Shown here: positions 1-64,000 of the stretch, one piece after another
Numbering within the stretch: the first letter of the stretch is position 1
How the letters are laid out: each line of letters begins with the position of its first letter
Made by a program: the position numbers and the translations under genes
From: Candidatus Abzuiibacterium crystallinum
Lineage (GTDB): Bacteria > Omnitrophota > Omnitrophia > Omnitrophales > Abzuiibacteriaceae
NCBI GenBank assembly: GCA_002787155.1
Contig: PCVY01000028.1
Span: forward strand, 9,478 to 73,477
Direction of reading: 5' to 3'
DNA length: 64,000 bases
The notes under the pieces: model-generated
Databases searched by the model: none
Seen by the model: the letters and a program-made list of their open reading frames with translations, nothing else
Told to the model about the DNA's origin: nothing

Positions 1-772
1 TCTGCCGCATTTGATTCCACTCATTCAACTTTTTAAGTTTGACACGCAAAAAGGCAGCTTGCAAGCTATCCAGCCTTGAATTAGTCCCTTTGATTTGATG
101 AATATTTTTTTCCTTTTGTCCGTAATTGCGTAATAACTTTAAGCGCTCTGCTATCTCCCGATCGTTTGTAGTCACGGCGCCGCCGTCACCTAAGGCCCCC
201 AAATTCTTGGATGGATAAAAACTAAAACAAGTGGCATCCGTAATGCTCCCAACTCGTTTCTGAAAATATTTAGCACCGTGCGCCTGCGCCGCATCTTCGA
301 TGATGCGCAACTTTTTCTGCTTAGCAATATCTAAAATTGGATTCAGATCCGCAGGCTGCCCATAGAGATCAACCGGTAAAATAGCTTTGGTTTGAGGTGT
401 CAAAGCCGCTTCAATCTTGGCGGGATCCATGTGATAGGTTTTGGGATCAATGTCAACAAAAACAGGTTTAGCGCCCGTCTGTGTGATGGCCAAAGCCGTG
501 GCGATAAATGTGTGAGAAACCGTGATCACTTCATCGCCCGGACCAATCTCACATGCGCGGAGCGCTAAATAAAGGGCATCTGTTCCCGAAGCGACGCTAA
601 CTGCATGCTGGCTGCCACAATAATCGGCAAATTCCCGCTCAAAAGCTTCGGTTTCGATGCCTAAAATATACGCATTTGATTCAAAAATGGTTTGGTAGGC
701 GGCTCCCAGCTCTTTTTTAAGCTCATCATGCGCGGGTTTGAGATCAAAAAAAGGAATTTTCAAGTGAATGCT
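1..772 (-). CDS. DegT/DnrJ/EryC1/StrS-family PLP-dependent sugar aminotransferase. Partial: the 3' end lies beyond the window start; the likely start is TTG at 772.
   Basis: Manual reverse-complement translation of 1..772 gives an open frame with no stop reaching the window edge. It contains typical DegT-family motifs (…[28 protein letters not shown]…, …[22 protein letters not shown]…). It sits immediately downstream of an acetyltransferase on the same strand. Confidence 0.8.
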
Positions 773-773
773 C

Positions 774-1253
774 TTATTTTTTCGCTTTTCGCGTATCGCC
801 AATTTGTTTAGCAGGATTTCCAACGACAACAGCATAAGGAAGTACGTTTTTGGTTACCACCGCACCCGCACCGATTAATGCGCCTTCGCCGATGGTGATA
901 CCTCCTAAAATAGAAACATTACTTCCGATCGTGACATTTTTTTTGACACATGTTTTTAACAATTTCCAATCTTTTTCTGTTTGTAAAGTTCCATCCGGGT
1001 TTGTCGCTTTCGGGTAGTGGTCATTGATAAACATGACGCCATGTCCCACAAAAACACCTTCTTCAATGGTGACACCTTCGCAGATAAATGTATGGCTTTG
1101 AATCTTACATTTAGCACCGATATGACTGTTTTTCTGAATTTCAACAAAAGTACCAATGCGTGTTTCATCACCGATCACGCACCCATATAAATTGACAAGC
1201 TCCGGGTGGTGAATCACCACTTGTTTTCCCAATTGAACATCATCAGCAATCAT
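774..1253 (-). CDS. Left-handed beta-helix (hexapeptide-repeat) sugar N-/O-acetyltransferase, WbpD/PglD-like
   Basis: The 159 aa product has repeated [LIV]-G-x-x-x-x hexapeptides ([26 protein letters not shown]…). It is adjacent to DegT aminotransferase and oxidoreductase genes. Confidence 0.75.
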
Positions 1254-1262
1254 GACTCATCC

Positions 1263-1997
1263 CTATTTGCGAATCCTGAAGAAAAGCAAGAACATAGGCT
1301 TTAGTATACTCCACCAACTCACAATCGGCACCATTTTTGAATAACCCAGTTCCTTGGCAGGATAAATCTTCGAAACTCCCACTTCTTGAACACGGTATTT
1401 TAACCGTATCGCATAATAAAAAAGGTAAACTTCCAGTTCGTACCGGTCTAGCCATGCTTGATGAAAGTCCATGCGTGCCTCTTTTAAGAAATCTGCTCGA
1501 AAAGCACGGAAGCCGTTGGTGCTGTCTGTGATACGCTGACCTGACACGAATGAAAATAAAATCGGATGAACAAAACGTGTCGTGAGCAAACGATAAAGCG
1601 GCATATCGCCATATGTCCCGCTTTTTAAGTACCGAGATCCTTGGACAAAATCCGCCTGCCCGTCCACAATGGGCGCCAAAAGACGGGAAATTTCTTCCGG
1701 ATTATCCTTATTGTTCCCTGCCATTGTGACAACCGCATCATAGTTTTTTTCGATGGCATAATCATAAGCACGTTTCAGCGAAAAACCCACACCAGAACGA
1801 TTTTCATTTCGAATAAGCAAAAATTGATATTGTTGGGCTAATTTGGCAGGCTGTTCGTCCGTTGATGCATCATCCACCAATACAGCATCATATTGAACAT
1901 TTGAGGTTTGCTGTACTAAAAAAGAATGCACGCGCTCCGCTACTTTTGTTAGCTTGATACCTTCATTAAATGCAGGGATCACGATCAGGGCCTTCAT
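1263..1997 (-). CDS. GT2 family glycosyltransferase, DPM1-like polyprenyl-phosphate sugar synthase, with a C-terminal hydrophobic segment
   Basis: The N-terminus reads MKALIVIPAFNEG…VLVDDASTDE, the GT-A signature with the D-x-D region. The C-terminal VSWWSILKPMFLLFF is hydrophobic. A 4-bp ATGA overlap with the downstream gene suggests translational coupling. Confidence 0.7.
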   Translation of the reverse strand: MKALIVIPAFNEGIKLTKVAERVHSFLVQQTSNVQYDAVLVDDASTDEQPAKLAQQYQFLLIRNENRSGVGFSLKRAYDYAIEKNYDAVVTMAGNNKDNPEEISRLLAPIVDGQADFVQGSRYLKSGTYGDMPLYRLLTTRFVHPILFSFVSGQRITDSTNGFRAFRADFLKEARMDFHQAWLDRYELEVYLFYYAIRLKYRVQEVGVSKIYPAKELGYSKMVPIVSWWSILKPMFLLFFRIRK

Positions 1998-3025
1998 TGC
2001 AAACGAACGGGCACTCCACGTTTGGCAAGTGATTTTTGAACTGCTTTTAAAATTCGGACGACAGACAAACCGGATCGGCCGTCTGATAAGGGGCTTTTTC
2101 GTTTTCGAACGGCAGCGATAAATGCGTTAGCTTGTGCTTTAAGCGGCTCAGACAAATTAACCTTGGGAATCGTGATCGTTCCTTCTTTGGCAAGTAATTG
2201 AAATTCACCAAAAGTTTCGTAATAATATTTTTGAACCACTTGCCGGTCATAAATTTTAACAGGCCCTGTTTGATCTAAATCATCCCACATGAGCATATGT
2301 TTATCACCAACGACTGTGATTTGCCGAACCTTCCGGGGATCAAGCCAGCTAACATGAATGCTGACCAGAATATTTTTTGGATAAACCAATGAAATAAAAG
2401 CAACATCTTCAATTTTTTTCTGTAAGTAAATACCGCCGCGCGCTGACACCTCGATTGGTTCTGCGTTGAGTAGATAATTAAAAATTGAAACGTCATGGGC
2501 AGCCAAATCCCAAACAGCATTGACGTCCTGACGAAACGGCCCTAAGTTGGTTCGTTCTGAATGTAAGTAGTAAATACGGCCAAAACTTTTCTTTTGGATT
2601 AGCTCTTTCAGCTTTTGAATGCCTGCATTATAAAGAAATACATGCCCCACCATGAGGATGCGCTTCTTTTTTTGTGCTAATCGAATTAACTCTTTTGCCT
2701 GCCGCTCGTCCAAGCACAAGGGTTTCTCGCACAAAACATCTTTATTGGCCATCAAAGCGGCCTTCACCAAATTAAAATGGGTTGCCGTTGGTGTGGCTAC
2801 TACAACCGCCTGAATCCTGGGGTGGTTCAAAATTTCCTGGAAACGATTGGTGGGATGAATGGTTCTAAACTGCTGTTTCATGGCTTTGAGGCGGTCCCGG
2901 TTCAGATCGGCACACATAAGGACGCGAACCTCTTCCATGCTTGAGAAATTTCGGATGTGGTTAGGCCCCCACTGCCCACAACCAATCACGCCAATATTAA
3001 TCATAACTCTCCTTGTCTCAAGCAC
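1994..3025 (-). CDS. Gfo/Idh/MocA-family NAD(P)-dependent oxidoreductase. A candidate UDP-sugar 3-dehydrogenase (WbpB-like).
   Basis: N-terminal Rossmann motif INIGVIGCGQWGPNHI. The protein is 343 aa. It is linked to DegT aminotransferase and LbH acetyltransferase genes, the arrangement seen in WbpB/WbpE/WbpD. Confidence 0.65.
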   Translation of the reverse strand: MLETRRVMINIGVIGCGQWGPNHIRNFSSMEEVRVLMCADLNRDRLKAMKQQFRTIHPTNRFQEILNHPRIQAVVVATPTATHFNLVKAALMANKDVLCEKPLCLDERQAKELIRLAQKKKRILMVGHVFLYNAGIQKLKELIQKKSFGRIYYLHSERTNLGPFRQDVNAVWDLAAHDVSIFNYLLNAEPIEVSARGGIYLQKKIEDVAFISLVYPKNILVSIHVSWLDPRKVRQITVVGDKHMLMWDDLDQTGPVKIYDRQVVQKYYYETFGEFQLLAKEGTITIPKVNLSEPLKAQANAFIAAVRKRKSPLSDGRSGLSVVRILKAVQKSLAKRGVPVRLQ

Positions 3026-4750
3026 TTATCGGCTTTTTAACAATCGCTCTTGAATGGCTCTGGCCCATGGCGGCACCGGATTCTTGACCACCGCACACAA
3101 AGTCACGCCATCTGCTTTAATTTCGTGAATGGTGCCCTCTGGCGGCCATTTGTCACTCAACAACTCGTCATGACTCAAATTTCTTGTAAGTCCAATACCG
3201 TAATCCCAACCCCGCGTTCCATGAATTGACGGGACCAAGGGATTGTATTGATCGCCAAGCATGGTCTTTAAGTAATAAGCTGTTTGCAAAGTACTTCCGT
3301 CGCTTGAAACCACTACCGGATCATACATGCCTTCTTCTTTCAAATGCTCCCCCAGCCATTCGGCTGCCAGTTTTAAACTGTTCCCCCAATAATCAGTATC
3401 ATAATTACCAAAAGCACCTTTTAACCCACCCACAGTTTCATTGAAGTAGACATACGCGTGCGGATGATTACGCACCATCCAAGCGGCAGGTCTTACCAAC
3501 AAAACGACCAGTAAAACGCAGGCCATTGCTTTTAACCAGGTTTTTTGAAGCAGCCGCCATAGATGCTCCCAGCCCAGAACGGCAAGAACAACAAAAGGCG
3601 GATAAACAAATATAAAATGACGCCATCCATCATAAAGTGGCGGCTTCTTAAAGATAGCATAGCCAATCGGAAAGAAGGCTGCAAGTAAAAGAACCTTCAG
3701 AGCGCTGTCCCGATCAATTGGTTTGGCCCTCCATCGGGCAAAGACAAAAAAAGCCCAACCCAATAAAATAAATAGAGGCGACGTAATGAAAATCCATTTT
3801 GGGATGTAATACCAAGGCAAATGAGTTGACAAATATTTTTCACCTTCAAAAAGAACGCCTAAAACCAGCGCGTTGTAATTGGACATTTCGTGGAATGCAA
3901 TCCAAGGATTCTTCAAAGGCGCTTCAAGCCCGAAAGGCCAAAAAATCAAACCGCCAAAATATCCCAGCAAACTCACGATCAATACGGAGGTAAGAGACAC
4001 GCTCATTACTTTTGTATTCAAGCGATGGTTAAAATACTGCGTGACCCAAAAACAAAAAAGGAAGAAGAAAAGATAAGCCAGTAATAAAATACCGCCGATT
4101 CGAACAGCAATAGAAAGCGCCACACCTAAAGCCAGCAAAAGGATGCGCCGCCATTTTGGTTTGGGTAATTCATTTAGAAACGGAATCATCCAATAAAGCG
4201 CAAGGGTATAGGTGAGTGCAAACGGGATATCTTTGGGATTATTCATACTATGACCGAGTAGACGCGGTGACAAAAACGCAAACCAAAGACCTAAGGATGC
4301 TGCCCGCCATCCAGCCATCCGCTGACACAACAGCCCTATAATCAGAATGATGAGAAATCCGACACAAGCGTTAATAAAATGTCTGGTTTCGTAAAAATCA
4401 CCCCATTGAAGATCCTGAAAAGCCGCCCGATGGATAGACCCCGTTTTCAACCCATAAATCAATGTTGTTATGGTGTCAAATAAGTGACCATACAAATTCA
4501 GGGTTAGATCACCGCCAATGTCAGCACCTGAAGTCAGCGCTGCTTTATCTTGACCGCCGGTTAAAAAATAACGAACGATTAACTTGCCGTAGTGGGCGTG
4601 AACCCACTCATCCCATGTCATGCCATAATCGGAGCTGATCATGGTCATAATAACCAGCATCAAGGCTGCAGAGACCCAGAAAAATCTCTTTAGAAATAAT
4701 TCGCTGATGCTGAAATGAGTTGGATCTAGCAGGAAACTGTTTGTTTTCAT
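3026..4750 (-). CDS. GT-C fold membrane glycosyltransferase (GT39/GT83-like, PMT/ArnT family), polyprenyl-phosphate-sugar dependent
   Basis: The 574 aa product has about 11 predicted TM helices. The first loop carries the D-E motif (…YGMTWDEWVHAHYG…). A large C-terminal soluble domain follows. The gene sits immediately downstream of a DPM1-like GT2 gene (ATGA overlap). Confidence 0.7.
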   Translation of the reverse strand: MKTNSFLLDPTHFSISELFLKRFFWVSAALMLVIMTMISSDYGMTWDEWVHAHYGKLIVRYFLTGGQDKAALTSGADIGGDLTLNLYGHLFDTITTLIYGLKTGSIHRAAFQDLQWGDFYETRHFINACVGFLIILIIGLLCQRMAGWRAASLGLWFAFLSPRLLGHSMNNPKDIPFALTYTLALYWMIPFLNELPKPKWRRILLLALGVALSIAVRIGGILLLAYLFFFLFCFWVTQYFNHRLNTKVMSVSLTSVLIVSLLGYFGGLIFWPFGLEAPLKNPWIAFHEMSNYNALVLGVLFEGEKYLSTHLPWYYIPKWIFITSPLFILLGWAFFVFARWRAKPIDRDSALKVLLLAAFFPIGYAIFKKPPLYDGWRHFIFVYPPFVVLAVLGWEHLWRLLQKTWLKAMACVLLVVLLVRPAAWMVRNHPHAYVYFNETVGGLKGAFGNYDTDYWGNSLKLAAEWLGEHLKEEGMYDPVVVSSDGSTLQTAYYLKTMLGDQYNPLVPSIHGTRGWDYGIGLTRNLSHDELLSDKWPPEGTIHEIKADGVTLCAVVKNPVPPWARAIQERLLKSR

Positions 4751-5454
4751 CGGCGTTTAACCGTGTACCTCATGAGATCAAAAAAAGTCATATAAATGTT
4801 ACGCCATTTAGCGCCGGATGCTCTGCCCTGCGTTCGCGGGAGAAAATCAATACTTTCGCAGTCAATCCGAAATCCTCTTTTCTTTGCCTCAACAATTCTC
4901 TCAATCTCTCCAAAAAAACTTTGCGACATAAGCGGCGCTGTAAAAATTTCTTTCCGGCCTAATTTAATGCCGTTGGCATCCTTGGTATCAATCCCAAACA
5001 AGCATTTTGGAATGAGATTAAAACCAAACGACAAAAACTGCCGCCAGGGTGTGTAGATTTTTTTCCTATTTTCACGCACCCCAATCACCAAATCTAAACG
5101 ATCTTTCTGCATTCGATGAAACAATTTAACCAAATTACCGGCCGGCCACTGATCATCAGCTGCCGTTTGGAAGATGTGCGTTCCCTTCGCTTCGTGAAAT
5201 AGGTCTCTAAATGAACGGTAGATCCCCTGATTGGTTGTGTGGCGCATGACGCGGATTTCTTTTGTTTGATCCGCCAGTTTCGTTAAAATGGTGCAGGTAT
5301 TATCATGGCTTGCGTCATCCAAGCAAAGAACCTCAAACCCATCTAGTTCTGGTTGAAGCGCCTCAAGAACTGTCAGATGGTCCTCGACCACCTTTTGAAT
5401 GGTGCCGGCCTCATTATAAGCGGGAATGGTAACGGATAGATACGGTTTAGGCAT
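4747..5454 (-). CDS. GT2 family glycosyltransferase, DPM1-like polyprenyl-phosphate sugar synthase
   Basis: N-terminus MPKPYLSVTIPAYNEAGTIQKVV…VLCLDDASHDNT. The protein is 235 aa. It is translationally coupled to the GT-C gene at 3026..4750. Confidence 0.7.
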   Translation of the reverse strand: MPKPYLSVTIPAYNEAGTIQKVVEDHLTVLEALQPELDGFEVLCLDDASHDNTCTILTKLADQTKEIRVMRHTTNQGIYRSFRDLFHEAKGTHIFQTAADDQWPAGNLVKLFHRMQKDRLDLVIGVRENRKKIYTPWRQFLSFGFNLIPKCLFGIDTKDANGIKLGRKEIFTAPLMSQSFFGEIERIVEAKKRGFRIDCESIDFLPRTQGRASGAKWRNIYMTFFDLMRYTVKRR

Positions 5455-5637
5455 GCTTTGACATCACTTTGAATGGTTGCTGTAAAAGTGTTCGGCTAAA
5501 TGATTCATGTATATATATTTCGGCCATTTTGATCCCTGTTTAAACATACCATATAACTAGTGGTGTTAGACAATGGTTAAAGTAACCGTGTCACGCGTCA
5601 TTGATGGGCTGTTTTTAAGTAGAGCTAACCATATCAA

Positions 5638-7200
5638 TTGTCTAACGGTACTAGTCGATATTTCATTAATAGAATGCAAACTGACCGTTTTCGATGGCTT
5701 GATCCTATTGTTCTGTTCTCCTGTTTAGCACTTTTGCTGGGCTATACCGGTGTTCGCGCTTATTTATTATCGATGACGCACGATGAAGCGCTCACCTACA
5801 CTTATTTTGCACTTCTACCCAAAACTTATACGGAAATCATCACCTACCATATTCCAACCACCAACAATCATTTACTAAACTCCTTGTTGATCAAATTCTT
5901 TACGTCTCATTGGGGCGACTCGGAATTCATCATCCGTTTACCTGCCCTGACCGGTCATCTGTTGTTTTTGTTGGGAACTTTATTTTGTTTGCGCCTGTTT
6001 TTCAAAGGACCTTGGTTGTGGGGAAGTTTCTTACTGGTCAATGCGCATCCGTTTCTTTTGGATTATTTTTCATGTGCTCGCGGCTATGCCCTCGCTTTAG
6101 GATTTAGCGCCCTTGCATTTTTCATGATTTTGATGATGATCAAGCATGGCCGGCTGACACAAAGCCCGTTCCAACTTGTCATTGCCATGCTAATGATGGT
6201 ATTAGCAGTTCTGTCAAATTTAGCTTTTTTAAACCTAATGATGCCCATGATGGCATTGATCATGTTTTTTGGTATCTTTTCACTCATTCGCCAAAAAGTT
6301 TCTTTTATGAAGCGCGCACAGTCAATCATAGCGAACCTGGGCCTGCCCATGGCCATCCCCGGTTATGGGTTATATTTCATCTATGCCGAACCCATACGCA
6401 AACTAAAAGCTGCGGACGAATTTTATCATGGCGGCAGTCAAAGCTTTTGGCATGACACCATCGGAAGCTTGCTGACGGTATCCTTGCATGAACAATCATA
6501 CGGTATTCTGGGGAACATTTCTTTTCTTTCAATCCTGGCTGCCGGCTTACTTGTTTTAGCAGGCATTTTACTTCTCTTCTATTTCAAAAAACATCGGACG
6601 TTATCATTTACCGGTAAGTCGCTTGGCTTTTTTTTGCTCCTTTTACTCACTTGTACTGCTGGCAGCATCGCTGAACATATTTTGATAGGGACTGTTTATC
6701 CGTTTGACCGGGCTGCGATTTTCTTCATTCCTATTTTCACTTTTACTTTCCTGTTGACGGCCCGGCTGGCTCTTGACCTCTCAAATCAAGCCATGCAGCG
6801 AATCGTGATCGTAGTGTACGGCTGTCTAATCATCATTGGATTGTGCCATTTTGCGCGTTGCGCTAACTTGACACATTTTTTGTTAAACAAACCAGACGCC
6901 AACACAAAAGATGTCATGCAATATTTACGCGAAATACATCGTGTCGAGAACTTAGCGCCTCGTTCGGTGAGCCTGGGTGTCCATTGGTGGTTTGAACCAG
7001 CTGTGAATTATTACATCATTAGAGAAAAGCTTTACTGGCTTCAATTTGTCAATCGCCGCGGACTAGGCGGAAAATTTGATTATTACTACTTTCGAGAACC
7101 AGATAAGGAAATTATTCCAACGTACAATCTGGAAGTCATCCAGCATTACCCGCTGCCGGATACTTATCTCGCAGAACCTAAGGGTTCGCACACAGGTTAG
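5638..7200 (+). CDS. GT-C fold membrane glycosyltransferase (PMT/ArnT-like)
   Basis: The 520 aa product is polytopic. An HDE motif occurs early (…LSMTHDEALTYTYF…). The gene is divergent from the GT2 gene at 4747..5454. The true start may be an internal Met (MQTDRF…). Confidence 0.6.
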   Translation: MSNGTSRYFINRMQTDRFRWLDPIVLFSCLALLLGYTGVRAYLLSMTHDEALTYTYFALLPKTYTEIITYHIPTTNNHLLNSLLIKFFTSHWGDSEFIIRLPALTGHLLFLLGTLFCLRLFFKGPWLWGSFLLVNAHPFLLDYFSCARGYALALGFSALAFFMILMMIKHGRLTQSPFQLVIAMLMMVLAVLSNLAFLNLMMPMMALIMFFGIFSLIRQKVSFMKRAQSIIANLGLPMAIPGYGLYFIYAEPIRKLKAADEFYHGGSQSFWHDTIGSLLTVSLHEQSYGILGNISFLSILAAGLLVLAGILLLFYFKKHRTLSFTGKSLGFFLLLLLTCTAGSIAEHILIGTVYPFDRAAIFFIPIFTFTFLLTARLALDLSNQAMQRIVIVVYGCLIIIGLCHFARCANLTHFLLNKPDANTKDVMQYLREIHRVENLAPRSVSLGVHWWFEPAVNYYIIREKLYWLQFVNRRGLGGKFDYYYFREPDKEIIPTYNLEVIQHYPLPDTYLAEPKGSHTG

Positions 7201-8147
7201 GCATTCCGACTAATACAAACTTCCTGTTTGGTATACGCTTCGATTAATTCACGAATTCCGTCATCAAGCCTGTGAGTGGGTTTGAATCCTGTTTTCTCAA
7301 TCTTTTCATTAGAAACAATGTAGTCACGCTGATCAGGATCCTTACCCGTTGCGGATTCTGTAAATTTGAAAGACGGTAAGTGATTTTGGATTGCTTGGCA
7401 CAGTTCAAGCTTAGACAAGTTAGCCTCTGACAATCCTACGTTGTAAACTTGGCCGCATAACTTTGAAAAATGATTAATGCCGTGCAGAAAAGCCCTGGCG
7501 ACATCCTTCACGTGAATATAATTACGTTTAAAATGCCCTTCAAAGATTTCCAAAGAGCCGTCTTTCCAAGCCCGATAGGTGAAATCATTCACCAATAAAT
7601 CAATCCGCATGCGGGGCGAAACACCAAAAACAGTCGCCAATCGAAAACTAATCGAATTCTGCCGTCGTAATACAATTTTTTCTGCTTCAACTTTTGTGCG
7701 CGCATAAAGCGACAAGGGGTTCATGGGCGATTCTTCGGTGCACATCTTTCCTTTCTCCCCGATGCCATAGCCGCTGTTGGTAGTAGGAATCAAGATCTTC
7801 TGCCGTTCACTCAACACGCCGCACATTTTCCGTATAGCTTCTTGATTAATCTGAACCGCTTCCTCAGGTCGTTGATCGCACAAAGGCGCACCTACCAAAG
7901 CAGCAAGCGGAATGATGACATCTGCTTTCTCAAAATAGGGAACTAATTGATCAATCTCTCTTACATCACCTTCGATAAACTGGTATCGATCTGATGCCTG
8001 GATAGCGGCAAGGCTTTTTTGTTTATACATCAAATTATCAATTACTGTTACTTGAAAATTATTTCTTAAAAGTTCTGGCACCAAAATCGAACCTATGTAA
8101 CCTGCCCCGCCTGTTACCACCACATGTTGATTCAAGGCTGCCTCCAC
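7197..8147 (-). CDS. NAD-dependent epimerase/dehydratase (extended SDR), nucleotide-sugar 4-epimerase-like
   Basis: GxxGxxG motif (VVVTGGAGYIGS). A YxxxK context is present (YARTK). The protein is 316 aa. Confidence 0.7.
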   Translation of the reverse strand: MEAALNQHVVVTGGAGYIGSILVPELLRNNFQVTVIDNLMYKQKSLAAIQASDRYQFIEGDVREIDQLVPYFEKADVIIPLAALVGAPLCDQRPEEAVQINQEAIRKMCGVLSERQKILIPTTNSGYGIGEKGKMCTEESPMNPLSLYARTKVEAEKIVLRRQNSISFRLATVFGVSPRMRIDLLVNDFTYRAWKDGSLEIFEGHFKRNYIHVKDVARAFLHGINHFSKLCGQVYNVGLSEANLSKLELCQAIQNHLPSFKFTESATGKDPDQRDYIVSNEKIEKTGFKPTHRLDDGIRELIEAYTKQEVCISRNA

Positions 8148-8153
8148 TTGTGC

Positions 8154-8849
8154 CTAAAAAATTTGTTGTGCTTTTTCATAGTCTTTCGGAATACCAATGT
8201 CAATAAATCGGCCTTTTGCTTCAAAACCGAATACTGCTTGATGATTTTGAACCCAGCCAGGGAGCAATACCTGTTCCAAGGACAGTTTTGCGCTTGGCTT
8301 TTTTGCTAACGATGTGAGAAATGACTGATTGAACAAATAGACGCCGCCGTTGATAAAACCTTTCTGAGACGTTTGAGGGCTTAAGAATTGTATTACCCGC
8401 CCCTCTGCATCCGTACACACATGCCCATAACGATCATTATTTTCAACCGTATGCAGGCAAATAGTTAACGCAGACTGTTTTGATCGATGAAACGTTTCTA
8501 ACGATTTCCGCTCAATTTCAAAGAAAGTATCTCCATTCAGAACGAGCACTTGGGCTGATACTTGGTTTGATTTTAAAGCCAATAACAACCCGCCGCCGGT
8601 TCCCAGAAAATCTGGCTCCACGGAATAAACAATATCAACATTGCGATATTGATTCCCAAAATGATTCTGAATCATTTTAGCCTTATAGCCAATGGCCAAA
8701 ATAAATCGCTCAATCCCCTGCTCAATCCAATAATCCATTAAAAATTCGAGGAAAGGGCGGTTATGGATCGGTGCCATGGGTTTTGGGAGATCGGGCACTC
8801 GCGACTTTAATCTTTCTCCAGCCCCACCCGCTAAAATAATGGCATCCAC
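8154..8849 (-). CDS. Sugar-1-phosphate nucleotidyltransferase (NTP_transferase fold; HddC/RmlA-short-like)
   Basis: N-terminus MDAIILAGGAGERLKS…LPKPM, the G-x-G-T/E-R-L motif of sugar-phosphate nucleotidyltransferases. The protein is 231 aa. Confidence 0.7.
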   Translation of the reverse strand: MDAIILAGGAGERLKSRVPDLPKPMAPIHNRPFLEFLMDYWIEQGIERFILAIGYKAKMIQNHFGNQYRNVDIVYSVEPDFLGTGGGLLLALKSNQVSAQVLVLNGDTFFEIERKSLETFHRSKQSALTICLHTVENNDRYGHVCTDAEGRVIQFLSPQTSQKGFINGGVYLFNQSFLTSLAKKPSAKLSLEQVLLPGWVQNHQAVFGFEAKGRFIDIGIPKDYEKAQQIF

Positions 8850-8858
8850 TGTAGCAGC

Positions 8859-9848
8859 TTATTTCTTCCCGAGCATACGCAGCGTAGCCGGGACATTTTG
8901 GCGATACCAAGCAATCGTTTTCTGAATACCGGCATCCAAATCGATGGTCGGCCGCCAGCCAAAGATTTGCTTTGCTTTTTGAATATTGACCGCTAATTTA
9001 TAGTTAATCGAAGGTTTGGATGTGTCATATTGAATCTTCATGGTACGTCCGGAATGACGAATAATTTTCTCCACCAATGTCTTTACCGCAATCGACTTTC
9101 CCATGCCCACATTAACAAGTTCATAGCGTGTTTGTTGTTTTTGGAGCGCCAGGCCGACAAAGTTCACTAAATCGTCCACATGAAGCAAATCACGTTCATC
9201 GGAACCATCACCCCAAACAGTTAAAAGATCGCTCGGGTTGGTTAAAACCTTGGTCATGGTCGCACCAAACACATGCGAACGCTCAAGATCATATTTATCA
9301 TGAGGGCCATAAATATTGGAATGCCTGACAACGGTAAATTTGGTGTCGCTGATTCGAGAAAAAAACTCGCACATTTTTTCAATATAGACCTTCGTCCATC
9401 CCACGCCAAAATACTTATCCTTGATTTGATAGTTAAAATCGTCCTCACGCACTGGCCGGACACCTTCGGGGTACATCGTTGTGCAACTAAAAAAGACAAG
9501 ATGTTTGATTTTTTGCTCAAACCCTTCTCGCAAGATCAAAGAATTCATAACCGCATTGTCCGTCACGTGAATGAAAGGTCTGGTCACAATGTCTTTTGCA
9601 CCGGAGGTAGTGGCAGCGGCTTGAATCACAATAGCCGATCCTTTGATCGCGCGCGAAACATGGGAGTGGTTGGTTAAATCTGCCTTCAGTAATTTGAGGC
9701 GTTTGTTTTGACGTAAGGCTAAGGAAGGCTTTGTCTTCCAAAAAGTACCGGCAATAGGCCCTTTCCAACGTTCAGAAAAATAATCGACCAAATTCCGGCC
9801 GATGAAACCAGTGACACCGCATATTAATAATTGTTGTTTTTGACTCAT
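8859..9848 (-). CDS. GDP-sugar 3,5-epimerase/4-reductase-like SDR (Fcl/MlghC/Rmd-like)
   Basis: N-terminus LLICGVTGFIGRNLV. The motifs NIYGPHDKYDLERSHVFGATMTKV and VWGDGSDERDLLHVDDLVNF align with the GDP-fucose synthase family. Confidence 0.6.
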   Translation of the reverse strand: MSQKQQLLICGVTGFIGRNLVDYFSERWKGPIAGTFWKTKPSLALRQNKRLKLLKADLTNHSHVSRAIKGSAIVIQAAATTSGAKDIVTRPFIHVTDNAVMNSLILREGFEQKIKHLVFFSCTTMYPEGVRPVREDDFNYQIKDKYFGVGWTKVYIEKMCEFFSRISDTKFTVVRHSNIYGPHDKYDLERSHVFGATMTKVLTNPSDLLTVWGDGSDERDLLHVDDLVNFVGLALQKQQTRYELVNVGMGKSIAVKTLVEKIIRHSGRTMKIQYDTSKPSINYKLAVNIQKAKQIFGWRPTIDLDAGIQKTIAWYRQNVPATLRMLGKK

Positions 9849-10522
9849 TTCCTAAAAAACTCCGTCATGATAATACCTATAATGCCAAGCCCATTTTTAA
9901 GTGGGCTCATTTTTCTAATACCCCCGATTCGTTTAGGTTCATCACCTGGAATATCAGCCACTTTTAGCTTACGTTTGGCACACTGGATTGCTAATTGAGG
10001 CTCGATCCCCCCAACGCTGGCGCTAATATGACCTTCTTCTACTACGGATCGTTTCCACGCCCGAAACATAACCAAAGTGTCAGTATAATGCCCGCCGAAT
10101 AGAACGTTGATAAGGGTGGTAAACATCCAATTTCCAAAACTGGTGACAGGATCATCGTCTTCGCTTTTAGCCCCCTGACAATAGCGTGACACGATTACCA
10201 TATCGTAACCTTCTTTCATTTTAGCGACCAACACCGGAATTTTCTCTGGCAAAGAATTTCCATCCGGACTAAACGGGATCATCACGTCGCCTTTGGCCGC
10301 TGCCATGGCTTCGAAATAAGATTGGATCAAACCCTTCGATTTCTGCTTGATAAGAATACAGTCATTCTGCTTGGCATAAGCCTCTAGATATTCATAAGTC
10401 CCGTCAGAAGAATGACCATCAACAAAAATGATTTCATCAACCCATTCCCGTTTAATCTGCGGTAAAATTGCCCGGCACCCTGCCAGTTCATTGACGGTTG
10501 GTATAATTAAAGTAAATTTCAC
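9845..10522 (-). CDS. GT2 family glycosyltransferase, DPM1-like, with no C-terminal TM segment
   Basis: N-terminus MKFTLIIPTVNELAG…IIFVDGHSSDGT. The protein is 225 aa. Confidence 0.65.
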   Translation of the reverse strand: MKFTLIIPTVNELAGCRAILPQIKREWVDEIIFVDGHSSDGTYEYLEAYAKQNDCILIKQKSKGLIQSYFEAMAAAKGDVMIPFSPDGNSLPEKIPVLVAKMKEGYDMVIVSRYCQGAKSEDDDPVTSFGNWMFTTLINVLFGGHYTDTLVMFRAWKRSVVEEGHISASVGGIEPQLAIQCAKRKLKVADIPGDEPKRIGGIRKMSPLKNGLGIIGIIMTEFFRK

Positions 10523-10609
10523 AAGCCTCCCTCTAAAAGGTGTAAAAATTAATTGACAAACGAAACTCTGTGACGGCCATACTTGATCATGGCTGGTATA
10601 GAGTGAAGG

Positions 10610-11365
10610 TCAGTAGACGTTAATGGCTTCACGTTGAGCATGCAACCCTGAACGAAACGAACTGCCTTCTTTAATGTAGTGACCAATAAATGCGCGCCGA
10701 AACCGATTCTGACTTTGGTTTAATTCTGACCCATGAACTAAGTTGCCATCCATAAAAACCACGGATCCTGCTTTTGCAGGCAAATAGACTTTTCGATAGC
10801 CTTTGGGAATGACGCAAGGCCGTCCTCTGTCATTAACAAAATTGGCTTCAGCGGGATGCGGCGTGCGGTACGCCTCTTCTTTAACCTCTAGGATAGGCTC
10901 CTGATGTGAACCAACATACGCATAAAGACACCCATTCTCCTGATCAGCATCATCCAAAGCGACCCAAGCGCCGCCAAAAACAAATTGCGCTGCCTGCACA
11001 TAAAAATTATCCTGATGCACATCACGTCCAAGTGCGCCTGGTTTTTTAAAATATAACATGCTTTGCAAAGCACAAATTTTCTGGCTCCGAAGCAAGCTTC
11101 CCATTGCGCTGACTATGAATGGATGTTTAAGTAAAGAAAAAAAGGCTGTATTTAGCCGATGAGGATTCATGATGGGAGCATATTCTTCACCACCTTCACA
11201 CTTTAGCGTATCCGCTTGACTTAAATAATGACGGCATTCATGACAACTTAAAGCTTGGTCCGCTACCAAAAAACCGTCCCGATGATAGTTTGTCACTTCT
11301 TGAGTCGTCAAGAGCCTTTGACGAGATTGCCCTTCAATCATTGATCGGCTTTCCCCGCCTCTCAT
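10610..11365 (-). CDS. PhyH-family Fe(II)/2-oxoglutarate-dependent oxygenase
   Basis: N-terminal LTTQEVTNYHRDGFLV resembles the PhyH N-terminus. An H-x-D motif is present (HQDNFY), with a downstream His (LVHGS). The ORF-track start at 11410 overlaps the gmd gene, so a later Met (MRGGES…) is used here. Confidence 0.5.
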   Translation of the reverse strand: MRGGESRSMIEGQSRQRLLTTQEVTNYHRDGFLVADQALSCHECRHYLSQADTLKCEGGEEYAPIMNPHRLNTAFFSLLKHPFIVSAMGSLLRSQKICALQSMLYFKKPGALGRDVHQDNFYVQAAQFVFGGAWVALDDADQENGCLYAYVGSHQEPILEVKEEAYRTPHPAEANFVNDRGRPCVIPKGYRKVYLPAKAGSVVFMDGNLVHGSELNQSQNRFRRAFIGHYIKEGSSFRSGLHAQREAINVY

Positions 11366-11369
11366 ATAT

Positions 11370-12356
11370 TTAAGCCTCGCCTGCCGAAATCCGTTCACGC
11401 CAATATTCAAGCAAATGATGCACGCTTTCTTTAAATTCGTACTTAGGTTTCCAGCCGGTCATTTTGGAAAATTTGGTCGTGTCAGGTATTTGAAGCGTCA
11501 CATCCGCCGGTCTTAAAAGCGCGGGGTCTACACGAGAAGGGATTGGTGAGCGACTCTCCTTTTTCAGCAAATCTAAGAATTCGCCCACCGAAATAGAAGT
11601 GGTACCGCCTATATTATACGCTTCGCCCGGTTCACAGTATTGCGTGGCAACCCAATATGCCTCCATTGCATCGCGGACATCGATCATGGTTCTAATCGAA
11701 TCCAAGTTACCGTGTACCAACTCTTTTTGTTTTCCCGTTTCAATCAAAGCCACTTGCCTGGCAAAGGATGTGGCAAAGAGATCGCGGCGTCTTGGATTGA
11801 AATAAGCGAACATGCGTGTGCGAATAATTTTCATCCCATAGCTTCGAAAATAACAAAACCCGAGTAAATCTTGGGCAACTTTGGAAACCGCATAAGGGCT
11901 CGAAGGTTTCATAGGCGCTTCTTCTTTAATCGGCACATCTTTAGGATCTACTTGTCCGTAAACTTCTGAAGTGCTGCATAACTGAATAATGGGGTCTATC
12001 TCGGCAGCGCGAATGGCTTCGAATAAATTAGAGGTGGCTAAAATATTATTACTTAAAACGGCATTGGGATTGTCAAATGAGGCGCGCACATTCGCGTAGG
12101 CAGCCAAATGGAAAATCACATCGGGTTTAACACGACGCATCACATTAAATACAGAGGCAAAATCGTTGAGATCGCATTCATAGGTTTTGATTTGAGAAGC
12201 AATGTTTGCTAGGTTGTTTTGAGCGGTTGTGCTGTGCCATCTTAAAATGCCATGCACTTCGGTGCCCTGGCAGTGTTGAATGATATGCTCGGCTAAATAA
12301 CTGCCGCCCGAACCCGCTATACCTGTAATGAGCGCTCGTTTAAAAGGACGTTTCAT
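11370..12356 (-). CDS. gmd: GDP-mannose 4,6-dehydratase
   Basis: N-terminal ALITGIAGSGGSYLAEHI…GTEVHGILRWHSTT matches the Gmd signature (ALITGITGQDGSYLAE…VHGI.RRSS). The SEVYG…SPYAVSK catalytic region is present. Confidence 0.8.
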   Translation of the reverse strand: MKRPFKRALITGIAGSGGSYLAEHIIQHCQGTEVHGILRWHSTTAQNNLANIASQIKTYECDLNDFASVFNVMRRVKPDVIFHLAAYANVRASFDNPNAVLSNNILATSNLFEAIRAAEIDPIIQLCSTSEVYGQVDPKDVPIKEEAPMKPSSPYAVSKVAQDLLGFCYFRSYGMKIIRTRMFAYFNPRRRDLFATSFARQVALIETGKQKELVHGNLDSIRTMIDVRDAMEAYWVATQYCEPGEAYNIGGTTSISVGEFLDLLKKESRSPIPSRVDPALLRPADVTLQIPDTTKFSKMTGWKPKYEFKESVHHLLEYWRERISAGEA

Positions 12357-13366
12357 TACGAAACCGGCTTTTTATCTAAGAATACATTGTAAGTTTTTAT
12401 GAATTTTCCATTCGTTGCCTTATACCAATCCATTACATCTCGAATCCCCTCCTCAACCGAAATGGAAGGTTTGAAGCCCAATGCTTTTAGTCTTGAAATA
12501 TCCATCACGCGTCTTAGATCGCCTTTCGGTTTTGATGTATCCCATTCTATTTCAAGCGGACGCCCATAACAGCGTTTAATGATCTCTGTTAATTCTTTAA
12601 TTGAAATACCCTGACCGCTCCCTATATTGATTGGTTGGGTTGCTTGCTTTTCAACCACCAGCAGCATAGCTCGCGCAACATCTTTGGCGTGAATAAAATC
12701 TCGCATCGGGGACCCATCCCCCCAGACGCAAAGCGGATTCTCGCCTTCCATCGTTCTTTTAATGAGCGAAGGAATCACCATGGCATTCACCGGATCAAAA
12801 TTATCATGCGGGCCATACACATTGGCTGGACGAACAATTGAACACCGATTCCAACCATATTCAATTTTATACGCTTCAGCCTGCAATTCTCCCATCCGTT
12901 TCGCCCATCCGGCAAATCGGTCGTTTTCTGAAGGAAATGTCTTCCACACATCATCTTCATGGAACACTTCAGCTGGCGCGTAAACACCTATTGTGCTCGT
13001 ATAGAGATACCACTTCACATTGGCCTGCCGCGCCGCTTCCATCATGTTTGTATTAAATAACAAAATCGGGACCAAAAAACTAGCCGGGCGCTTTCCAGTC
13101 ACACCGGGTGAACCTTTAACACCCACTAGATGAAAAACGTAATCCATTCCTTTGCAAACTTCAGCGCATTGATCAAATTTGGTTAAGTTAACACGGCAAA
13201 ATTCAACCTTGGGGTGTGCCAGCGAAGGATCATCCAAAGAAACGACTTTTACCTTTGCGCCGGCATTAACCAAAAGTTCCACCAATTGACGTCCGATCAA
13301 TCCCGTTCCACCCGTCACAAGTACTCTTTGATTCTTAAACATTGATACCATTCTTTCTTGAACCAA
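12356..13366 (-). CDS. fcl: GDP-L-fucose synthase (GDP-4-keto-6-deoxy-D-mannose 3,5-epimerase/4-reductase)
   Basis: The motifs NVYGPHDNFDPVNAMVIPSLIKRT and VWGDGSPMRDFIHAKDVARAM closely match Fcl ([23 protein letters not shown] / VWGSGTPMREFLHVDDMA). The gene is immediately downstream of gmd. Confidence 0.8.
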   Translation of the reverse strand: MVQERMVSMFKNQRVLVTGGTGLIGRQLVELLVNAGAKVKVVSLDDPSLAHPKVEFCRVNLTKFDQCAEVCKGMDYVFHLVGVKGSPGVTGKRPASFLVPILLFNTNMMEAARQANVKWYLYTSTIGVYAPAEVFHEDDVWKTFPSENDRFAGWAKRMGELQAEAYKIEYGWNRCSIVRPANVYGPHDNFDPVNAMVIPSLIKRTMEGENPLCVWGDGSPMRDFIHAKDVARAMLLVVEKQATQPINIGSGQGISIKELTEIIKRCYGRPLEIEWDTSKPKGDLRRVMDISRLKALGFKPSISVEEGIRDVMDWYKATNGKFIKTYNVFLDKKPVS

Positions 13367-14407
13367 CTAAAAAGGTCCTTTAAATTTCTCTTCCCAAGAA
13401 TAAAAAACTTCTTTGGATAAATCGGTTTCTTTTAAGTCTAGCATTTTTTCGGCTAATCGAACAATCTGACGGGCCGAAGGATAAAAAAGATTTTCAAGCG
13501 GCCGGGTCGTCGGACAAGGCGTTTGAGCAAATCCAAGACGCTCGACCGGCTTTTTCAGTTCTTTAAAACAAGCTTTGGAAATTTGTGCGGCGAGCTCGGC
13601 GCCAAAACCGCAAAAAACCCAGTCGTAATCGGCAATCATCGCAAGTCCGGTGCGCTTGACAGATTCGATCATAGGATTAATATCCAGCGGCACCAAAGAG
13701 CGTACATCTATCACTTCCAATGCAACATCCCGCCTTTTTAAAATTTCGGCTGCTTTCAGCGCTTCCACATTCATCCATGAGGTACAGATCACCGTCAGGC
13801 TGTTTCCTTTTAATCTGACTTCTGATTTACCGAGTTGATCCGTTCGATTAAAATCCACGGTATCAACAGCATCGTATAACCACCGATGCTCTAAGAAAAT
13901 AACCGGATTGTCATCTTGGATAGCGGCTCTCAATAAGCCATAAGCATTTTGCGGCGTTGTCGGCATCACAACTTTTAATCCGGGGACGTGGGCAAAAAAA
14001 CTTTGAAGCGATTTGCTGTGTTGAGCCCCTTGCCCCCAACCACGCCCAAGGATACCTCTGATCACAAGCGGCACCTTCACCTTTCCGCCTGTCACATAAC
14101 GCATGTTCGACACCATGTTAACAATTTGATTCATCGCCAACATCATAAAATCAACGCGAATGTGCGTATGAACCGGTCTTAAACCAGACATAGCGGCGCC
14201 CAAAGCAACACCGGTCATCGCATCTTCGGATAACGGTGTGCCAAAACATCTTTTCTTTCCGAACGTTTCAACCAAGCCAACCGTGCTGCCGAATATCCGC
14301 TTATGGTCAGGCACATCGAGCCCGTATACAAAGACTCTGTTATCAGCTTTCATTTCATCACGCAAAGCGCGATTAATCGCATCTCGAAAAGCAATTCGCT
14401 CACTCAC
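13367..14407 (-). CDS. Thiamine-diphosphate-dependent enzyme, E1 beta / transketolase C-terminal-like subunit
   Basis: The 346 aa product has the transketolase-like pyrimidine-binding and C-terminal domain pattern (…VFVYGLDV…, …GFGAELAAQIS…). It pairs with the E1 alpha-like gene at 15611..16579. Confidence 0.65.
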   Translation of the reverse strand: MSERIAFRDAINRALRDEMKADNRVFVYGLDVPDHKRIFGSTVGLVETFGKKRCFGTPLSEDAMTGVALGAAMSGLRPVHTHIRVDFMMLAMNQIVNMVSNMRYVTGGKVKVPLVIRGILGRGWGQGAQHSKSLQSFFAHVPGLKVVMPTTPQNAYGLLRAAIQDDNPVIFLEHRWLYDAVDTVDFNRTDQLGKSEVRLKGNSLTVICTSWMNVEALKAAEILKRRDVALEVIDVRSLVPLDINPMIESVKRTGLAMIADYDWVFCGFGAELAAQISKACFKELKKPVERLGFAQTPCPTTRPLENLFYPSARQIVRLAEKMLDLKETDLSKEVFYSWEEKFKGPF

Positions 14408-14414
14408 GATTCAC

Positions 14415-15614
14415 CTATGAAAGCGGTATTTGGTTGAGTAGTTGACATAGTTTAGAAATTCTTTCCTCACTCAATGAAGGATAATTTCCAATGTAAAACC
14501 CAAAAAAGTGGACATGTTCAACATTCGGGAAATCTTTGTAGTTGATTTTTTTTAGGTACGGCTTCAGATAAGGCTGCCTCAATTGATTACCGCCCCCCGA
14601 AGTTCCGCGTCTAAATTCAACCCCACTATCCTTTAATGTTTCCATGACACGTTCACAGAAAGCATGATTGGGTTCTTTTAAAACCAGTGTAAAAGCATAA
14701 TTACTGCATCCCTCTAATTCAAAATCGACAAAGTACCGCTTTGGATCAAGATTGGCTAAAAAAAATGCTAAATTCCGATTACGCAACTTAATTTCTTCAT
14801 CTAATCGCTTGAGATGCGACAACCCCATCACGGCATTGAGTTCCGTACTTCGAATATTAAAACCGGGGTAAGCAAAAATAAATTCCGGGTTCAGATCGGA
14901 ATATTCTGATTCATATTGACGTTTCAAATCTGAATCGGTTGATTCCCGCACCAGACCATGAGAACGCAACATTCGAACTGTTTCGTAAATCGCTTTATTA
15001 TTTGTTGAAACCATCCCACCTTCAATCGTGGTTAAATGATGTGCATAATAAAATGAAAAATTTGAAACCAAACCAAAAGTGCCTAGTTTTTTGGTGCAAT
15101 GAGTTGCGCCATAAGACTCACAAACATCTTCAACTAAAGGAATGTTTTTTTCGGCCAGGAAAGCAAGCAGCGAATCTGTGAGAGCGTTATAACCCAGGAT
15201 GTGCGTCAAAAAAACTGCTTTTGTTTTCTTGGTCACCTTCTTTTTAATTTGGTTTTCATCCATTCCCAATGTTCGAGGATTAATATCCACAAAAATAGGA
15301 TCAAAACCAAGTCGAATCACTGCTGTAATATCCGAGACCCATGTCAATGTCGGCACCAAAACCTCGCCCGTTCCATGCAAAGCTTGAAAAGCAGCAAGCG
15401 TCACCAGGTTAGCCGAAGAGCCTGAATTAACAAATACGCTGTGCTTGACTCCGAGCCACCGTGACCACGCCTCTTCGAATGCTAATACATTGCGCGATTG
15501 TGTGAGAATGTTGTCTTCTTTTAGGAAATCTATGAGCTCTTGGCGATCGCCGGCGGTAATATTGTTATGCATCAAAGGCCAATGAAGTTTGTTATTCATT
15601 GTTTTTCCGCTCAT
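14415..15614 (-). CDS. DegT/DnrJ/EryC1/StrS-family PLP-dependent aminotransferase or dehydratase
   Basis: The 399 aa product has DegT-family architecture (…AFEEAWSRWLGVKHSVFVNSGSSANLV…). It lies between the split E1 alpha and E1 beta genes. Confidence 0.7.
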   Translation of the reverse strand: MSGKTMNNKLHWPLMHNNITAGDRQELIDFLKEDNILTQSRNVLAFEEAWSRWLGVKHSVFVNSGSSANLVTLAAFQALHGTGEVLVPTLTWVSDITAVIRLGFDPIFVDINPRTLGMDENQIKKKVTKKTKAVFLTHILGYNALTDSLLAFLAEKNIPLVEDVCESYGATHCTKKLGTFGLVSNFSFYYAHHLTTIEGGMVSTNNKAIYETVRMLRSHGLVRESTDSDLKRQYESEYSDLNPEFIFAYPGFNIRSTELNAVMGLSHLKRLDEEIKLRNRNLAFFLANLDPKRYFVDFELEGCSNYAFTLVLKEPNHAFCERVMETLKDSGVEFRRGTSGGGNQLRQPYLKPYLKKINYKDFPNVEHVHFFGFYIGNYPSLSEERISKLCQLLNQIPLS

Positions 15615-16579
15615 ATCGTGCTGAAAATATGGTTGTATAATTCTTGAGATGACGGGAATGGTGCTTGTTTGGCTTTTAAAATACTTTTTTCAATTCTCTC
15701 TTTTAAGCGGGATTGAATCCCTTCGAGTGATTGCTTTTTAATCCCTTTACGAAGACAAATTTTCTCAATTTGATAACAAGGATCATACAACTTCGCTTGC
15801 TGAGAAGTCGGCTTCTTTCGATAACCAAACTTAAAATCCTCGTTAACCCCTACATGTTCCAGAAACCGATAATATTTCAGACAAAGAAAAGCGGGCTGCG
15901 CCTTCTTTTTCATTTGTTGGATTAACTTTGAGGTTTTTTGATATGCGACATCAGCGCGCGACCCATCTCCTTCGTCGTAATAACAACGAAACCCTTTGAC
16001 CGCATCACGGAATGATCGAAACCCCCTTCTGGCTTTGCCTGGCGTGTGAATAGCGAGATCGTTGTCTTCACAAACAAACAAAATACGCAAGCCGCGCAAA
16101 CTGGCAAAATTCAAGCTTTCCCAAAACACACCTTCTTCAATTGCCCCGTCTCCAAAAAAAACAGCAACCATGCCCCCCTTTTTTTCATACTGGTTGGCAA
16201 AAGCAGCGCCCACCGCTACCGGAATGGTCGTCCCAACAACGGCAGAGGTGGCCATCAATTGATGCTCAGGCGAAGTCAAATGCATCGAACCCGCCTTCCC
16301 CATTGCCGGTCCTGTTTGTTTTCCATGCAATTCCGCAAAAAAACCATCCGGCTCTTGAGTGGCCATCAGATAAAGGCCGTGGTTTCGGTAAGTGCCAAAT
16401 ATTTTTGATTGCGGCGGAAGCGCGCTCATGACTCCGGCTGCAATGGCTTCCTGCCCGATACACAGATGGACGGGTGTTTTCATTTCATCTTGAGAATAAT
16501 GTGCCTGAATCGCTTCTTCGCAAAAGCGGATCAAGAAGATTTGTTCGTAACATTGACGAGCTAAGCTAGGCGTGAACAC
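15611..16579 (-). CDS. Thiamine-diphosphate-dependent dehydrogenase E1 alpha-like subunit
   Basis: ThDP-binding region GDGAIEEGVFWESLNFASL. The protein is 322 aa. Confidence 0.65.
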   Translation of the reverse strand: MFTPSLARQCYEQIFLIRFCEEAIQAHYSQDEMKTPVHLCIGQEAIAAGVMSALPPQSKIFGTYRNHGLYLMATQEPDGFFAELHGKQTGPAMGKAGSMHLTSPEHQLMATSAVVGTTIPVAVGAAFANQYEKKGGMVAVFFGDGAIEEGVFWESLNFASLRGLRILFVCEDNDLAIHTPGKARRGFRSFRDAVKGFRCYYDEGDGSRADVAYQKTSKLIQQMKKKAQPAFLCLKYYRFLEHVGVNEDFKFGYRKKPTSQQAKLYDPCYQIEKICLRKGIKKQSLEGIQSRLKERIEKSILKAKQAPFPSSQELYNHIFSTI

Positions 16580-16580
16580 G

Positions 16581-17588
16581 TTAGGTCACATTCTGAAAAT
16601 CATCCGGTTCGTACACCACAATTTTACTTCCGTGCAAATCAAAATTAAAAGAGACATGGACTAATTTCTTTAGTTTTTCTCGGACAGCTTTTTGAAGCTC
16701 CGGCTTGACGAAGAGTAAAATAAACCCACCCCCGCCAGCGCCTAGAATCTTACCTCCCGTAGCGCCAGCAGAAAGCGCTGCTTGATAAATTTCATCAATT
16801 TGCGGTGTGGTAATTTTGTCCGAGAGTTTACGCTTAAATTGCCAAGATTCATGTAATAATTTGCCGAATTGCTCAACAGGCGTTTTTTGATCCTGTAGAA
16901 TATGAATGGCTTCATCCACCATTTCCGACATGTGCTTAAGTTCTGCTTGGCGCTCATTCATATTTTTAATCACTTCAGATGCAATTTTGAAAGCAAAGCG
17001 AGAAAATCCGGTAAAAAAAAGCATGAGATGATCTTTCAAGTCTGACATTCGGTCTTTCGGCAAAATAAGAGGATGCACACCGAATGAATCGTCCCGGTTA
17101 AACTCGATTAAATTAACGCCGCCATAAGATGCCAAAATCTGGTCTTGGGAGCCCACCGCTTCTTTAATGACGTTTTGTTCAACATGAACGGCGCTTCGCG
17201 CCAGCTCCTGTTTATCGATCATGGCGCCCTGAAGAGCTTTAATCGCATGGATAAGACCTACTGTAAAAGCTGAACTGGAACCTAGGCCTGATCTGGCCGG
17301 CAAATCGCCATCGTGATGAATTTCTAGGCCTTTTTGCATATTCATCCATGACAAAACAGCTTTAACTGCGGGATGTTTTATTTCTGAAATTTGATTCACA
17401 TACTCAATTTGCGAATAGACAATTCGGTGTTTATATTCAAAGAAAGGAGGTAAGAAACGACAAGTGATATAACAATATCGATCGATAGCAGTCGCTAACA
17501 CCCTACCGCCATGTTGACGGTACCAGGCAGGATAATCAGTACCACCGCCAAAAAATGAGATCCTAAAAGGCGTTCTGCTAATAATCAT
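16581..17588 (-). CDS. GHMP-family sugar kinase (HddA / fucokinase / galactokinase-like)
   Basis: GHMP ATP-binding motif PARSGLGSSSAFTVGL. The protein is 335 aa. It is in the same operon as nucleotide-sugar genes. Confidence 0.7.
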   Translation of the reverse strand: MIISRTPFRISFFGGGTDYPAWYRQHGGRVLATAIDRYCYITCRFLPPFFEYKHRIVYSQIEYVNQISEIKHPAVKAVLSWMNMQKGLEIHHDGDLPARSGLGSSSAFTVGLIHAIKALQGAMIDKQELARSAVHVEQNVIKEAVGSQDQILASYGGVNLIEFNRDDSFGVHPLILPKDRMSDLKDHLMLFFTGFSRFAFKIASEVIKNMNERQAELKHMSEMVDEAIHILQDQKTPVEQFGKLLHESWQFKRKLSDKITTPQIDEIYQAALSAGATGGKILGAGGGGFILLFVKPELQKAVREKLKKLVHVSFNFDLHGSKIVVYEPDDFQNVT

Positions 17589-17759
17589 TCAGGGTGTCTG
17601 TCAATAAAAGACATTACAATTTGCGCATCTATCAGCTTATGTTATAGTATAACGTATAGAGGCGATATTCAATTGATTGTTTCCTAAATAAACGGCATTA
17701 TTTAGCTGATAATTAACCTGATAATCACATGCCTGCCAATTGACAATAAATCACAATCT

Positions 17760-19340
17760 GTGCTAAGCCAAAATAGAGATAAAACCACATTTGCGCTGCT
17801 TTCGATCATTTTGCTAAGCAACGCCATTTTTCTCTTCCGGCACGCCTCCCATTATTTTGATGTCTACGAGATGGGGGCTTTGATGGACGCCGGATGGCGC
17901 ATCCTCAAAGGGCAGTTGCCTTATCTTGATTTCCAGTGTTCGTCAGGACCTGTTCATCTTTATTTAATCACTCTCTTCTACCGGATATTTGGCATTGGCA
18001 AAAATGCCATGCTTGTCTTTCTAATTGTGTCACATTCTGCCGCTATTTTACTAACTTATGCCATGGCACGTCGATATTGCCCCAAAGCCATTGCCTTTTT
18101 AACTTCTCTCCTGACAACCGTTTGTTTTTATTGGACGATCTCTCATCCTTGGCCAGATCAAACCGCGCACCTATTTGGTTTGGGAGGTGTATGCCTTCTC
18201 ATATATCAAACTCCCTTTTCTTCAAAAAGTTCTGCTTTTAAAAATGGCTTGCTTTGCGGTTTCTTTTTCATTTTATCGATGGCAACCAAAAGCAATGTAG
18301 GCCTTGCTTACGGATTAACATTTGTATTTTTCTTTCTTTCTGTCGAGGGACGCTTGCAGGGACTCCTAGGACTTCTTCTGGGAACTTTGTTGGGCGGCGC
18401 CATCATGTTATTGGTGATTCGAGACCCGGTTGCTTATTACAACCAAGCATTTGCGGCTTTCTACACCGGAGAGCTGGCGAGTCGGCGTTTGATTTCATTT
18501 TTAATCTTGTTTACTTATTTCGTCGAGTGGTATTGGCTGATCGGCATCATCACTTTAGCCGTCATCGAGAAAAATATTAAAACACATCAACCGTGGGTAA
18601 TGCTTTTTATTTGTTTCTACGGCATCATGATTTTTACACGCTTCAGCAGTACTATCAGACCAGAAGCTAATATCCCGCTTTCTGGCGTCTTCTTGGCCAT
18701 GGCTTTTAGCTTGTTATTTAAGGATCGAGAAAATCACACGTCAACACTTGGGAAAATTGTTTTTAAAAGCGCCATCGTCATGATGGTTTTCTTCTCCGGT
18801 TTACTCATTGCGTCATCGGCCAAGAGAGGACTTGCTCTAAACGCCTGGGCTGACGGTGGAATTGATTCTTTTAATCACTACACCATGGCTTCTCGCGGCG
18901 TAGCAGGATGGCAAACGAGTCATCAAACCGGCGAAGCCGTTGACGCCTTGACTCAACTAATCAAAACCTATGTGCCCGCCAATGATTCTTTGCTGGTCTT
19001 AAGCGACCTGCCGATCCTTTATCTTTTAACGAACCATGAAAGCTACGAAGGAATTCCGGTTGCTTTGCGTGTTAATGAAGAACCGCCTCCCGGAGAACCT
19101 TCTCAAAAAATATCGCAGTACGTTCAAACGCACACGCCGGATTGGATTGTGACGCACAAGTCAGAACCAAGCACACCGCGGGTAACTGACATCATCCCTT
19201 ACTTGGGTTTAACCGATATGATTAACGAACATTACATGATTGCGGCACAGCATGAAAATTATGTTTTATTAGTTCACCGGAAGCGGCTAACTGAATTAAC
19301 ACCAACCATTGTTCAGCTACATCAACTAACGGGCGTTTAA
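17760..19340 (+). CDS. Polytopic GT-C-like membrane glycosyltransferase with a C-terminal soluble domain (tandem paralog 1)
   Basis: The 526 aa product has many TM helices. It shares conserved blocks with the next gene (RTGEAVD, DSLLVL.DL.ILYLLT.H.SY.GIP, PDW.VTH). There is an acidic residue in the first loop (MDAGWRI). Confidence 0.5.
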   Translation: MLSQNRDKTTFALLSIILLSNAIFLFRHASHYFDVYEMGALMDAGWRILKGQLPYLDFQCSSGPVHLYLITLFYRIFGIGKNAMLVFLIVSHSAAILLTYAMARRYCPKAIAFLTSLLTTVCFYWTISHPWPDQTAHLFGLGGVCLLIYQTPFSSKSSAFKNGLLCGFFFILSMATKSNVGLAYGLTFVFFFLSVEGRLQGLLGLLLGTLLGGAIMLLVIRDPVAYYNQAFAAFYTGELASRRLISFLILFTYFVEWYWLIGIITLAVIEKNIKTHQPWVMLFICFYGIMIFTRFSSTIRPEANIPLSGVFLAMAFSLLFKDRENHTSTLGKIVFKSAIVMMVFFSGLLIASSAKRGLALNAWADGGIDSFNHYTMASRGVAGWQTSHQTGEAVDALTQLIKTYVPANDSLLVLSDLPILYLLTNHESYEGIPVALRVNEEPPPGEPSQKISQYVQTHTPDWIVTHKSEPSTPRVTDIIPYLGLTDMINEHYMIAAQHENYVLLVHRKRLTELTPTIVQLHQLTGV

Positions 19341-19346
19341 ACAAAG

Positions 19347-20897
19347 ATGCCAAATACATCACCACCCACAGTAAAGAAAGAACTCTATGGCTGGATAGGC
19401 GTTACTGTGTTCTTACTCGTCAACGCTTGGTTTCTTAATTTCAATGCTTTTCGCGGCTTTAACTTCTTTGATTTCGGATGTTTTATGGATGCGACATGGC
19501 GCATCATGCACGGACAAAAACCATACACGGATTTCATTTTCTTCGTTGGCCCTGTTCATCTTTACATGTGCGCTATCTTCTATCTTCTCTTTGGGTTTGG
19601 TAAATGGGCGGTTTTGGTTCACTTGGTGGCAGTTTCTTCTGCGCTTGTTGCACTCACATACCGTGTTGCCAGAAAATATCTTTCAATTCCCCTAGCTGTT
19701 CTAACATCCGTTTTAACCGGTATTGCCTTTTACTGGCCGGTTTCACACCCTTGGTACGATCAATCGGCACACTTCTGGGGATTGCTGGCGTTTTACGCTT
19801 ATCTGTTTTGGTATCCGTTTGAGCGGAACCGCCAAGCATTCTGGGTGGGGGTTTTAAGCGGGAGCGCCGTGATAATTTCTTTGATGACCAAAACCAATGT
19901 CGGCACTACTTATATTCCCCTCATATTCTTCATGTTTTTGATTTCACCCAATTTTCAAAGAACCGTGCCCGGTTTTTTTGTTGGCGCCTTTTCTGCTTTG
20001 ATTGTTCTGCTCGTCTGTCTTGGAAATCCTGCGGCTTTTTACAATCAAACTTTCCAAACCTTCTCGATTCCCAGTCAAACGATTCAGCGTTTTCTCCCTT
20101 TTGTTTACATCCCTACTTACCTTCTCAATGAATATTGGGTTGGACTTTTAGTCATGCTTTACGCCATTCGATCTCATTGGAAAAAAGTATTTCGTTTACT
20201 GATCCTTTCTTTAGGTGTTTATGCCTTGGCTATCTTTACAACAGTAACAGGCTCCATGAAAACAACCGCAAACATTCCATTATGGGGTCCTTTTATGATG
20301 CTGGTTTTTATTGCAGTGGCGCAAGTGCGCCCGCATTTAACAACCACTCGCCGCCAGATTGAAAACTCGATATGCACTGGACTGTTGGTGATTTTGTCTT
20401 TTCTGTTAATTTGTAACGGTGCACTCAGAGGCTTCGCGCTTGAAGCATGGACCTACGGAAACATTGATCCTTTTGGGACTTACCCCATGAAAACAAAACA
20501 ACTAAAGGGATGGCTGGCCAATCAGAGAACCGGTGAGGCGGTTGATCATTTAGTCGCTTATTTAGATGAATATGCATCTAAAGATGACTCTCTTTTGGTT
20601 TTAACCGACCTGCAAATCCTATATTTACTCACCCATCATCAAAGTTATAAGGGTATTCCTTTTAATTTCGCGGATGGCAAGGTGCCAAGCCCAGGACCTC
20701 AGACTGAACAAGTGCGCCGCTACATTCTGAGCCATCCGCCCGATTGGGTTGTGACGCATCGAAATCCCCTCTATCAATCTTTGGTGTCAAAAATTGTGCT
20801 TCATTTGGGCCTACAGGAATTTCTTGAGAAAGACTACGCTAGCATCACCTGGTTGAATGACTATATCTTGTTAAAAAAGATAAAGGATTCGTTTTAG
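19347..20897 (+). CDS. Polytopic GT-C-like membrane glycosyltransferase (tandem paralog 2)
   Basis: The 516 aa product is a paralog of the gene at 17760..19340, with the same motif blocks (FMDATWRI in the first loop). A predicted intrinsic terminator follows it. Confidence 0.5.
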   Translation: MPNTSPPTVKKELYGWIGVTVFLLVNAWFLNFNAFRGFNFFDFGCFMDATWRIMHGQKPYTDFIFFVGPVHLYMCAIFYLLFGFGKWAVLVHLVAVSSALVALTYRVARKYLSIPLAVLTSVLTGIAFYWPVSHPWYDQSAHFWGLLAFYAYLFWYPFERNRQAFWVGVLSGSAVIISLMTKTNVGTTYIPLIFFMFLISPNFQRTVPGFFVGAFSALIVLLVCLGNPAAFYNQTFQTFSIPSQTIQRFLPFVYIPTYLLNEYWVGLLVMLYAIRSHWKKVFRLLILSLGVYALAIFTTVTGSMKTTANIPLWGPFMMLVFIAVAQVRPHLTTTRRQIENSICTGLLVILSFLLICNGALRGFALEAWTYGNIDPFGTYPMKTKQLKGWLANQRTGEAVDHLVAYLDEYASKDDSLLVLTDLQILYLLTHHQSYKGIPFNFADGKVPSPGPQTEQVRRYILSHPPDWVVTHRNPLYQSLVSKIVLHLGLQEFLEKDYASITWLNDYILLKKIKDSF

Positions 20898-20898
20898 G

Positions 20899-20921
20899 TG
20901 GCAGCCTTGGCTGCTTTTTTT
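20899..20921 (+). terminator. Rho-independent terminator (GC stem followed by a T-tract)
   Basis: The sequence GGCAGCCTTGGCTGC followed by TTTTTTT lies immediately after the stop codon of the gene at 19347..20897. Confidence 0.5.
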
Positions 20922-21027
20922 GGAAATGTTATACTTGAAAAAGATGGTCTCACATTATAGGGTCAGTGCCTTGCGACCGATAATAAAAGGACTTAAATTC
21001 AGGTAAATAGAATAAAGGATTAAAGCG

Positions 21028-23034
21028 GTGCTCAACACCAGCAAAACAATTCCAAGCAGCGCTGTTCCTATCAAAATTGGCTTGGTACAGATTAATAATA
21101 GTTTTTCCGGCCAGAATTATTTCCCTTATTCGGTTGGTATCATTCAATCGTTTTTGAAAAAGCACGTCAAAAATATCGAACGTTTCCGGTTTTTGCTGCC
21201 AATCTATTGTCGTATTCCGGTTGCCAACGCAGTCAAGCAATTAGAAGGCGCCCATATCATTTTCTTTAGTGCATACGTTTGGAACATCCGGATTTCTTAT
21301 GAAATTGCTAAACAAATTAAAACATCACACCCAGAAACCATCATCGTCTTTGGAGGACCGCAAGTACCCGACCGCGTTGAATCGTTTGCGCGCGAACATC
21401 CCTGCATTGATGTCTGCTGTCATGGTGAAGGAGAACAGGTAGCCAAAGCTATACTAGAAAAAGGAATCTACGGAAAATGGGAAGAAGTGCCTGCGATCAG
21501 TTTTATAGATCAAAATGATCAATTGGTCCAGACGCCCCGTCCGGAACGGATTCGGGATATGACACTGATTCCCTCACCTTACCTCGATGGCACTTTTGAA
21601 CCCTTGATAAAAGCCTACCCGAAGGAAAATTGGATTGTTATGTGGGAAACAAACCGAGGCTGCCCGTTTTCTTGTACCTTTTGCGACTGGGGATCTGCGA
21701 TTCAAAGCAAAGTCTTTCAATTTGATCTAGACCGGATATGCCGAGAAATTGATTGGTTTGTGAAACATAAAATACAATTCATCTTTTGCGCGGATGCCAA
21801 CTTCGGGATTTTGCCTCGGGATCTGGAAATTACACGCCATTTGGCTGACGCTAAGAAAAAAACAGGGTATCCGCAAGCTATGTCCGTGCAAAACACAAAG
21901 AATGCAACGGAGCGCGCTTATCAGGTCCAAAAAACACTCGCAGAGGCAGGTTTAAATAAAGGCGTAACGGTTTCCCTGCAGTCAGTGGATGATGTTACTT
22001 TAAAAAGCATTAAACGCAGCAACATTTCGACTAACTCATTTCAAGAATTGCAAAGGCGTTTCACCAAGGACAGGATAGAAACATACTCCGACATCATATT
22101 GGGTCTACCGGGTGAGACATACCATTCTTTTGCCGATGGCATTTCTTCGGTCATTGAAAATGGCCAACATAACCGCATCCAATTTAACAATTTGTCTATC
22201 TTGCCGAATGCTGAAATGGGAGATCCGGCTTACCAGAAAAAATACGGCATGGAGACTGTTGAATCAAAAGTGGTTAACATCCATGGGTCACTCGTGGAAT
22301 CAGAGGATAACATTTATGAAACACAAGAACTCGTCATTGCAACCAAATCAATGCCGCGGGAAGACTGGGTTAAGACAAGGGCCTTTTCTTGGATGACATC
22401 GCTCCTTCACTTTGACAAAATTTTTCAGATACCTCTTCTAGTTATTCACAAACTTGGCGCAGTTAAGTTTCGCGATCTAATCGAAATTTTCATAGAAAGT
22501 GACTTAACCCAATATCCTACCTTATCAGAAATCCGTGAATTCTTTTTCGAAAAAGCGCGCGACATTCAAAATGGCGGTGCCGAATTTTGTCGTGCTGAGA
22601 ACTGGCTCAATATCTGGTGGCCGGCTGATGAGTATATTTTTATAAAGTTGTCCGTGGAGCAAAAACTAGATTTGTTTTATCGTGAAGCGCAAAGCATTCT
22701 TGAAAGGTTTTTAAAGCAAAAATCAATCAAACTTCCTGACAATATATTAACGGATGCGGTGCTGCTTAATCAAAGTTTAATCAAACAACCCTTTCAAACC
22801 AAAAACATTAAGATTCAACTTCACTATAATCTTTTTGAATATTATCAGGCAGCTCGCCAAAGCGAAATGGTTAACTTGGAGGATAAACCGGTTACGCACT
22901 TAGTTGACCGAACCACCCAACAATGGCATTCATGGGAAGAATGGTACGAAAAAGTTGTTTGGTTTGGCAATAAAAAAGGCGCTTACTTATATACCAACAC
23001 GCCCACTGATATTGAACTCGCCGGTCACTTTTAA
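21028..23034 (+). CDS. B12-binding-domain radical SAM enzyme, class B (likely a methyltransferase)
   Basis: CxxxCxxC radical SAM motif (GCPFSCTFCDWG). It is preceded by an N-terminal region resembling a B12-binding Rossmann domain (…IIFFSAYVWN…IIVFGGPQV…). The 668 aa product has an extra C-terminal extension of about 200 aa. Confidence 0.7.
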   Translation: MLNTSKTIPSSAVPIKIGLVQINNSFSGQNYFPYSVGIIQSFLKKHVKNIERFRFLLPIYCRIPVANAVKQLEGAHIIFFSAYVWNIRISYEIAKQIKTSHPETIIVFGGPQVPDRVESFAREHPCIDVCCHGEGEQVAKAILEKGIYGKWEEVPAISFIDQNDQLVQTPRPERIRDMTLIPSPYLDGTFEPLIKAYPKENWIVMWETNRGCPFSCTFCDWGSAIQSKVFQFDLDRICREIDWFVKHKIQFIFCADANFGILPRDLEITRHLADAKKKTGYPQAMSVQNTKNATERAYQVQKTLAEAGLNKGVTVSLQSVDDVTLKSIKRSNISTNSFQELQRRFTKDRIETYSDIILGLPGETYHSFADGISSVIENGQHNRIQFNNLSILPNAEMGDPAYQKKYGMETVESKVVNIHGSLVESEDNIYETQELVIATKSMPREDWVKTRAFSWMTSLLHFDKIFQIPLLVIHKLGAVKFRDLIEIFIESDLTQYPTLSEIREFFFEKARDIQNGGAEFCRAENWLNIWWPADEYIFIKLSVEQKLDLFYREAQSILERFLKQKSIKLPDNILTDAVLLNQSLIKQPFQTKNIKIQLHYNLFEYYQAARQSEMVNLEDKPVTHLVDRTTQQWHSWEEWYEKVVWFGNKKGAYLYTNTPTDIELAGHF

Positions 23035-23048
23035 CGCGTGGCCGCCGC

Positions 23049-23384
23049 CTACTGATTCGCCTTCATTTGATTTGCGATGCGGCCCATTTGTGCCAAAGTT
23101 TCAAAACGACGTCTCGTTTCTTCCGGATCGTCTGAAATCATTTGTTTAAAAAACTCGGAATCCATCGATTGAATCATGGCAATTGTTTCGGGCGTTGGCA
23201 AATCACTTGCTGCTCCCCCGGCACTCATGGCAGCCTGATTGGCCTGATAGGTTGATTGTTTAACCGGCATGGCTTTTTTTGTTTGTTGTGGTGTTTCATC
23301 TTGACGATCCCACCATGCTCCTGTGAATAAAAAGAAAATCGCGACAATTGTTAGCATTCTTCCCATGGCTAAATCCTTTCCCAA
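23049..23384 (-). CDS. Small secreted or membrane-anchored hypothetical protein
   Basis: The 111 aa product has an N-terminal hydrophobic segment (MLTIVAIFFLFTGAWW). It is convergent with the radical SAM gene. Confidence 0.35.
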   Translation of the reverse strand: MGKDLAMGRMLTIVAIFFLFTGAWWDRQDETPQQTKKAMPVKQSTYQANQAAMSAGGAASDLPTPETIAMIQSMDSEFFKQMISDDPEETRRRFETLAQMGRIANQMKANQ

Positions 23385-23473
23385 TTAGATTGTTGGTTCA
23401 CTTAGCATTGAAAACACTTAAGCATTTACTAGCAACAAACGATGATATTCTATAGAATAGAGGCGTTTTTTCA

Positions 23474-23941
23474 ATGACTATTTGTGACTATATTAAAGGA
23501 TGCCATATGATCATACGATGGTCTAAACGGCTGCTGACAATTATATTTTTTTTATATATCACCGGCATCGTCTGTTTAAATTTCAAACCGCTCACCCTCA
23601 CAACTCACCCGGTTCTTCTGAAGTCACTTATTTTAGGACAAAACAAAGGTTATATCCTACCCGGATCTGAATTTGAAATCTTTCGTCCTTACTTACCAAG
23701 AAACGGCCGATTTAGCGTTATTTTTGATGAGCCTTTCGCTCAAAACAAATCAATCCAACACCGATTGTGGAATGCACAAAACTACCTTTGTCCGCTCATC
23801 CTTAACCATGACCCTGCTGAGGAATTGGCGCTTGTTCTCTGTTCAGATGAATCAAGCGCCTCCAAACGCTTAAACGCCACTCATTACACCTGGCTTAAAC
23901 AAATCAATCCGGGTGCCGGCATTGCCAGGAAGCAAGTATGA
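23474..23941 (+). CDS. Hypothetical membrane-anchored protein
   Basis: The 155 aa product has an N-terminal TM segment. It is translationally coupled (ATGA) to the next gene. A 12-bp perfect palindrome lies just upstream. Confidence 0.4.
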   Translation: MTICDYIKGCHMIIRWSKRLLTIIFFLYITGIVCLNFKPLTLTTHPVLLKSLILGQNKGYILPGSEFEIFRPYLPRNGRFSVIFDEPFAQNKSIQHRLWNAQNYLCPLILNHDPAEELALVLCSDESSASKRLNATHYTWLKQINPGAGIARKQV

Positions 23942-25398
23942 TGCTCGTTGGCGCTATTTTAATACCCTGGCTAATTGGATTTTTAATTTTAAAACGCCTC
24001 ACAAAACACACCGCCCTATTAAATCCCTTTGGTTTAGCGTTAGCAATCGGCCCTGCTGTTGGATTGGCAATCATCTCCCTAATCCTTTTTGTCTCATTAC
24101 TCCTCACAAATGGTAAAGGCATTATCGTGTCAAACCTTGTCATAGGGCTTTTATTTGCTCTTCTAGTTTGGTTGGAACTTAAAGAGGTGCCCTGGATTGG
24201 AATGCCGTCAAAGTCCGCTAAATATTTTCAGGAAAAAATGCAACAACTCATTAAACCTTTTTCTTCAAAACAACCATCACGTATTGTTTTTTTCCTCTTC
24301 ACGATCGCTGCTTTTGGTTTATTGATTGCAACACTTGTTTATTATCTTCGTTACTATATTTCATACTGTTCATGGAATATATTTGGCGGTTGGGACGCTC
24401 AATATTTATGGAACTACAAGGCGCGCTTTCTAAGCCGTGATCCTCTTTACTGGCGGAACATGTTTTCTCCTGTTATGGCGCAATGGCTTCTACCGGATTA
24501 TCCGCTCCTGCTGCCCGGTTCGGTTGCTTGGGGTTGGAACTTCACGGCCCATGAAATGCTGATATGGCCGGCGGTGATATCGCTTCTTTTCTTCCTCTCG
24601 CTTTGTTTTCTCGTCATTTGGTATCTGTTTGCGTACGTCTCTGCCTTTTCTGCTTTTGTGGCCGGAAGTTTTCTGTTAACAGTCCACGCTTATCAATTTT
24701 GGTCTACAACCCAATATGCCGACATCCCGTTTGCTTTATTTGTTACTGCAGCGACGCTTCTTCTCATATGTGCGCTCCGTCACCGGGAACTTAAACTATT
24801 TTTTTTAACCGGATTTTTAACTGGCTGTGCTATTTGGACAAAAAACGAGGGCATATTCTTTTCCTTGTGGCTTTTTACTTTTTTCATTCTCACTTTTTCT
24901 CGCGCATCACAAATACCCGCATCAAAAAAGAAGAGTGCTTTTCTCCTTTTTCTGTTGGGATATCTGATTCCCTTTTTGTGCTTCTTGATCATTAAGACAA
25001 CATTGGGAGGAGCCGGCATTTATATGGGCTCGGGCCGTAGCGCCGCTGATTATGGGCATTTGATAACCAACCTTAACCGGACTAAATTGATTGTTATTTC
25101 TTTCTTAGTGCTCAAATGGAACTCCGCTCAATGGCTTGGTCTTTGGGCGTGCTTTTATTTGGCATTCTTGGCCGTAGGAAGAAGATTGTTCCAGGCATAC
25201 CGCTGGATCATACCCGGTATGGTTTTTTGTTTAGAAGCAGGGTATTTCCTTGTCTATCAAATTACACCCATCGAATTGCCGTTTCATATCAGTACTTCAT
25301 TACTTCGTCTCTTACTTCATAGCGGCGTTTTAGCGCTTATTTTTATTTTTGAAGTCTTTAATCCCAAAGACTGCTTCGCGATTAAATACACGAAATGA
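23938..25398 (+). CDS. Polytopic integral membrane protein, a possible GT-C-like glycosyltransferase
   Basis: The 486 aa product has at least 10 predicted TM helices. It is coupled by ATGA overlaps to the flanking genes and co-operonic with a SAM-dependent methyltransferase. Confidence 0.35.
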   Translation: MMLVGAILIPWLIGFLILKRLTKHTALLNPFGLALAIGPAVGLAIISLILFVSLLLTNGKGIIVSNLVIGLLFALLVWLELKEVPWIGMPSKSAKYFQEKMQQLIKPFSSKQPSRIVFFLFTIAAFGLLIATLVYYLRYYISYCSWNIFGGWDAQYLWNYKARFLSRDPLYWRNMFSPVMAQWLLPDYPLLLPGSVAWGWNFTAHEMLIWPAVISLLFFLSLCFLVIWYLFAYVSAFSAFVAGSFLLTVHAYQFWSTTQYADIPFALFVTAATLLLICALRHRELKLFFLTGFLTGCAIWTKNEGIFFSLWLFTFFILTFSRASQIPASKKKSAFLLFLLGYLIPFLCFLIIKTTLGGAGIYMGSGRSAADYGHLITNLNRTKLIVISFLVLKWNSAQWLGLWACFYLAFLAVGRRLFQAYRWIIPGMVFCLEAGYFLVYQITPIELPFHISTSLLRLLLHSGVLALIFIFEVFNPKDCFAIKYTK

Positions 25399-26195
25399 CC
25401 GAAGAATTAAAGCAGCAAATCAGATTGTTTTGGGATCGCTATCCATGTGCTGCTGATCGATCTAATCAGGAACGTTATTCAAAAACTTATTTCGAAGAAT
25501 TAGCTCAAAAAAGATACCTCATTGAACCAGAAATTATCTCCTTCGCCCAATTTGATCACTATCGCGGTAGAGACGTCCTGGAGGTTGGTGTTGGTCCTGG
25601 GCACGATTTCAGGCAATGGGTAGCAGCCGGTGCCAATGCCTATGGCATTGACTTCTCATCTGAAGCCATTCATCACACCACCGCTTATCTGCAGCACTTT
25701 GGGTTAAACGCCAAGGAAATAAAAATAGGAGATGCAGAGAATCTCCCCTATCCGGCAGACCGATTCGATTTGGTTTACAGCTGGGGCGTCCTTCATCACA
25801 CGCCTGATACTCAAAAAGCATTGAGTGAAATAGTGCGTGTTTGTCAGCCTGGCGGTATTTGCAAAGTGATGTTTTATCACCGCAACTCTCTTTATGCGTT
25901 TTATCTGTGGCTAAAATACGCTCTATTGAAAGGCCGCCCTTGGCAATCGTTCGGCTGGTGCATCGGTCATTTTCTTGAAAGCCCGGGCACACAAGCTTTT
26001 TCTGTGACCGAAGTGAGAAAAATGCTAAACCGCTTACCTGTCCAAATAATTAAAATATCACCTACACTCACCTATTATGATCTTCTTAAGAATCGCTCCG
26101 CACCCATTCGGGCATTCGCTTGGCTACTCTCGTTTTTGCTGGGCGGGAATCGTGTCGGTTGGTTTATGCTAATCGAGTTTCAAAAGAAAAACTAA
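25395..26195 (+). CDS. Class I SAM-dependent methyltransferase
   Basis: Motif I VLEVGVGPGHD. The protein is 266 aa. Confidence 0.7.
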   Translation: MTEELKQQIRLFWDRYPCAADRSNQERYSKTYFEELAQKRYLIEPEIISFAQFDHYRGRDVLEVGVGPGHDFRQWVAAGANAYGIDFSSEAIHHTTAYLQHFGLNAKEIKIGDAENLPYPADRFDLVYSWGVLHHTPDTQKALSEIVRVCQPGGICKVMFYHRNSLYAFYLWLKYALLKGRPWQSFGWCIGHFLESPGTQAFSVTEVRKMLNRLPVQIIKISPTLTYYDLLKNRSAPIRAFAWLLSFLLGGNRVGWFMLIEFQKKN

Positions 26196-27433
26196 TGTGG
26201 TATTTTATTTAAAATTGAGCGGTATAAATCCATAAATCGGTTTAACTGGGTAGTCTGTGAGAACTCAGATTTTATTTGATTGCGACACTTCGTTGCCATT
26301 TGATATCGTGCGCTGTTCTGGCTTGCCAATGTTAAAATTCCCTTTGCCAAAGCTGTGACGTCCATAACAGGCACAACATAGCCGGTTTCCCCATGTTTAA
26401 CAACCTCGGCGATACCTCCCGAATCAAAAGCTACGACCGGCGTCCCGCATGCCATACTTTCTAAAACTGCATTCGGTAAATTATCGGCTAAAGTGGGTAA
26501 TGCAAAAATATCGGCAGCTGAATAAATCAACGCCATTTGCCGCGGATCGTCGATATGCTCCATGGTAATTGTATGACACGGCAAATCTTTCTTTTGCCGT
26601 TTTGCACCATTGCCCACCACCATTAGCGTCAGATGACTAAGTTCGTTTTGCTCAAAACTTTCCAATGCTTTGATGAGATATGAGAAACCTTTTCTCTTTT
26701 CATGAATAAAATGAGCGCTAAACAAAATAATTTTCTGGTCCGCCGCGTTGATGCCAAGCTTCCGCCGAGCTTCTAACTTATCAATTGCTTGAAAAGTTTC
26801 TATATCAATCCCGTTGGGAATCGTGCATGATTCAAAATGGCTTAATAAAGGGCTTTGCTTCACCTTTTCATGCATCCAACGGCTCGGTGTCACAATAATC
26901 ATCTTTGATTTGGCATAGACTTCTTTTTTAAGACGCCAATGCAAGGCAGAGGTATCAAAATAAAGAGGCGGAAAAGCTGAGAGGTGCGGACAAGCGCCGC
27001 AACCCGTTTTCCAGCGTTCGCATTCGTAAGAATAACCGCAATGTCCGGTAAAAGACCACATGTCTGATAGACGCCAAACAACCGGTTTAAGATGCGACAA
27101 GGACGGCAGTGCACGATAACTAAAATAACTGCCGTGAATATTAAATAATTGAATAATATCTGCCTCCTTTACCCAAGGGTGGTCTTTGAGTTGAAATGAG
27201 GACGGGCAATAGAGATATTGCAAACTTAAATGGTCACATACAAAATGGCATGCACGGTCGATCCACCAACGGTATCCAGAGACAATGGGCTGCACGTCGG
27301 GGTCATGCGTTCTTTTGATGCGCACCAACATTCGGGAATCAACACCGTGAGATTTCAAACCCGTGTGGATCACAAGCCCTGATCGCGCGGCCCCGCCCGT
27401 CAAATCATTTTCATTAATGTGCAAAATTCGCAT
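26192..27433 (-). CDS. GT4 family (GT-B) glycosyltransferase
   Basis: C-terminal GT4 signature (…ESMACGTPVVAFDSGGIAEVV…). An N-terminal Cys-rich segment is present (CGYSYECERWKTGCGACPH). The protein is 413 aa. Confidence 0.7.
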   Translation of the reverse strand: MRILHINENDLTGGAARSGLVIHTGLKSHGVDSRMLVRIKRTHDPDVQPIVSGYRWWIDRACHFVCDHLSLQYLYCPSSFQLKDHPWVKEADIIQLFNIHGSYFSYRALPSLSHLKPVVWRLSDMWSFTGHCGYSYECERWKTGCGACPHLSAFPPLYFDTSALHWRLKKEVYAKSKMIIVTPSRWMHEKVKQSPLLSHFESCTIPNGIDIETFQAIDKLEARRKLGINAADQKIILFSAHFIHEKRKGFSYLIKALESFEQNELSHLTLMVVGNGAKRQKKDLPCHTITMEHIDDPRQMALIYSAADIFALPTLADNLPNAVLESMACGTPVVAFDSGGIAEVVKHGETGYVVPVMDVTALAKGILTLASQNSARYQMATKCRNQIKSEFSQTTQLNRFMDLYRSILNKIPH

Positions 27434-27439
27434 GAAGTA

Positions 27440-29395
27440 CTACCCGCTTAACTCTTTGACTGAAAAAGTTGGATAACCAACCGCTTGATTCTCAATGTAG
27501 ATCATATGCCACAACTGAAACATCACCATCGACCAAATTTGCCATGTGTAATCAGCTTTTCCTTCCAAATGTGGCTTAACAAATTGCTGATAAAAAGCGG
27601 GTTGGAATATATTTTGACGACCTAGTCGTTCGGGATTCGTTAATCGTTCCGCCAGAGGCTTAAGTCGTGTTCGGAGCCAAAGTCCGATGGGAATGACAAA
27701 GCCTCGTTTATGAGCCCCGCAAATCTCCGTCGGTAAAACATGGGCTAGCGATTTCTTAAGTAAATATTTAAGATTGGTTGATTGGGTTCTTTGGTGAGGC
27801 GGAATAGACATCACCAACTCGACAAACTCATGATCTAAATAAGGAACTCTCGCCTCGAGCGAGTGCGCCATTGACAAACGATCCGTCATCAATAAAAACT
27901 CATCAGCCAATTGGGTTTTAAAATCGAGTGCTGCAATTTGATTACGAAAGGACGGTGAATCATTTTGATCAAAAATGGTTTGCAATGCCTGGCGTGTATT
28001 AAAACCTGCTACGCCTTTGTCTTGAAAGATACTTCTTTGCTTCATTTCTTCGGTGGCATAGTATAACGGCGTGACGTAGTAACGACTCAGCGCTCCGTAA
28101 CCAAAATCAAGCCACTCTTCCGCTTTTTTCTTCAAGCGCTGACGAAACCGATTCTCCCGCAACAAATCCAGCATGCTAAGAACCGGCGCTCGTAGTCCGC
28201 TCAGTAACCCGACTGATTGAAGTGGGGACTTCATGAAAGGTGCAAGACAGCTTTGCTCAAAACGTCTGAACTTCCCGTAATTACCAAACAACTCATCACC
28301 GCCGGTACCGCTAATCCCAACCTTGACCGTTTTACTCATGAACCGAAATACGTACCAGGATGGTAAGCCGCCGCCATAAGGCTCATCCAATGCGTAAACC
28401 ATCTGCACGAGATCTTCCAAGAGTTCATCGCTGCTCAAGGTGAGTTCATGATGCTCCGTCGACCAACGTTCAGCAACTACCTTTGCAAGCGGCAACTCGT
28501 TCCAAACTTCCTCTCGTTCACCCTTAAAGCCTAGTGAGTAAGTTTTAACAGGGCCCGTTGAAACTTCAGCCGCCAGTCCGACCAATCCCGAAGAATCAAT
28601 ACCGCCGGAAAGCGAAAAACCAACTGGGACATCACTGATTAATCGCCTTTTAACTGCCTGTGTGAGTTTGTCTCGAATACGCCCCGACCATTCCTCGGCG
28701 GTCCATTGAGTTTGATTTTTAAAATCAAGCGACCAATACGACTGCGTTTGAAACTGTTTCTCTTCAAGATCGTAAGTAAAAAAATGTCCCGGCAGTAATC
28801 TTTTAACTTTCTGAATGATGGATGACTCGCCCGGGACATATAACAATGTAAAATAATGGTAAAGACTTTCGGTATCGATTTCCCTCTCAACACAAGGCAG
28901 AGTTAAAATTGCTTTTAATTCAGAAGCAAAAATAAAACGTTCCGGCTGTTCTAAATAGTAGAACGGCTTAATGCCTATACGGTCTCGAGCGCCAAATAAG
29001 GCATTCTTTCGTTTATCAAAAATCACAAAAGCAAACATGCCATTGAGCTCTTTCAGCATCTGCGGACCTTGATCAGCATATGCGTGCAGCAAAACTTCGG
29101 TATCTGAATGAGAAGTCCGAAATTCAAACCCCTTCGACATCAGGCGTTTTCTGATTTCGCCAGCATTGTAGATTTCCCCGTTAAAAACAATCCAAAGCGT
29201 TTCATCCAGATTACCCATCGGTTGATGCCCGCCTTTGACATCGATCACACTTAACCGGCTCATGCCTAAAGCCAATTGAGATGACGGGTGATGAAACTCG
29301 CCTGTGTCATCCGGGCCGCGGTGCCGCATCGATTCATACATACGCGCCACCCAGCCTTCCTTTTGACGTCCTGCAATGCCTGCAATTCCACACAT
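27440..29395 (-). CDS. Asparagine synthetase B-like glutamine amidotransferase, a candidate sugar-uronamide-forming WbpS-like enzyme
   Basis: N-terminal nucleophile MCGIAGIAG. PP-loop SLSGGIDSS. The protein is 651 aa. Located in a glycan operon with a Ugd-like dehydrogenase. Confidence 0.7.
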   Translation of the reverse strand: MCGIAGIAGRQKEGWVARMYESMRHRGPDDTGEFHHPSSQLALGMSRLSVIDVKGGHQPMGNLDETLWIVFNGEIYNAGEIRKRLMSKGFEFRTSHSDTEVLLHAYADQGPQMLKELNGMFAFVIFDKRKNALFGARDRIGIKPFYYLEQPERFIFASELKAILTLPCVEREIDTESLYHYFTLLYVPGESSIIQKVKRLLPGHFFTYDLEEKQFQTQSYWSLDFKNQTQWTAEEWSGRIRDKLTQAVKRRLISDVPVGFSLSGGIDSSGLVGLAAEVSTGPVKTYSLGFKGEREEVWNELPLAKVVAERWSTEHHELTLSSDELLEDLVQMVYALDEPYGGGLPSWYVFRFMSKTVKVGISGTGGDELFGNYGKFRRFEQSCLAPFMKSPLQSVGLLSGLRAPVLSMLDLLRENRFRQRLKKKAEEWLDFGYGALSRYYVTPLYYATEEMKQRSIFQDKGVAGFNTRQALQTIFDQNDSPSFRNQIAALDFKTQLADEFLLMTDRLSMAHSLEARVPYLDHEFVELVMSIPPHQRTQSTNLKYLLKKSLAHVLPTEICGAHKRGFVIPIGLWLRTRLKPLAERLTNPERLGRQNIFQPAFYQQFVKPHLEGKADYTWQIWSMVMFQLWHMIYIENQAVGYPTFSVKELSG

Positions 29396-29420
29396 AACCT
29401 ATAACTCCGTGCTAGATAAT

Positions 29421-31109
29421 CTAAAGCTCCGTTAGGAAATCTTCTTTTCGAGATTGCGCTATCCAATCTGCAAATGCCCTCAAATCGGCTGCCTGACGCC
29501 AATCTTGCTCGTTATGGATATGAAGATGTGTTTGCACATCAGCCATTTCGCTTTTATCAAATTCAACCGAGAAAGATTTAATTGGAAGCGGTCTTTTTAA
29601 GAAAACACCAAACCCAAAGCGCTCCGCCAATTCTTGCTCTGAACTGGAAAGTCTTTTAATTTGATGAATGTTTTTAATACGGTACAAATAATCTGCTTGA
29701 TTCTCAGAATCACATGTAAAGCCTTTGCGGTCATAGCGCCCTGTCCCTGCCGTCAGCACTGGAATCCCAAAGGAAGCAGCTTCAATCCCGATGGTGCCGC
29801 GAACCGTCACACAATAATCCATGGTCTCAAACAATGAGAAGGTGTTCATCGGGTGATGGCTTGCCACGACTTTAATGTGAGAGGGTAGCCGCCCGATATG
29901 CTTTTTGATTGCAGTAACTTCAGATGGCTCTCCTTTACACCCATCACGAGCATCTTTTACCATATTCGCAGGGTGGACCTTGATTAACCAATTCACTGCT
30001 TTATTTTCAGCAGCGGCTTTCACAGTTTCAATTAACCAATCTTCATAATTGCGGAACAAATCTTCTCCCCAAAAAAAAGTACCGTCCCATAGAATATGGG
30101 AGAAAATTACCGCTATTTTTTTGTTGGGATCTAAGCTGAATTCCTGAACCATCTGCTCTTTTTTCATCATCTTTTTATTCACTTGTGTACCGACTTCGCT
30201 GTACCATTCCCCGTTCTCATAGCATGTTTTTAATTCATTCAACAACTGTTCGCTTTTTTTTGCACTCCAAGGCTCTTGTTTCATGCGCTGCCACGACTCG
30301 TTTGAAAGGGACGAATGATGTTCGTCTCGATTACTCGGATAATAACGTTTAAACATCAATGTGTTATTCTTATGCGCCACATTCCAAGTGACCGCTGGAA
30401 TGCCTTTCTCGATGCAGATATCAAAAGCTTCAGCATGCGGCGTATAGCCGCGATGCCCAAAAATAGCAATATCCGGCTTTAAGCTCTCCATTAAACCATT
30501 AAATCGTTTGGCATAAGCGATGGCGGAGGCCAAGGCATACGTTAAGTGTTTTCGCACTTTAATATCATGGATATCCAGCATGCCTACTCTGAGTTTTCTT
30601 AAAGCAGTGGATGCGGCAAATCGGCCGACACGCGCACCTAAGCATTCGACAGCCAATAGATCCTCAAAGGTTTTTAATCGATTCACCTTTTCTCCTGCCT
30701 CTTGCAATTCCTTCAGACTGGGAAAAGTATCACAATAGGATAACGAAATATTGCGATTAAGCCTTTGGTAACGATCTGCCCAGGACTCAGGCACCATCCA
30801 GACATGCGATTTAAAATTACCCAATTCAAGCCCTTTAATCAAAACCAATTCCATTTCTGTCACCGATGGCGACCCAATGTTCATGACAAGCGCTTTTCTG
30901 GCGGGCTGTTCTTTTGTGAGCTTGACGGATAAAACTTGGAAGTAATGTTGCTTGAAGTTTTGAAAACGAGCAGCTGCTTTTCGGCGTAAACGGCGTTTTG
31001 ATTCGGAAAAGTATGAAAAAAAGTCTATAAAAAAATAATAAGCGCTAGGCCACAAGCCTAACGCGATCAATAGCTTTCGGACAGAGGCTTTAATTAAGTG
31101 CGCAATCAA
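29421..31109 (-). CDS. Hypothetical protein, a candidate GT-B-type capsule-synthesis-like glycosyltransferase carrying an 'HP' motif
   Basis: The 562 aa product has a KVHPANM motif reminiscent of the HP motif of sialyl/Kdo transferases. It lies immediately upstream of NeuC-like and NeuB-like genes. There are no strong family motifs otherwise. Confidence 0.3.
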   Translation of the reverse strand: MIAHLIKASVRKLLIALGLWPSAYYFFIDFFSYFSESKRRLRRKAAARFQNFKQHYFQVLSVKLTKEQPARKALVMNIGSPSVTEMELVLIKGLELGNFKSHVWMVPESWADRYQRLNRNISLSYCDTFPSLKELQEAGEKVNRLKTFEDLLAVECLGARVGRFAASTALRKLRVGMLDIHDIKVRKHLTYALASAIAYAKRFNGLMESLKPDIAIFGHRGYTPHAEAFDICIEKGIPAVTWNVAHKNNTLMFKRYYPSNRDEHHSSLSNESWQRMKQEPWSAKKSEQLLNELKTCYENGEWYSEVGTQVNKKMMKKEQMVQEFSLDPNKKIAVIFSHILWDGTFFWGEDLFRNYEDWLIETVKAAAENKAVNWLIKVHPANMVKDARDGCKGEPSEVTAIKKHIGRLPSHIKVVASHHPMNTFSLFETMDYCVTVRGTIGIEAASFGIPVLTAGTGRYDRKGFTCDSENQADYLYRIKNIHQIKRLSSSEQELAERFGFGVFLKRPLPIKSFSVEFDKSEMADVQTHLHIHNEQDWRQAADLRAFADWIAQSRKEDFLTEL

Positions 31110-31145
31110 TGGCGAGTCTCACCTTTGCATCGGAATCAAGATGCT

Positions 31146-32159
31146 TTAAGTCATTTCATCAATGATGTAGGGCGATTCGGTGCTTTCCCACTTTTCAAAA
31201 ATACTAGCCGATTCTAGTATGGCGCGAACGCCCTTTTGAAGCGAAACGGTCGGTTTAAAGCCTAACAATTTTTGTGCCTTGCGGCCGGAGCAATAGCGGT
31301 GCCTGATTTCTCTGTGCGCGGTCCTGTCCGCCCCTTTAAAATTGCGGCGGTGTTTAATCGGTAGATGTGAGTTCCCAATAATCTTTCTCACCATTCCGGC
31401 AAGATCATTAATTGTGACAGGTTCACGGCTATTCCCCAAATCAATCACATGCCCATTGGCGCTGTTTTTTTGAAGCGCGGCCACTACACCCCGAGCGGTA
31501 TCACTGGCATAGCAATATGACCTTACTTGATTACCATTGCCATTAATGACCAACGGCTTGCCCCGCAGCGCATTTAAAATAAATCTTGGTAAAACAAATT
31601 GGGCGGGCTGATAAGGTCCATAAGCGTTGAAAAACCTTAAAATAACAAAATTAAAATCAGGATATTTTTGAGCGTATCCTTTGCAAAGTTCTTCACCCGC
31701 TAACTTGCTAATGGCATAAACGGATTTTCCCTGTGTCATCGCATTCTCATCGATCGGGTTTTGAAGGGGCTCTCCATAAACTTCAGAGGAAGATGCAAAA
31801 ATGAACTTTTTGATGCGATACTGAATCGCACAATCCAGTACCATTTTAGTGCCATCAATATTGACTTCTAAGCATCTTAAACGATTGACTTCGGTACGCT
31901 TAACTCCCAATAGTGCCGCTAAATGAATAACGGCATTGCAACCCTCCATGGCTTCACGAATGGTTGAATGATCCAAAATGGAACCATAAAAGATACGGAC
32001 TTTGGCCGGAATAGCAGAGCGGACTCTGGCAATTTGTTCACCCAAGTCAAGCAAATGCACCTTAAAACCCTGGGAAACAAGTTCATGGCACACCTGAAGA
32101 CCGATACAGCCGGCTCCTCCCGTTACTAAAACCCTTTTGTACCGCACCTGAGATTTCAT
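31146..32159 (-). CDS. NAD-dependent epimerase/dehydratase (UDP-sugar 4-epimerase-like)
   Basis: N-terminus VLVTGGAGCIGLQVCHEL. A YxxxK context is present (YAISK). The protein is 337 aa. Confidence 0.7.
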   Translation of the reverse strand: MKSQVRYKRVLVTGGAGCIGLQVCHELVSQGFKVHLLDLGEQIARVRSAIPAKVRIFYGSILDHSTIREAMEGCNAVIHLAALLGVKRTEVNRLRCLEVNIDGTKMVLDCAIQYRIKKFIFASSSEVYGEPLQNPIDENAMTQGKSVYAISKLAGEELCKGYAQKYPDFNFVILRFFNAYGPYQPAQFVLPRFILNALRGKPLVINGNGNQVRSYCYASDTARGVVAALQKNSANGHVIDLGNSREPVTINDLAGMVRKIIGNSHLPIKHRRNFKGADRTAHREIRHRYCSGRKAQKLLGFKPTVSLQKGVRAILESASIFEKWESTESPYIIDEMT

Positions 32160-33310
32160 TAATAAGTCATCCTTTTGATTTTGAATCTCTCTAAATTAAC
32201 ACATTCTAAAATCTTCAAGATCCTTTCTGAACTATGTCCGTCACCGTAAGGATTGCGGCACTGTTTCAGCTGCTTTTGATACCGCTGATTGCCAATCACA
32301 TATTTAATTGCTTTCAAAATCACATGGCGCCTAAAATTAGGGACATGAATGACATTTGAAGCGCACATTCGATCAATTTGGCGATTACCAATATTCACTG
32401 CCGCTAATTTAAAAGAGGGCGCTTCTAAAATACTGGCGCTTGAATTGCCTAGCAAAACTTTAACGTATTTTAACAAACTTAAGAAAATAGGCCTGTCAAT
32501 ATTGCGATAAACTTTGATGTTTGAATGCTTAGCATATCGATGAATGGTTTCAATGATCTTCTGCCCGCCCGCATCTACATTCGGATAAATCACAATGGTT
32601 TCATATCCGCTTAATCGCGCGGCTGCCAATGTTTCGTTCATTTGCCGGGCAGACTTATCCATTTCATACAAGACGGGATGTTGAATAATCAATAAAACCG
32701 GTTTTGAAAAATCACATTTAAAAATCCTTTTAATCTCTTCTTTTGACAGTTTCTTGCCTTGGACCACTTCATCCAGTTGAGGGGCGCCGACATTGAAAAC
32801 ACGCCAACGCTCCTCTCCCATTTTAATCACACGGTCAGCCGAATCTTGACAAGCCGGAAAATGAATATGAGCCAATTTGGTAATCGCATGCCGTGCGGAA
32901 CCATCAATATGGCCCGATAAATCACCGGACTGAATATGGGCCACTATTTTATTCATATAACAAGCCGCAACTGCCGCACCTAACATCTCTGCTCTATCCC
33001 CACTGAGAAGTACGACATCAGGATCTAAACGATCAAAAACACGTGCCATGCCTTGTATTTCAATACCCAGCGACCTGGTCCATTCCAGTGCGGTGTCATG
33101 CCGAACTGTCATATCCACTGTTGCCGCAGGCTTAAGCCCATCTCGTTTGATTTCATTAATTGTATAACCAAACCGCTTCATTAAATGCATGCCGGTAACA
33201 ACCAATTGAAGTTCTGAACGTTTCGACTTCTTGATTAACTTCATCAAACGCTTGGAATAACCGTAAGTGGCCCTGGCTGCCGTGATGACGGCAATGCGAC
33301 GTTTTCTCAT
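32159..33310 (-). CDS. UDP-N-acetylglucosamine 2-epimerase (hydrolysing), NeuC/LegG-like
   Basis: N-terminal IAVITAARATYGYSKRLMKLIKKSKRSELQLVVTGMHL matches the NeuC N-terminus (…VVTGTRAEYG…ELQLIVTGMHL). Confidence 0.75.
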   Translation of the reverse strand: MRKRRIAVITAARATYGYSKRLMKLIKKSKRSELQLVVTGMHLMKRFGYTINEIKRDGLKPAATVDMTVRHDTALEWTRSLGIEIQGMARVFDRLDPDVVLLSGDRAEMLGAAVAACYMNKIVAHIQSGDLSGHIDGSARHAITKLAHIHFPACQDSADRVIKMGEERWRVFNVGAPQLDEVVQGKKLSKEEIKRIFKCDFSKPVLLIIQHPVLYEMDKSARQMNETLAAARLSGYETIVIYPNVDAGGQKIIETIHRYAKHSNIKVYRNIDRPIFLSLLKYVKVLLGNSSASILEAPSFKLAAVNIGNRQIDRMCASNVIHVPNFRRHVILKAIKYVIGNQRYQKQLKQCRNPYGDGHSSERILKILECVNLERFKIKRMTY

Positions 33311-33314
33311 GCTT

Positions 33315-34355
33315 CTATTTTAGTTGACTCCAGCGGATCTGAACATTTTTTGGAATGTCGACACGTGCAATTTTTCCGATGACCTTCTTGTAATCTTTCG
33401 CCGGCACCGCACCTTTGGCAGGACTTGGTCTTTTTACCCAAACCATTTCAGGTTTGATACGGGTGCCTTTCTTAATTGATTTTTCAGAAACAACACTTTC
33501 TCTTGCCCAAGCAACAATTTCTTTTTCTTCGGGGAATATTTTTCGCTCAGCCCCTAAGGCTTGAAAAACGGCGTCGGCTCCTTTCACCAATTCTGTCAAC
33601 TCATGCGGCTCGATGGAAACAGGATGATCCGGCCCTTTTTGAAGTTTATCGAGCGTGTAATGTTTTTCAATCAAGCAAACGCCCAACGCCACACCGCCTA
33701 AAGCTGTATAGATGCCTCTTGAATGATCTGAAAGTCCAACCGGCACTTTAAATAACTCTGCGTACTTCTTAATCAAGCCTAAATTAACAATATGATAGGG
33801 CGTGGGATAAGCAGACACGCAATGTGTCACAATAAGCGGTGTGCCAATTAATTGAATAAGATCAACCGTTTCTTTAATTTCATTGATGGTACACATCCCC
33901 GTCGAAACAATCATGGGTTTGCCTTTGCGGGCAATATGCTCTTGGAGCGGTAAGTTGGTCAATTCACCCGAACCTGTTTTATAAGCCGAAACACCCAATG
34001 CTTCGAGTAAATCCGCACCCTTACGGCTAAAAGGTGTGCACAAATAAAGAATGCCGAGATCTTCGCACAGTTCCTTTAGTTTTTTGTGCTCGGCAATCGA
34101 TAAGTTTGTTTTCTTTAAGGTGTCATAAAGAGGTTCTTCAAAATTAGCCGATTGAGGTGCATCTTTAAGCATTTCATTTTCAAGCACATGGATTTGAAAC
34201 TTAATGGCATCTGCACCCGAAGCATGAGCCGTGTAAACCATTCGTTTAGCCGTTTCAAAATCACCTTGGTGATTTACAGCCGCTTCGGCCACGATAAAAG
34301 GTTTGTGCCCCGGCCCAACCAATCGATTGCCTATTTTGACTGCTTTGATAGCCAC
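33315..34355 (-). CDS. Nonulosonic acid synthase (NeuB/LegI/PseI family) with a C-terminal SAF domain
   Basis: FIVAEAAVNHQGDFETAKRMVYTAHASGADAIKFQ matches NeuB (IAEIGCNHNG…AGADAVKFQ). The protein is 346 aa. It is adjacent to the NeuC-like gene. Confidence 0.8.
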   Translation of the reverse strand: MAIKAVKIGNRLVGPGHKPFIVAEAAVNHQGDFETAKRMVYTAHASGADAIKFQIHVLENEMLKDAPQSANFEEPLYDTLKKTNLSIAEHKKLKELCEDLGILYLCTPFSRKGADLLEALGVSAYKTGSGELTNLPLQEHIARKGKPMIVSTGMCTINEIKETVDLIQLIGTPLIVTHCVSAYPTPYHIVNLGLIKKYAELFKVPVGLSDHSRGIYTALGGVALGVCLIEKHYTLDKLQKGPDHPVSIEPHELTELVKGADAVFQALGAERKIFPEEKEIVAWARESVVSEKSIKKGTRIKPEMVWVKRPSPAKGAVPAKDYKKVIGKIARVDIPKNVQIRWSQLK

Positions 34356-34409
34356 AAATCTCTCCTCTATAAGGTTAACACATTATTTTGTACCAAAAGT
34401 CCTTTGTTT

Positions 34410-35543
34410 TCAATGACTTATCGGCTCTTTTCCAAACCTCCTAAATCCTGCCTCCCAAATCATACAGCCCACATGCCGCCAACTTCTAGGTTCTGCGGCA
34501 ACTAGAAATAAAGATTTCCACGCCGCCCTAAAAAAGGAAAAACGCACACAGTAAAGAAAAAATTGTGCGATTGCCTTATACCGATGCGGCTCATCTTCAC
34601 CTATGACATAACCGAGGCCCCGCTGAAGGCATCGCATCGCTTCGTTTTTCATGCTTAACTTACGGAAACATTTCGCAATTGAAATACAATAAAGATACTT
34701 ATTCGCCATCATGGGATCATAGCTAATGCGCACCATTCCCTGATTAAGTTTTTCGTCGGCTTTTCTTCTTTCGTTATTCTTAATGTTTTGTATCGCTTTC
34801 TCAATCAAAGCATCAACCGATTCTGTAAAGTTTGGCAACGATTGTTTAGAATTTGGCGGAAACTGAAAGAAAATAGAATTGGTTCTATAATGACGCCGAA
34901 CCGGTAAATGAGAACGCACCCTATCTTTTTCTAAAACTATTTCAACTTTGCTGAGCATATTGATTGGCACTTGATTAGCTTCTATCCAATTCCAGACATG
35001 GCGAGCCTCCGGCGTATGTGCCAAGCGATCATGAAAAGCGATGTCTTGCATAAAAATAGCTCCGCTAATTCGCGGAAAAACGTTTTCGATATACCATTTG
35101 GCAAACCATGCTTCATGACAGCTATCTATGAGTAAAAAATCTGCCGTGCTTGGCGCAGATTGGATCGTTTCAACCACGTCGCCCAAATGAACAACGAGTC
35201 TGTTTGTGTCCCAATGGACATTTTGATTATTTCGAATGACAGATTCCGTATCCTGCCCATTTGTTTTGCGTAACAATTCAAACGAATGAACAACCCCTTT
35301 TTGATTTCTTGTTAAAGCTCCTAAAATATAATTGGTAGACCATCCGGCTGCCGGTGAAATTTCAAAAACAATTTCGGGTTTCAATTCTCTAATAGCAAGA
35401 TAAAGCATTTCACCCTCTGTATCGCCAAAAGCAGGCTTAAACCGCTGTTTTGCCATTTTAAAATAAATGTCTCTCAGCTCATCGGCTAACTCATATAGCT
35501 CATCCTGATATTTTGAATATAAAGCCAAGAAATCGATCATCAT
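34410..35543 (-). CDS. Putative methyltransferase-like protein (TylF/CmcI-like fold)
   Basis: KPEIVFEISPAAGWSTNYILGAL resembles the E-x-G…S motif of the TylF/CmcI family. The ORF-track start overlaps the upstream gene by 112 bp, so the start is trimmed here to the ATGATGA junction. Confidence 0.4.
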   Translation of the reverse strand: MMIDFLALYSKYQDELYELADELRDIYFKMAKQRFKPAFGDTEGEMLYLAIRELKPEIVFEISPAAGWSTNYILGALTRNQKGVVHSFELLRKTNGQDTESVIRNNQNVHWDTNRLVVHLGDVVETIQSAPSTADFLLIDSCHEAWFAKWYIENVFPRISGAIFMQDIAFHDRLAHTPEARHVWNWIEANQVPINMLSKVEIVLEKDRVRSHLPVRRHYRTNSIFFQFPPNSKQSLPNFTESVDALIEKAIQNIKNNERRKADEKLNQGMVRISYDPMMANKYLYCISIAKCFRKLSMKNEAMRCLQRGLGYVIGEDEPHRYKAIAQFFLYCVRFSFFRAAWKSLFLVAAEPRSWRHVGCMIWEAGFRRFGKEPISH

Positions 35544-36607
35544 TTTATCGGTAAACCAGCCAACCTCAATTGAATTAGACGAATGAAGAAAATAACTTTT
35601 CTGTACCAAGGCATATTCCGTGCGGTCAGAACACTTGCCAATACTTTGCACAGGTTCATCGGGTTTTTCTTCGCTTCAAAAGACAATGGCCAGCCAAAAG
35701 AATTAAATACGCGCCTGCCAATGCAGCTTTCGATTTGCCTGACATCTTTTTCTGAAAGCTTATCTTTCCAATAAGCAACGCCTTGTGAGGAAACCTGCTC
35801 AAACTGAAAACCGTGCATTGAGTTCCCTTGCCATGGGATGCCTGCTCTGGTCGGCTGAAGTAAGATATTATCCCATGAACTATTAAATGTTTTGACTAAC
35901 ATTTGCATCATTTGCTTAGGGTCGGCAGTTAGCATTTCATAGGTCATAAAAATAAATCGATTCTTACTTGACCCATGAAATCTTTTCTGGCAAGTCACGG
36001 CACACAGCAAGCTTCCGCTCCAATCTGAAAGAAAAGTATGAATGTTAAAATCAGGATCTATTCTCTTGGTTAAAGTTTTTGAGTATGAGTAGAAATTCGC
36101 ACGGGGATCTCTTAGAATATAAACAAATTGCGCTTTCGGAAATAATTTTAGCATCTTATCGATGTACAACTCGTTTAAAGGAGTTTTCTCGACCCAATAA
36201 CGAAATGATTGATTCACTTGACCGGAAACATCTCGATAAGCCAAAAGAAGCGCTTTGAGTAAACCAGCCTCAGAGTAACCGTCTATTTTCCAATAGTTTT
36301 CGAGCGCTTGCTTATATTGATCAAATTGGATCTGCGGATAGTCTACCAAACCAATGTCAGTCGTTTCAGAGGCGCCGATTCTAAAATGTTTGACGCCTGT
36401 GTCTTGGTAAATAGATTCTAAAATCTTTTCCCGTTTGACACCTTTTCTTATCATCGGAAGTAGATCGCCAAAAAAACGCGTTTCTTCCGGCATGACTAAA
36501 AAGTCGGGATGAGAATCCAAGAGGGACAATGTTAACGTTGTCCCCGATTTGGGAAAACCGCAAATAAAAATAGGCGTTAACTGATCAAATGTTTTAAGGG
36601 AATCCAC
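35540..36607 (-). CDS. Sulfotransferase (PAPS-dependent)
   Basis: 5'-PSB motif FICGFPKSGTT. 3'-PB motif ILRDPRANFYS (RDP…S). The protein is 355 aa. Confidence 0.75.
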   Translation of the reverse strand: MDSLKTFDQLTPIFICGFPKSGTTLTLSLLDSHPDFLVMPEETRFFGDLLPMIRKGVKREKILESIYQDTGVKHFRIGASETTDIGLVDYPQIQFDQYKQALENYWKIDGYSEAGLLKALLLAYRDVSGQVNQSFRYWVEKTPLNELYIDKMLKLFPKAQFVYILRDPRANFYSYSKTLTKRIDPDFNIHTFLSDWSGSLLCAVTCQKRFHGSSKNRFIFMTYEMLTADPKQMMQMLVKTFNSSWDNILLQPTRAGIPWQGNSMHGFQFEQVSSQGVAYWKDKLSEKDVRQIESCIGRRVFNSFGWPLSFEAKKNPMNLCKVLASVLTARNMPWYRKVIFFIRLIQLRLAGLPIK

Positions 36608-36612
36608 GGTAT

Positions 36613-37524
36613 TTATTGATTGTTTCCTTGTAAAACAGCAAAACGAACCTGGTCATTCGGCAATCGATCTAATGCTACTTCTTTTTGCCATTGAAAGTCT
36701 CGGGGATACCAGGGATGGCCTGATGTATAGAGAAACATGAGTAAGTATCGATCACTTTTTGTCGGTTTCAAACCTTTGTGATACCCAGAAGTGTCTGCAA
36801 TCACGATTGAATGTTTTTCCCCTGCACAAATTCGCCACTGACTTTCCGGCGCCACTGCAATCATTTTCTCATCTCGAATTCGACCATCTTTTTCTGCCTG
36901 CGCTTGTTTAGCAATACTGCCGCGCGCATGGGTTTTTGGGACGTAACAAAAAGGTCCATTTTCTTTTGTAACGTCATTAAGATAAATAAACACCTTAACA
37001 TTCATCACGTCGATATAATCACGATGCCAATATTGCGTCTCCGCTTCAGCCTGTTGGGTCGGAAAATCATGCCATATGTCAATCGCTCTTAAAAACCCCC
37101 ACATGCCTAAGTAGTCACCCACCATTTGAAGCAGCTCCGGTTGAAGCGCCAATTGAATCGCCGGATGTTCAAAACTTAGCATCTTTGACAAAAACATTTC
37201 TCGATATGCTTTTTCTCCTTTTGTTTGATAAGCGTTCTTTTGAAACGAAGCGACGCTCCTTTTCTGTTCGAGTTCATTCTCTATTTGCTCGAGCAAATGT
37301 TTGCTATGTGACGAGAAAAAATGGTTAACATGCGTACCAACAATACCTTCTTTTCTCAACTCTTGTGAAACCAGTGATAAAGCTGGGCGTTTGCTGGCGC
37401 GGGCATAGGATTGAACGCGTTGGCTGTTAAAACCATGCGACCACACGAAATACGAAATAGGCCGTAGCGCTGGAAAACGTATGATCCCCTGTGCGAAAGC
37501 ATGATATTGAGCAGGAATTGACAT
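36613..37524 (-). CDS. PhyH-family Fe(II)/2-oxoglutarate-dependent oxygenase
   Basis: H-x-D motif (YWHRDYID) and a downstream GPFCYVPKTH, consistent with the PhyH family. The protein is 303 aa. Confidence 0.55.
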   Translation of the reverse strand: MSIPAQYHAFAQGIIRFPALRPISYFVWSHGFNSQRVQSYARASKRPALSLVSQELRKEGIVGTHVNHFFSSHSKHLLEQIENELEQKRSVASFQKNAYQTKGEKAYREMFLSKMLSFEHPAIQLALQPELLQMVGDYLGMWGFLRAIDIWHDFPTQQAEAETQYWHRDYIDVMNVKVFIYLNDVTKENGPFCYVPKTHARGSIAKQAQAEKDGRIRDEKMIAVAPESQWRICAGEKHSIVIADTSGYHKGLKPTKSDRYLLMFLYTSGHPWYPRDFQWQKEVALDRLPNDQVRFAVLQGNNQ

Positions 37525-37543
37525 TTTAATGATCTTTCATAAA

Positions 37544-38491
37544 TTAAATCGGATATTTATAATCTTGTAAATCAAATTGAACGAGTTTCTGCAAATGCTG
37601 ATTACTTTCTTGGTAGTATGCTTTAAGACGCGTCCGCCATTCCGCAGACAAGATAGGCCGCCGTATCCCCATTAACTTTTCCAATCTGGCAATCCCATAA
37701 AACCATGCATAGGGGTTAAAAAACAGCGGCAAAAGTTTCGAACGATCCACAGGTCGTTTCAAAAAACCAGCCGGTTGAAACTCGGTTTTTGAAAAAAAAT
37801 TAAGCCATCGCACATACCGGCAAAAAAGCGGATCGTATCCCCGTCGCACATAAATTTTCATTTTGTCCGTTATTGTGATTGCGGGAACGCTTATCAATTG
37901 ACATATCTGATTACAAAATACTTGGATATTCCTAACCATCAGTTCATAAGGCAGTACTAAGACACGGCTCGCTCCAAAGCGATCTATGTAATATTGAACA
38001 AGTTGGTGATACCGCAAATGATCCAGTCTGAAATCACAATGTAATGTTTTTTGGCCCACAAAATCATTAAAGCGGCATGTCCCGCCGTTGAGGAGGTATT
38101 GCTTGTAAATTGACTCAACCATGTGAACTTGCTCACGCACTAAAATTAAAATCTTGGCTTGATGCAAAACCGCAGAGATACGATCCGCATTTCGCTTGGC
38201 ATCACTCGACCCTTTCCAAGGATTCCCGACCAATCCTTCACTGGAAAGTACAATGGTTTTTGGAGAATCTGATTTTTTAATGTTTGTATTGAAAATTGCT
38301 TGCCACTTGGCCGGTGCAAATTCAAAATCGTTCTCTGTAAAAACCGACTTGAGAAAATCATGAACCCATGGGACAGCGTCTGTGTAACGTTTTCCTAAAA
38401 AAAGGATATCGGGAAGTTGGGGGAAGAATATCTTTTGCAGCCAAGTAGAACCGGCTTTTTGATACCCGATGTGAATCATAAAGTCTGTCAT
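37544..38491 (-). CDS. Sulfotransferase-like protein
   Basis: N-terminal IHIGYQKAGSTWL (5'-PSB-like K-x-G-S-T). LVREQVHMVES (R-x7-S, 3'-PB-like). The protein is 315 aa. Confidence 0.55.
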   Translation of the reverse strand: MTDFMIHIGYQKAGSTWLQKIFFPQLPDILFLGKRYTDAVPWVHDFLKSVFTENDFEFAPAKWQAIFNTNIKKSDSPKTIVLSSEGLVGNPWKGSSDAKRNADRISAVLHQAKILILVREQVHMVESIYKQYLLNGGTCRFNDFVGQKTLHCDFRLDHLRYHQLVQYYIDRFGASRVLVLPYELMVRNIQVFCNQICQLISVPAITITDKMKIYVRRGYDPLFCRYVRWLNFFSKTEFQPAGFLKRPVDRSKLLPLFFNPYAWFYGIARLEKLMGIRRPILSAEWRTRLKAYYQESNQHLQKLVQFDLQDYKYPI

Positions 38492-38511
38492 GACAACAAA
38501 CCTTTCCTATA

Positions 38512-39807
38512 TCATTGAATGACTTGCGAAAAGTCTTGGCCGGAAGGCAATACTAATTTGAATGTTTGTGACACAATGACATGTCCATGTTTGGGTGCTG
38601 GAAAACTGCTGTAACCGGTTTCCCCGCTATCGACCACTTCAAAAAATCCCGCTCGGTCAATCATATCGGTTATTCCGTGATCATCTTTGAACGCTAAATT
38701 CATCCAATACTTTCCGGGAATTAACGGCAGGCGTTTCACAAGACAAACGATCTTACCTCTTGGCGGTGCATCCAAAAATCCGTTTTTCTCCAAATAGTGC
38801 GTCCCGCATGAGAAAATCACTGATCCATTTGTATCAACTATATTCAATACCAGCCTTAACCTAAACAAAGATTGTTTGGATGAGGAATCATACGAAATCT
38901 CAAAATGCGTGTCGGTGCCACTTTGAGGCGGCGCCTGTGGGTCACCTGCCTTCGAAACCTTTATATCAACTGCCCGAACCGCCCCACTGCCGCTTCGATC
39001 GTGACGGTCTTTTAGGGACACTGATGTACTTTTGACTTGAGAATCATCCTTCTGCAAATATTGTTGAATCACATTTTCTGGCAAACCGATTGTTTTAATT
39101 CTGCCCTGTTCTAAATGAACGGCGCTGGTGCAAAGATTTCTGATTGCGCTCATGTTATGGCTGACAAATAAAACGGTTCGGCCGCTGTGAGCTACTGCGC
39201 TTACCTTATCGATACACTTCTTTTGAAATGCAAAGTCGCCAACCGCGAGCACTTCATCAACGAGCAATATCTCCGGATGTAAATGAGCCGCCACTGAAAA
39301 AGCTAACCGGACATACATGCCGCTCGAGAAACGTTTAACCGGCGTATCGATAAATTTTTCAACGCCTGAAAAATCAACAATGGCGTCAAATTGCCTGTCA
39401 ATCTCTGATTTTCTCATGCCGATAATCGCCCCATTTAAGTAAACGTTCTCGCGGCCCGTCAGTTCCGGATGGAACCCGACGCCCACCTCCAAAAGCGACC
39501 CCACTCTGCCTTGGATTTCAGCATGTCCTTCCGTTGGTTCGGTCACACGGGAAAGTATCTTGAGTAACGTAGACTTGCCGGCACCGTTAGAGCCGACAAT
39601 CCCTAATATTTCACCTTTTTTAATTTCTAATGAAATATCCTTAACAGCCCAAACCTCATTGGAACTGGCAGCGGTCATCTTACTCTTCGGACGGAACGGT
39701 ACTCTTAATGTGCCGGCTATAATATCTCGAAGCGCATAATAAGGTTCGCGGGCCCCGATACAATACCGTTTGCCAACACCAGTGATTTTAATTGCAACGT
39801 CACTCAT
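38512..39807 (-). CDS. wzt: Glycan ABC exporter ATP-binding protein Wzt/TagH/KpsT-like, with a C-terminal extension of about 170 aa predicted to be a glycan-terminus-binding domain
   Basis: Walker A GIVGSNGAGKST. Signature FSSGMYVRLAF. Walker B LLVDEVLAVGD. The 431 aa length is typical of Wzt proteins carrying a C-terminal carbohydrate-binding module. Confidence 0.8.
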   Translation of the reverse strand: MSDVAIKITGVGKRYCIGAREPYYALRDIIAGTLRVPFRPKSKMTAASSNEVWAVKDISLEIKKGEILGIVGSNGAGKSTLLKILSRVTEPTEGHAEIQGRVGSLLEVGVGFHPELTGRENVYLNGAIIGMRKSEIDRQFDAIVDFSGVEKFIDTPVKRFSSGMYVRLAFSVAAHLHPEILLVDEVLAVGDFAFQKKCIDKVSAVAHSGRTVLFVSHNMSAIRNLCTSAVHLEQGRIKTIGLPENVIQQYLQKDDSQVKSTSVSLKDRHDRSGSGAVRAVDIKVSKAGDPQAPPQSGTDTHFEISYDSSSKQSLFRLRLVLNIVDTNGSVIFSCGTHYLEKNGFLDAPPRGKIVCLVKRLPLIPGKYWMNLAFKDDHGITDMIDRAGFFEVVDSGETGYSSFPAPKHGHVIVSQTFKLVLPSGQDFSQVIQ

Positions 39808-39810
39808 ATC

Positions 39811-40635
39811 TTAATAAGCAATCCCCAGGCTGTCCCCGGCATACCAGTGATCCAATGGCTCTTCATCCCATTTGATAAATTTCTTGTTCAATTCTTTCGA
39901 AAACTTAAGAAGCTCCTCTGTCTGATTTGCATTATCACTGACCAAAATAGAGCAAGATCTTAATTGGGCTTGGATGGTTTTGTATTCCTCTCGTTCATAT
40001 TCGGCTGCATGATGGCTGTCATGTATAAATAAATCAATCGGCAGCTTAAATTGCCTAAGCAATTCTATCGAATCCCCGTACAGCACTTCTCCAAATTGAG
40101 CATATGGTCCGGTTAATAAATAACCGCCGGATCGATCAATTTCTGTTCCGTAATATCGGCCTAAAAAACCCTCTTGTGAGTTGTTGAACAGTGCTGCGGT
40201 TATCAAACAAGCGCTCAACCCCTTATCAACCCCCGTCTCAACAACAACACGCGGTTTTAATACCCGGGTTAAAATATACCAAGCAACGCGCCTGCCAAAA
40301 CGCGGCACCGGATCCGAAGCGTAACGAACAGCGCTCGTCATTCTAACCTTAATTAAATGCGTCTTCAATCTTTCATCGGTTTCCACTTCTGCCGCAAAGC
40401 GCTGGATTTCTGCGAGAGGCCGGCCAGTCACATCAGCTAACATTTTGATGAGATTCTGCTTGTTGGCAGGCGTAATGTGATAAGTCAGATTATATAACTC
40501 ATTTGAGGTCAAAAGCCACTTGAGGAATTTAAAATTAAGCACCGGAATATATGAACGCATAATTTTGATGCGAAGCGGGATAAGGCACAGCCTTCCTAAA
40601 ATTGGTGTGTTCAAAATATGCTGTTTGAGCGTCAT
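39811..40635 (-). CDS. Putative SAM-dependent methyltransferase (CmcI/TylF-like)
   Basis: VVVETGVDKGLSACLITAAL and a downstream …LFIHDSHHAAEYERE… resemble the CmcI/Methyltransf_24 family. The protein is 274 aa. Confidence 0.45.
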   Translation of the reverse strand: MTLKQHILNTPILGRLCLIPLRIKIMRSYIPVLNFKFLKWLLTSNELYNLTYHITPANKQNLIKMLADVTGRPLAEIQRFAAEVETDERLKTHLIKVRMTSAVRYASDPVPRFGRRVAWYILTRVLKPRVVVETGVDKGLSACLITAALFNNSQEGFLGRYYGTEIDRSGGYLLTGPYAQFGEVLYGDSIELLRQFKLPIDLFIHDSHHAAEYEREEYKTIQAQLRSCSILVSDNANQTEELLKFSKELNKKFIKWDEEPLDHWYAGDSLGIAY

Positions 40636-40643
40636 AAAAATAT

Positions 40644-41954
40644 CTAAGATTGTGAGATACTCATCCGAAAACTATCCATGACCCGCTCTGCTAAAATGCG
40701 GGGCGTGTGATGCTGCTCATAAGTTTGGCGGCCATTTTGACGTATGTGCTGGTTGAGCATGCCATCCGTGACTGCCGAGTAAATGGCACGTGCAATTTCT
40801 TCTCCGGTATCACCCGCTAAAACATTCAGACCCTCTTTCATGTCACTTAACGTGCGGAGACTATTTCGATGAACAATTAAACATAAACCCATCGACCAAG
40901 CCATCACGGTGCGACTGTAAGCGGCTAAGTAACTTCCCGCATTGTTCAAAAGTAAGAAAACATCTCCAGATCTAAGTTCCTGATCCAAATCCGCGACCCA
41001 CCCTCGTAAATAAACACGGGGATGACGGATAACTTTTTCCAACCCCGGGTAAGGCTTCCCTGCGCCAATGATGTGAACCTCATAATCAAGCCCTTTCATT
41101 ATTTTCTCGAGTTCAGGCATGACTTGTGTCAAAAGAAAGTACATCCCTAACGTACTGCCCGTGACACGTAAGTGTCCAATGTGTCCGATAATCTTTATTT
41201 TCCGTTTATGTGCTTTGGACTTATTTGAAATAGTCATACCTTCATCGATCCAAGTAGGGCCTAGTTCTTCAACATTTTGACAACCATTTGTTTTGTAATA
41301 GGCTACATGTGCGGCCGTTGCGGTAAAAATTTTGCTCAAATCCTTCATCAATAGAAGGTGCGCTTGCTCAAAAGAGCGAATCCGCCGCCAGCCAGTCATA
41401 ACCATTAGCCATCCGAGCGGACCATAAAAGAGTTTGTAATCGATTAAACGAGCTTTGCCTGGATCAAAATCGATGTCGCCCTGATAGGCTATTTTAGGAG
41501 CCGAATGATAACCATCACTGGCTGCCACGCCTTCAGGGCTGCCAAAAATAAACAAAGCGTCTGGTTGAAAAGCTTGAATGCGGCTCGTAACTTCTTTTTT
41601 CAAACTGACACTCGGATAGAAATCAGTCAGGCAAATACGCTTGAAAAGGACGCCAAATATGTTTTTGATATGTTTGGCTAATCGCCGCCGCCAGTTTTGA
41701 TTCTGGTTATAATCCTTTGCAAAAAAAACAGGTTCAACGTGAAATTGTTCGCTCTTTAGCTCTTCTAATCGTCTTTGCTCAAAATCGGTCAACTGGTTCG
41801 GATGATAATTATTAAAAATCACCTGTAAGCACACCGTGTGCCCTGCCTGAAGGAATATTTTTAAAAACTCGTTTAATTGAATGTTGATGGCGCTAATGCC
41901 ATTGGTGTGATGACTGATGTGAGGGATATCGCTGGACAGGACAAAAATTCTCAT
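40644..41954 (-). CDS. Putative GT-B fold glycosyltransferase
   Basis: The 436 aa product has a C-terminal half with a GT4-like layout (…HIIGAGKPY…, …VFLLLNNAGSYLAAYSRTVMAWSMGLCLIV…). Located in the glycan operon. Motifs are weak. Confidence 0.35.
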   Translation of the reverse strand: MRIFVLSSDIPHISHHTNGISAINIQLNEFLKIFLQAGHTVCLQVIFNNYHPNQLTDFEQRRLEELKSEQFHVEPVFFAKDYNQNQNWRRRLAKHIKNIFGVLFKRICLTDFYPSVSLKKEVTSRIQAFQPDALFIFGSPEGVAASDGYHSAPKIAYQGDIDFDPGKARLIDYKLFYGPLGWLMVMTGWRRIRSFEQAHLLLMKDLSKIFTATAAHVAYYKTNGCQNVEELGPTWIDEGMTISNKSKAHKRKIKIIGHIGHLRVTGSTLGMYFLLTQVMPELEKIMKGLDYEVHIIGAGKPYPGLEKVIRHPRVYLRGWVADLDQELRSGDVFLLLNNAGSYLAAYSRTVMAWSMGLCLIVHRNSLRTLSDMKEGLNVLAGDTGEEIARAIYSAVTDGMLNQHIRQNGRQTYEQHHTPRILAERVMDSFRMSISQS

Positions 41955-41961
41955 GAGCCCG

Positions 41962-43071
41962 CTACACGGTAGGAATTTCGCTAAACAGACTTTGCCATAT
42001 TTGGTATTCTGTTAGAAAGTCGTGGATCAATTGACGATCCTGATCAGCCATGTTTTTCACGGTCGGTAATTTCTCTAGACTTTTTTTCAACAACTCCTCG
42101 AGAGCACCCAAATAAGTTGCTTCTTTTAAGTCGACTGACCGAAGTAAATCAACGAATGGATCCGTGGCCCGATTGTTCTTCCATTCATCTTCCAAATCTT
42201 TCCAGAGATTGTGCGGGTTCCGCACTTGTCTGACAAGCGGGTGCCCGTACGCAATGACTTCACGCATTTGTTCGGTTAATCGGCAAAGGATAAATGCGGT
42301 CCAAATATCAGCGTTTCTACCGGTAGTAGGCGGCGTAAAATAAACCGGAATAGCGGCGCGCGACAAGGCGGTGTTTTGGTTGTTGAATGACGACCAGGTA
42401 GTCGGATCAAGTGCAAATTGGGGCTCAAAATCTTTTTTCATTCCCACAACACGCAACGGCCAGAAAAGGCGCGTAACCGCATCAACATCAGTGTCTTCTA
42501 AAACAATCCCTTGTTTAGCTGCCACCGTCACCTTGTTCTTCTGCCTGGAAAAAACTTCTTTTTGGTAAAGACGTTTTGACCAAGGAAATCCTCTCGGATA
42601 AAATGGGATACCGTTTGCTTCTTGCACGGCTTCATAAACATTAAACCAACCCGTCTCCGTTTGAATGACATCCATCTCAATCTGACGGCCGACCATCTCA
42701 TAGGCTCCAATAAAGTCTTCTTCAGTAATAAAATTATCGTCATCAATCATTACCACACGTTCACAACCGCCTAAATAAGCCAGGAAATTGCCGATCATTT
42801 TTCGGGCGGCATGATTGACTGGCATCAGTTCCTTAAGCCGCGGATAATCGGCTAATGCTTTATTTTGCTGTTCAATATTTAAATATCTGACGTCTCGCTT
42901 ATATTGCTTTGACAATTTTTCGCAGAAAGGACCTGCTGCTGCCGGTGTTTTTAGATCGCCAATAATCAAAAAAGCAATGTCCTCATGTCCATATCGTATT
43001 GAATTCCGGCAGATTGCTTCTAAAAAGGTAGGAACGCGAATAGTAGTTGTAATTAAAACCGTCTTTTGCAT
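41962..43071 (-). CDS. Hypothetical protein, a possible GT-A-like enzyme (DDD motif)
   Basis: The 369 aa product contains VVMIDDDNFI. There are no other recognisable signatures. Confidence 0.3.
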   Translation of the reverse strand: MQKTVLITTTIRVPTFLEAICRNSIRYGHEDIAFLIIGDLKTPAAAGPFCEKLSKQYKRDVRYLNIEQQNKALADYPRLKELMPVNHAARKMIGNFLAYLGGCERVVMIDDDNFITEEDFIGAYEMVGRQIEMDVIQTETGWFNVYEAVQEANGIPFYPRGFPWSKRLYQKEVFSRQKNKVTVAAKQGIVLEDTDVDAVTRLFWPLRVVGMKKDFEPQFALDPTTWSSFNNQNTALSRAAIPVYFTPPTTGRNADIWTAFILCRLTEQMREVIAYGHPLVRQVRNPHNLWKDLEDEWKNNRATDPFVDLLRSVDLKEATYLGALEELLKKSLEKLPTVKNMADQDRQLIHDFLTEYQIWQSLFSEIPTV

Positions 43072-43081
43072 GTCATGACCT

Positions 43082-43846
43082 CTATTCTAAGGGGGAGCCC
43101 ATCAGTTCTTTTTTTAAGTAAATAAAACTCATTCCAAGCGGCGGAAACGGGAAAAATGGTTCCAAGTAAATTGTCTTTTGATATTGTTCACGGAATTCCG
43201 TCATCGCCTTTTTTTGCCCCCTTTTGGGATCGCCGTAATACATCTGCCAGTCATCAAACGCAATGACAGCGCCATGATTCATCTTGTCTTTAATAAATTC
43301 CAAAGCGTTCTTAGTTGACTCATAATAATCACAATCAAAATATGCTAAAGCGATACCGTTTTTTTCTTGCCACTCATAGTGAGGTAATGTGTCTTGATAA
43401 AAACCTTTAATGGTCGTTACCCGATAAAGATCTCTGCGCATCAATCTTTTAAAAGCTTCTTCACTCATGGAAAATTTCCCCTTTGAGAAACATTTCTGCC
43501 TATCCAAGCCTGACGCTTCAGGTAAGCCCTCAAAGCTATCAAAAGCAAAAAAATGGGAAATGTGATTACGCAAGCCATAGGCAGCAGGCTTGCCCAGCGT
43601 ATTTAAAGCGTAACGCATAGTCACCGCGCCGCAACATCCGAACTCAACATAAACACCGTCTATGTAATTAGCACTCAAATAATTAGCTGTCCAACTAAAG
43701 AAATCAAAACGGTGATCTCGGTTTTTGGCTAATAACGAAGGGACAACCTGCCTTAGACCAAAGCGCGGCATCGGAGTGCCGCGCACGCACAAACGTTTGA
43801 TAAAATCAATCAGGTCTTGATGAATTTGACTTATTATTCGCGACAT
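43082..43846 (-). CDS. TylF/MycF-family (macrocin-O-methyltransferase-like) sugar O-methyltransferase
   Basis: GVYVEFGCCGAVT and AFDSFEGLPE match the TylF family (…EFGV..G.S…, DSFEGFP). The protein is 254 aa. Confidence 0.65.
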   Translation of the reverse strand: MSRIISQIHQDLIDFIKRLCVRGTPMPRFGLRQVVPSLLAKNRDHRFDFFSWTANYLSANYIDGVYVEFGCCGAVTMRYALNTLGKPAAYGLRNHISHFFAFDSFEGLPEASGLDRQKCFSKGKFSMSEEAFKRLMRRDLYRVTTIKGFYQDTLPHYEWQEKNGIALAYFDCDYYESTKNALEFIKDKMNHGAVIAFDDWQMYYGDPKRGQKKAMTEFREQYQKTIYLEPFFPFPPLGMSFIYLKKELMGSPLE

Positions 43847-43863
43847 GAAATTAAGAGTTGATA

Positions 43864-44616
43864 TTACCCGATCTTGCCGTTATTAAAGATTTCTTCAAAT
43901 TGATCTGTGGTCACATATGCTGAGGCAAATGATTGGGTAGCTGCCATTTTCTTTCGGCAAAGTTTCACATCAAATGAAACACGTGGCTGCCCATTTAAAA
44001 GACTGGTTTTGTGAGGGCAGGCACCGTCAAACAAAATCACTTGTCCAATTTGATGTTTCAGTTTTATTTGTTTCATTTTTGGGAGTTTTTCTCCTTGATC
44101 ATATTGATCAAGCGTCTTAAACCATTTCTCTTGAAAAATAGCATCAGGCGGCTCAAAGAGTTCCATTGTGGTATTCGTGACATCTCCAAAAAGCGCCACC
44201 CACACATGTGCAATATCGGCAGGTTCGCCGGACCAAACATCGAGATGAGTTTTAGTGGTAGCGTAGGGTCGGTTTAGATTTTTTTTGTCGGGCATCTTCC
44301 CTGACATCAATCGAAAATTAACCAGACTGAGCGATGTCACCTTATCTAGAATCTTCAACTGTTCCAATAATTTACAGACTCTTTGATGAAAGCGTGCATA
44401 TGACACAAAATTATGCACGCTGATTTTCACAATCGAACCTGCGGTTGCATCGATGTGCATGTCTCCGCGCTCAACTTTCTTCAGGAATGTGGGCATGTCT
44501 CCCATCACCATGCCAGGTGCAGAATCGTGAATTAACACCTCTGCCGCTTGCTGGAGTGCCGTTAACGCTTCTTTATCTAACATTAAAATGCCCAGCAAAG
44601 GATGCAGTAACCGCAT
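43864..44616 (-). CDS. Hypothetical protein, a possible cupin / 2OG-oxygenase-like enzyme
   Basis: The 250 aa product has THLDVWSGE (H-x-D) and a later CPHKT His. This is weak evidence. Confidence 0.25.
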   Translation of the reverse strand: MRLLHPLLGILMLDKEALTALQQAAEVLIHDSAPGMVMGDMPTFLKKVERGDMHIDATAGSIVKISVHNFVSYARFHQRVCKLLEQLKILDKVTSLSLVNFRLMSGKMPDKKNLNRPYATTKTHLDVWSGEPADIAHVWVALFGDVTNTTMELFEPPDAIFQEKWFKTLDQYDQGEKLPKMKQIKLKHQIGQVILFDGACPHKTSLLNGQPRVSFDVKLCRKKMAATQSFASAYVTTDQFEEIFNNGKIG

Positions 44617-44699
44617 TTGGTTTTCACTTGCAACTTTTTAAAACCAATCAAAACGTTCTTCGCGCGTCATGTATGTTGATTGAGCGGCCACCGGCTGCA

Positions 44700-45536
44700 T
44701 CATTTGGCAATCCTTTCAAAGTGACCTAAACGGTCCACTGTCTTCACTAACTTGAATTGACCCGCTGCCTCAATTTCTCGAATGAGCGGTTTCATGTAAG
44801 CGGGTGCATCGGCAAAAGTTCCTTCCCCGGAGCAGTCGTCAAAAAAAACGGCTCCGCCCACGCGGACACGTTTACCAAACCGTTCAAAATCACTTTTAAC
44901 AGCATCGTAAGTATGTTCCCCATCTATGATGACCAAATCAACTGTACCGGTTTCACACTCAACAGTTCGAGAATCTCCGACAAGCACATGAACTTGAAAG
45001 CCAAATTGCCGGCATTTCTCCGTTAATTGCACATCAAAAGGTCGTTTATTCTCCTTGTGAAGACGAGACTCTTTTTCGCCAATATCAATGGACCAAACCG
45101 TTCCTTTTTTACCCATTGCCGCAGCCATTAAAAAGGTAGTGCCTCCCTTGTAGCGTCCGATCTCAATCACTTTTGTTGCTTTCAGGCGCCGCAGTGTATC
45201 AAATAAATAAGCAGCCATACGAATGGTCAAATCCGAAACACCGCTGTTTAAGTTATTGCTTGCATGTAGTCCAACCAAATGCTCAAAACACAAATCATGA
45301 GTGACCGGAATATCAAACGTCAAATGATCCAAATCAGGCGTCCGGTTTAAGAGCGGCCCGACTGTTTCAATACCCAAAGCTAAATCACGCTCGATAAACG
45401 CCCGTGCTAAAAATTTCTGTATAAAGCGGGGTGTGAAGATTTTAAGCATTCGGCGAATTCCTTTTGCCAAACCAAAACGCCACCTATTGATATGATATTT
45501 CAAAGCATTCCACCAAGCATCAGATGACATCGGCAA
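44700..45536 (-). CDS. Class I SAM-dependent methyltransferase (Methyltransf_24-like), a candidate glycan chain-terminating methyltransferase
   Basis: VIEIGRYKGGTTFLMAAAM and IIDGEHTYDAVKSDFERF match the Methyltransf_24 pattern. The gene is immediately downstream of wzm. Confidence 0.6.
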   Translation of the reverse strand: MPMSSDAWWNALKYHINRWRFGLAKGIRRMLKIFTPRFIQKFLARAFIERDLALGIETVGPLLNRTPDLDHLTFDIPVTHDLCFEHLVGLHASNNLNSGVSDLTIRMAAYLFDTLRRLKATKVIEIGRYKGGTTFLMAAAMGKKGTVWSIDIGEKESRLHKENKRPFDVQLTEKCRQFGFQVHVLVGDSRTVECETGTVDLVIIDGEHTYDAVKSDFERFGKRVRVGGAVFFDDCSGEGTFADAPAYMKPLIREIEAAGQFKLVKTVDRLGHFERIAK

Positions 45537-46344
45537 AACTCTTCTCCATGCGTTTAAAATAGTACATTCCGCTCACACAAATAACGCAGGCAATCAACCC
45601 AGAAAAAATGATCATGCCTTGTAATTCATTTGATTGACCAAAAAGTGCCCACCGAAAACCCTCAATGACACCGACCATGGGATTTAACCCATATAAAAAA
45701 CGCCATCCCTCCGGCACCAAGCTGCTTGGATAAGCAATGGGCGTAGCAAAAAACCAAAATTGAATTAAAAATGGAATCGTGTATCTCACATCTCGATACC
45801 TGACGTTCAGTGCGGAAAGCCAAAGTCCGACTCCCAACGCCGTCATAAAAGCTAACACCATAAAGATGGGAAGATATATCACTGAAATCAATAACGGCGT
45901 CTGGTAATACACCATCATGCCGATCAGGACCAGAAATGCAAAAAAGAAATCAACGACGCCGGAAAAAGTGGCTGAAAGAGGCATTGCCAGTCTGGGAAAA
46001 TAAACTTTTGTTACCAGTTGTTGGTTAACGATTAAAGTATTAGCAGATTCTGTGACTGCGTGAGAGAAAAATTGCCAAGGTAATAGCGCGCTATAAGCAA
46101 AAATAGGGTAAGGAATACCGTCAGATGGCATTTTTGCCAAATGACCAAAGATCACGGTGAAAATCACCATCGTTAAGAAAGGCTGTAAGATAGCCCAAGC
46201 GGCACCGATGATGGTTTGTTTATACCTGACTTTGATATCTCGCCACGTCAGAAAAAAAATCAACTCGCGTGCTTGCCATAACTCCTTTAGGTTTAAAGGA
46301 ATCCAGCCGCTGCTTGCTTTGATCGTTGTCATGGATTCTTTCAC
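45520..46344 (-). CDS. wzm: ABC-2 type glycan exporter permease Wzm/KpsM/TagG-like
   Basis: The 274 aa product has 6 predicted TM helices. N-terminal …ELWQARELIFFLTWRDIKVRYKQTIIGAAWAILQP… is typical of ABC-2 permeases. It pairs with wzt in the same operon. Confidence 0.8.
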   Translation of the reverse strand: MKESMTTIKASSGWIPLNLKELWQARELIFFLTWRDIKVRYKQTIIGAAWAILQPFLTMVIFTVIFGHLAKMPSDGIPYPIFAYSALLPWQFFSHAVTESANTLIVNQQLVTKVYFPRLAMPLSATFSGVVDFFFAFLVLIGMMVYYQTPLLISVIYLPIFMVLAFMTALGVGLWLSALNVRYRDVRYTIPFLIQFWFFATPIAYPSSLVPEGWRFLYGLNPMVGVIEGFRWALFGQSNELQGMIIFSGLIACVICVSGMYYFKRMEKSFADVI

Positions 46345-46346
46345 GA

Positions 46347-47363
46347 TTACCGTTCCACTAATTTCTTGTCAAATGAGGCTTCAACAGCTTCGCGCTTCTT
46401 GTTTGAAAAATACCAGTCAATGGTTCGATGTAACCCGTCCATAAATTTTGTTTCAGGCTCCCACCCTAAGAGTTTCTTGGCCATTCGGTTATCCGCAACC
46501 CGGTTTAGCGGACCCGTGGGCATATCAGGCCTTAATTTAATTTCAGCTTGATGTTTGCAATAGCGCAATACTTCGCGAACAGCATCTATGACGCGTGTTC
46601 TTTCGGTGGTACCTAAGTTGATAGCAGTGCCATCGTCAATTTTTTCGGCAGCCAATAGGGTACCCCTTGCAATATCTTTCACGTAAGTCCAATTTCTAAT
46701 TTGTTCACCAGTCCCCCATACCTCAAAAGGATTCTGCTTGATGAATGCTCTGGCAATCATAGCGATCACCGCGTGGTTCTCAACGCCACGCTCGCCGTAA
46801 ACCGTAAAATAGCGGCAGGAAGCCGTCTTGATACCCCATTCGCGGTAATATGCTTTTAAAGTGAGTTCTGCCATTAATTTGGCCCAGCCATACATGTTAT
46901 CTGCATCATAGGGCGGCCCAACCATATCCTCAACGAGATACAATTCTTCCTTCGTGTTGGTTTGCAGGTGATTAGGGTATACACAACCGGAGGAAGCATA
47001 AACAATCTTCTCAACGCCATTGTCACGACAGGCTCCAAAAATGAGTCCGTCTAAAGTCAGGTTGGTCGAACAATCCGCTTGATGTAAATCTACATAGCCT
47101 CTTCCGCCATGCGCCGCCGCCAAATGGATAACGACATCAACCTGTTGCGTGACTTGTTTGGCAACTCCCTCTTCAAGTAAATTTTTTTGAATAAACTCAA
47201 CTTTTTTAGAGGCTATATAAGATTGAATATTTTCGAGCCGTCCGCTGCTTAAGTCATCAACCACCCGCACTTGCGCGCGGTGCTCAATTAACCCATCGAC
47301 AATGTGCGATCCAATAAATGAAGCACCGCCGGTAACTAAAACGCGCTTTTGACTCCAATTCAT
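46347..47363 (-). CDS. NAD-dependent epimerase/dehydratase (UDP-uronate 4-epimerase or decarboxylase candidate)
   Basis: N-terminus VLVTGGASFIGSHIVDGL. The protein is 338 aa. It is immediately downstream of the Ugd-like gene. Confidence 0.65.
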   Translation of the reverse strand: MNWSQKRVLVTGGASFIGSHIVDGLIEHRAQVRVVDDLSSGRLENIQSYIASKKVEFIQKNLLEEGVAKQVTQQVDVVIHLAAAHGGRGYVDLHQADCSTNLTLDGLIFGACRDNGVEKIVYASSGCVYPNHLQTNTKEELYLVEDMVGPPYDADNMYGWAKLMAELTLKAYYREWGIKTASCRYFTVYGERGVENHAVIAMIARAFIKQNPFEVWGTGEQIRNWTYVKDIARGTLLAAEKIDDGTAINLGTTERTRVIDAVREVLRYCKHQAEIKLRPDMPTGPLNRVADNRMAKKLLGWEPETKFMDGLHRTIDWYFSNKKREAVEASFDKKLVER

Positions 47364-48697
47364 GCCGGCTTCCTTACTGTTCGCCCGCGCCCAAGCGCCA
47401 AGTATTGAATAGACTTGTCTAACCGCTTTTCATCTAATAGACGCCAACAATCTAATAAAACCTTTTTGGTTTCGCTTTTAAATTTAAAACCCATTAGCTG
47501 AAGGAAGGTTTGATCGGGTGTTGCAAGAATAATAATATCCGCTTTTCTAACGCCTTGCTCTAAACTATTTGCATACAAAACCCGGTGTCCCAACTTTTGT
47601 TTTGCCGCTTCTAATGCCAGCGGATCATAAACTTCTACTAAAGCATTTAATTCTAACAATTCGTTGACGATATCGATTGATTGCGAACTCTCAATCACGT
47701 TTGTTTTGGGTTTGTAACTCATCCCTAAAATAAGCACTTTTGTTTGCTTCTTGAGATAAGGCTCAATCCGTTTAATGACTCGAAAAGCTTGGCGGCGGTT
47801 AATTTGATCAGTTGCTTCAGCAATGTTGGCCTGCAAACCCAATTCTTTTGCAAGAGCGCCGAGGGCTAAATTATCTCGTGGAAAGCAAGGACCGCCATAA
47901 CCCAAGGCGCCCCTAAAATAGGCCGGATTGATTCTCCGGTCATTTGCCAAGGCTTTGGTTACCACCTCAACATCAGCATTTGGTAAAACTTCACTCATTT
48001 CTGCCAGCATGTTTGCAAAAGAGATTTTCGTTGTCACATAGGTATTAATGGCAATCTTGGCTAACTCTGCGTTCACCCAATTCATTCGAAGCAAGTTGGG
48101 CTTATTATCGCAAAAAACCTCATAGAAATCCGCTAATTCTTTTCCGGCCCGCTGATCAGACTCACCGATTAAAACAAAGTCTGGATTGAGTAAATCATGA
48201 ATGACATTACCCAATGCAATAAATGCCGGATTATAGCAAAGACCGAAATCTTTCCCGCATTTTTTGGAGGACGCCTGTTCCAATTCAACCAAAATATTTT
48301 GCCTCATATCGCCAGGCAAAACAGTGCTGACCACAACAACCAGATGGTAGCTGTTTTTCTTTACCAAACTCTTCCCAAGAGCCCGGACTGCTTGCAATAC
48401 CATTTCAACCGAAAAACGGCCATTGGCATTGCTGGGGGTAGGCACCGTAATAAAAGTGACGCTGGTCTCACGAACCACAGTTTGATAATTATCCGCTACT
48501 TTAATACGGGATCGATTGGCGCTCATTAATGACTGTAATCCAGGTTCCAACACAGGAGATTCACCTTTGCGTATGTTAGCCGAAACTTGATCATTCACAT
48601 CGTACCCAACGGTTGAAAATCCTTTAGCTGCTGCGCAAGCAAGCAACGGAGAGCCTAGTTTACCCAATCCGACCACCGATATTTTTGGCAAAATCAC
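47360..48697 (-). CDS. UDP-glucose/GDP-mannose dehydrogenase family enzyme (UDP-sugar 6-dehydrogenase, Ugd/WbpA/WecC-like)
   Basis: N-terminal ISVVGLGKLGSPLLA NAD-binding motif. Catalytic-Cys context GGPCFPRD. The protein is 445 aa. Confidence 0.8.
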   Translation of the reverse strand: MILPKISVVGLGKLGSPLLACAAAKGFSTVGYDVNDQVSANIRKGESPVLEPGLQSLMSANRSRIKVADNYQTVVRETSVTFITVPTPSNANGRFSVEMVLQAVRALGKSLVKKNSYHLVVVVSTVLPGDMRQNILVELEQASSKKCGKDFGLCYNPAFIALGNVIHDLLNPDFVLIGESDQRAGKELADFYEVFCDNKPNLLRMNWVNAELAKIAINTYVTTKISFANMLAEMSEVLPNADVEVVTKALANDRRINPAYFRGALGYGGPCFPRDNLALGALAKELGLQANIAEATDQINRRQAFRVIKRIEPYLKKQTKVLILGMSYKPKTNVIESSQSIDIVNELLELNALVEVYDPLALEAAKQKLGHRVLYANSLEQGVRKADIIILATPDQTFLQLMGFKFKSETKKVLLDCWRLLDEKRLDKSIQYLALGRGRTVRKPA

Positions 48698-48701
48698 AAT
48701 A

Positions 48702-49643
48702 TCACCTTTCTCGTTGAACCATAAGTATTTGCTGCAAAACCTTTCGAATCAATTGCCTCAAACAAAGTCTAAACCAAAGCAAGGGTTTAATGAATGGGCT
48801 AAGCCATGATCCATTTTCCCGCAAAATAATTTCCACATCAAGATTTCTTAAAAGCCGTAACAACGATAAGCGTTTCCGTTGCAATTGTTCATTTCTTAAA
48901 ATCCATTGGGCGTCCGATAGACTAAAACAATGATCCATATCGCCTGCGAGTCTTAAATTTTCTTCCACTTCAGGCCCTACCCAAATATCTTGACTTAATC
49001 TGTTTTTAGCTAGAATATGATTCGGATAACCATGATTTTGATGAACAATAAAAAAGCTTTTAGTGGCATCAATCACTTCTGCATGAGAAAGACGTGCTTG
49101 ATAGATCAGCCAATTATCGTATTTGGTGCGGCCAATGGCAAATCTGGGCATTTGATTAAAAAGGCCTTTCTTAAATAGAAAGTAGTCAATACCGGTTTCA
49201 TCGCACAACTCACCTGTTTCTTGAACCCGTTTTTTCAAATCCGACTGCCAATCGTGGTTTTTAAAATTAATCCGTTCGGTAACGTCTAAATTCCAACGCT
49301 GCCCAATGATGAGGAAGTGACTGAAAGAAACTCGAGCCAGTAAAGTCTCAAACCCTTCCGTGAGAATGATATCGGTGTTGATATAGCATACGATGTCGTA
49401 ACGTGCCAGCTTTTGCGCTTGATTAAAAATAAAATTCACGAGCGGTGTGCCATATTGATTGCGCTCAAGCGCCGAAACATGCCGAAAACCAAACTCCTTC
49501 GCTGCCTGTTCTGTCCCCGTTTCATCACCAAAAAGGATAATTTCTGCATTCGGATTTAACTGTTTCCAGCTTTCGATGGCATTTTTCTGGATATGGTCAT
49601 AAATGCCGCTAAAAGGTTTTGGTAACGTAAAAATGGAAATCAT
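48702..49643 (-). CDS. Hypothetical protein, a possible GT-A-like glycosyltransferase
   Basis: The 313 aa product has a YINTDIIL D-x-D-like segment. No firm family assignment can be made. Confidence 0.3.
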   Translation of the reverse strand: MISIFTLPKPFSGIYDHIQKNAIESWKQLNPNAEIILFGDETGTEQAAKEFGFRHVSALERNQYGTPLVNFIFNQAQKLARYDIVCYINTDIILTEGFETLLARVSFSHFLIIGQRWNLDVTERINFKNHDWQSDLKKRVQETGELCDETGIDYFLFKKGLFNQMPRFAIGRTKYDNWLIYQARLSHAEVIDATKSFFIVHQNHGYPNHILAKNRLSQDIWVGPEVEENLRLAGDMDHCFSLSDAQWILRNEQLQRKRLSLLRLLRNLDVEIILRENGSWLSPFIKPLLWFRLCLRQLIRKVLQQILMVQRER

Positions 49644-50684
49644 TTAACGCACCCCTTTTACAACCGCCTCAATTACTTCACGAATAACACGCTTACTAAA
49701 CCGTTCTTCAAATCTATCTTTCATCGCTTTACTAAGTTCCAGCACCTCTTCACGTTTCAAAGAACATAAGTGCTTAATTTTAGCCACAATCGCTTCCGCA
49801 CTATTTTCCTGGAAGATCAAATGCTCATCGCCAATGACTTCCGGAATAGCGCCCGAATTCGAACCAATGACAATCACACCCCTGTCCATCGCCTCAACAA
49901 TCACACGCCCAAATTGTTCTTTCCACCACCCGACCGAAAGAGACGGCACAACAAGCACATCAATATCGTTAAACACTTTATCCAGCGCTTCCGATGAATA
50001 ATCAAACGGACCTTTATAATTAAATTGGGTTTGCTTGATTTCCGGCACCAGATAGCCGTTCCCATAAATATTAAACTCTAATTCCGGAAAATGTTTCATC
50101 GCCTCACACAGAACATCAATCCCTTTTTCATGGATAAGCCGGCCGACAAAACCAATCCGTTTCACTGACTCTTTATAGTTAACTTCAACTTGGGTATTAG
50201 AAACGGGTAACGGACAAACAAACGCCTTTTTCACGCCCATCTGTTCAGCGCGGGTTACCGCTTCCCGATTAGCGCATAGCGCAGAATCAATGCAGCGGGC
50301 AAAGAAACGTCCCAATAAAGTCTGGAGAAACGAGAATTTTAAATTCTCCGCACAAAATATGACGACCTTTGAGCGGCAAAACAACTTGGCAAATAAAGCG
50401 TGCAGCATGGTGGTGCTAAATATTTCATCATGTATCAATAAGACATTCCTTGTTTGATCCCGGCGGACAGCAGCATAAGGCCACATTGGATATAAAAATC
50501 CCCTTAAAGCCACCCAGCGCAGGGTGATGCATTTGACCGGTAAATGCGTTATATCTTTTTTTTTGGGTGGGCACGGATAATTAGAAATAAAATAGACTTG
50601 GCCGGCCAGATGTGTAGGAATAACATCAAGCATCGCATATTGCTCTGCTGCTAATTCACGAGGGTTGCATAGCAGAAACATCAT
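49644..50684 (-). CDS. GT4 family (GT-B) glycosyltransferase
   Basis: GFVGRLIHEKGIDVL and EQFGRVIVEAMDRGVIVIGSNSGAIPEVI match the GT4 E-x7-E region. The protein is 346 aa. Confidence 0.7.
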   Translation of the reverse strand: MMFLLCNPRELAAEQYAMLDVIPTHLAGQVYFISNYPCPPKKKDITHLPVKCITLRWVALRGFLYPMWPYAAVRRDQTRNVLLIHDEIFSTTMLHALFAKLFCRSKVVIFCAENLKFSFLQTLLGRFFARCIDSALCANREAVTRAEQMGVKKAFVCPLPVSNTQVEVNYKESVKRIGFVGRLIHEKGIDVLCEAMKHFPELEFNIYGNGYLVPEIKQTQFNYKGPFDYSSEALDKVFNDIDVLVVPSLSVGWWKEQFGRVIVEAMDRGVIVIGSNSGAIPEVIGDEHLIFQENSAEAIVAKIKHLCSLKREEVLELSKAMKDRFEERFSKRVIREVIEAVVKGVR

Positions 50685-50688
50685 CGGC

Positions 50689-53190
50689 TTACTCTTGATT
50701 TTCCATTTGAAAATATCGATCCCAATTAATGTGATAGGCTACCAACTTATTGGGAGGTAAATCAGTCTGCTGTTCCGTTAAAGGTGTAAAAAACTTGAGA
50801 TCAACAGCTTTTAAATAATACAAACGATACAGAACCGACCTCAATAAATCGGGAAACCCGACAACAGCCGTATAGGTATCCGGATACTCGAGAAGTAAAA
50901 CCGAAGTTGAATAAAGACCCATCCCCTTCATTCGCTTCTCAATCAAATGATCCTCTTCAACGTACATTAAACTGAATGGTCTTAAAGTCAAATTTTCTTT
51001 TTCATTATACAACAAGGCATCTTTCAGAACTAAATTAACAGCTAGGTTCTCTTCAAAGAATAATTCGTCTCCCGTTGATCGAAGAAGTTTTCTTTCGGGT
51101 CCATATTGCCAGTTATCCGTGACTAACTGAAGATGTTGCTTTAAAAAACGCCTGTCACCTATTTTTTTGTTTTGTCTGATCAATTCAGCTGCTCGATCAA
51201 AATCCCAATTAACCAGGTAAGATAGCCCGATGTTGCGAAAGATAAGGTCATCATAAATGAAAACGCAGCCGGGCGGCACCGGTTGCTCCGGGTGGGTTAA
51301 TCGTATTAATTCCTCGTACTGCGTTTTGGTAAGTTCTGGCGGCCCTTCGGCTGGCAGTTTTGATTTTGGAACACTAAGAACATTTAAAATTAACTGATTG
51401 ATCCTAGCAGCCCTCAACCCTAAATTCTCCAAGAAAACCTCGGCTTTATTTCCGGTGGTGGAGAGCATGCGCCAAATACTTAACGCAAGGAACTCATTCG
51501 CGGTCATGAAGGCCTGTGCCATCCAATAATTTTGATGACTGTATTGGCTGCCGCCATCTAACATGGTGCTTCTTTCGGCAATCGCATTGATAAAGTAACC
51601 GGGGTCAAACCACGAGTAAACAATGGTGTCTTTCGGCGTTTCTTTTTTAATATCGGTCAAAACTTGATTCCAAGTATCATTCATCACCTGTTCGTTGTTA
51701 AATACAACCACAGAAATATACTGAGCATACGCCACTGGAGGCATAACACAGCAAGCCAACAAAGCAAAAACAGCGGCAGGTAATTTCCAATCCCGTTTTG
51801 CCCCCCATTGATGTTTGATCATTTCAAGCGCATGATGTACAAAAAACGAAAAGAAAAGCGCAAAGGGCAGCACCAATAACACACTAAAACGAACTGCCTG
51901 CAAACTCAGGATTGCCGACGGTAGAAAAAAAGCCGTAAAAAAAAGAAATTCTGAAAAACGGAACTGGCTGCGTTGACACCAGGTGGTATAGGCCATGATG
52001 ACAAACCCCAAAACCACCCATACAAAACTCAGATCATTTCCTACCAGGTAAATCACTTTTCTCACAGATGCCGGATCCAATTCCGCGATGAACATAAGGG
52101 TGTTGGGCCAAATATCAAGCGATGAGCCGCTTGCTCTCACCCGCTCAAAAAGGAAGAATTTTTCTTGAAGCGACAATAAAAATGGATGACTGGGCAACAA
52201 GATAAAACTAAAGCACACCGCCGAAATGAAATAGCCGCTCAGCCACTGTAAATACTTTTGATTTCTTTGCTGATTGAAAAAAATTTCATAAAGCCCGGCA
52301 ATCAAGACGCTGACTGATATCACTAAAAATAAATAATGCCAAGCTTCCCAAAAAAATGCATAAATAACTGTCACAAATCCCGCCAGAAGAGAGCTGGCCA
52401 TAATAAACCGACGCCGGCGCAGCGGGTAAAACAATAACAATAAGACAATGAGAGGAAAAATAAGTTGATAAGGATCGTTATCATAACTGCCCAACGCGCT
52501 CCGCTGAAGATAAATAGGCGATAACGATAAGAATGCAGCGCCTGCAAAGGCAGCTAAAAAATTAAGCTCTAAGACAGCAGCGAAAAGAAAAAAAAGTAAA
52601 ATGGACAATACTGCAAGAAATATCGGATACCAAGCAAGGAGATCTACCAAAGCTGCTTTTTTAAAAAATAGTTTAAAGAAATTGGCCCAGGCAGCTCCCA
52701 GATATGGATGCAGGGTAATATTTTCCCACGAACCATCTGGGGCTTTCCTAAGGGGATTGAAAAACTTATTCTGACGAAATTTCTCACCGATGTGGCCCGT
52801 CCGCATAATATTCTCTGTTAATTGGTAATATAAATAAGCATCTGCACCTAATAAATAGAAATGGTTCTGTCGAACGCCCCCATTCTCTCTCAGTAGTTTT
52901 TTCTCGGTCTCAGCGGTTAAATTTAGAAATTGCAGCTTATCTTCGGCCATTGCCAACTTCATCCGCTCATCTGTCAATCGATTAAGCTGGGTTGTATTGA
53001 GGTGAGAATTTTCCGACTTTAACAACTGACGAACATGTTTTTCAGCCATTCCATAAGCAATCGATTCGGCTTTTTGGTGAATCTCTTGTGCGGTTAAACG
53101 GTTCGCATTTATCCGGTAACGAATGCGGTGATAGATGCCGAAAGCAATGACCAGCATAATCAAAATCAAATAAAACATGGGACGCTTCAT
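50689..53190 (-). CDS. STT3/AglB/PglB-family oligosaccharyltransferase-like membrane protein (OTase-1) with a degenerate WWDYG motif
   Basis: The 833 aa product has N-terminal TM helices. An EL1-like acidic motif LLGADAYLYYQLTENI is present (compare SNDGYAFAEGARDMI of PglB). There are about 12 TM helices and a TIxE-like FIAE segment. The C-terminal periplasmic domain carries SWFDPGYFINAIAERSTMLDGG, which aligns with PglB [21 protein letters not shown]. The start is trimmed to MKRPMFY to abut the upstream GT4 gene. Confidence 0.65.
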   Translation of the reverse strand: MKRPMFYLILIMLVIAFGIYHRIRYRINANRLTAQEIHQKAESIAYGMAEKHVRQLLKSENSHLNTTQLNRLTDERMKLAMAEDKLQFLNLTAETEKKLLRENGGVRQNHFYLLGADAYLYYQLTENIMRTGHIGEKFRQNKFFNPLRKAPDGSWENITLHPYLGAAWANFFKLFFKKAALVDLLAWYPIFLAVLSILLFFLFAAVLELNFLAAFAGAAFLSLSPIYLQRSALGSYDNDPYQLIFPLIVLLLLFYPLRRRRFIMASSLLAGFVTVIYAFFWEAWHYLFLVISVSVLIAGLYEIFFNQQRNQKYLQWLSGYFISAVCFSFILLPSHPFLLSLQEKFFLFERVRASGSSLDIWPNTLMFIAELDPASVRKVIYLVGNDLSFVWVVLGFVIMAYTTWCQRSQFRFSEFLFFTAFFLPSAILSLQAVRFSVLLVLPFALFFSFFVHHALEMIKHQWGAKRDWKLPAAVFALLACCVMPPVAYAQYISVVVFNNEQVMNDTWNQVLTDIKKETPKDTIVYSWFDPGYFINAIAERSTMLDGGSQYSHQNYWMAQAFMTANEFLALSIWRMLSTTGNKAEVFLENLGLRAARINQLILNVLSVPKSKLPAEGPPELTKTQYEELIRLTHPEQPVPPGCVFIYDDLIFRNIGLSYLVNWDFDRAAELIRQNKKIGDRRFLKQHLQLVTDNWQYGPERKLLRSTGDELFFEENLAVNLVLKDALLYNEKENLTLRPFSLMYVEEDHLIEKRMKGMGLYSTSVLLLEYPDTYTAVVGFPDLLRSVLYRLYYLKAVDLKFFTPLTEQQTDLPPNKLVAYHINWDRYFQMENQE

Positions 53191-54335
53191 TTTAAACAAT
53201 CCTTTTTTGCAACTTGTTCGCAGCATTTCAAAACTTCTTTAGCGGCTAGCTTCCATGTAAACAATTCGGCACGTCTTCGCGCCTGATCAATCATGGCATG
53301 GCGTTCGGCCGGCTCCATTTCAAGCAAAACTTGCAAATGATGCGCTAAATCCTGGTCATTATTTTCTTGGAAGTAACCAACACAATCTCCGCCGACTTCG
53401 GGGATAGAAGCACAGCGAGTCGTTAAAACCGGAACACCCGCTGACATCGCTTCTAAAATCGGAAGTCCAAAACCTTCGTAACGTGAGGGTAAAACAAATA
53501 CATCCGCACGGCGGTACAGCGGGAGTAAGTCCTGCTGAGAAAGAAATGGTACTCGACGGTAACGATTATTTGGAATTTCTTCACATGCACGTTTTAGCAT
53601 GGGCTCACCCAGGCGGGGTTGGCCAACCAGAATCAATTGATGAGAAATCTGAGACAATAACCGTTTGAAAGCACTTACCAAACATGGTAAGTCCTTGTGC
53701 GGATAGGAGTTAGCAACACACAATATATAAGGTTTTTGGCTTTGTAAAACAGACTGCACTGTTGGATGGATTTTTTTTTGGTGCTCTGATTGAAATAACG
53801 GCGAAACACCGCATGAACTAACAGCCACTTTGGTCGGCGGAACGTCTAAAAATTGCACAATTTCACGTTTCGAAAACTCGGAAAGTGTGATAATTATTTC
53901 GCATTGACGGCTCGCGCTAATGACTAGAAAATGAGTGACTAGTCGTGATAGAAAGTTTAAATCTTCCGGAAATCGTTTGTATTGCATGTCAAGGATGGTG
54001 ACAATTTGAGGGCAATGCGCATACAGCGGAGCCGTATAACCCGGCGACCACAAAATATCTACTTTGGCTTGGTAGGCGCGTATCGGTAGTTCCGTTTGCT
54101 CACGAATGATCCTGACATAGCGGTTAGTGGCATGAAATGAAAGCTTTGAAAAGGTGACGTTTGGGTATTTTCCGAATTGGTTTTGCAGCGAGTCATGGTT
54201 GTCCTGATGTGTAAAAAGACAAAACTCAACACTGGGCTGCATGGCAACCATCGCCTGCAGCGTTTCGCGTAAAATAGTTTCTGATCCACCAACTTCATTT
54301 GGAATAAGAAACAGCGCATTCACGCCGATTCGCAT
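53187..54335 (-). CDS. GT4 family (GT-B) glycosyltransferase
   Basis: PSRYEGFGLPILEAMSAGVPVLTT is the GT4 signature. The protein is 382 aa. It is directly upstream of OTase-1 with a 4-bp overlap. Confidence 0.75.
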   Translation of the reverse strand: MRIGVNALFLIPNEVGGSETILRETLQAMVAMQPSVEFCLFTHQDNHDSLQNQFGKYPNVTFSKLSFHATNRYVRIIREQTELPIRAYQAKVDILWSPGYTAPLYAHCPQIVTILDMQYKRFPEDLNFLSRLVTHFLVISASRQCEIIITLSEFSKREIVQFLDVPPTKVAVSSCGVSPLFQSEHQKKIHPTVQSVLQSQKPYILCVANSYPHKDLPCLVSAFKRLLSQISHQLILVGQPRLGEPMLKRACEEIPNNRYRRVPFLSQQDLLPLYRRADVFVLPSRYEGFGLPILEAMSAGVPVLTTRCASIPEVGGDCVGYFQENNDQDLAHHLQVLLEMEPAERHAMIDQARRRAELFTWKLAAKEVLKCCEQVAKKDCLK

Positions 54336-54377
54336 GAACTATTATCCCCTTCTGCGCGGCAATCAAACAATTGGTAG

Positions 54378-54851
54378 CTAGGACAAATAACCTAACAGTG
54401 CTCTGCGTTTTTTGTTTTGCTCATACACGTCTTCGCCTAAAACTTGTTTTGCCAACTCTTCTTTGTTTTGGCCGTTGTAAAAGTCGTAATCCATTACCGC
54501 CAAGACTTTCAACACAATTGGTAACGGCAACTCTAACATCGTCGGATCCGCTGCAAGCTGTTCGTTAATTTTGGTTGCATAATAACTTGCGGGAAGCAAA
54601 ATAGCCGCGTTGTCCCTGATTTTAAATAACTCAATCATGGCTCGGACAACTTCCGCTTGGTCCGTTTCACTCAACCGATCCCAAGATTTTGCAGACTTTG
54701 TCAGTTGGCCTGCCTGTTGCCGTAGGTTCGTAGGCACCTGCAATGCCTGCATAAGCTCAAGCAAATCTACTTGCTCCTCGGCCCATAATACAGGCATTGC
54801 TGCAGTCGCCCAAAAACCAACTGTTAACAGAAAGATCAACCGGCGCTTCAT
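54378..54851 (-). CDS. Hypothetical secreted or periplasmic protein
   Basis: Signal-peptide-like MKRRLIFLLTVGFWATAAMPVLWA. The start is trimmed to an internal Met to avoid overlap. Confidence 0.4.
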   Translation of the reverse strand: MKRRLIFLLTVGFWATAAMPVLWAEEQVDLLELMQALQVPTNLRQQAGQLTKSAKSWDRLSETDQAEVVRAMIELFKIRDNAAILLPASYYATKINEQLAADPTMLELPLPIVLKVLAVMDYDFYNGQNKEELAKQVLGEDVYEQNKKRRALLGYLS

Positions 54852-54870
54852 CGGATCAAGCATTCGGTCA

Positions 54871-55092
54871 TTACTTTCTCTTGCCGGCTGCTTTAAGTCT
54901 TGCAAGCCGCATCTTTTGTTTTGCGGCAGCGGAATGATGTCTTCCGTACATCGGATTTTTCTTGCCTTTTACCGCCCGACTAATTTTTTGTTTAGAACTA
55001 CTCGAATGCTTTCTTCCATAAAAAGGGTTGCCTTTTCCAGAAGCTAGTTTACTCATTAATCTTTTAGTTTTAGCTGAATGTTTTTGTCCCAT
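54871..55092 (-). CDS. Small, highly basic protein with two NUMOD3-like motifs (a putative DNA-binding module)
   Basis: The 73 aa product repeats N-P-[FM]-Y-G-R-[KH]-H-S-x3-K-Q-K-[IM]-[SR]-x-A twice. This resembles the NUMOD3 motif (NP.YGK.HSEETK.KIS.A.KG) found in homing endonucleases. Confidence 0.4.
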   Translation of the reverse strand: MGQKHSAKTKRLMSKLASGKGNPFYGRKHSSSSKQKISRAVKGKKNPMYGRHHSAAAKQKMRLARLKAAGKRK

Positions 55093-55123
55093 TTTCTTCT
55101 CCTGTTCTGAGGTTATTATTCGT

Positions 55124-56290
55124 TTACCTATACTTCTTAAAAATTTCCAATGCTTTTCTAGTTTGCTGATCTTCTCCTTCTACACCTTCAACCAGATACG
55201 GCACTTCCTCATCCGGAACAATCCCGACCTTATCAATGACCCTCCCGTTTGGTGATATATATCTTGCCGTTGTTAATTTCATGGCAGTTTTATCATCTAA
55301 CGGAACAACAGACTGAACAGACGCTTTTCCGTACGTTTTCATCCCCACAACTATTCCGCGTTTGTGGTCTTGTATAGCAGCTGAGAAAATTTCGGAAGCG
55401 CTGGCAGAATGTTCGTTAACCAACACGATTAAATCGCAATCCGTTAGATGTTTACTTCCATCTGAGAAATGCTCTTTCTTTTGAACATCAATGCGGCTTT
55501 CAACCGAAACTATTTTCTTGTCACCCGGTAAAAAACGGCTTGCCAAATCAATGGCGGCTGTCATTAAACCGCCTTGATTGTTTCTCAGATCAATAATCAA
55601 CGCCTTCATACCCTCCTTTGTCAATTTCTTGATTGCTTTATCAATTTGATCGGCTGTGTGTTCTTGGAAATTATCAATTCTAAGATAGCCGAGATGTCGT
55701 CCAGCCATCCGGACATCGTTAATAGCACTAATCTCCACCAATTCGCGGATAACCTTAATATCAATGGGCTCTGGTACCGTCGGCCTCTGAACCCTTACCA
55801 TCACCTCGGTGCCAGCTTCCCCGCGCAACAATTCGGCTACTTCAGCCATCCCTAAACCAATCACATCTTTACTGTCTACCTTGAGAATCATATCCTTTAC
55901 TTCCAATCCTGCTTTCTGAGCAGCGCTGGCAGGCTTAATTTCTTTGATAAAGATTTGGTTATCAACCATCTCTAATACGGCTCCCAAGCCTGAGTACTCT
56001 CCTTTCATATCAATCTGCAGCAGCTTGTAATGTTCCTCATCAATAAAAACGGTATAAGGGTCCATACCCTCCAACATCCCTTTCACTGCATGATAGAGCA
56101 GTTGGCGTGCATCTTTTTTCTCAACATAGCCTTCCAAAACGGCGCCAATGGCACGTGAGAAAAGTTTTAATTCCTCCAGAACATCGTAACTTTCGCTTTG
56201 CACAGCGGCAGCAGACGAATGTCTGCTGTTAATAGCGGACATCAATAAAATTAAAGAACCTATTAAAAAAAATCCAACCTTTTTCTTCAT
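55124..56290 (-). CDS. S41-family C-terminal processing peptidase (Prc/CtpA-like) with a PDZ domain
   Basis: Signal peptide. A PDZ-like segment is present. Catalytic-region motifs GGLMTAAIDLASRFL and HSASASEIFSAAIQDHKRGIVVGMKTYGKASVQS (Ser/Lys dyad context). The protein is 388 aa. Confidence 0.75.
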   Translation of the reverse strand: MKKKVGFFLIGSLILLMSAINSRHSSAAAVQSESYDVLEELKLFSRAIGAVLEGYVEKKDARQLLYHAVKGMLEGMDPYTVFIDEEHYKLLQIDMKGEYSGLGAVLEMVDNQIFIKEIKPASAAQKAGLEVKDMILKVDSKDVIGLGMAEVAELLRGEAGTEVMVRVQRPTVPEPIDIKVIRELVEISAINDVRMAGRHLGYLRIDNFQEHTADQIDKAIKKLTKEGMKALIIDLRNNQGGLMTAAIDLASRFLPGDKKIVSVESRIDVQKKEHFSDGSKHLTDCDLIVLVNEHSASASEIFSAAIQDHKRGIVVGMKTYGKASVQSVVPLDDKTAMKLTTARYISPNGRVIDKVGIVPDEEVPYLVEGVEGEDQQTRKALEIFKKYR

Positions 56291-56303
56291 CTTACACTCG
56301 CTT

Positions 56304-57308
56304 TCAGTTTGCGCTTAAAAATTTCTCGTGCCAATACAAAATATCTCCGGTACGGGTTGTGACGCAATTAATTAATAGTGCTTCTGAACGATTTCTGAGT
56401 CGAGCTAAGCTTTGAACCGTGTAAGCACTAGACTGCAATGTAAGAAGACCCGACTGAACATAATCATGCAAACTTTGAGCTTCACTATCATCTAGGGGAA
56501 AGGCGTTTTGAAGCGTTTCGGCGACAGAACTTAAACTAATAAAATAATGGTCATCAGGCGTGCGTTCGACGCCATCCTCGCCGGCACGAAAACGTAATAT
56601 TTTCTTAACCAAACTTTCCGACATCCCAATTGAAACTAAGATAATTGGTGAGGCGGTATTTAAATTAAGCAGACCTGAGCCATACAAGGTCAGATAGGGT
56701 GATAAACGCTCGTAAATAGCGGGCGTCATCCCGCGAATGAAGTTCATTTCTTCAAGGATATCCAAAGGTTCATTTTTAGGCTGATAAGGCGGTTTCAGTC
56801 TCATATAATATTTTTTCTCCGCCCCCGCTTCATACGCGTGATCATCCTCGTCCATCCAGTCAAGTAAGGCGTAAGCAATGTGAGCAGCCTCTTCTTTTGA
56901 CAAACCACCTGCCAACTGAAATAAATTGCTTAAGATGCGTGCGGACGTGATTAATCTTAAACTGATTTTACTTTCCTCATCGATCATGCCGCTATAAACT
57001 GTATTCCCGATTTGATAGCCGACAGTAAAATAGCCATCCCCAACTGGAATTTCGTGAAACGCACTTTCATTAACACTCCAACCATCATTTAAGACATCGG
57101 GTAACTGCGATTGAACATCTTTCATTGCCAACACTTGAATAGCCTTTTGAACACCTGCTTCTGCTATATAACGCAATTTTGACTTGGTTTCGAAGGTTTG
57201 TGCCATTTTTAGCTTCCCCTGGACTATACGGCCAACCACGGACGTAAAAAGAGCTAACAAGAGTAAAACCCAAATGGCTAGAATCAACAAACTCCCTCTT
57301 TTATCCAT
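56304..57308 (-). CDS. gspK: Type II secretion system minor pseudopilin GspK-like protein
   Basis: N-terminal hydrophobic helix (LLILAIWVLLLLALF). The conserved GspK motif LLNLNTASPIIL (PxNxNTAS) is present. The protein is 334 aa. Confidence 0.6.
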   Translation of the reverse strand: MDKRGSLLILAIWVLLLLALFTSVVGRIVQGKLKMAQTFETKSKLRYIAEAGVQKAIQVLAMKDVQSQLPDVLNDGWSVNESAFHEIPVGDGYFTVGYQIGNTVYSGMIDEESKISLRLITSARILSNLFQLAGGLSKEEAAHIAYALLDWMDEDDHAYEAGAEKKYYMRLKPPYQPKNEPLDILEEMNFIRGMTPAIYERLSPYLTLYGSGLLNLNTASPIILVSIGMSESLVKKILRFRAGEDGVERTPDDHYFISLSSVAETLQNAFPLDDSEAQSLHDYVQSGLLTLQSSAYTVQSLARLRNRSEALLINCVTTRTGDILYWHEKFLSAN

Positions 57309-57315
57309 AAAACTT

Positions 57316-57660
57316 TTATTTGTCCAATAACTTGAGTTGACGACTCACGTCTGTCAGCTTGTCTGACATATCATTGATCTTAACCTCCAACGCATTCATC
57401 TTTTCCGTCAGCTGTTCAATGCTGGCGTGCACTTTGTCAAAATGCCGTTTCATATATATATCGACACCTTCGGGCTCATATTTGCCTCCTATTCTGATAA
57501 CCTCACGGTCCTCAGCCATGTTATAGACAATCCCGTATTTTTTAATGCCTTCCGAAGTTTCATCCGATTTTCTCTCCTCCGCAAAAACAGACATGCACAC
57601 GACGCCTGACAACACGCTCATCATGGCTAAGCCCACTATGAGGTTAGGTAGTTTTTTCAT
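57316..57660 (-). CDS. Small secreted coiled-coil protein, hypothetical
   Basis: Signal peptide MKKLPNLIVGLAMMSVLSGVVCMSVFA. The C-terminal region is a heptad-rich helix. The protein is 114 aa. It overlaps the OTase-2 start by 17 bp. Confidence 0.4.
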   Translation of the reverse strand: MKKLPNLIVGLAMMSVLSGVVCMSVFAEERKSDETSEGIKKYGIVYNMAEDREVIRIGGKYEPEGVDIYMKRHFDKVHASIEQLTEKMNALEVKINDMSDKLTDVSRQLKLLDK

Positions 57661-60421
57661 CTAATTCTCCTTGTTCAATTTCAGTAATATGGTCAATTTG
57701 TTCCCAATTAATTTTAAATATTTTAACGGTTGTTTTTTGATCACTTTCTTGATAAACGGGCTTAAATAAAGAAAGCGTGATGCCATCCAAATAATACAAT
57801 TGATACAGCACTGAACGGATCAATGCCGGATCCGCGACAACTGCGCGCAACTGGCCCTGACGTTTAAAAAGCAAAACTGACAATGATACTTGGCTTTGAG
57901 GAAAAACATGCTCTACCAGTTTTTGATCAGTGACTTCAAAAACACTATAGGGCTGAATTCGTCCTACCCCGCTTGGCGGCTGTATCCAGATGCTTTGTGT
58001 TTGCATGTCCAGCAAAACACCGTTCTCGAATAATATCTTGTTCTCTTTTTGTTCACGAATCCCTGCTTCCGGCAAATATTTCCAAGCACCTTCAATCGTA
58101 TCGAACACCTCACTTAAATAGCCTTGAAATTTTTTCTCCTTCACTTCTTCATATCTGGTTAAATTTGTTGTGAGCCACCGATCTGCTGCCTGACCACCCA
58201 AGAAAGTTGGGCTCAAACCCACTTCCAGTGGCACTGAAGATTGCGATGCCTGAGGTGTCACGGGCGCTTGACTGTTTATTTGGTGATTAGGAATAAGAAG
58301 AGGATTTGTCCAGAAGGGTGTCTGTAAAACATTTTGAACCCAGTTACCCAAAGCAAGAATGATAGGTTTTTGAGTCAGTTGTTTTTTTTGCTGAAACTCT
58401 TTTGCCTTCCTAAAATTCCACTTTGCAAGGAGGGTCAAGGCTAAATTTTTTTCCATCAAATCATTATAAAGAAATAGATAAGAAGGCGGCGGTTGCTCAA
58501 TTTGTATCAAATTAACAAATGCTTTTTGTTCATCCGCTGACATTTTTCCGCTTAATTGCGCCATCAGGCTTGCTGGATCTAACGTCATGGAATCAGTAAT
58601 TAATTCGATGGCATCTGACAACTCCCAATGGCGCTCAAGCAGAAAATCAAGAGGCGCATTGCCTTTTGTGTTAACCATATTAAATAATCCAACTGCTGTT
58701 TTCTCATCAGAAGAAAGAAAAGCTCTGGCCATCCAATAGGTTTGGTGATTTTGCTGGGTGCCGCCGTCAATAACGGTGCGGCGTTCGGCGACTGCATTAA
58801 TAAAATAGCCGGGAGGCCACCAGCTATCAATAATGGCATTCGGGGGACTCTTCTCTTTTAAGTTCAGTAGACTATTATACCAAACATCATTCATAATCCT
58901 ACTCACCCCTTGCGCCCCGATATGTCCCAGAACCAACGGTACCGGAAGAAACAGACAGATCATGAGGAGCCTGGACACATATTCAAAAATCCTGATCCGA
59001 GGTGAATGTGAAAGAAAAATATTTCTAACGTTTAAGAGAGACTGCTCGATCGCATAGAACCCAAGGGCTGTCATGAAACCAAATGGGACTACCAACAAAA
59101 TAGCAAAACGCTCTGTTCGTAACGCCAATAAAATGGTAGGGATAGAAAATATAAAAATCACAAGCCATGCGAAACCCAACTCGGCCTTTTTCTCTTTTAA
59201 AAGAATGGCAATCAAGTAGCAAATGCCGTAAAGAGCAACCATTGCCATCACGGGGCTGCTGCATAAATACACCAGCTTTTTTATCGTCAAAGAATTGGTT
59301 TCGGCCACTGTTAAAAACGCATTTGGCCAAACCGAGACATCTGTGGATGAAAACATGGGGAGAAAGGTAAAAGACTCTTGAAAGACTTCCCACAAACCTC
59401 GCGGGGTCAAAAACAACACTGCCGCCGCCAATGTTGTGATGCCGTAAATAAGTCCAAACAAAAACATATGGTGCTTCATTCTAACGGCCAATTGGATAAA
59501 TCCAATTGCCAAACAGATGACGAATGCAAGCATAAACATATAAATCCATCCTGCCCAAAACAGCGTGTAGACCCCCGTGAGAAAACCAGCCGCAATCGGA
59601 TATCGAAATTGCTTTCTGTTTCCCTGTCGGCAGGCGAGGCACATGAGTCCGAAAATTAGGAGCTGGAATAACGGTTGGTAAGGATCGGTGTCATACCACC
59701 CAAGCGCACTCCTTTGCAAGTAAGCGGGAGCCAGCATCAAAGTAACGAGCCCTAGAAAAAGGGCGGATCCGCTTAAATTAAGCATCCGCCCAACCACAAA
59801 AAAAAGAAGACAACTTGCGCACACGAGAACAAGCGGAAAATATGAAAGCCCCTCCATCATATCAATTTTAGGATTCAAAGCATGAATGATCTTAAACCAG
59901 GAATAGCCTAAATATGGATGAAGCGTCTTGAGTGCCCACGCTCCGCTGGGGGCTTCACGAAGAGAGTTGAAAAAGCGCCCCGATTGATACGCGGATGATA
60001 ACTGACCCTCCTTTACAATCCGTTGAGTAAGGCTATAATAGTAATAAGAATCAGCGCCCAATAAGTAAATTCTTGAGTGTCCTTCATTACCGCCCCCTTT
60101 TGCTATTTGACTTGCCAATTTCTCAACACTTTCTTGAAATTGATCGTGGCTATTTTCAATAATTCTATCTGCTTGTTCATGCACCAATTGGTTCTTTAAT
60201 TTTTGATCAAGTCCTGGCAGTGAAGTTTCGTCTATGTTTTTTTTGATTTGACTGACAATTTTATTGTAAACCGCATCCCGCGCTAACTTGTGCGCAACAA
60301 AAGGTGAAACTTTGCGCAAGGTCTCTGTTCTAAAAAAACAGGCAATCAATCCAGATAAGATAATCAGCCCAATCCAGAAAAGACGCGACAGAAGACGATT
60401 GTCTTGCTGAAAAGTATGCAT
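57644..60421 (-). CDS. STT3/AglB/PglB-family oligosaccharyltransferase-like membrane protein (OTase-2). The WWDYG motif is replaced by SWWPPGY.
   Basis: The 925 aa product is a paralog of OTase-1. It has YLLGADSYYYYSLTQRI (EL1 acidic motif), a TIxE-like TVAE, and IIDSWWPPGYFINAVAERRTVIDGG aligning with PglB WWDYGY…TLVDGG. A long C-terminal periplasmic extension follows. Confidence 0.65.
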   Translation of the reverse strand: MHTFQQDNRLLSRLFWIGLIILSGLIACFFRTETLRKVSPFVAHKLARDAVYNKIVSQIKKNIDETSLPGLDQKLKNQLVHEQADRIIENSHDQFQESVEKLASQIAKGGGNEGHSRIYLLGADSYYYYSLTQRIVKEGQLSSAYQSGRFFNSLREAPSGAWALKTLHPYLGYSWFKIIHALNPKIDMMEGLSYFPLVLVCASCLLFFVVGRMLNLSGSALFLGLVTLMLAPAYLQRSALGWYDTDPYQPLFQLLIFGLMCLACRQGNRKQFRYPIAAGFLTGVYTLFWAGWIYMFMLAFVICLAIGFIQLAVRMKHHMFLFGLIYGITTLAAAVLFLTPRGLWEVFQESFTFLPMFSSTDVSVWPNAFLTVAETNSLTIKKLVYLCSSPVMAMVALYGICYLIAILLKEKKAELGFAWLVIFIFSIPTILLALRTERFAILLVVPFGFMTALGFYAIEQSLLNVRNIFLSHSPRIRIFEYVSRLLMICLFLPVPLVLGHIGAQGVSRIMNDVWYNSLLNLKEKSPPNAIIDSWWPPGYFINAVAERRTVIDGGTQQNHQTYWMARAFLSSDEKTAVGLFNMVNTKGNAPLDFLLERHWELSDAIELITDSMTLDPASLMAQLSGKMSADEQKAFVNLIQIEQPPPSYLFLYNDLMEKNLALTLLAKWNFRKAKEFQQKKQLTQKPIILALGNWVQNVLQTPFWTNPLLIPNHQINSQAPVTPQASQSSVPLEVGLSPTFLGGQAADRWLTTNLTRYEEVKEKKFQGYLSEVFDTIEGAWKYLPEAGIREQKENKILFENGVLLDMQTQSIWIQPPSGVGRIQPYSVFEVTDQKLVEHVFPQSQVSLSVLLFKRQGQLRAVVADPALIRSVLYQLYYLDGITLSLFKPVYQESDQKTTVKIFKINWEQIDHITEIEQGELDEKTT

Positions 60422-60458
60422 TGATATCCGCCAAAGTTAATATAAAATAATTGAGCCA

Positions 60459-60719
60459 TCGGGGAGTTAATTTTATCAATCCCCGCTGGCTCATCCCAGC
60501 GCATTGCTTTTTAATGCGCGTGGGATTACCAATGAAACCCCATACCAGCCCCGCTTGATCGTGACTGGTATGGGGTGAGAGGTCGGGGAAACTCCTCGAC
60601 CTCTCAAATAATTGAGGTGTTATCCCAGCGGGGATTGTTTCCGCCAAAGGCCAGATCTCCGCCGGAGGGACGGATCAGTCCTTTGGCTGAGGTCCTCTGG
60701 CGGAAGAATTAACTCCCCG
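60459..60719. ncRNA. GC-rich, highly structured element with nested inverted repeats, a candidate structured ncRNA / cis-regulatory leader or a MITE-like repeat
   Basis: Outer 13-bp inverted repeat CGGGGAGTTAATT (60459-60471) / AATTAACTCCCCG (60707-60719). An inner 13-bp pair CAATCCCCGCTGG (60477-60489) / CCAGCGGGGATTG (60625-60637). Several internal hairpins (60495-60526, 60538-60575, 60577-60604, 60639-60705). Local GC is clearly higher than the AT-rich flanks. It lies in the divergent intergenic region between OTase-2 and a GT2 gene. Confidence 0.4.
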
Positions 60720-60781
60720 TTGAATCAAATAATTTAGTAACTGATATTGATTAGCCGATAAATTAATCACAAAAAGGGCAT

Positions 60782-61486
60782 ATGAACACCCAAAAAATAC
60801 TTATCATTGTTCCCGCACTTAATGAAGAAAAACTCATCGGAGACCTTGTCCGTGAAATTAAGGCCGCCTATCCGTATGATGTTTTGGTCATTAACGATGG
60901 CTCGCTTGATCAAACTGCAGTTTATGCTGTTCAAGCGGGTGCCAAAGTTGTAACACATCCTTATAATCTTGGGATTGGCGGTGCCGTTCAAACAGGTTTT
61001 AAGTTTGCTGAGAAAGAGGGATATAAAATTGTTGTACAAGTTGACGGCGACGCTCAACATGACCCGCGATACATCCAGCCTCTTATAGAACCTGTCTTAA
61101 AAGGGCAATTTGATTTGTGTATTGGATCTCGTTTTATTAAACCTTCCGACACGTTTAAATCTACATTCATTCGGCGAATTGGTATCCGTTTTTTTGCTGT
61201 TCTATTGGGCTGGCTAACCGGTGTCCATGTAACGGACCCAACATCCGGCTTTCGAGCCACCGGCCCTGCTCTGATTAAACCATTTTCAACGAACTACCCC
61301 GTCGATTTTCCGGAGCCTGAAACCATTAAAATCGCAAAACGCTTAGGCGCTCATGTTGGCGAAGTCCCTGTGCAGATGCGTCAGCGTCTAAGCGGTCATT
61401 CGTCGATTCGCTATTTTCGAACGGTTTACTACATGATCAAAGTCACTATAGCCATACTCATTGATGCTTTAAGACGTAACAAATAA
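60782..61486 (+). CDS. GT2 family glycosyltransferase, DPM1-like polyprenyl-phosphate sugar synthase
   Basis: N-terminus ILIIVPALNEEKLIGDLV…VLVINDGSLDQT…VVQVDGDAQHDP (DxD). The protein is 234 aa. A small DUF2304-type membrane protein gene follows. Confidence 0.7.
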   Translation: MNTQKILIIVPALNEEKLIGDLVREIKAAYPYDVLVINDGSLDQTAVYAVQAGAKVVTHPYNLGIGGAVQTGFKFAEKEGYKIVVQVDGDAQHDPRYIQPLIEPVLKGQFDLCIGSRFIKPSDTFKSTFIRRIGIRFFAVLLGWLTGVHVTDPTSGFRATGPALIKPFSTNYPVDFPEPETIKIAKRLGAHVGEVPVQMRQRLSGHSSIRYFRTVYYMIKVTIAILIDALRRNK

Positions 61487-61495
61487 AGGTGATTT

Positions 61496-61846
61496 ATGAA
61501 TGTAAATTTCTTTGCAATTTTAAGCGCTTTTCTTATTTTATGTTTGGTTATTGAACTGATTCGACAACAAAAAATGACCTTTAAATATTCTTTATCGTGG
61601 TTGAGCGCCAGCCTTCTTGTTATCATTCTTGCTTTTAATGAAAAACTCTTAGCTAAAATCTCTACTTTTTTTGGCTTTGAACTGCTGAGTAATTTTATTT
61701 TCTTTTTGCTTCTTTTATTTTTTGTCTTCTTAAGTCTTCGGTTAACGATATTTATTAACGAACAAAATAACCGAAGTGAAACTTTGGCTCAAACGGTTGG
61801 TATTCTTGAGCATAAAATTAACGAGCTCGAGAAAAAAACACACTAA
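61496..61846 (+). CDS. Small membrane protein (DUF2304-like), a GT2-associated partner
   Basis: The 116 aa product has two or three TM helices and a C-terminal coiled-coil tail. It forms a conserved gene pair immediately downstream of a DPM1-like GT2 gene. Confidence 0.5.
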   Translation: MNVNFFAILSAFLILCLVIELIRQQKMTFKYSLSWLSASLLVIILAFNEKLLAKISTFFGFELLSNFIFFLLLLFFVFLSLRLTIFINEQNNRSETLAQTVGILEHKINELEKKTH

Positions 61847-61854
61847 GTCCTTTG

Positions 61855-62523
61855 TTAGAAAAACTCAAATCCCGCTCCTCCCTGAGTCGTATCAGATTCG
61901 CTCTTCTCTGGCGTTTTCATAATGTCTTCAATCCGTCGCGCTAAATCGTCGCGGCCGATCTGACGGAGCAGTGTTATTGACTTGAGCGCAGCTCCTCGCT
62001 TTTCTGCCGCGACATAGGCAAGCCCTAATCCATACTGCGCTTCCACAACGTCTGGGTCTCGCTTGACTGCCTTTTCAAAATACTGAACTGCATCGTACCC
62101 GTTTTGTTTCTGTAATTCTAACCAACCTAATCCCGTGTAGCCTTTTGCAAAGTTTGGATCGGCTTCAATTGATTTTTCAAAAAATTCTTTTGCTAAAATC
62201 GGATCCTTAGCCACCCCGGCATAATAGGTCCCAATATTAAAATATGGGTCGCCGTAATGCGGATTCAGTTCGGTCGCCGTCATAAATGCGTTCATTGCAC
62301 CGATGATACCTTCTTCGGTTTTTAGAAGCGCCACACCCAAGGCATTGTGAAATTGCGGGATATTGGGATTCGCTCGTATGGCTTTACGAAATGATTCAAT
62401 GGCTAATGGGATCTCGCCTTGATTTATGAATTCAATACCAGCTTCGAAATAATGACGCTCATCTTGCGCTCGCAGCGGTCCAGCCGTTAAAAAGAAACTT
62501 AAAAAGAAAATCAAAATGATCAC
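61855..62523 (-). CDS. Tetratricopeptide-repeat (TPR) protein, secreted
   Basis: Signal-peptide-like N-terminus. Repeated TPR signatures are present (…AIESFRKAIRANPN…, …AKEFFEKSIEADPNFAKGYTGLGWL…, …AVQYFEKAVKRDPD…). The protein is 222 aa. Confidence 0.7.
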   Translation of the reverse strand: MIILIFFLSFFLTAGPLRAQDERHYFEAGIEFINQGEIPLAIESFRKAIRANPNIPQFHNALGVALLKTEEGIIGAMNAFMTATELNPHYGDPYFNIGTYYAGVAKDPILAKEFFEKSIEADPNFAKGYTGLGWLELQKQNGYDAVQYFEKAVKRDPDVVEAQYGLGLAYVAAEKRGAALKSITLLRQIGRDDLARRIEDIMKTPEKSESDTTQGGAGFEFF

Positions 62524-63179
62524 GTCTCTTCCTCCGAGGGAATCGGCACCGTTTTATTCTGGCCTCCTGTTGTCATAGGTACTTCGGCGGGCATTACTTC
62601 AACCCCTATCTCATCTTCAGTTTCTCCGTCGTTTGTAATAAAAATGCGTGACATGGATAGACTGGCGTTAATCACATCTGAGTTTTTCCCTTTAGGTTCC
62701 AGCAAATACTGAGTGATGCGAAATAAAAAATCTGAATCTTCAAGTGCCTGCATAAATTCCAGCATGTTCCGCAACTTCCCATTACACTCGAGCGTTGTTT
62801 TGTACTCTTGCATAATTGGATTGCCTTCCACATCGCCAGGCTGCACATTTGTGATATTGATGGACATTGCTGCAGCAATTGATTCAATTTCTCTTAAAAG
62901 ATCCGCAATAATCTCCTCTTGAGCTTTCTCGCCACTATCGAGATAGTGCTGATACTGCCTGTATTCACGCAAAATACTGTCTTTGTAGGACAGAACACGA
63001 ATGCTACGCTTTATTGCTTGAGACTTCGCATCAATTTCAGCATCCAGCACTTTTTGTTCTGCCAAAATCGGCCCCAGAACAAGCAGATCCATGAGCAGCA
63101 TGAGCACGCATATAATCGCAGCGATTATTAATATTTTTTCTTTTTTTTGTAACTTGTTATAAAAATCGTTAATATTCAT
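62520..63179 (-). CDS. GspM/PilO-like type II secretion or type IV pilus inner-membrane assembly protein
   Basis: Short cytoplasmic N-terminus, a single TM segment (ILIIAAIICVLMLLMDLLVLGPIL) and a periplasmic coiled-coil domain. A 4-bp overlap with the upstream gspL-like gene. The protein is 219 aa. Confidence 0.45.
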   Translation of the reverse strand: MNINDFYNKLQKKEKILIIAAIICVLMLLMDLLVLGPILAEQKVLDAEIDAKSQAIKRSIRVLSYKDSILREYRQYQHYLDSGEKAQEEIIADLLREIESIAAAMSINITNVQPGDVEGNPIMQEYKTTLECNGKLRNMLEFMQALEDSDFLFRITQYLLEPKGKNSDVINASLSMSRIFITNDGETEDEIGVEVMPAEVPMTTGGQNKTVPIPSEEET

Positions 63180-64000
63180 TAAATTCCCTCAACCAAGGTA
63201 CATTCGATGGAAAAATCTGCTACTTCTTTTTGTCCTTCCCGCCTTGATTTTGTTTCTTTGGTTTGCACATCCGTAAAGAAATTAGATTCTTCTAATTCAG
63301 TGACGAATGCAAAAATACGTGACATGGAATCAGCTGTCCCTCCAATGGTAATGGCGCCCTCCTTGTCGTAACTAAACCTAGACAAGTAAATATCATCACC
63401 AATCATGGAATTTATCTTCTCAAAGACATGGAGACCTCTGCCCCTTTTACGCAAGAGTTCTCGAACAGCCCGACTTTTGGTTGATTTTTCTTCTAATTCC
63501 CTGGCTTGCTCAAATGTTGACTCATTTAATGTTTCCAATTTCTTGCGGTGCTCATTTTTAATATAACTCTTCACTAATAAAAAAACGCTGATTAATAGGA
63601 AGACTGTCATGATCAAAATGCCAAATTCGATAACATCTTTTCCGCTTTTTCGAAAGGACCGCCTTATTTTAATTTCCTTTGGAATTAAATCGATCCTTGT
63701 CAGGCTTAGCATCTCGTAGGAGGAGAAGACATCAAAAAATGAATCATCTGTGGCTTGTGCAATCATTTGAGATACTTCACTTCCCGTTTGAAATCTATCT
63801 TTTGCTTGAATGAATGAAACTTTTGTTTCATGATCTTTAATATAAGGAATGGCGCCTTCTATTCCCTGTTTGATTAATTCGTGGTACTCAGGTATGCTGG
63901 CAACGAACAGCATTTTAATCACTTGCCCCACACCTTGATCTTGATAAGCGACGATAGATTTACTTAATTCCGAGATAAACTCCTTGACTGCCGCTTCGCG
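63179..64000 (-). CDS. GspL-like bitopic secretion-system protein (cytoplasmic domain, TM, periplasmic domain). Partial: the N-terminus lies beyond the window end.
   Basis: The reading frame stays open upstream of the annotated GTG (63931) to the window edge. A central TM segment (ILIMTVFLLISVFLLV) separates cytoplasmic and periplasmic domains of roughly 100 aa each. It is adjacent to the gspM-like gene. Confidence 0.45.
   Translation of the reverse strand, partial: REAAVKEFISELSKSIVAYQDQGVGQVIKMLFVASIPEYHELIKQGIEGAIPYIKDHETKVSFIQAKDRFQTGSEVSQMIAQATDDSFFDVFSSYEMLSLTRIDLIPKEIKIRRSFRKSGKDVIEFGILIMTVFLLISVFLLVKSYIKNEHRKKLETLNESTFEQARELEEKSTKSRAVRELLRKRGRGLHVFEKINSMIGDDIYLSRFSYDKEGAITIGGTADSMSRIFAFVTELEESNFFTDVQTKETKSRREGQKEVADFSIECTLVEGI

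Follow-up and report, generated by a model that had tools for sequence, protein, structure and literature searches.

The operon described here is, in our judgment, rather likely to supply a surface glycan with a C-branched heptose, with its E1alpha and E1beta proteins acting as a stand-alone ThDP carboligase outside any dehydrogenase complex. The most likely activity predicted for the pair is the addition of a two-carbon branch to a 3-deoxy-4-keto GDP-heptose. In our best reading of the sequences, a pyruvate-derived acetyl group would be placed on C4 of GDP-3-deoxy-4-keto-heptose in the manner of yersiniose. A first-pass annotation had suggested a YerE-like two-carbon transfer by ThDP onto a keto-sugar. 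This is still the best-supported reading, given the ColD-type neighbour of the E1 genes, a conserved module free of E2 and E3 and a separate E1alpha clade, while the donor and the site of addition are parts that we infer.

Organization of the operon

The window is the whole 64,000-nucleotide stretch of DNA that was analysed. Within it, a tightly packed operon on the minus strand runs from 17588 to 7197. It encodes the GHMP kinase, E1alpha, a DegT-family protein and E1beta. Beyond E1beta lie two Fcl-like SDRs, with a Gmd-like dehydratase, a PhyH dioxygenase and a GT2 between them, followed by an HddC-like nucleotidyltransferase and a third SDR. The features are as follows.

16581..17588, minus: HddA/WcbL-like GHMP kinase, heptose-7-phosphate 1-kinase type (GHMP_kinases_N and GHMP_kinases_C)
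15611..16579, minus: E1 alpha subunit, ThDP-binding, predicted carboligase subunit (PF00676 E1_dh, 8.5e-41)
14415..15614, minus: ColD-type PMP/PLP-dependent sugar 3-dehydratase (PF01041, 3.5e-68)
13367..14407, minus: E1 beta subunit (Transket_pyr, 6.8e-34; Transketolase_C, 1.2e-26)
13370..13435, minus: family-specific C-terminal extension of E1 beta, residues 325-346, ending FKGPF
12356..13366, minus: Fcl-like SDR (PF01370)
11370..12356, minus: GDP-sugar 4,6-dehydratase-like SDR, heptose type (PF16363, 240 bits)
10610..11410, minus: PhyH-family Fe/2-oxoglutarate dioxygenase, possibly for hydroxylation (PF05721, 2.1e-26)
9845..10522, minus: small GT2, polyprenyl-phosphate sugar transferase type (PF00535)
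8859..9848, minus: second Fcl-like SDR (PF01370; 127 bits with the GDP-L-fucose synthase model, below cut-off)
8154..8849, minus: HddC-like sugar-1-phosphate guanylyltransferase (PF00483)
7197..8147, minus: Cj1427-like GDP-heptose C4-dehydrogenase (match to PDB 6vo6/6vo8)
17760..20897, plus: two GT-C (PMT_2) glycosyltransferases, divergent from the operon (PF13231 on 17760-19340 and 19347-20897)
21028..23034, plus: B12-binding radical SAM protein, KedN5-family C-methyltransferase-like (PF02310 and PF04055)

The E1alpha, E1beta, DegT and GHMP kinase genes are real minus-strand open reading frames, with the coordinates that the first-pass annotation had given them. The kinase and E1alpha genes lie 1 base apart, E1alpha and DegT overlap by 4 bases, and 7 bases separate DegT from E1beta; the four genes are therefore probably co-transcribed. 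The bracketing of DegT by alpha and beta, also pointed out earlier, is real here but lineage-specific, since relatives also have the orders DegT-alpha-beta and alpha-beta-DegT.

The DegT protein

The top PDB matches of the DegT protein are ColD structures, including 2gms and 3gr9 (E 6e-52, 30% identity over 352 aa). Its His192 falls on ColD His188 in the alignment, a column that carries a mutation in 3b8x and 2r0t, and replaces the Schiff-base lysine. Histidine is found at the lysine column in 50 of 50 E1-linked DegT homologues from related loci. The enzyme had been described as an aminotransferase/dehydratase; of these two labels, only dehydratase holds. Since the neighbour of the E1 genes is a ColD-type 3-dehydratase, the E1 pair is placed to receive a 3-deoxy-4-keto sugar, like YerE.

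GDP-heptose genes and other neighbours

Heptose kinases (3k85, 4usk/4usm and 4n3o) are the top PDB matches of the GHMP kinase, which scores 145 bits with the NCBIfam HddA model (cut-off 600). The best match of the nucleotidyltransferase is the HddC model NF049965 at 196.6 bits, below the cut-off of 300. The third SDR matches PDB 6vo6/6vo8 with an E value of 1e-106 and 52% identity over 305 aa; we take these structures to be Cj1427, a GDP-heptose C4-dehydrogenase. The label Gmd given earlier to the SDR at 11370..12356 does not hold, as it scores 156 bits with TIGR01472 gmd (cut-off 415) and is closest to GDP-heptose 4,6-dehydratase and Rmd. This protein carries STSEVYG and YAVSK motifs and may be an Rmd-type reductase instead of a 4,6-dehydratase. 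Since kinase, nucleotidyltransferase and Gmd-like SDR all fall short of the curated cut-offs, the 52% match to 6vo6 is the main basis for assigning the operon to heptose. Neither GmhA nor GmhB was found in the window, and nor was an epimerase of the C. jejuni cupin type.

The Fcl-like SDR at 12356..13366 scores 167 bits with the GDP-L-fucose synthase model (cut-off 500); it is a candidate for reducing the branch ketone or may be an epimerase/reductase. For the GT2, the top NCBIfam models stay under their cut-offs (AglJ, 89 bits; dolichyl-phosphate hexose transferase, 65 bits), and the GT-C pair are probable users of a lipid-linked sugar. The same GT2 and GT-C pairing occurs on S. magneticus RS-1 pDMC1. 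The B12-radical SAM protein reaches 268 bits with NF033712 (cut-off 700); homologues with 48-59% identity occur in some related loci, and a different B12-radical SAM protein of 520 aa occurs in 24. The PhyH dioxygenase is seldom kept in related loci.

The E1 subunits and the search for E2 and E3

The ThDP/Mg motif of E1alpha, GDG143-145...N173, and its H242 are invariant in the family, and invariant family residues were found near the catalytic histidine. E1beta keeps the TPLSE61 glutamate and the QHSKS histidine. Retention of alpha His242 and the beta QHSKS histidine, which true dehydrogenase E1s use, makes the sequence alone compatible with lipoyl-dependent chemistry. The pair could be an ordinary E1 serving a pyruvate, acetoin or branched-chain 2-oxoacid dehydrogenase complex, with E2 and E3 elsewhere and the glycan operon incidental. 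Every catalytic residue of true E1s is kept, PDH E1alpha and E1beta fit best among the named database models, and homologues are named acetoin or pyruvate dehydrogenase in public sources. We nevertheless disfavour this explanation and consider it very improbable. Both subunits are below the curated NCBIfam PDH E1 cut-offs (E1alpha, 236.8 bits with TIGR03182, cut-off 393.85; E1beta, 298.6 bits with NF006667, cut-off 321). Human PDH E1alpha, the top PDB match of E1alpha, gives 92 bits only. E1alpha is 30-32% identical to E2-linked E1alpha compared with 38-58% to its glycan-locus relatives. The phylogenetic check proposed in the first-pass annotation did not group E1alpha with E2-linked E1s: the E1alpha sequences form a clade apart in 95 of 100 bootstraps, in a tree that has an outgroup of six sequences only, leaves out the actinomycete sugar-branching E1s and draws on 80 loci picked as best matches, a choice that favours a coherent clade. 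E1beta has a C-terminal extension of 22 residues, and none of the PDB E1beta alignments extends beyond query residue 324. An F[KR]GPF C-terminus is present in 78 of 87 glycan-locus E1beta sequences compared with 0 of 6 canonical ones.

The earlier statement that the window holds neither E2 nor E3 was borne out by Pfam and NCBIfam scans of about 50 ORFs and by a six-frame motif scan of the window; E2/E3 motifs were also absent from 86 related loci. The same motif scan detected E2 in canonical control operons, in which E2 adjoins the E1 genes. This result argues further against a conventional E1, and so does the sugar-gene neighbourhood, which is retained across many phyla, CPR bacteria among them, in dozens of loci that all lack E2/E3. 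Most bacteria carry E2 and E3 for housekeeping complexes. Consequently, their presence elsewhere in the genome, previously named as a refutation, does not discriminate.

Conservation and alternative substrates

The E1 module without E2/E3 is kept in Planctomycetota, Omnitrophota, Verrucomicrobiota, Nitrospirota, CPR bacteria and others. Among 42 loci with full flanks, from many phyla, E1beta was present in all 42, DegT in 31, a GHMP kinase homologue in 29, a Cj1427-like homologue in 25 and any 4-keto-forming SDR in 30. The 3-dehydratase is missing from 11 of these 42, and 3-deoxygenation is therefore not obligatory. Six related loci contain an L-2-hydroxyglutarate oxidase, which fits a Cj1427-type enzyme, as this type reduces 2-oxoglutarate to L-2-hydroxyglutarate (PMC10680097).

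The absence of the 3-dehydratase from these 11 loci bears on a variant that we regard as rather unlikely, in which the pair is a sugar carboligase with another donor (2-oxoglutarate, 2-oxobutyrate, hydroxypyruvate or a longer hydroxy-keto acid) or another acceptor (non-deoxygenated GDP-4-keto-heptose or a 6-deoxy form). In that case the branch would be something other than a plain C2 unit carried by a 3-deoxy sugar. The YerE relatives ErwE and MygE take C4-C8 keto acids (PMC9306805), Cj1427-type enzymes already use 2-oxoglutarate as a co-substrate, and the window has both a C4-dehydrogenase-like and a 4,6-dehydratase-like SDR. However, the known split-E1 sugar branchers all give C2 branches, with KbDH-alpha/beta limited to pyruvate (review PMC12247030), and the operon has no pyruvate aldolase or similar donor-making gene.

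It is quite unlikely that the pair works outside nucleotide-sugar chemistry, either as a DXS- or transketolase-like maker of a sugar-phosphate precursor or as a plain 2-oxoacid decarboxylase whose aldehyde or acyl product goes into another decoration. Such a role would agree with a weak DXP_synthase_N match on E1alpha, with a transaldolase-like gene and an SIS isomerase that adjoin the module in one related locus, and with the phosphonate-type surroundings of a second, divergent E1 pair in locus L005. In contrast, its tightest and most conserved partners, the adjacent or overlapping ColD-type dehydratase and Cj1427-like dehydrogenase, act on GDP-sugars. Prior loss of the 3-hydroxyl would also suit a 4-keto sugar as acceptor and remove the hydroxyl for transketolase-type cleavage.

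Proposed pathway

For the preferred reading, a sugar-branching carboligase, we infer the order of steps, the pyruvate donor, the C4 site and all downstream roles. GmhA and GmhB would be supplied from outside the window. The Cj1427-like dehydrogenase, the 4,6-dehydratase-like SDR or both would form the 4-keto sugar, from which the ColD-type enzyme would strip the 3-hydroxyl to give GDP-3-deoxy- (or 3,6-dideoxy-) 4-keto-heptose. E1alpha/beta would decarboxylate pyruvate to hydroxyethylidene-ThDP and join it to the C4 ketone to form a tertiary alcohol with a 4-C-acetyl group. An Fcl-like SDR may reduce the branch ketone to 1-hydroxyethyl, and the PhyH dioxygenase and the B12-radical SAM enzyme might add further decoration. 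The small GT2 would then transfer the sugar onto polyprenyl phosphate, and the GT-C enzymes would carry out its further transfer outside the cytoplasm.

Comparison with known systems

The first-pass annotation was partly supported: a sugar-branching ThDP pair is right in kind, but its refutation by E2/E3 is weak and the route through a split E1 is not new. Attachment of a C2 unit from pyruvate to a keto-sugar is the step assigned to AviB1/AviB2, to Plm8/Plm9 (= Pau11/Pau12) and to the enzymes for aldgamycin and kosinostatin (PMC4802897, PMC4753412, PMC12247030), and KbDH-alpha/beta couples pyruvate with ketones in vitro (PMC4802897, PMC12247030). These actinomycete split E1s (AviB1/AviB2 for eurekanate, Plm8/Plm9 for paulomycose and KbDH-alpha/beta for kibdelomycin; the 'alphaKADH2' class of the TEED database) resemble the window pair in having two genes, E1alpha and E1beta, among nucleotide-sugar genes with no E2/E3 nearby. 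They act on dTDP-type 2,6- or 2,3,6-deoxyhexoses of secondary metabolites in Actinomycetota, whereas the window pair has a GDP-heptose context, a ColD-type 3-dehydratase, a surface-glycan island and a GT2 plus GT-C export route. Two-carbon sugar branching is known from antibiotic sugars; in the literature searched, we did not find it for surface glycans of uncultured bacteria, nor split-E1 branching in a GDP-heptose setting or widely spread across phyla.

The housekeeping pyruvate, acetoin and branched-chain E1alpha/beta share with the window pair the fold, the ThDP and Mg motifs and the catalytic glutamate and histidine. The window pair differs from them in its lack of adjacent E2/E3, 30-32% identity, separate clade, scores below curated cut-offs and 22-residue beta extension.

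YerE adds an acetyl group from pyruvate to a 3,6-dideoxy-4-keto sugar (PMC9306805). The yersiniose A pathway of Yersinia pseudotuberculosis (YerE/YerF) resembles the one proposed here in its 4-keto intermediate, 3-deoxygenation, ThDP acyl-anion addition at C4 and branch-ketone reduction. The setting of YerE and the YerE-like ErwE, MygE and MMAR_2332 is LPS or a surface glycan, as here. YerE consists of one chain, belongs to the decarboxylase (acetolactate-synthase-like) superfamily and uses a CDP-hexose, whereas the window enzyme is a two-chain E1 with a GDP-heptose as its probable substrate. The two are therefore analogous rather than homologous.

In C. jejuni, the C3-dehydratase works on GDP-4-keto-heptoses (PMC10440746, PMC10680097) and together with Cj1427 gives GDP-D-glycero-3-deoxy-4-keto-heptose in vitro (PMC10680097), the acceptor that we propose for the E1 pair. 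The window has a homologue of each C. jejuni GDP-heptose enzyme (HddA, HddC, the Cj1427 C4-dehydrogenase, the 4,6-dehydratase and the HS:5 C3-dehydratase). In C. jejuni the last steps fall to cupin-type epimerases and C4-reductases, and the pathway contains no ThDP enzyme; in the window, the E1 pair stands in place of such an epimerase.

A split E1 gene pair in a nucleotide-sugar operon

The minus-strand operon that runs from 17588 to 7197 opens with four closely packed genes:

16581-17588, minus strand: GHMP kinase; the nearest solved relatives are the heptose kinases 3k85, WcbL and HddA
15611-16579, minus strand: E1alpha; E1_dh (PF00676) at 8.5e-41
14415-15614, minus strand: DegT; PF01041 at 3.5e-68
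13367-14407, minus strand: E1beta; Transket_pyr (PF02779) and Transketolase_C (PF02780)

All four are present where the first-pass annotation had placed them, on the minus strand, and the junctions between them are a 1-base gap, a 4-base overlap and a 7-base gap. The operon extends to 7197 and also encodes two Fcl-like SDRs, a Gmd-like SDR, a third SDR, a PhyH dioxygenase, a small GT2 and an HddC-like nucleotidyltransferase. Upstream, and transcribed divergently, are two genes for GT-C glycosyltransferases and one for a B12-radical-SAM protein.

The pair has the architecture of a heterotetramer-type E1 (alphaKADH2 superfamily), with an E1_dh alpha chain and a separate Transket_pyr/Transketolase_C beta chain. 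The ThDP/Mg2+ motif of E1alpha (G143-D144-G145 and N173) is invariant across 25 relatives. The TPLSE61 motif of E1beta aligns with TPLNE of 1ik6 at the position of the cofactor-activating Glu; by established E1 enzymology we take this Glu to be the ThDP activator. The pair also stands amid keto-sugar-forming nucleotide-sugar genes without E2 or E3, the gene context of split E1 enzymes that C-branch sugars.

Relation to 2-oxoacid dehydrogenase complexes

An E1 pair of this architecture could be the E1 component of a conventional pyruvate, acetoin or branched-chain 2-oxoacid dehydrogenase complex. The evidence says that it is not: the expected E2 neighbour, the scores against curated models and the grouping in a tree all failed to support such an assignment. 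Neither E2 nor E3 turned up in the window, as the first-pass annotation had noted, either when about 50 ORFs were scanned with Pfam and NCBIfam models or when all six frames were searched for the signature motifs of the two enzymes; the same motif search found none in 86 related loci. These searches covered the window and the related loci. As a positive control, the motif search was run on canonical operons of Streptomyces and Embleya, where it detected E2 just 3' of E1beta. The annotation of operons from Enterococcus, Desulfotalea and Streptomyces likewise shows the expected E2. In this set of controls, E2 is adjacent in L088, L089, L090, L091 and L093. Both chains also score below the NCBIfam cut-offs for pyruvate dehydrogenase, E1alpha at 236.8 bits (cut-off 393.85) and E1beta at 298.6 bits (cut-off 321).

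In a neighbor-joining tree of 96 E1alpha sequences, the glycan-locus clade leaves out all six canonical sequences in 95/100 bootstraps, an outcome that is to be read with a small outgroup (the six canonical sequences) and with loci chosen by similarity. Streptomyces and Embleya matches in a plasmid collection served as outgroups. These matches had been candidates for sugar-branching pairs themselves and were rejected as such, being canonical operons that contain E2.

The E1 pair was also checked for signs of lost lipoyl chemistry. The usual catalytic residues are all kept, which makes this check uninformative and leaves the sequence compatible with lipoyl chemistry. Other residues do set the clade apart. 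Alpha R184 and beta H82, R84, G125 and R175 are among those that are invariant within it and differ from the canonical sequences, and some of the clade-specific residues adjoin the catalytic His motif. E1beta has in addition a 22-residue C-terminal extension (residues 325-346, window 13370-13435) that falls outside every solved E1beta. An F[KR]GPF ending is found in 78/87 glycan-locus E1beta sequences versus 0/6 canonical ones. The role of this tail might be to cover the face at which E2 binds, or to form part of the acceptor site.

The DegT protein is a ColD-type 3-dehydratase

The best solved relative of DegT is ColD, the GDP-4-keto-6-deoxymannose 3-dehydratase (E 6e-52, 30% identity over 352 residues). 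It scores 175-180 bits against ColD, compared with 128-132 bits for the CDP-sugar Fe-S enzyme of the E1/RfbH type and 131 bits for perosamine synthase. An E3-type reductase was not found in the operon. His192 of DegT aligns with ColD His188 and replaces the usual Lys that forms the Schiff base (internal aldimine), a column fixed by the ColD mutant entries H188N (3b8x) and H188K (2r0t). The ColD-type His is present in 50/50 E1-linked DegT homologues, and the only two homologues with Lys at this column are both unlinked aminotransferases. Because His replaces Lys, we reject DegT as an aminotransferase acting on the sugar or its branch. The protein had been annotated as an aminotransferase/dehydratase, of which the second half stands.

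Neighbouring genes and the sugar substrate

Several neighbours resemble enzymes of GDP-heptose metabolism. The product of 7197-8147, an SDR, matches PDB 6vo6/6vo8 with 52% identity across 305 residues (E 1e-106). We take these entries to be Cj1427, the GDP-heptose C4-dehydrogenase; the database record bears only the depositor's generic name. HddC is the top-scoring model for the nucleotidyltransferase. The gene previously called Gmd turns out to be an SDR nearest to Rmd and to the Campylobacter jejuni GDP-heptose 4,6-dehydratase 7us5. Of the four-enzyme set, the window holds HddA-like and HddC-like genes only, both below equivalog cut-offs; domain scans found no SIS isomerase or HAD phosphatase in the window, and SIS genes are present in six related loci. 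Since the curated-model scores of the neighbours fall below their cut-offs, we treat these proteins as relatives and not as equivalogs. Taken jointly, the similarities of the neighbours point to a GDP-heptose substrate.

Six related loci, for example L024 (4-1266) and L005 (1476-2777), also carry an L-2-hydroxyglutarate oxidase (329 bits, cut-off 299), which was not found in the window. Cj1427 is reported to work by a ping-pong mechanism in which 2-oxoglutarate is converted to L-2-hydroxyglutarate (PMC10680097). The oxidase would recycle the by-product of a Cj1427-type enzyme, and its presence in related loci fits that mechanism, if indirectly.

Distribution and conservation of the module

A scan of one genome per species gave at least 521 relatives. 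The best 80 of these at least 521 come from Planctomycetia, Omnitrophota, Deltaproteobacteria, Elusimicrobiota, Nitrospira, Verrucomicrobiota, Alphaproteobacteria, several CPR lineages, Saganbacteria, Dehalococcoidales and one Thermoplasmata archaeon. Conservation was counted in the 42 loci with at least 6 kb on each side. E1beta is present in 42/42 of them, DegT in 31 and the GHMP kinase in 29; a Cj1427-like SDR is found in 25, and one or other of the 4-keto-forming SDRs in 30. The order of the genes varies among relatives (DegT-alpha-beta, alpha-DegT-beta or alpha-beta-DegT), so the bracketing of DegT by the E1 pair, to which the first-pass annotation had drawn attention, does exist in the window but is nothing special. 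The Thermoplasmata archaeon MAG (L034) and three CPR loci (L030, L039 and L040), with binning as deposited, have the E1 pair with Gmd-like and Fcl-like genes and no ColD-type gene.

Two cultured species carry the module on plasmids. AZO_p6 of Azospirillum lipoferum 4B (L087) encodes a Cj1427-like SDR (60% identity), the E1 pair (AZOLI_RS29260/29255), whose beta chain ends in QFKGPF, and a His-type DegT. The full set, kinase, nucleotidyltransferase, GT2, radical SAM and GT-C included, is found on pDMC1 of Solidesulfovibrio magneticus RS-1 (L095; E1 pair DMR_RS21995/22000); there E1beta is without the tail and the module adjoins IS66 elements. OZ242326.1 is an example of a complete carrier. The plasmid locations and the IS66 neighbours suggest that the module spreads horizontally as a cassette.

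A second, divergent E1alpha/E1beta pair was seen at 15274-17093 in the related locus L005, and also in L006. Its beta chain is 27% identical and has no tail, and the pair lies by an HMGL-like (homocitrate-synthase-type) gene and a few kb from a PEP-mutase/nucleotidyltransferase fusion. These neighbours suggest a phosphonate pathway with an E1-type decarboxylase.

Other features of the glycan island

The entire 64-kb window is a glycan island, with Wzm/Wzt, NeuB, NeuC, many glycosyltransferases and methyltransferases, sulfotransferases and two STT3-like proteins. The latter are large STT3/PglB-like oligosaccharyltransferase homologues of 845 and 925 aa (50689-53226 and 57644-60421), and hint at protein N-glycosylation. 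A second PhyH-family dioxygenase lies between two sulfotransferase genes (35540-38491), beside a Wzt-type ABC transporter ATPase (38512-39807), and the glycan may be sulfated. A separate amino-sugar set occupies 1-3025: a partial DegT that has the normal Lys and is a genuine aminotransferase, a NeuD/PglB-type acetyltransferase (774-1253), a GT2 (1263-1997) and a GFO/IDH/MocA oxidoreductase (1994-3025). Long ORFs without a Pfam match are found at 3026-4750, 5638-7200, 41962-43071, 43864-44616 and 48702-49643, and the second of these, of 520 aa, abuts the end of the operon.

Proposed pathway

We consider the E1 pair locus a genuine, well supported feature, whose most likely role is that of a carboligase module for C-branching of a sugar derived from GDP-heptose. 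The steps proposed here are deduced from gene families and gene context. GDP-heptose would first undergo C4 oxidation or 4,6-dehydration, and the ColD-type enzyme would then take off the 3-hydroxyl to give GDP-3-deoxy-4-keto-heptose. C. jejuni enzymes make precisely this compound in vitro (PMC10680097, PMC10440746). The E1 pair would decarboxylate pyruvate and add the resulting hydroxyethyl-ThDP carbanion to the C4 ketone, yielding a 4-C-acetyl sugar whose branch could be reduced by an Fcl-like SDR. The small AglJ/DPM-like GT2 and the GT-C proteins suggest delivery on a polyprenyl-phosphate carrier, and the branch might be modified further by the KedN5-like radical SAM enzyme and the PhyH dioxygenase.

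We also advance a wider proposal, tentatively and with somewhat less than even confidence. A large clade of E1alpha/beta proteins may have left the dehydrogenase complexes to become a dedicated GDP-heptose C-branching module, a role for which the literature searched offered no description; in most members the beta chain ends in the F[KR]GPF tail and residues close to the active site are altered. Working with a ColD-type 3-dehydratase and a Cj1427-type oxidase, the module would make an undescribed nine-carbon, yersiniose-like branched sugar for envelopes or proteins by way of a lipid carrier and GT-C enzymes. Its carriers belong to many mostly uncultured phyla, among them CPR members and at least one archaeon, and it would be plasmid-mobile.

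Comparison with known systems

The C2-branched sugars of actinomycete antibiotics are already accepted to arise through split E1 pairs such as AviB1/B2, Plm8/9 (= Pau11/12) and the aldgamycin and kosinostatin enzymes, and about 120 clusters that encode split-E1 enzymes are on record (PMC4802897, PMC4753412, PMC12247030). KbDH-alpha/beta couples pyruvate with ketones in vitro (PMC12247030). The first-pass annotation had proposed that the pair transfers a two-carbon unit to a keto-sugar and that this would be a new route. The evidence supports the mechanism but not the novelty of the route, since AviB1/B2, Plm8/9 and KbDH-alpha/beta precede it in actinomycetes.

A literature search found no description of such a pair in a GDP-heptose and ColD context or in a surface-glycan setting, of a clade this broad, or of the beta tail; the 2024 split-E1 survey (Krug et al. 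2024) lay outside its scope and, with its about 120 clusters, may already cover part of this. Searches on E1 genes in O-antigen clusters and on branched heptose or nonose sugars returned nothing relevant.

The chemistry as such would not surprise a specialist. If the proposal is true, many little-known bacteria should bear a new family of C-branched, heptose-derived sugars on their surfaces, and these sugars would affect phage and immune recognition. ThDP catalysts that form chiral tertiary alcohols are few, and the enzymes would enlarge that set; the cultured carriers A. lipoferum 4B and S. magneticus RS-1 make the prediction open to direct test. It would also join split-E1 branching in actinomycete antibiotics and YerE-type LPS sugars, fields kept apart in a recent review, in which YerE-like enzymes account for the branched sugars of LPS and split E1s belong with secondary metabolites (PMC12247030).

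The window pair is likened to AviB1/B2, Pau11/12 and KbDH-alpha/beta by gene context and published descriptions. In yersiniose A biosynthesis, YerE acts on a CDP-3,6-dideoxy-4-keto sugar (PMC9306805). The window module would follow the same pathway logic on an unrelated ThDP scaffold: YerE-like lyases are single chains with TPP_enzyme N, M and C domains, whereas the window pair consists of two chains with E1_dh and transketolase-type domains only.

Follow-up and report, generated by a model that had tools for sequence, protein, structure and literature searches.

Do two GT-C-type membrane protein genes and a radical SAM gene lying side by side encode enzymes that work on the same, lipid-linked substrate? 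The question is raised by a stretch of DNA of 64,000 nucleotides (hereafter, the window) from Candidatus Abzuiibacterium crystallinum, an uncultured bacterium of the phylum Omnitrophota. Within a huge surface-glycan gene cluster, three successive ORFs on the + strand code for GT-C paralog 1 (17760..19340, 526 aa), GT-C paralog 2 (19347..20897, 516 aa) and a TokK/CysS-type cobalamin-dependent radical SAM enzyme (21028..23034, 668 aa). All three ORFs of the preliminary description are present with these lengths, and their products are identical in sequence to PIQ86832.1, PIQ86833.1 and PIQ86834.1, respectively.

The two membrane proteins are indeed paralogous, with 38% identity across 495 residues without a gap (E 2e-116, far beyond chance), and the blocks (R/Q)TGEAVD, DSLLVL.DL.ILYLLT.H.SY.GIP and PDW.VTH are seen in both. 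According to hydropathy and an AF2 model, residues 1-360 hold about 11 membrane helices, and the C-terminal part, of about 165 aa, is an alpha/beta domain. The soluble domain and the acidic first-loop motif (MDAGWRI and FMDATWRI) that had been described are both there, and acidic residues are conserved in the family; among 54 members, D57, K177, P130, P460, W462 and Y492 are invariant (54/54 for both D57 and K177), while D/E37 is kept in 52/54 and D43 in 48/54. Pfam PMT_2 matches both proteins across TM2-TM7 above its gathering threshold of 26.1 bits (39.1 bits for paralog 1, 30.6 bits for paralog 2). The model of paralog 1 (pLDDT 93.9) finds GT-C enzymes in all of its top 33 Foldseek matches in the PDB, the best being ArnT (5f15/5ezm, E 1.5e-8, TM 0.55), and transporters are matched with a probability of 0.2 at most. 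As judged from profiles and the predicted structure, the paralogs are GT-C enzymes, as had been proposed, and not transporters.

They have the GT-C fold, the acidic first loop and the soluble C-terminal domain in common with ArnT (GT83) and with PMT_2 or “RgtA/B/C/D-like” enzymes, but differ from these in forming a compact family of their own, with a length of about 500 aa, some 178 representatives (E <=1e-30) and the signature motifs PYxDF, HPWxDQ, TKxNxG and PPDW; only 22/54 members reach PMT_2, and the identity of the paralogs with ArnT is 13-14% (profile E-value 0.8). Tandem copies are also present in three other loci (L029, L030 and L033); the two paralogs probably use different acceptor sites or linkages.

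The third protein is built, in this order, of a Rossmann cobalamin domain, a radical SAM core and a C-terminal substrate domain, the same three-domain architecture that the TokK and CysS papers report together with a lower-axial tryptophan. Pfam B12-binding and Radical_SAM both match above threshold; the cluster motif CX3CX2C is found at residues 212-219 (CPFSCTFCDWG, with cysteines C212, C216 and C219), and W85, in a YVWN motif common to the TokK/CysS group, aligns with the lower-axial tryptophan of TokK (W76) and CysS (W75) and is conserved among orthologs. The closest sequences in the PDB are TokK (E 4e-97, residues 30-484) and CysS (E 3e-63); the whole length of the model superposes on TokK (TM 0.82-0.83, about 695 columns), OxsB and TsrM being structurally much more distant (TM 0.46-0.48). 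Sequence and model together thus identify a genuine class B (cobalamin-dependent) radical SAM enzyme with a bona fide B12-binding domain, which agrees with the first description. The 200-aa C-terminal extension noted there has to be reinterpreted. About 230 residues do follow the radical SAM core, and they form a conserved domain with many invariant residues in 45 aligned orthologs; however, because the superposition on TokK is full-length, this region is the substrate-binding domain that enzymes of the TokK/CysS group normally have, the third domain of TokK (681 aa) as well as of CysS (about 630 aa), and not an addition.

The window enzyme shares this architecture with the C-methylases TokK/ThnK (carbapenem), CysS (cystobactamid) and KedN5, from which it nonetheless differs in several respects. 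It scores 268 bits on the NCBIfam KedN5-family model over residues 68-623, against a model cutoff of 700; in the aligned orthologs, the substrate-contacting strand carries an invariant S286-V287-Q288, where S286 takes the place of TokK R280, and S286-Q288 that of CysS W271-S273. TokK, CysS and KedN5 belong to antibiotic gene clusters and act on pantetheine-linked substrates, whereas the present family, tightly conserved even between phyla (about 60% identity), has as its setting, in many phyla, the primary synthesis of sugar nucleotides for the cell surface, with a substrate that is probably nucleotide-linked. Other class B enzymes, GenK/GenD1, Fms7, MoeK5 and Fom3, methylate unactivated sp3 carbons of sugars; these are different sequence clusters from antibiotic pathways, and the NCBIfam and PDB searches did not place the window enzyme with them. 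Fom3 gives a precedent for a nucleotide handle, its substrate being cytidylyl-2-hydroxyethylphosphonate according to a work in the reference list of PMC9204698.

Such a nucleotide-linked substrate could come from the cassette that lies on the − strand at 7197-17588. Divergent from GT-C paralog 1, a GHMP sugar kinase (16581..17588) resembles heptose kinases (NCBIfam HddA 145 bits, below cutoff; PDB matches 3k85 and WcbL 4usk). It is followed by a ThDP-dependent E1 alpha-like subunit (15611..16579; Pfam E1_dh, NCBIfam PDH E1 alpha); a ColD/RfbH-like PMP/PLP enzyme, either sugar 3-dehydratase or aminotransferase (14415..15614; NCBIfam RfbH 202 bits), with the GDP-4-keto-6-deoxymannose 3-dehydratase ColD/WbdK as best PDB match (E 6e-52); an E1 beta-like subunit (13367..14407; Pfam Transket_pyr and Transketolase_C, NCBIfam PDH E1 beta 299 bits); a GDP-fucose-synthase-like SDR (12356..13366; NCBIfam GDPFucSynFcl 167 bits); an SDR resembling GDP-mannose/heptose 4,6-dehydratases and GDP-4-keto-6-deoxy reductase (11370..12356; PDB 2pk3 and 7us5, the latter a GDP-D-glycero-D-manno-heptose 4,6-dehydratase, E about 1e-57); and a PhyH-type Fe/2-oxoglutarate dioxygenase (10610..11410; Pfam PhyH, weak NCBIfam matches). 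Two SDR epimerase/reductase genes (8859-9848 and 7197-8147; NCBIfam and Pfam), homologs of which are found in many loci with the radical SAM gene, enclose an HddC-like sugar-1-phosphate guanylyltransferase gene (8154..8849; NCBIfam HddC 197 bits, E 4e-58). A small GT2 (9845..10522) resembles polyprenyl-phosphate sugar transferases (NCBIfam AglJ 3e-25, Dol-P hexose transferase 4e-18, ArnC 6e-11). One has to keep in mind that, as all NCBIfam matches are below curated cutoffs, the specific activities of the cassette enzymes and of the small GT2 are putative.

The cassette recalls the logic of yersiniose and of avilamycin/paulomycin, in which 4,6-dehydratase, 3-dehydratase, ThDP-dependent C2 branching and ketoreduction are combined; the counterparts here would be the GMD-like dehydratase, the ColD/RfbH-like enzyme, the E1 pair, comparable with the pairs AviB1/AviB2 and Pau11/Pau12 that add C2 branches (PMC4753412), and the reductases. 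It differs from these CDP- or TDP-linked pathways in being probably GDP-linked and in having an entry route by GHMP kinase and guanylyltransferase, as well as a B12 radical methylase. Among the ORFs of the window that were scanned (nearly all of them), none proved homologous to GmhA or GmhB, and a sugar other than a heptose may therefore be the starting point here; the Kovacikia locus has, in addition, a SIS protein resembling GmhA and an HddC-HAD fusion, that is, a GDP-heptose route.

Downstream of the radical SAM gene, the + strand block continues with a single-pass membrane protein of 155 aa (23474..23941), which has no Pfam match; a polytopic membrane protein of 486 aa (23938..25398), whose gene begins just before the 155-aa gene has ended; and, as final gene, a class I SAM methyltransferase (25395..26195; Pfam Methyltransf_11/25, E 1e-19 to 1e-21). 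The 486-aa protein has no similarity to the two paralogs; a marginal PMT_2 match (27.2 bits, just above the threshold of 26.1) makes it a candidate third GT-C-like protein. Homologs of the 155-aa gene follow the GT-C genes, and the 486-aa protein is kept with them, in L024, L029, L030 and L033, whether or not the radical SAM gene is present.

Which genes, then, accompany the radical SAM enzyme elsewhere? In 26 loci carrying an ortholog of at least 45% identity, an SDR like that at 12356..13366 is the commonest shared partner (20/26), followed by the kinase (14/26), E1 alpha and E1 beta (13/26 each), the GMD-like enzyme (12/26), the ColD-like enzyme and the guanylyltransferase (10/26 each) and the small GT2 (7/26); several metagenomic loci are short, and a gene absent there may reflect a contig end, a caveat that does not concern L026, L027, L028, L030, L033, L047 and L048. 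Orthologs of the 12356..13366 SDR (54-63% identity) stand directly downstream of the radical SAM gene in six loci (L004, L019, L026, L028, L047 and L049), and, by Pfam, 19-20 of the 21 loci that do not belong to the Sericytochromatia clade have an aldo-keto reductase or SDR gene within 130 bp downstream; the window is without the directly downstream reductase that nearly all the others have.

As the adjacency was interpreted in the preliminary description, the radical SAM enzyme and the GT-C paralogs would share a lipid-linked substrate, the former C-methylating either a sugar or glycan linked to polyprenyl phosphate or the polyprenyl carrier itself. The radical SAM gene is indeed the next one after the GT-C pair and has the same orientation, the order recurs in the relatives L024 and L029, and lipid-methylating class B enzymes are known (HpnP/HpnR, archaeal lipid methylases). 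The adjacency is, however, confined to this one lineage: the paralog-type GT-C family is near a radical SAM ortholog in only 2/26 loci, the radical SAM gene is near that family in only 2 of the 18 loci that carry it, and in the close relatives L030 and L033 the GT-C pair is followed by the 155-aa and 486-aa genes without any radical SAM gene. Conversely, in Elusimicrobia, Nitrospirota, cyanobacteria, proteobacteria and CPR bacteria, orthologs are found amid soluble sugar-nucleotide enzymes without paralog-type GT-C genes; Nitronereus, L028, L047 and L048 have the same cassette and lack the family, and no member of it is found within 10 kb of the ortholog in Kovacikia, Nitronereus, L047 and L049. 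The enzyme itself has no membrane segment and fits the small-molecule models far better than those of lipid-modifying enzymes (KedN5 268 bits; HpnJ 80, ladderane-lipid radical SAM 54 and HpnR 31 bits). Between the two parts, a weak terminator-like hairpin and T-run (20896..20922, + strand; −9 kcal/mol, z −0.8) directly follows the stop codon of paralog 2, and a promoter-like site (20907-20935) precedes the radical SAM gene; both come from consensus scans and are at most a hint that this gene may be transcribed separately. A role on a lipid-linked substrate is, in our opinion, very improbable. We favor, with a probability of somewhat less than 0.6, a pathway in which the radical SAM enzyme C-methylates a GDP-linked keto-deoxy sugar, polyprenyl phosphate receives the sugar through the small GT2, and the GT-C paralogs pass it on outside the membrane.

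In this proposed pathway, the cassette would make a heavily tailored, GDP-linked deoxy sugar in the cytoplasm, with the E1-like pair being of the kind proposed for two-carbon branching in the AviB1/AviB2 system and the radical SAM enzyme providing an optional tailoring step, whose substrate could, instead of the GDP-sugar, be a free sugar or its phosphate. SAM would methylate cob(I)alamin; a 5'-deoxyadenosyl radical generated at the C212/C216/C219 cluster would take a hydrogen off an unactivated carbon of the sugar, held in a channel formed with the C-terminal domain, and methylcobalamin would then give a methyl radical to the activated carbon. The methylated keto-sugar would be reduced, elsewhere by the aldo-keto reductase or GDP-fucose-synthase-like SDR downstream of the radical SAM gene, and in the window most likely by the SDR at 12356-13366. 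The chemistry on the sugar nucleotide could also be other than a single methylation. TokK and CysS, the closest solved relatives, are both iterative methylases, and two to four tandem radical SAM paralogs in L012, L022 and L023 suggest multiple alkylation steps, by which an ethyl or isopropyl group might be built or the sugar chain extended; no sequence feature, however, separates one methyl transfer from several, and S286-V287-Q288 is unlike the corresponding residues of either enzyme. Class B also includes enzymes other than methylases, and a rearrangement or ring contraction as in OxsB is conceivable, but OxsB and TsrM are the structurally distant members. We hold such departures from a simple mono-methylase to be possible but rather doubtful. 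As for the membrane step, the small GT2, an ArnC/AglJ-like protein, is the likely source of the lipid-linked donor that the GT-C paralogs would use, in the way that ArnC, GtrB or AglD-type polyprenyl-phosphate sugar synthases of GT2 work with ArnT and the PMT_2 enzymes; genes homologous to it lie directly beside the GT-C genes in divergent orientation in L033 and L045, and border the radical SAM gene in L028. After flipping, the paralogs, perhaps jointly with the 155-aa and 486-aa membrane proteins, would pass the sugar to glycan or glycoprotein acceptors beyond the cytoplasmic membrane, a route resembling ArnC/ArnT, GtrB/GtrC and the archaeal AglD/AglS; that no flippase was identified counts against it. 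The paralogs might instead transfer pre-assembled oligosaccharides from polyprenyl diphosphate, like an OST or a ligase, or modify lipid A like ArnT, their best single structural match; STT3, AglB and PglB come near it in structure (TM 0.48-0.54). Yet the window already has two genuine STT3/PglB-type enzymes elsewhere, with STT3 and PglB-core domains, the paralogs match PMT_2 and not STT3, the profile similarity to ArnT is insignificant, and a small GT2 of the polyprenyl-phosphate-sugar-synthase type adjoins the GT-C genes in L031, L033, L034 and L045; we consider both possibilities unlikely.

The radical SAM enzyme is thus most likely part of a widespread and uncharacterised route to sugar precursors, and does not go with the membrane transferases beside which it is found. 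In Candidatus Abzuiibacterium crystallinum and its relatives, precursor synthesis and membrane transfer would form separate functional layers within a single surface-glycan pathway, whose genes are neighbours in this lineage with no mechanistic tie between them.

The three genes at 17760-19340, 19347-20897 and 21028-23034, all on the + strand and coding for 526, 516 and 668 aa, stand as the preliminary description had placed them; their products are identical to PIQ86832.1, PIQ86833.1 and PIQ86834.1, from a groundwater MAG of Candidatus Abzuiibacterium crystallinum (Omnitrophota). The third product, a cobalamin-dependent radical SAM protein (hereafter rSAM), matches the Pfam models Radical_SAM (50.7 bits, threshold 29.5) and B12-binding (39.1 bits, threshold 32.1). 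Its CX3CX2C motif lies at residues 212-219, with C212, C216 and C219 invariant in 45 orthologs. Among solved structures, TokK (E = 4e-97) and CysS (E = 3e-63) match it, two enzymes described as made of a cobalamin-binding domain, a radical SAM domain and a large C-terminal domain forming the substrate channel, with a Trp beneath the cobalt (W76 in TokK, W75 in CysS). In the AlphaFold2 model of rSAM (pLDDT 84.8), the beta-alpha repeats of residues 15-170 superpose on TokK, and W85, in a YVWN motif, aligns with this lower-axial Trp and is invariant in the 45 orthologs; the B12-binding domain is, thus, genuine, as had been proposed. The "200-aa C-terminal extension" also attributed to this protein is, on the other hand, the usual third domain of the family, since the superposition on TokK is full-length and takes in the C-terminal third (TM 0.82-0.83 normalised on either protein, about 695 columns); OxsB and TsrM reach a TM of 0.46-0.48 only. 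By its architecture, rSAM is an ordinary member of the TokK/CysS type.

The best NCBIfam model for rSAM is that of the KedN5 family of methylcobalamin-dependent C-methyltransferases, which aligns with residues 68-623 at 268 bits, well under its curated cut-off of 700 bits; models of lipid-modifying enzymes score far lower. The orthologs form a group related to, yet separate from, the KedN5 family. rSAM has the three domains and the lower-axial Trp in common with TokK and CysS, whereas its substrate-contacting strand differs from both: the positions of TokK R280 and of CysS W271, L272 and S273 align with S286-V287-Q288, which are invariant in the rSAM orthologs. As these residues are invariant yet unlike those of TokK and CysS, the alignment implies a substrate that differs from theirs but is well defined.

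The claim that the first two genes are paralogs is borne out (38% identity, gapless across 495 residues, E = 2e-116), and the conserved blocks quoted for them are found in the sequences. Their assignment to GT-C glycosyltransferases, rather than to transporters, also holds. Both proteins pass the Pfam model PMT_2 (PF13231; 39.1 and 30.6 bits for a gathering threshold of 26.1), which is reached at E ≤ 1e-3 by 22 of the 54 family members gathered. Hydropathy gives 8-9 strong segments; an AlphaFold2 model built with the 54 family relatives as input (pLDDT 93.9, pTM 0.93) places about 11 long helices in residues 8-359 and an alpha/beta domain in the remainder (360-526). When this model was compared with solved structures using Foldseek, the best 33 matches were all GT-C glycosyltransferases (E = 1.5e-8 to 4e-2, probability 0.99-1.0), with ArnT first (E = 1.5e-8, TM 0.55), then STT3/AglB/PglB, ALG3/9/12, AftA/AftB, Pmt, and Emb; the first non-GT-C match had a probability of 0.15, and transporters stayed at or below 0.2. 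The acidic residues in the loop after TM1 are conserved (D57 in 54/54 members, D43 in 48/54, D/E37 in 52/54), and K177, P130, P460, W462 and Y492 are invariant in the 54 members.

The fold is shared with ArnT and CAZy family GT83, but significant sequence similarity is absent: the family profile compared with PDB sequences gave E = 0.8 (11.7 bits) for ArnT, and identity in the structural alignment is 13-14%. Because of this lack of similarity to ArnT, and because PMT_2 is reached by a part of the members only, the paralogs constitute a small family of their own, on the side of the GT-C fold where ArnT and PMT_2 stand. Word-indexed searches, whether with a single sequence or with the 54-sequence profile, returned only the same three proteins each time; the single-sequence search gave no more than two relatives. 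An exhaustive HMM profile search of 1.84 billion representatives was needed to uncover the family: at E ≤ 1e-30, it gave 178 relatives, all full-length and close to 500 aa. Tandem copies also occur in L029, L030 and L033, three comparison loci from close relatives of the window; the copies of L029, like those of L030, cluster within the locus and not between loci, which suggests repeated duplication of the gene. With these compact proteins of about 500 aa, the ArnT/PMT_2 branch gains a family that had not been described before.

The preliminary description had also read the adjacency of rSAM and the GT-C genes as a functional link. Homologs of rSAM number in the thousands, with about 60% full-length identity in Elusimicrobia, cyanobacteria, Nitrospirota, Betaproteobacteria, Chloroflexota and others. 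We searched 26 loci carrying an ortholog at ≥45% identity, with up to 10 kb on each side (many metagenomic loci being short), with every protein of the window. What recurs around rSAM is the sugar-nucleotide cassette that, in the window, lies divergently upstream of the GT-C genes (7197-17588, − strand): a short-chain dehydrogenase/reductase (SDR) like 12356-13366 in 20/26 loci, a GHMP kinase like 16581-17588 in 14, E1 alpha and E1 beta in 13 each, a GMD-like SDR in 12, a ColD-like enzyme and an HddC-like guanylyltransferase in 10 each, and a small GT2 in 7. The GT-C family is found in two, L024 and L029, both close relatives of the window (66% rSAM identity); conversely, rSAM is present in only 2 of the 18 loci with a GT-C family member. 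In L030, the order is GT-C, GT-C, then relatives of the 155-aa (23474-23941, +) and 486-aa (23938-25398, +) genes, with no room for rSAM. In L033, GT2, SDR, E1 alpha/beta, ColD-like, kinase and guanylyltransferase genes diverge from the same GT-C, GT-C, 155-aa, 486-aa series, and no rSAM lies within 10 kb. Since the two genes rarely co-occur and these two loci do without rSAM, we conclude that rSAM belongs to the sugar cassette as an optional gene for tailoring, and that in one lineage it was inserted right after the GT-C pair, ahead of the genes that otherwise follow; an adjacency confined to one lineage is no ground for annotating a functional coupling. A putative terminator after the second GT-C paralog was given little weight, as a consensus scan was positive but its stability was no better than that of shuffled sequence.

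If a divergent Sericytochromatia clade is set aside, 21 loci remain, and 19-20 of these encode an NAD(P)H-dependent reductase ≤130 bp downstream of rSAM. In 12 loci it is of the aldo-keto reductase type; in 6-7 it is orthologous to the 12356-13366 SDR (54-63% identity). The aldo-keto reductase gene, directly after rSAM in L024 (13651-14601), L029 (12118-13077) and 10 other loci, is absent from the window (23035-23473), and tblastn found no remnant of it in this 440-bp gap. The gap holds, instead, an ORF of about 105 aa in convergent orientation (23049-23384, −), whose N-terminus is hydrophobic; it is an orphan, none of the loci collected having a homolog. The divergent clade (Sericytochromatia, Blackallbacteria; L014-L018, about 10001-13780) has a shorter rSAM of 627 aa at 48-49% identity, directly followed by a 610-640-aa protein of about 13 TM with a Rce1-like CAAX protease domain; no sugar-nucleotide genes surround rSAM there, and the context is wholly different.

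Closest solved homologs give an idea of the cassette enzymes, one having to keep in mind that all function-specific HMM scores of the cassette are under curated cut-offs. The kinase (16581-17588) comes closest to heptose kinases, WcbL among them; 11370-12356, to GDP-D-glycero-D-manno-heptose 4,6-dehydratase and GDP-4-keto-6-deoxy reductase; and 14415-15614, to ColD, the GDP-4-keto-6-deoxymannose 3-dehydratase. In NCBIfam, 8154-8849 matches HddC and two SDRs match GDP-fucose-synthase-like models, all below cut-off. In a Kovacikia locus, a SIS protein like GmhA and a fusion of HddC with HAD complete the GDP-heptose route; neither was found among the window ORFs scanned. E1 alpha/beta pairs of the same type, AviB1/AviB2 and Pau11/Pau12, have been proposed to attach a C-4 acetyl branch from pyruvate (PMC4753412), and yersiniose synthesis follows a parallel logic of dehydratase, 3-dehydratase, ThDP-dependent branching and reduction (PMC9306805). 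We also considered erwiniose or caryophyllose as the product, C7 methylation turning the cassette's sugar into a 3,6,8-trideoxy-4-C-branched octose; this idea was dropped, as the published erwiniose route uses a YerE-like ThDP enzyme, a longer keto-acid donor and an aldolase, and requires no radical SAM enzyme (PMC9306805).

In the pathway that we propose, the cassette would yield a GDP-linked keto-deoxy sugar, probably branched; by analogy with TokK, rSAM would C-methylate an unactivated carbon of this sugar, and the reductase would then remove the keto group. That the substrate of such a methylase may bear a nucleotide handle has a precedent in Fom3, whose own substrate is cytidylylated. From here on, we infer the steps: the small GT2 (9845-10522) would load the sugar on polyprenyl phosphate, and, after flipping, the GT-C paralogs would move it to an acceptor outside the membrane. 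This GT2 resembles AglJ, Dol-P-hexose transferase and ArnC (matches below cut-off), and AglJ/ArnC-like small GT2 genes adjoin GT-C family genes in four comparison loci (L033, L045, L031 and L034; in L033 and L045, it is this GT2 that lies directly beside them), a context in which the GT-C paralogs may use a polyprenyl-phosphate-linked donor. Compared with the three-component systems GtrA/B/C, ArnC/E/F/T and AglD/R/S, in which a GT2 polyprenyl-phosphate sugar synthase, a flippase and a GT-C transferase go together, the window holds a candidate GT2 (below cut-off) and the GT-C genes; no flippase was identified in it, the sole small multi-TM ORF (61496-61846, +) being far from the GT-C and rSAM genes. 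That ORF (116 aa, 3 TM) starts 10 bp after another small GT2 (60782-61486) and is a candidate small flippase-like partner.

The window is a glycan super-locus: it encodes two oligosaccharyltransferases of STT3/PglB type, an ABC exporter of Wzt type, sulfotransferases and methyltransferases, and has genes for nonulosonic acid. The acceptor may, therefore, be a surface glycan, N-linked or of another kind, in the manner of archaeal AglD/AglS. The two oligosaccharyltransferases (50689-53226 and 57644-60421, both −; 845 and 925 aa) are 29% identical paralogs with Pfam STT3 and STT3-PglB_core, with a homolog at the same relative position in L033; the presence of this pair suggests N-linked protein glycosylation in this bacterium. 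The genes at 35540-36607, 37544-38491, 38512-39807 and 31146-34355 code for two sulfotransferases, a Wzt ABC-exporter ATPase whose C-terminal domain binds glycan, and, for the synthesis of nonulosonic acid, NeuB with a UDP-GlcNAc 2-epimerase; they point to a sulfated, methylated, ABC-exported glycan.

Other polytopic proteins are encoded nearby. Two 9-TM proteins of 574 and 520 aa (3026-4750, − and 5638-7200, +) have no Pfam or NCBIfam match, and hhalign gave a probability of at most 3% for the kinship of either, or of the 486-aa protein, to the GT-C paralogs. Small GT2 genes (1263-1997 and 4747-5454, −) lie near them, one adjoining 3026-4750; these may be further pairs of lipid-linked-sugar transferases. 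In rSAM loci of other phyla, large polytopic proteins of other kinds are found (L008 3037-6276; L011 2847-5879; L020 4777-7875 and 13652-15916; L004 3029-4636), four with YfhO-like C-termini (750-1080 aa) and one of PMT_2/DUF6056 type. As rSAM loci hold such different polytopic proteins, with the same small GT2 in L004, L011 and L020, the tailored sugar may often be delivered by a lipid-linked route, via unrelated transferase families.

Additional radical SAM genes occur in some loci. TokK-like B12 radical SAM tandems lie beside a GHMP kinase of the same type in L022 (5418-13842), L012 (9980-14094) and L023 (8810-12923): four paralogs, about 30% identical to the window rSAM, in a MAG of Acutalibacteraceae (gut Clostridia), two in a CPR Brennerbacteria MAG, and two in another Acutalibacteraceae MAG. 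Such arrays would fit a multi-step alkylation of the sugar. L004 (13006-16303, 18666-20003) and L028 (1099-3018), of Elusimicrobia type, carry further radical SAM genes inside the cassette itself (HemN-like, a second B12-binding one, and one more distant), so several radical steps per sugar seem possible. As for the cofactor, an Rfam scan of the window gave no cobalamin riboswitch or other RNA match, and no B12 synthesis or uptake gene was found among the window ORFs scanned. In L049 (6917-9596), the rSAM-SDR pair stands alone, directly after an operon for a cobalt transporter of CbiMNQO type, which may connect it with the supply of cobalamin.

Both rSAM and the GT-C proteins are of known kinds, and neither family has a characterised member. 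To our knowledge, the cobalamin-dependent radical SAM methylases characterised so far nearly all serve pathways to antibiotics, cofactors or lipids. None with a nucleotide sugar or a surface polysaccharide as substrate is listed in a 2026 review of the class, and our literature searches gave no B12 radical SAM enzyme characterised on GDP-sugars or polysaccharides. The main interest lies in the widespread rSAM-reductase pair of the sugar-nucleotide cassettes and not in the adjacency to GT-C genes. The boldest reading, tentative at a probability of roughly 0.3, is that the rSAM orthologs and the downstream reductase make up a widespread uncharacterised B12-dependent route to C-alkylated surface sugars, through TokK-like methylation, possibly repeated, of a GDP-linked keto-deoxy sugar; it would span Omnitrophota, Elusimicrobia, Nitrospirota, cyanobacteria, proteobacteria, CPR bacteria and, more distantly, gut Clostridia. 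The ortholog group is large, tightly conserved and embedded in sugar-nucleotide cassettes, and rSAM is a practical target for enzymology, since the structures of TokK and CysS, to which it is close, are solved and its candidate substrates are clear. Should the predicted activity be confirmed, this group of enzymes would gain a new class of substrates, and unusual C-methylated branched sugars would be expected in the envelopes of many uncultured bacteria. If the route as a whole is true, it would bring to bacterial glycans alkyl branches or extended chains that are new to them, and the structure of cell-envelope glycans would depend on the supply of cobalamin.

What the first reader, a model, noticed from the sequence alone, without database searches (positions are those of the whole stretch)
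29421..34355. NeuB/NeuC-like nonulosonic acid module next to a 562-aa unknown protein with an 'HP' motif, but no CMP-sugar synthetase in the window
The gene at 33315..34355 is a clear NeuB/LegI/PseI-family synthase. The gene at 32159..33310 is a hydrolysing UDP-GlcNAc 2-epimerase (NeuC/LegG-like). Upstream DegT, acetyltransferase and dehydratase-like genes could supply a Leg/Neu-type precursor. No NeuA-type CMP-NulO synthetase is recognisable within the 64 kb. The adjacent 562-aa protein (29421..31109) has no obvious family but carries KVHPANM, resembling the HP motif shared by sialyltransferases and KpsC/KpsS Kdo transferases. It is a candidate novel NulO transferase.
Basis: partly seen in the sequence, partly recalled or inferred. 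Interest (0 to 1): 0.55.

Follow-up and report, generated by a model that had tools for sequence, protein, structure and literature searches.

The report
Probable sialic-acid-type sugar transferase
The 562-aa "unknown" protein next to the sialic-acid-type sugar synthesis genes is very probably the enzyme that attaches that sugar to a cell-surface glycan: it is a distant, uncharacterised relative of the KpsC/KpsS capsule enzymes, and the sugar-activating enzyme (NeuA) is missing from this whole 87-kb contig.

Summary
NeuB (33315..34355), NeuC (32159..33310) and a 562-aa ORF (29421..31109) are intact on the minus strand, and no NeuA-type synthetase is found in the window or in about 82 kb of its 86.7-kb contig (Ca. 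Abzuiibacterium crystallinum, Omnitrophota).

The 562-aa protein ("X") is not family-less.
- It passes the Pfam threshold for PF05159 (the KpsC/KpsS family), as do 57 of 61 homologs.
- It models confidently (pLDDT 93) as a GT-B enzyme, and KpsC is the closest solved structure.
- It keeps the donor-site motifs in the KpsC/KpsS register: H338xxxD342, then 37 residues, then K377xH379P380. D342, H379 and P380 are invariant.

X belongs to a large family annotated only as hypothetical (930 clusters at E ≤ 1e-30). Of 56 genomic loci with enough flanking DNA, NeuA lies nearby in 51, NeuB in 49, NeuC in 47, and all three in 46. These loci include Chloroflexota and CPR bacteria.

X is therefore most likely a CMP-nonulosonate glycosyltransferase, possibly a retaining one. 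It is a divergent new branch of a known superfamily, not a new kind of system. The missing NeuA is exceptional but unresolved: it may lie elsewhere in the genome. Activity, donor, acceptor and stereochemistry are all untested. Interest is moderate.

The parts
29421..31109 (-). X: 562-aa GT-B glycosyltransferase of the PF05159 (KpsC/KpsS) superfamily and candidate CMP-nonulosonate transferase. It has an N-terminal three-helix extension (about residues 1-60), an N-domain (about 70-325), a donor-binding C-domain (about 325-480) and a C-terminal extension.
   Evidence: ORF. Pfam PF05159 at 28.4 bits against a gathering score of 20, matched by 57/61 homologs. AF2 pLDDT 93.2. Foldseek finds KpsC as the best two-domain match (TM 0.50-0.51) and as the top hit for the C-domain alone (E = 1.2e-5). 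Synteny with neuABC.
29970..29981 (-). K377-V-H379-P380, the (K/R)xHP CMP-binding and general-acid motif.
   Evidence: Translation. H379 and P380 are invariant and K377 is 98% conserved. hhalign aligns it to the KpsC VKVHP and KpsS IKHHP motifs. The motif is defined in PMC12887879.
30084..30098 (-). H338-I-L-W-D342, the counterpart of the QxxxD nucleophile motif of retaining Kdo transferases, with Q replaced by H.
   Evidence: Translation. D342 is 100% and H338 98% conserved. The Asp lies 37 aa before the HP His, against 34, 34 and 38 aa in KpsC-N, KpsC-C and KpsS, with a gapless match of the preceding KK-hydrophobic beta-strand. The role of D160 in KpsC is described in PMC10148158.
31146..32159 (-). 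SDR epimerase/dehydratase (337 aa) between neuC and X. Its role is unassigned.
   Evidence: PF01370 at 191 bits. TIGR04180 (LegB-like) scores only 167 bits against a 475-bit cut-off. A homolog lies within 6 kb of X in 30 of 83 X loci, in the same position in the Nitrospira-type loci.
32159..33310 (-). NeuC: hydrolysing UDP-GlcNAc 2-epimerase.
   Evidence: TIGR03568 at 409 bits, above the 236-bit cut-off, covering 365/365 positions. PF02350. 28% identical to E. coli K1 NeuC.
33315..34355 (-). NeuB-family nonulosonate synthase (NeuB plus SAF domains), of the Neu/Leg type rather than the Pse type.
   Evidence: PF03102 at 249 bits and PF08666. N. meningitidis NeuB scores 252 bits against 136 for PseI. 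36% identical to E. coli NeuB.
34410..35543 (-). Methyltransf_24 protein (377 aa as called). It occupies the slot directly upstream of neuB where related loci carry neuA.
   Evidence: Gene call and Pfam. Related loci L003, L008 and L010-L015 have neuA immediately upstream of neuB.
27440..29395 (-). AsnB-type glutamine amidotransferase, a conserved downstream neighbour of X. It is a possible glycan carboxylate amidase, but its role is unassigned.
   Evidence: PF00733 and GATase_7. TIGR01536 at 455 bits, above the 267-bit cut-off. It is present in 26 of 56 well-flanked X loci, usually 16-85 bp after X.
26192..27433 (-). GT4 glycosyltransferase, the conserved third gene of the X-AsnB-GT4 trio.
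   Evidence: PF00534 and PF13692. A homolog lies within 6 kb of X in 33 of 83 X loci.
38512..39807 (-). Wzt: ABC-transporter ATPase with a C-terminal carbohydrate-binding Wzt_C domain. It marks the probable export route of the glycan.
   Evidence: PF00005 at 81 bits plus PF14524 at 53 bits, above the 30-bit cut-off.
45520..46344 (-). Wzm: ABC-2 permease partner of Wzt.
   Evidence: PF01061 on the called gene.

Best explanation
X is a CMP-nonulosonate-dependent GT-B glycosyltransferase. It belongs to a large, uncharacterised and deeply divergent branch of the KpsC/KpsS/KpsS1 (PF05159) superfamily.

Proposed pathway:
- NeuC hydrolyses and epimerises UDP-GlcNAc to ManNAc.
- NeuB condenses ManNAc with PEP to give a Neu5Ac-type nonulosonic acid.
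- A NeuA-type synthetase makes the CMP-sugar. It is not encoded on this contig.
- X binds the CMP-sugar in its C-terminal Rossmann domain. K377 and P380 contact the cytosine, and H379 protonates the phosphate leaving group.
- X transfers the sugar to a lipid-linked glycan at the cytoplasmic face of the membrane.
- The glycan is further built by the neighbouring GT4, possibly amidated by the AsnB-like enzyme, and exported by Wzm/Wzt.

X keeps an invariant Asp (D342) exactly where KpsC and KpsS have their covalent nucleophile. It may therefore use the same retaining double-displacement chemistry.

Shown here: the family, the fold, the motifs and the gene linkage. Inferred: the donor identity, the acceptor, the retaining stereochemistry and the export route.
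For: 1. Family. PF05159 is above threshold for X and is the only Pfam family hit, matched by 57/61 homologs.

2. Fold. The AF2 model has pLDDT 93.2. Among PDB chains, KpsC gives the best TM-score (0.50-0.51 on the target, 316-319 columns); the other listed GT-B hits reach 0.39 at most, at rmsd 11-19 A. With the donor domain alone (pLDDT 90.5), four of the top five hits are KpsC entries (E = 1.2e-5 to 1.6e-4, about 20% identity), ahead of generic GT-B folds.

3. Motifs. KxHP is conserved and aligns to the KpsC and KpsS HP motifs. The TVRGTxGxE...GxPV...G..Y...GFT block aligns to the KpsC and KpsS blocks. HxxxD342 lies 37 aa before the HP His, against 34-38 aa in three characterised Kdo-transferase modules.

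4. Gene linkage. Of 56 loci with at least 6 kb on both sides of an X homolog, NeuA is within 10 kb in 51, NeuB in 49, NeuC in 47 and all three in 46. They are mostly on the same strand and within 0.1-4 kb. Two arrangements recur: neuA-neuB-neuC-(SDR)-X and neuB-neuC-neuA-X.

5. Taxa. Hosts include Chloroflexota (Anaerolineales, Dehalococcoidia) and CPR Peregrinibacteria/Peribacteria. From established knowledge these lack LPS and Kdo, so Kdo is an unlikely donor.

6. Precedent. PF05159 members KpsS1 (a Pse transferase, GT118) and Gtr59 sit next to NulO synthesis modules in Acinetobacter (PMC4487303, PMC12887879).
Against: - There is no biochemical data for any member of this family.
- Sequence similarity to characterised enzymes is only at motif level. 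The family profile finds no PDB sequence at E <= 10. hhalign probabilities are 4-28%.
- The Q of the 'invariant' QxxxD motif is H in X.
- No general-base residue could be assigned in the N-domain.
- In this genome the donor-activating enzyme NeuA is absent from the whole contig, so function in this organism depends on a gene I could not see.
- Four of the 56 well-flanked loci have no detectable neuABC nearby.
Confidence: 0.75

Rival explanations
1. X is a beta-Kdo transferase like KpsC, KpsS or WbbB. It would use housekeeping CMP-Kdo, for example to lay a Kdo linker or cap on the ABC-transporter-exported glycan. Its position next to neuB/neuC would be incidental.
For: The closest solved structures and the only Pfam family are Kdo transferases. 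The window has a Wzm/Wzt transporter with a Wzt_C domain, as in the WbbB system where beta-Kdo terminates the O-antigen (PMC12887879). No NeuA is present here. From established knowledge, a didermic Omnitrophota cell probably has KdsB.
Against: X homologs sit beside neuA, neuB and neuC together in 46 of 56 loci across more than 10 phyla. These include Chloroflexota and CPR lineages that lack LPS and Kdo. No kdsB, kpsF or kpsU-like gene is in the window. PF05159 also contains NulO transferases (PMC4487303). The QxxxD motif that is invariant in Kdo transferases is HxxxD in X.
Confidence: 0.08
2. X is a processive or polymerising NulO transferase (functionally like a polysialyltransferase) that builds a homopolymer, rather than adding single residues or a cap.
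For: KpsC, the nearest structural relative, is a polymerising enzyme with two tandem modules (PMC10148158). One family member (P0244, 1161 aa) is a tandem duplication of X. L001 carries two neuB/neuC pairs, which suggests a high NulO demand.
Against: X is a single module here. The locus is packed with other glycosyltransferases (GT2, GT4), O-methyltransferases and sulfotransferases, which fits a complex heteroglycan. X-methyltransferase fusions (P0284, P0305) fit terminal decoration better. There is no similarity to the GT38 polysialyltransferase.
Confidence: 0.1
3. The module does not function in this organism: neuA was lost and replaced by a methyltransferase gene. Alternatively, X is not a transferase and only binds or hydrolyses a CMP-sugar.
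For: NeuA is absent from the 86.7-kb contig, whereas only one other of the 56 related loci (L060) has neuB/neuC without neuA. A Methyltransf_24 gene occupies the neuA slot.
Against: neuB, neuC and X are all full-length, with complete domain coverage and all family-invariant residues. The same arrangement is found in several independent assemblies. neuA can be unlinked, and the rest of the genome was not searchable. The intact catalytic motifs argue for an active enzyme.
Confidence: 0.07

Closest known systems
KpsC (CAZy GT107), the retaining beta-Kdo transferase of group 2/3 capsules (PDB 6MGB, 6MGC, 8FUX)
   Same: It is the best structural match for the whole protein and for the donor domain. 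It shares Pfam PF05159, the (K/R)xHP motif, the Asp-containing xxxD motif 34-37 aa upstream of HP after a KK-hydrophobic strand, and the GxEA...GxPV block. It uses a CMP-activated 2-keto-3-deoxy acid sugar donor.
   Different: The X family profile finds no KpsC chain among PDB sequences at E <= 10, and hhalign probability is only 18%. X has H in place of the invariant Q. X is a single 562-aa module, against about 320 aa per KpsC module, with extra N-terminal helices and insertions. It is linked to neuABC rather than to kpsF/U and kpsMTED. It occurs in Kdo-less phyla.
KpsS1 (GT118) and Gtr59 of Acinetobacter baumannii, PF05159 transferases for pseudaminic and acinetaminic acids
   Same: Same Pfam family. 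The gene is adjacent to the NulO synthesis module, and a CMP-NulO donor is shown or predicted (PMC4487303, PMC12887879). This is the closest functional analogy.
   Different: KpsS1 is about 30% identical to E. coli KpsS (PMC12887879), whereas X aligns to a KpsS profile only over the motif blocks. The X-associated modules are of the NeuC/NeuB (Neu/Leg) type rather than the Pse type. The KpsS1 sequence itself was not available for a direct comparison.
WbbB GT99 module (Raoultella/Klebsiella), the beta-Kdo chain terminator of an ABC-transporter-dependent O-antigen
   Same: It has an HP motif and an Asp nucleophile, and it belongs to the same structural superfamily as KpsC. It works in a Wzm/Wzt system in which Wzt carries a carbohydrate-binding domain (PMC12887879). 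The window also has Wzt with Wzt_C.
   Different: WbbB was not among the top 50 Foldseek hits. X is not fused to other glycosyltransferase modules or a coiled coil. Only about a third of X loci carry Wzt.
Inverting bacterial sialyltransferases with an HP motif (GT38 NeuS, GT52, GT80)
   Same: They share the (K/R)xHP motif, a CMP-sialic acid donor and a GT-B fold (PMC12887879).
   Different: hhalign against E. coli NeuS gives no meaningful alignment (probability 0.5%). NeuS has its D/E-D/E-G motif 124 aa before HP and no [Q/H]xxxD motif. No sialyltransferase appears in the top 50 structural hits.

Membership tests
Pfam PF05159 Capsule_synth (KpsC/KpsS superfamily) | Score above the Pfam gathering threshold | tested here: met
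   28.4 bits against a gathering score of 20, E = 1.5e-6, covering X residues 357-471 and profile positions 171-278 of 310. 57 of 61 homologs match, and no other family is hit. Only the donor-domain half of the model is matched.
Pfam PF05159 Capsule_synth (KpsC/KpsS superfamily) | (K/R)xHP motif in the C-terminal Rossmann domain | tested here: met
   K377-V-H379-P380. H and P are invariant and K is 98% conserved. The motif aligns to KpsC K192-V-H-P and KpsS K273-H-H-P.
Pfam PF05159 Capsule_synth (KpsC/KpsS superfamily) | QxxxD motif carrying the catalytic Asp nucleophile | tested here: inconclusive
   X has H338-I-L-W-D342. The Asp is invariant and in the right register (37 aa before the HP His, against 34-38 aa), but Q is replaced by a 98%-conserved H. 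hhalign itself placed D342 opposite KpsC D155, followed by a 5-residue gap. The register argument is my inference.
Pfam PF05159 Capsule_synth (KpsC/KpsS superfamily) | Two-domain GT-B-like fold resembling KpsC | tested here: met
Pfam PF05159 Capsule_synth (KpsC/KpsS superfamily) | Retaining transfer of a CMP-activated ulosonic acid through a covalent Asp adduct | not testable with these tools
   This needs an enzyme assay, intact-mass detection of an adduct on a D342N or D342C variant, and NMR of the product.
CAZy GT107 (KpsC) / GT99 (WbbB) / GT140 (KrkA) | Significant sequence similarity to a founding member | tested here: not met
   The X-family HMM finds no KpsC, WbbB or KrkA chain among PDB sequences at E <= 10. 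hhalign against E. coli KpsC gives E = 0.0014 and probability 18%.
CAZy GT118 (KpsS1 pseudaminyltransferase) | Sequence similarity to KpsS1 or KpsS (KpsS1 is about 30% identical to KpsS) | tested here: inconclusive
   Against a 30-sequence KpsS profile, only 43-116 columns align, with probability 4-28%.
Inverting HP-motif sialyltransferases (GT38/GT52/GT80) | D/E-D/E-G motif plus HP motif, and similarity to NeuS or PmST1-type enzymes | tested here: not met
   HP is present, but there is no alignment to E. coli NeuS. NeuS has its EEG motif 124 aa upstream of HP, whereas X follows the KpsC-type spacing. No sialyltransferase is in the top 50 structural hits.
NulO biosynthesis module (NeuC-NeuB-NeuA) | Hydrolysing 2-epimerase, NulO synthase and CMP-NulO synthetase all present | tested here: not met
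   NeuC is met (409 bits, above cut-off). NeuB is met at family level (PF03102) but falls below the equivalog cut-off. NeuA is absent from the window and from the visible part of the contig.

The most novel reading that the evidence does not exclude
X founds a new CAZy-level glycosyltransferase family. It would be the main nonulosonate transferase of many environmental phyla (Nitrospira, Omnitrophota, Acidobacteriota, Chloroflexota, CPR). It would act on CMP-beta-Neu5Ac/Leg-type donors by the retaining Asp-adduct mechanism of the Kdo transferases, and would therefore make beta-linked sialic-acid-type residues, a linkage essentially undocumented for Neu5Ac in nature. In this Omnitrophota genome it may serve as a chain-capping signal read by the Wzt_C domain.
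Probability: 0.15. Interest if true: 0.7.

Novelty: new variant of a known kind. Interest (0 to 1): 0.42.

Why it matters
Nonulosonic acids have been reported widely in environmental bacteria (my recollection of survey work, not checked here), but my literature searches found no paper that names a transferase candidate for groups such as Nitrospira. This family gives a concrete, testable candidate.

- It is large: 930 clusters at 50% identity at E ≤ 1e-30.
- It is currently annotated only as "hypothetical".
- It is linked to neuABC in more than 80% of well-flanked loci.

The family also extends the recently expanding KpsC/WbbB/KpsS1/KrkA superfamily (GT99, GT107, GT118, GT140) with an HxxxD variant. 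If the enzyme is retaining, that raises an interesting question about the stereochemistry of its product. For genome annotation, the practical result is that these proteins should be named putative CMP-nonulosonate glycosyltransferases.

Tried and rejected
- HMM of the X family against all PDB sequences: no relevant hit at E <= 10. A sequence-level assignment to GT99, GT107 or GT140 was therefore dropped.
- NCBIfam: no family for X, only a sub-threshold exosortase hit.
- hhalign against E. coli KpsS, as a single sequence and as a 30-sequence profile: only a 43-column block. The KpsS homolog search returned only close enterobacterial KpsS (at least 64% identity), so the profile stayed narrow.
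- hhalign against NeuS (GT38): nothing. The inverting sialyltransferase membership was rejected.
- The KpsS1 (GT118) paper is not held.
- A replacement for NeuA in the window: the only nucleotidyltransferase is a sugar-1-phosphate type (PF00483). The unannotated ORFs at 41962..43071, 43864..44616 and 48702..49643 show no nucleotidyltransferase signal. There is no neuA remnant near neuB.
- The chain-terminator idea (NulO read by Wzt_C) stays speculative. Only 19 of 54 long X loci carry a Wzt-like ATPase and 10 a Wzt_C-like domain. L003 has Wzx/Wzy-type genes instead.
- A Leg/Pse-type diamino pathway fed by the distant DegT and acetyltransferase genes was judged unlikely.

Full report
**1. What is in the sequence**

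The region lies in a glycan-biosynthesis island of more than 50 kb that is almost entirely on the minus strand. The gene order, read 5' to 3' on the minus strand, is:

- sulfotransferase (35540..36607)
- Methyltransf_24 protein (34410..35543)
- NeuB (33315..34355)
- NeuC (32159..33310)
- SDR epimerase/dehydratase (31146..32159)
- the 562-aa protein X (29421..31109)
- AsnB-type amidotransferase (27440..29395)
- GT4 glycosyltransferase (26192..27433)

NeuC scores 409 bits on TIGR03568, above the 236-bit cut-off. NeuB hits PF03102 at 249 bits plus a SAF domain. NeuB is closer to N. meningitidis NeuB (252 bits) than to PseI (136 bits). X starts at a TTG that has an AGGTGA about 9 nt upstream.

The contig belongs to Candidatus Abzuiibacterium crystallinum (Omnitrophota). 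Identical ATP synthase beta, SmpB and T2SS-E proteins from the same 86.7-kb contig carry that name in NCBI and UniRef.

**2. NeuA is absent**

- No PARxGSK-type motif exists in any of the six frames.
- An HMM built from 60 NeuA proteins found next to X homologs scores at best E = 0.19 on all window ORFs.
- tblastn with those 60 proteins, E. coli NeuA and E. coli KdsB finds no remnant.
- The only nucleotidyltransferase (8154..8849) is a PF00483 sugar-1-phosphate enzyme.
- Walking outward with edge proteins showed that the parent contig (ENA k141_108258, 86,666 bp) has no CTP_transf_3 gene in the roughly 82 kb I could see.
- In related loci neuA sits directly upstream of neuB. Here that slot holds a Methyltransf_24 gene.

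**3. What X is**

*Family.* X is not family-less. Pfam PF05159 (Capsule_synth, the KpsC/KpsS family) matches residues 357-471 at 28.4 bits, above the gathering score of 20. It is the only Pfam family hit, and 57 of 61 homologs match it. NCBIfam has no model for X. A profile of the family finds no PDB sequence.

*Fold.* AlphaFold2 with a 61-sequence alignment gives a confident model (pLDDT 93.2, pTM 0.92). It has three N-terminal helices followed by two Rossmann-like domains.
- Foldseek against the PDB returns generic GT-B proteins (GT1 enzymes and UDP-GlcNAc 2-epimerases). These have TM-scores of 0.39 at most on the target and rmsd of 11-19 A.
- KpsC gives the highest TM-scores in that list: 8fux_A and 6mgb reach TM 0.50-0.51 on the target at rmsd 6.7-6.8 A over 316-319 columns.
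- I modelled the donor domain alone (residues 325-482, pLDDT 90.5). Four of its top five hits are KpsC entries (6mgb, 8fux, 8fuw, 6mgc; E = 1.2e-5 to 1.6e-4, about 20% identity).
- No sialyltransferase, WbbB or KrkA appears in the top 50.

*Motifs.* The literature defines three catalytic elements for retaining Kdo transferases (PMC10148158, PMC12887879):
- a (K/R)xHP motif, whose His is the general acid and which is shared with sialyltransferases;
- an invariant QxxxD motif, whose Asp forms the covalent sugar adduct;
- a general-base Glu in the N-domain.

X has K377-V-H379-P380, with H and P invariant and K 98% conserved. It also has H338-I-L-W-D342, with D invariant and H 98% conserved.

| Module | Motif | Residues from the Asp to the HP His |
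|---|---|---|
| KpsC N-module | Q156xxxD160 … K192xH194P | 34 |
| KpsC C-module | Q484xxxD488 … K520xH522P | 34 |
| KpsS | Q233xxxD237 … K273xH275P | 38 |
| X | H338xxxD342 … K377xH379P | 37 |

The preceding strand also matches without gaps (KKVILV in KpsC-C, KKIAVI in X).

hhalign aligns the HP motifs and the downstream TVRGTxGxEA…GIPV…G..Y…GFT block to both KpsC and KpsS, but with low probability (4-28%). E. coli NeuS (GT38) has a different layout: its EEG motif lies 124 aa before HP, it has no [Q/H]xxxD motif, and it does not align with X.

X therefore has the donor-site architecture of the retaining KpsC/KpsS-type enzymes, with one Q-to-H change. It does not have the architecture of the inverting sialyltransferases. 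I could not assign the general base.

**4. Family distribution and gene neighbourhood**

*Size and spread.* The word-indexed search gave more than 870 full-length relatives at 40-50% identity, and every hit that carries a source name is called hypothetical. The exhaustive profile search found 930 clusters at 50% identity at E ≤ 1e-30 and 3260 at E ≤ 1e-10. In one-genome-per-species contigs, 186 stretches encode a relative. The hosts include Nitrospira, Omnitrophota, Desulfobacterota, Acidobacteriota, Gemmatimonadota, Planctomycetota, Chloroflexota, CPR Peregrinibacteria/Peribacteria and alpha- and beta-proteobacteria. Three are named isolates or symbionts: Caenispirillum salinarum AK4, Paludibacterium purpuratum and Ca. 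Endobugula sertula.

*Neighbours.* I screened the 83 loci (82 fetched loci plus the window) by tblastn with the window's own proteins and with NeuA from L001 and L003. Among the 56 loci with at least 6 kb on both sides:

| Neighbour within 10 kb | Loci (of 56) |
|---|---|
| NeuA | 51 |
| NeuB | 49 |
| NeuC | 47 |
| NeuA, NeuB and NeuC together | 46 |
| AsnB-type amidotransferase | 26 |

- The neighbours are usually on the same strand and within 0.1-4 kb.
- Two arrangements recur: neuA-neuB-neuC-(SDR)-X-AsnB-GT4, typical of Nitrospira and matching the window apart from neuA; and neuB-neuC-neuA-X.
- Only one other locus (L060) has neuB/neuC without neuA, and four loci have none of the three.
- DegT-type aminotransferases lie near the module in only 2 of 49 loci. 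Together with the NeuC-type epimerase and the NeuB affinity, this points to a Neu5Ac-type sugar rather than a diamino Leg- or Pse-type sugar. That is an inference.

*Fusions.* The family includes a tandem double X (P0244) and X fused to a C-terminal SAM methyltransferase (P0284, P0305).

**5. How it most likely works**

The linkage to neuABC is the strongest functional evidence. It holds in phyla that lack LPS and Kdo (Chloroflexota and CPR, from established knowledge), which argues against Kdo as the donor.

There is precedent. PF05159 proteins KpsS1 (Pse transferase, GT118) and Gtr59 sit next to NulO modules in Acinetobacter (PMC4487303, PMC12887879).

I therefore assign X as a CMP-nonulosonate glycosyltransferase (confidence about 0.75).
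- Retaining double displacement via D342 is plausible from the motif register but is unproven.
- The acceptor is unknown.
- The conserved AsnB and GT4 neighbours suggest that a small module works on the same glycan.
- In this genome, export is probably through Wzm (45520..46344) and Wzt (38512..39807). Wzt carries a Wzt_C carbohydrate-binding domain (53 bits).
- A chain-capping role like that of WbbB beta-Kdo is possible but speculative, because Wzt is present in only about a third of X loci.

**6. Comparison with known families, and novelty**

In working principle X resembles KpsC, KpsS and KpsS1. In membership it meets the Pfam PF05159 threshold, the HP motif and the fold. It does not show significant sequence similarity to GT107, GT99 or GT140 structures. 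Its relation to GT118 could not be tested directly. It fails the tests for GT38-type sialyltransferases.

It is best described as a divergent, uncharacterised branch, and a potential new GT family, of a known superfamily, sitting in a known type of genetic arrangement. I rate it as a new variant of a known kind, of moderate interest.

The missing neuA is unusual among related loci. The most economical explanation is a gene located elsewhere in the genome, which I could not check.

Noticed in passing
window 50689..53226 (-) and 57644..60421 (-): Two large STT3/PglB-family oligosaccharyltransferase paralogs (845 and 925 aa, PF02516). They carry SWFDPGYF and SWWPPGYF where the canonical WWDYG motif would be. 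One lies inside the glycan island and the other next to type II secretion/pilus genes in this Omnitrophota genome.
   Followed up: partly
window 13367..17588 (-): A split transketolase-like pair, 15611..16579 (E1_dh/DXP_synthase_N) and 13367..14407 (Transket_pyr/Transketolase_C), flanks a DegT aminotransferase (14415..15614). A GHMP kinase (16581..17588) lies next to them. This looks like a pathway for a branched or two-carbon-extended amino sugar, separate from the NulO module.
   Followed up: no
window 17760..25398 (+): A plus-strand block holds three PMT_2 (ArnT-like) membrane glycosyltransferases (17760..19340, 19347..20897, 23938..25398). A B12-binding radical SAM enzyme (21028..23034) sits between them. 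L001 also has B12-binding radical SAM genes next to its X homolog.
   Followed up: no
window 34410..45536 (-): Between Wzm and NeuB there is an unusual density of glycan-tailoring genes. These are four Methyltransf_24/TylF O-methyltransferases, two sulfotransferases (35540..36607, 37544..38491), a PhyH dioxygenase (36613..37524) and a weak 2OG-oxygenase-like ORF (43864..44616). Homolog loci carry APS kinase genes (L001, L003), which suggests sulfated, methylated, NulO-bearing glycans.
   Followed up: partly
P0244, P0284, P0305, P0247, P0328, P0339: Architectural variants of the X family. P0244 is a tandem double X of 1161 aa, like the two-module KpsC. P0284 and P0305 are X fused to a C-terminal class I SAM methyltransferase. 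P0247, P0328 and P0339 have N-terminal extensions of 250-370 aa with no Pfam match.
   Followed up: partly
L044 11571..13430 (+): An uncultured Acidobacteriota locus encodes an apparent NeuA-NeuB fusion ORF of about 620 aa directly downstream of its X homolog.
   Followed up: no
L001 7435..9631 and 13553..15729: One X locus carries two separate neuB-neuC pairs but a single neuA and a single X. It also has two ABC-transporter ATPases, only one of which has a Wzt_C domain.
   Followed up: no
window 41962..43071 (-) and 48702..49643 (-): Two conserved ORFs (369 and 313 aa) inside the island have no significant Pfam family. The first has a sub-threshold STELLO glycosyltransferase hit (19.9 bits against a gathering score of 27.8) and a DDDN motif. 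Both may be unrecognised glycosyltransferases.
   Followed up: partly
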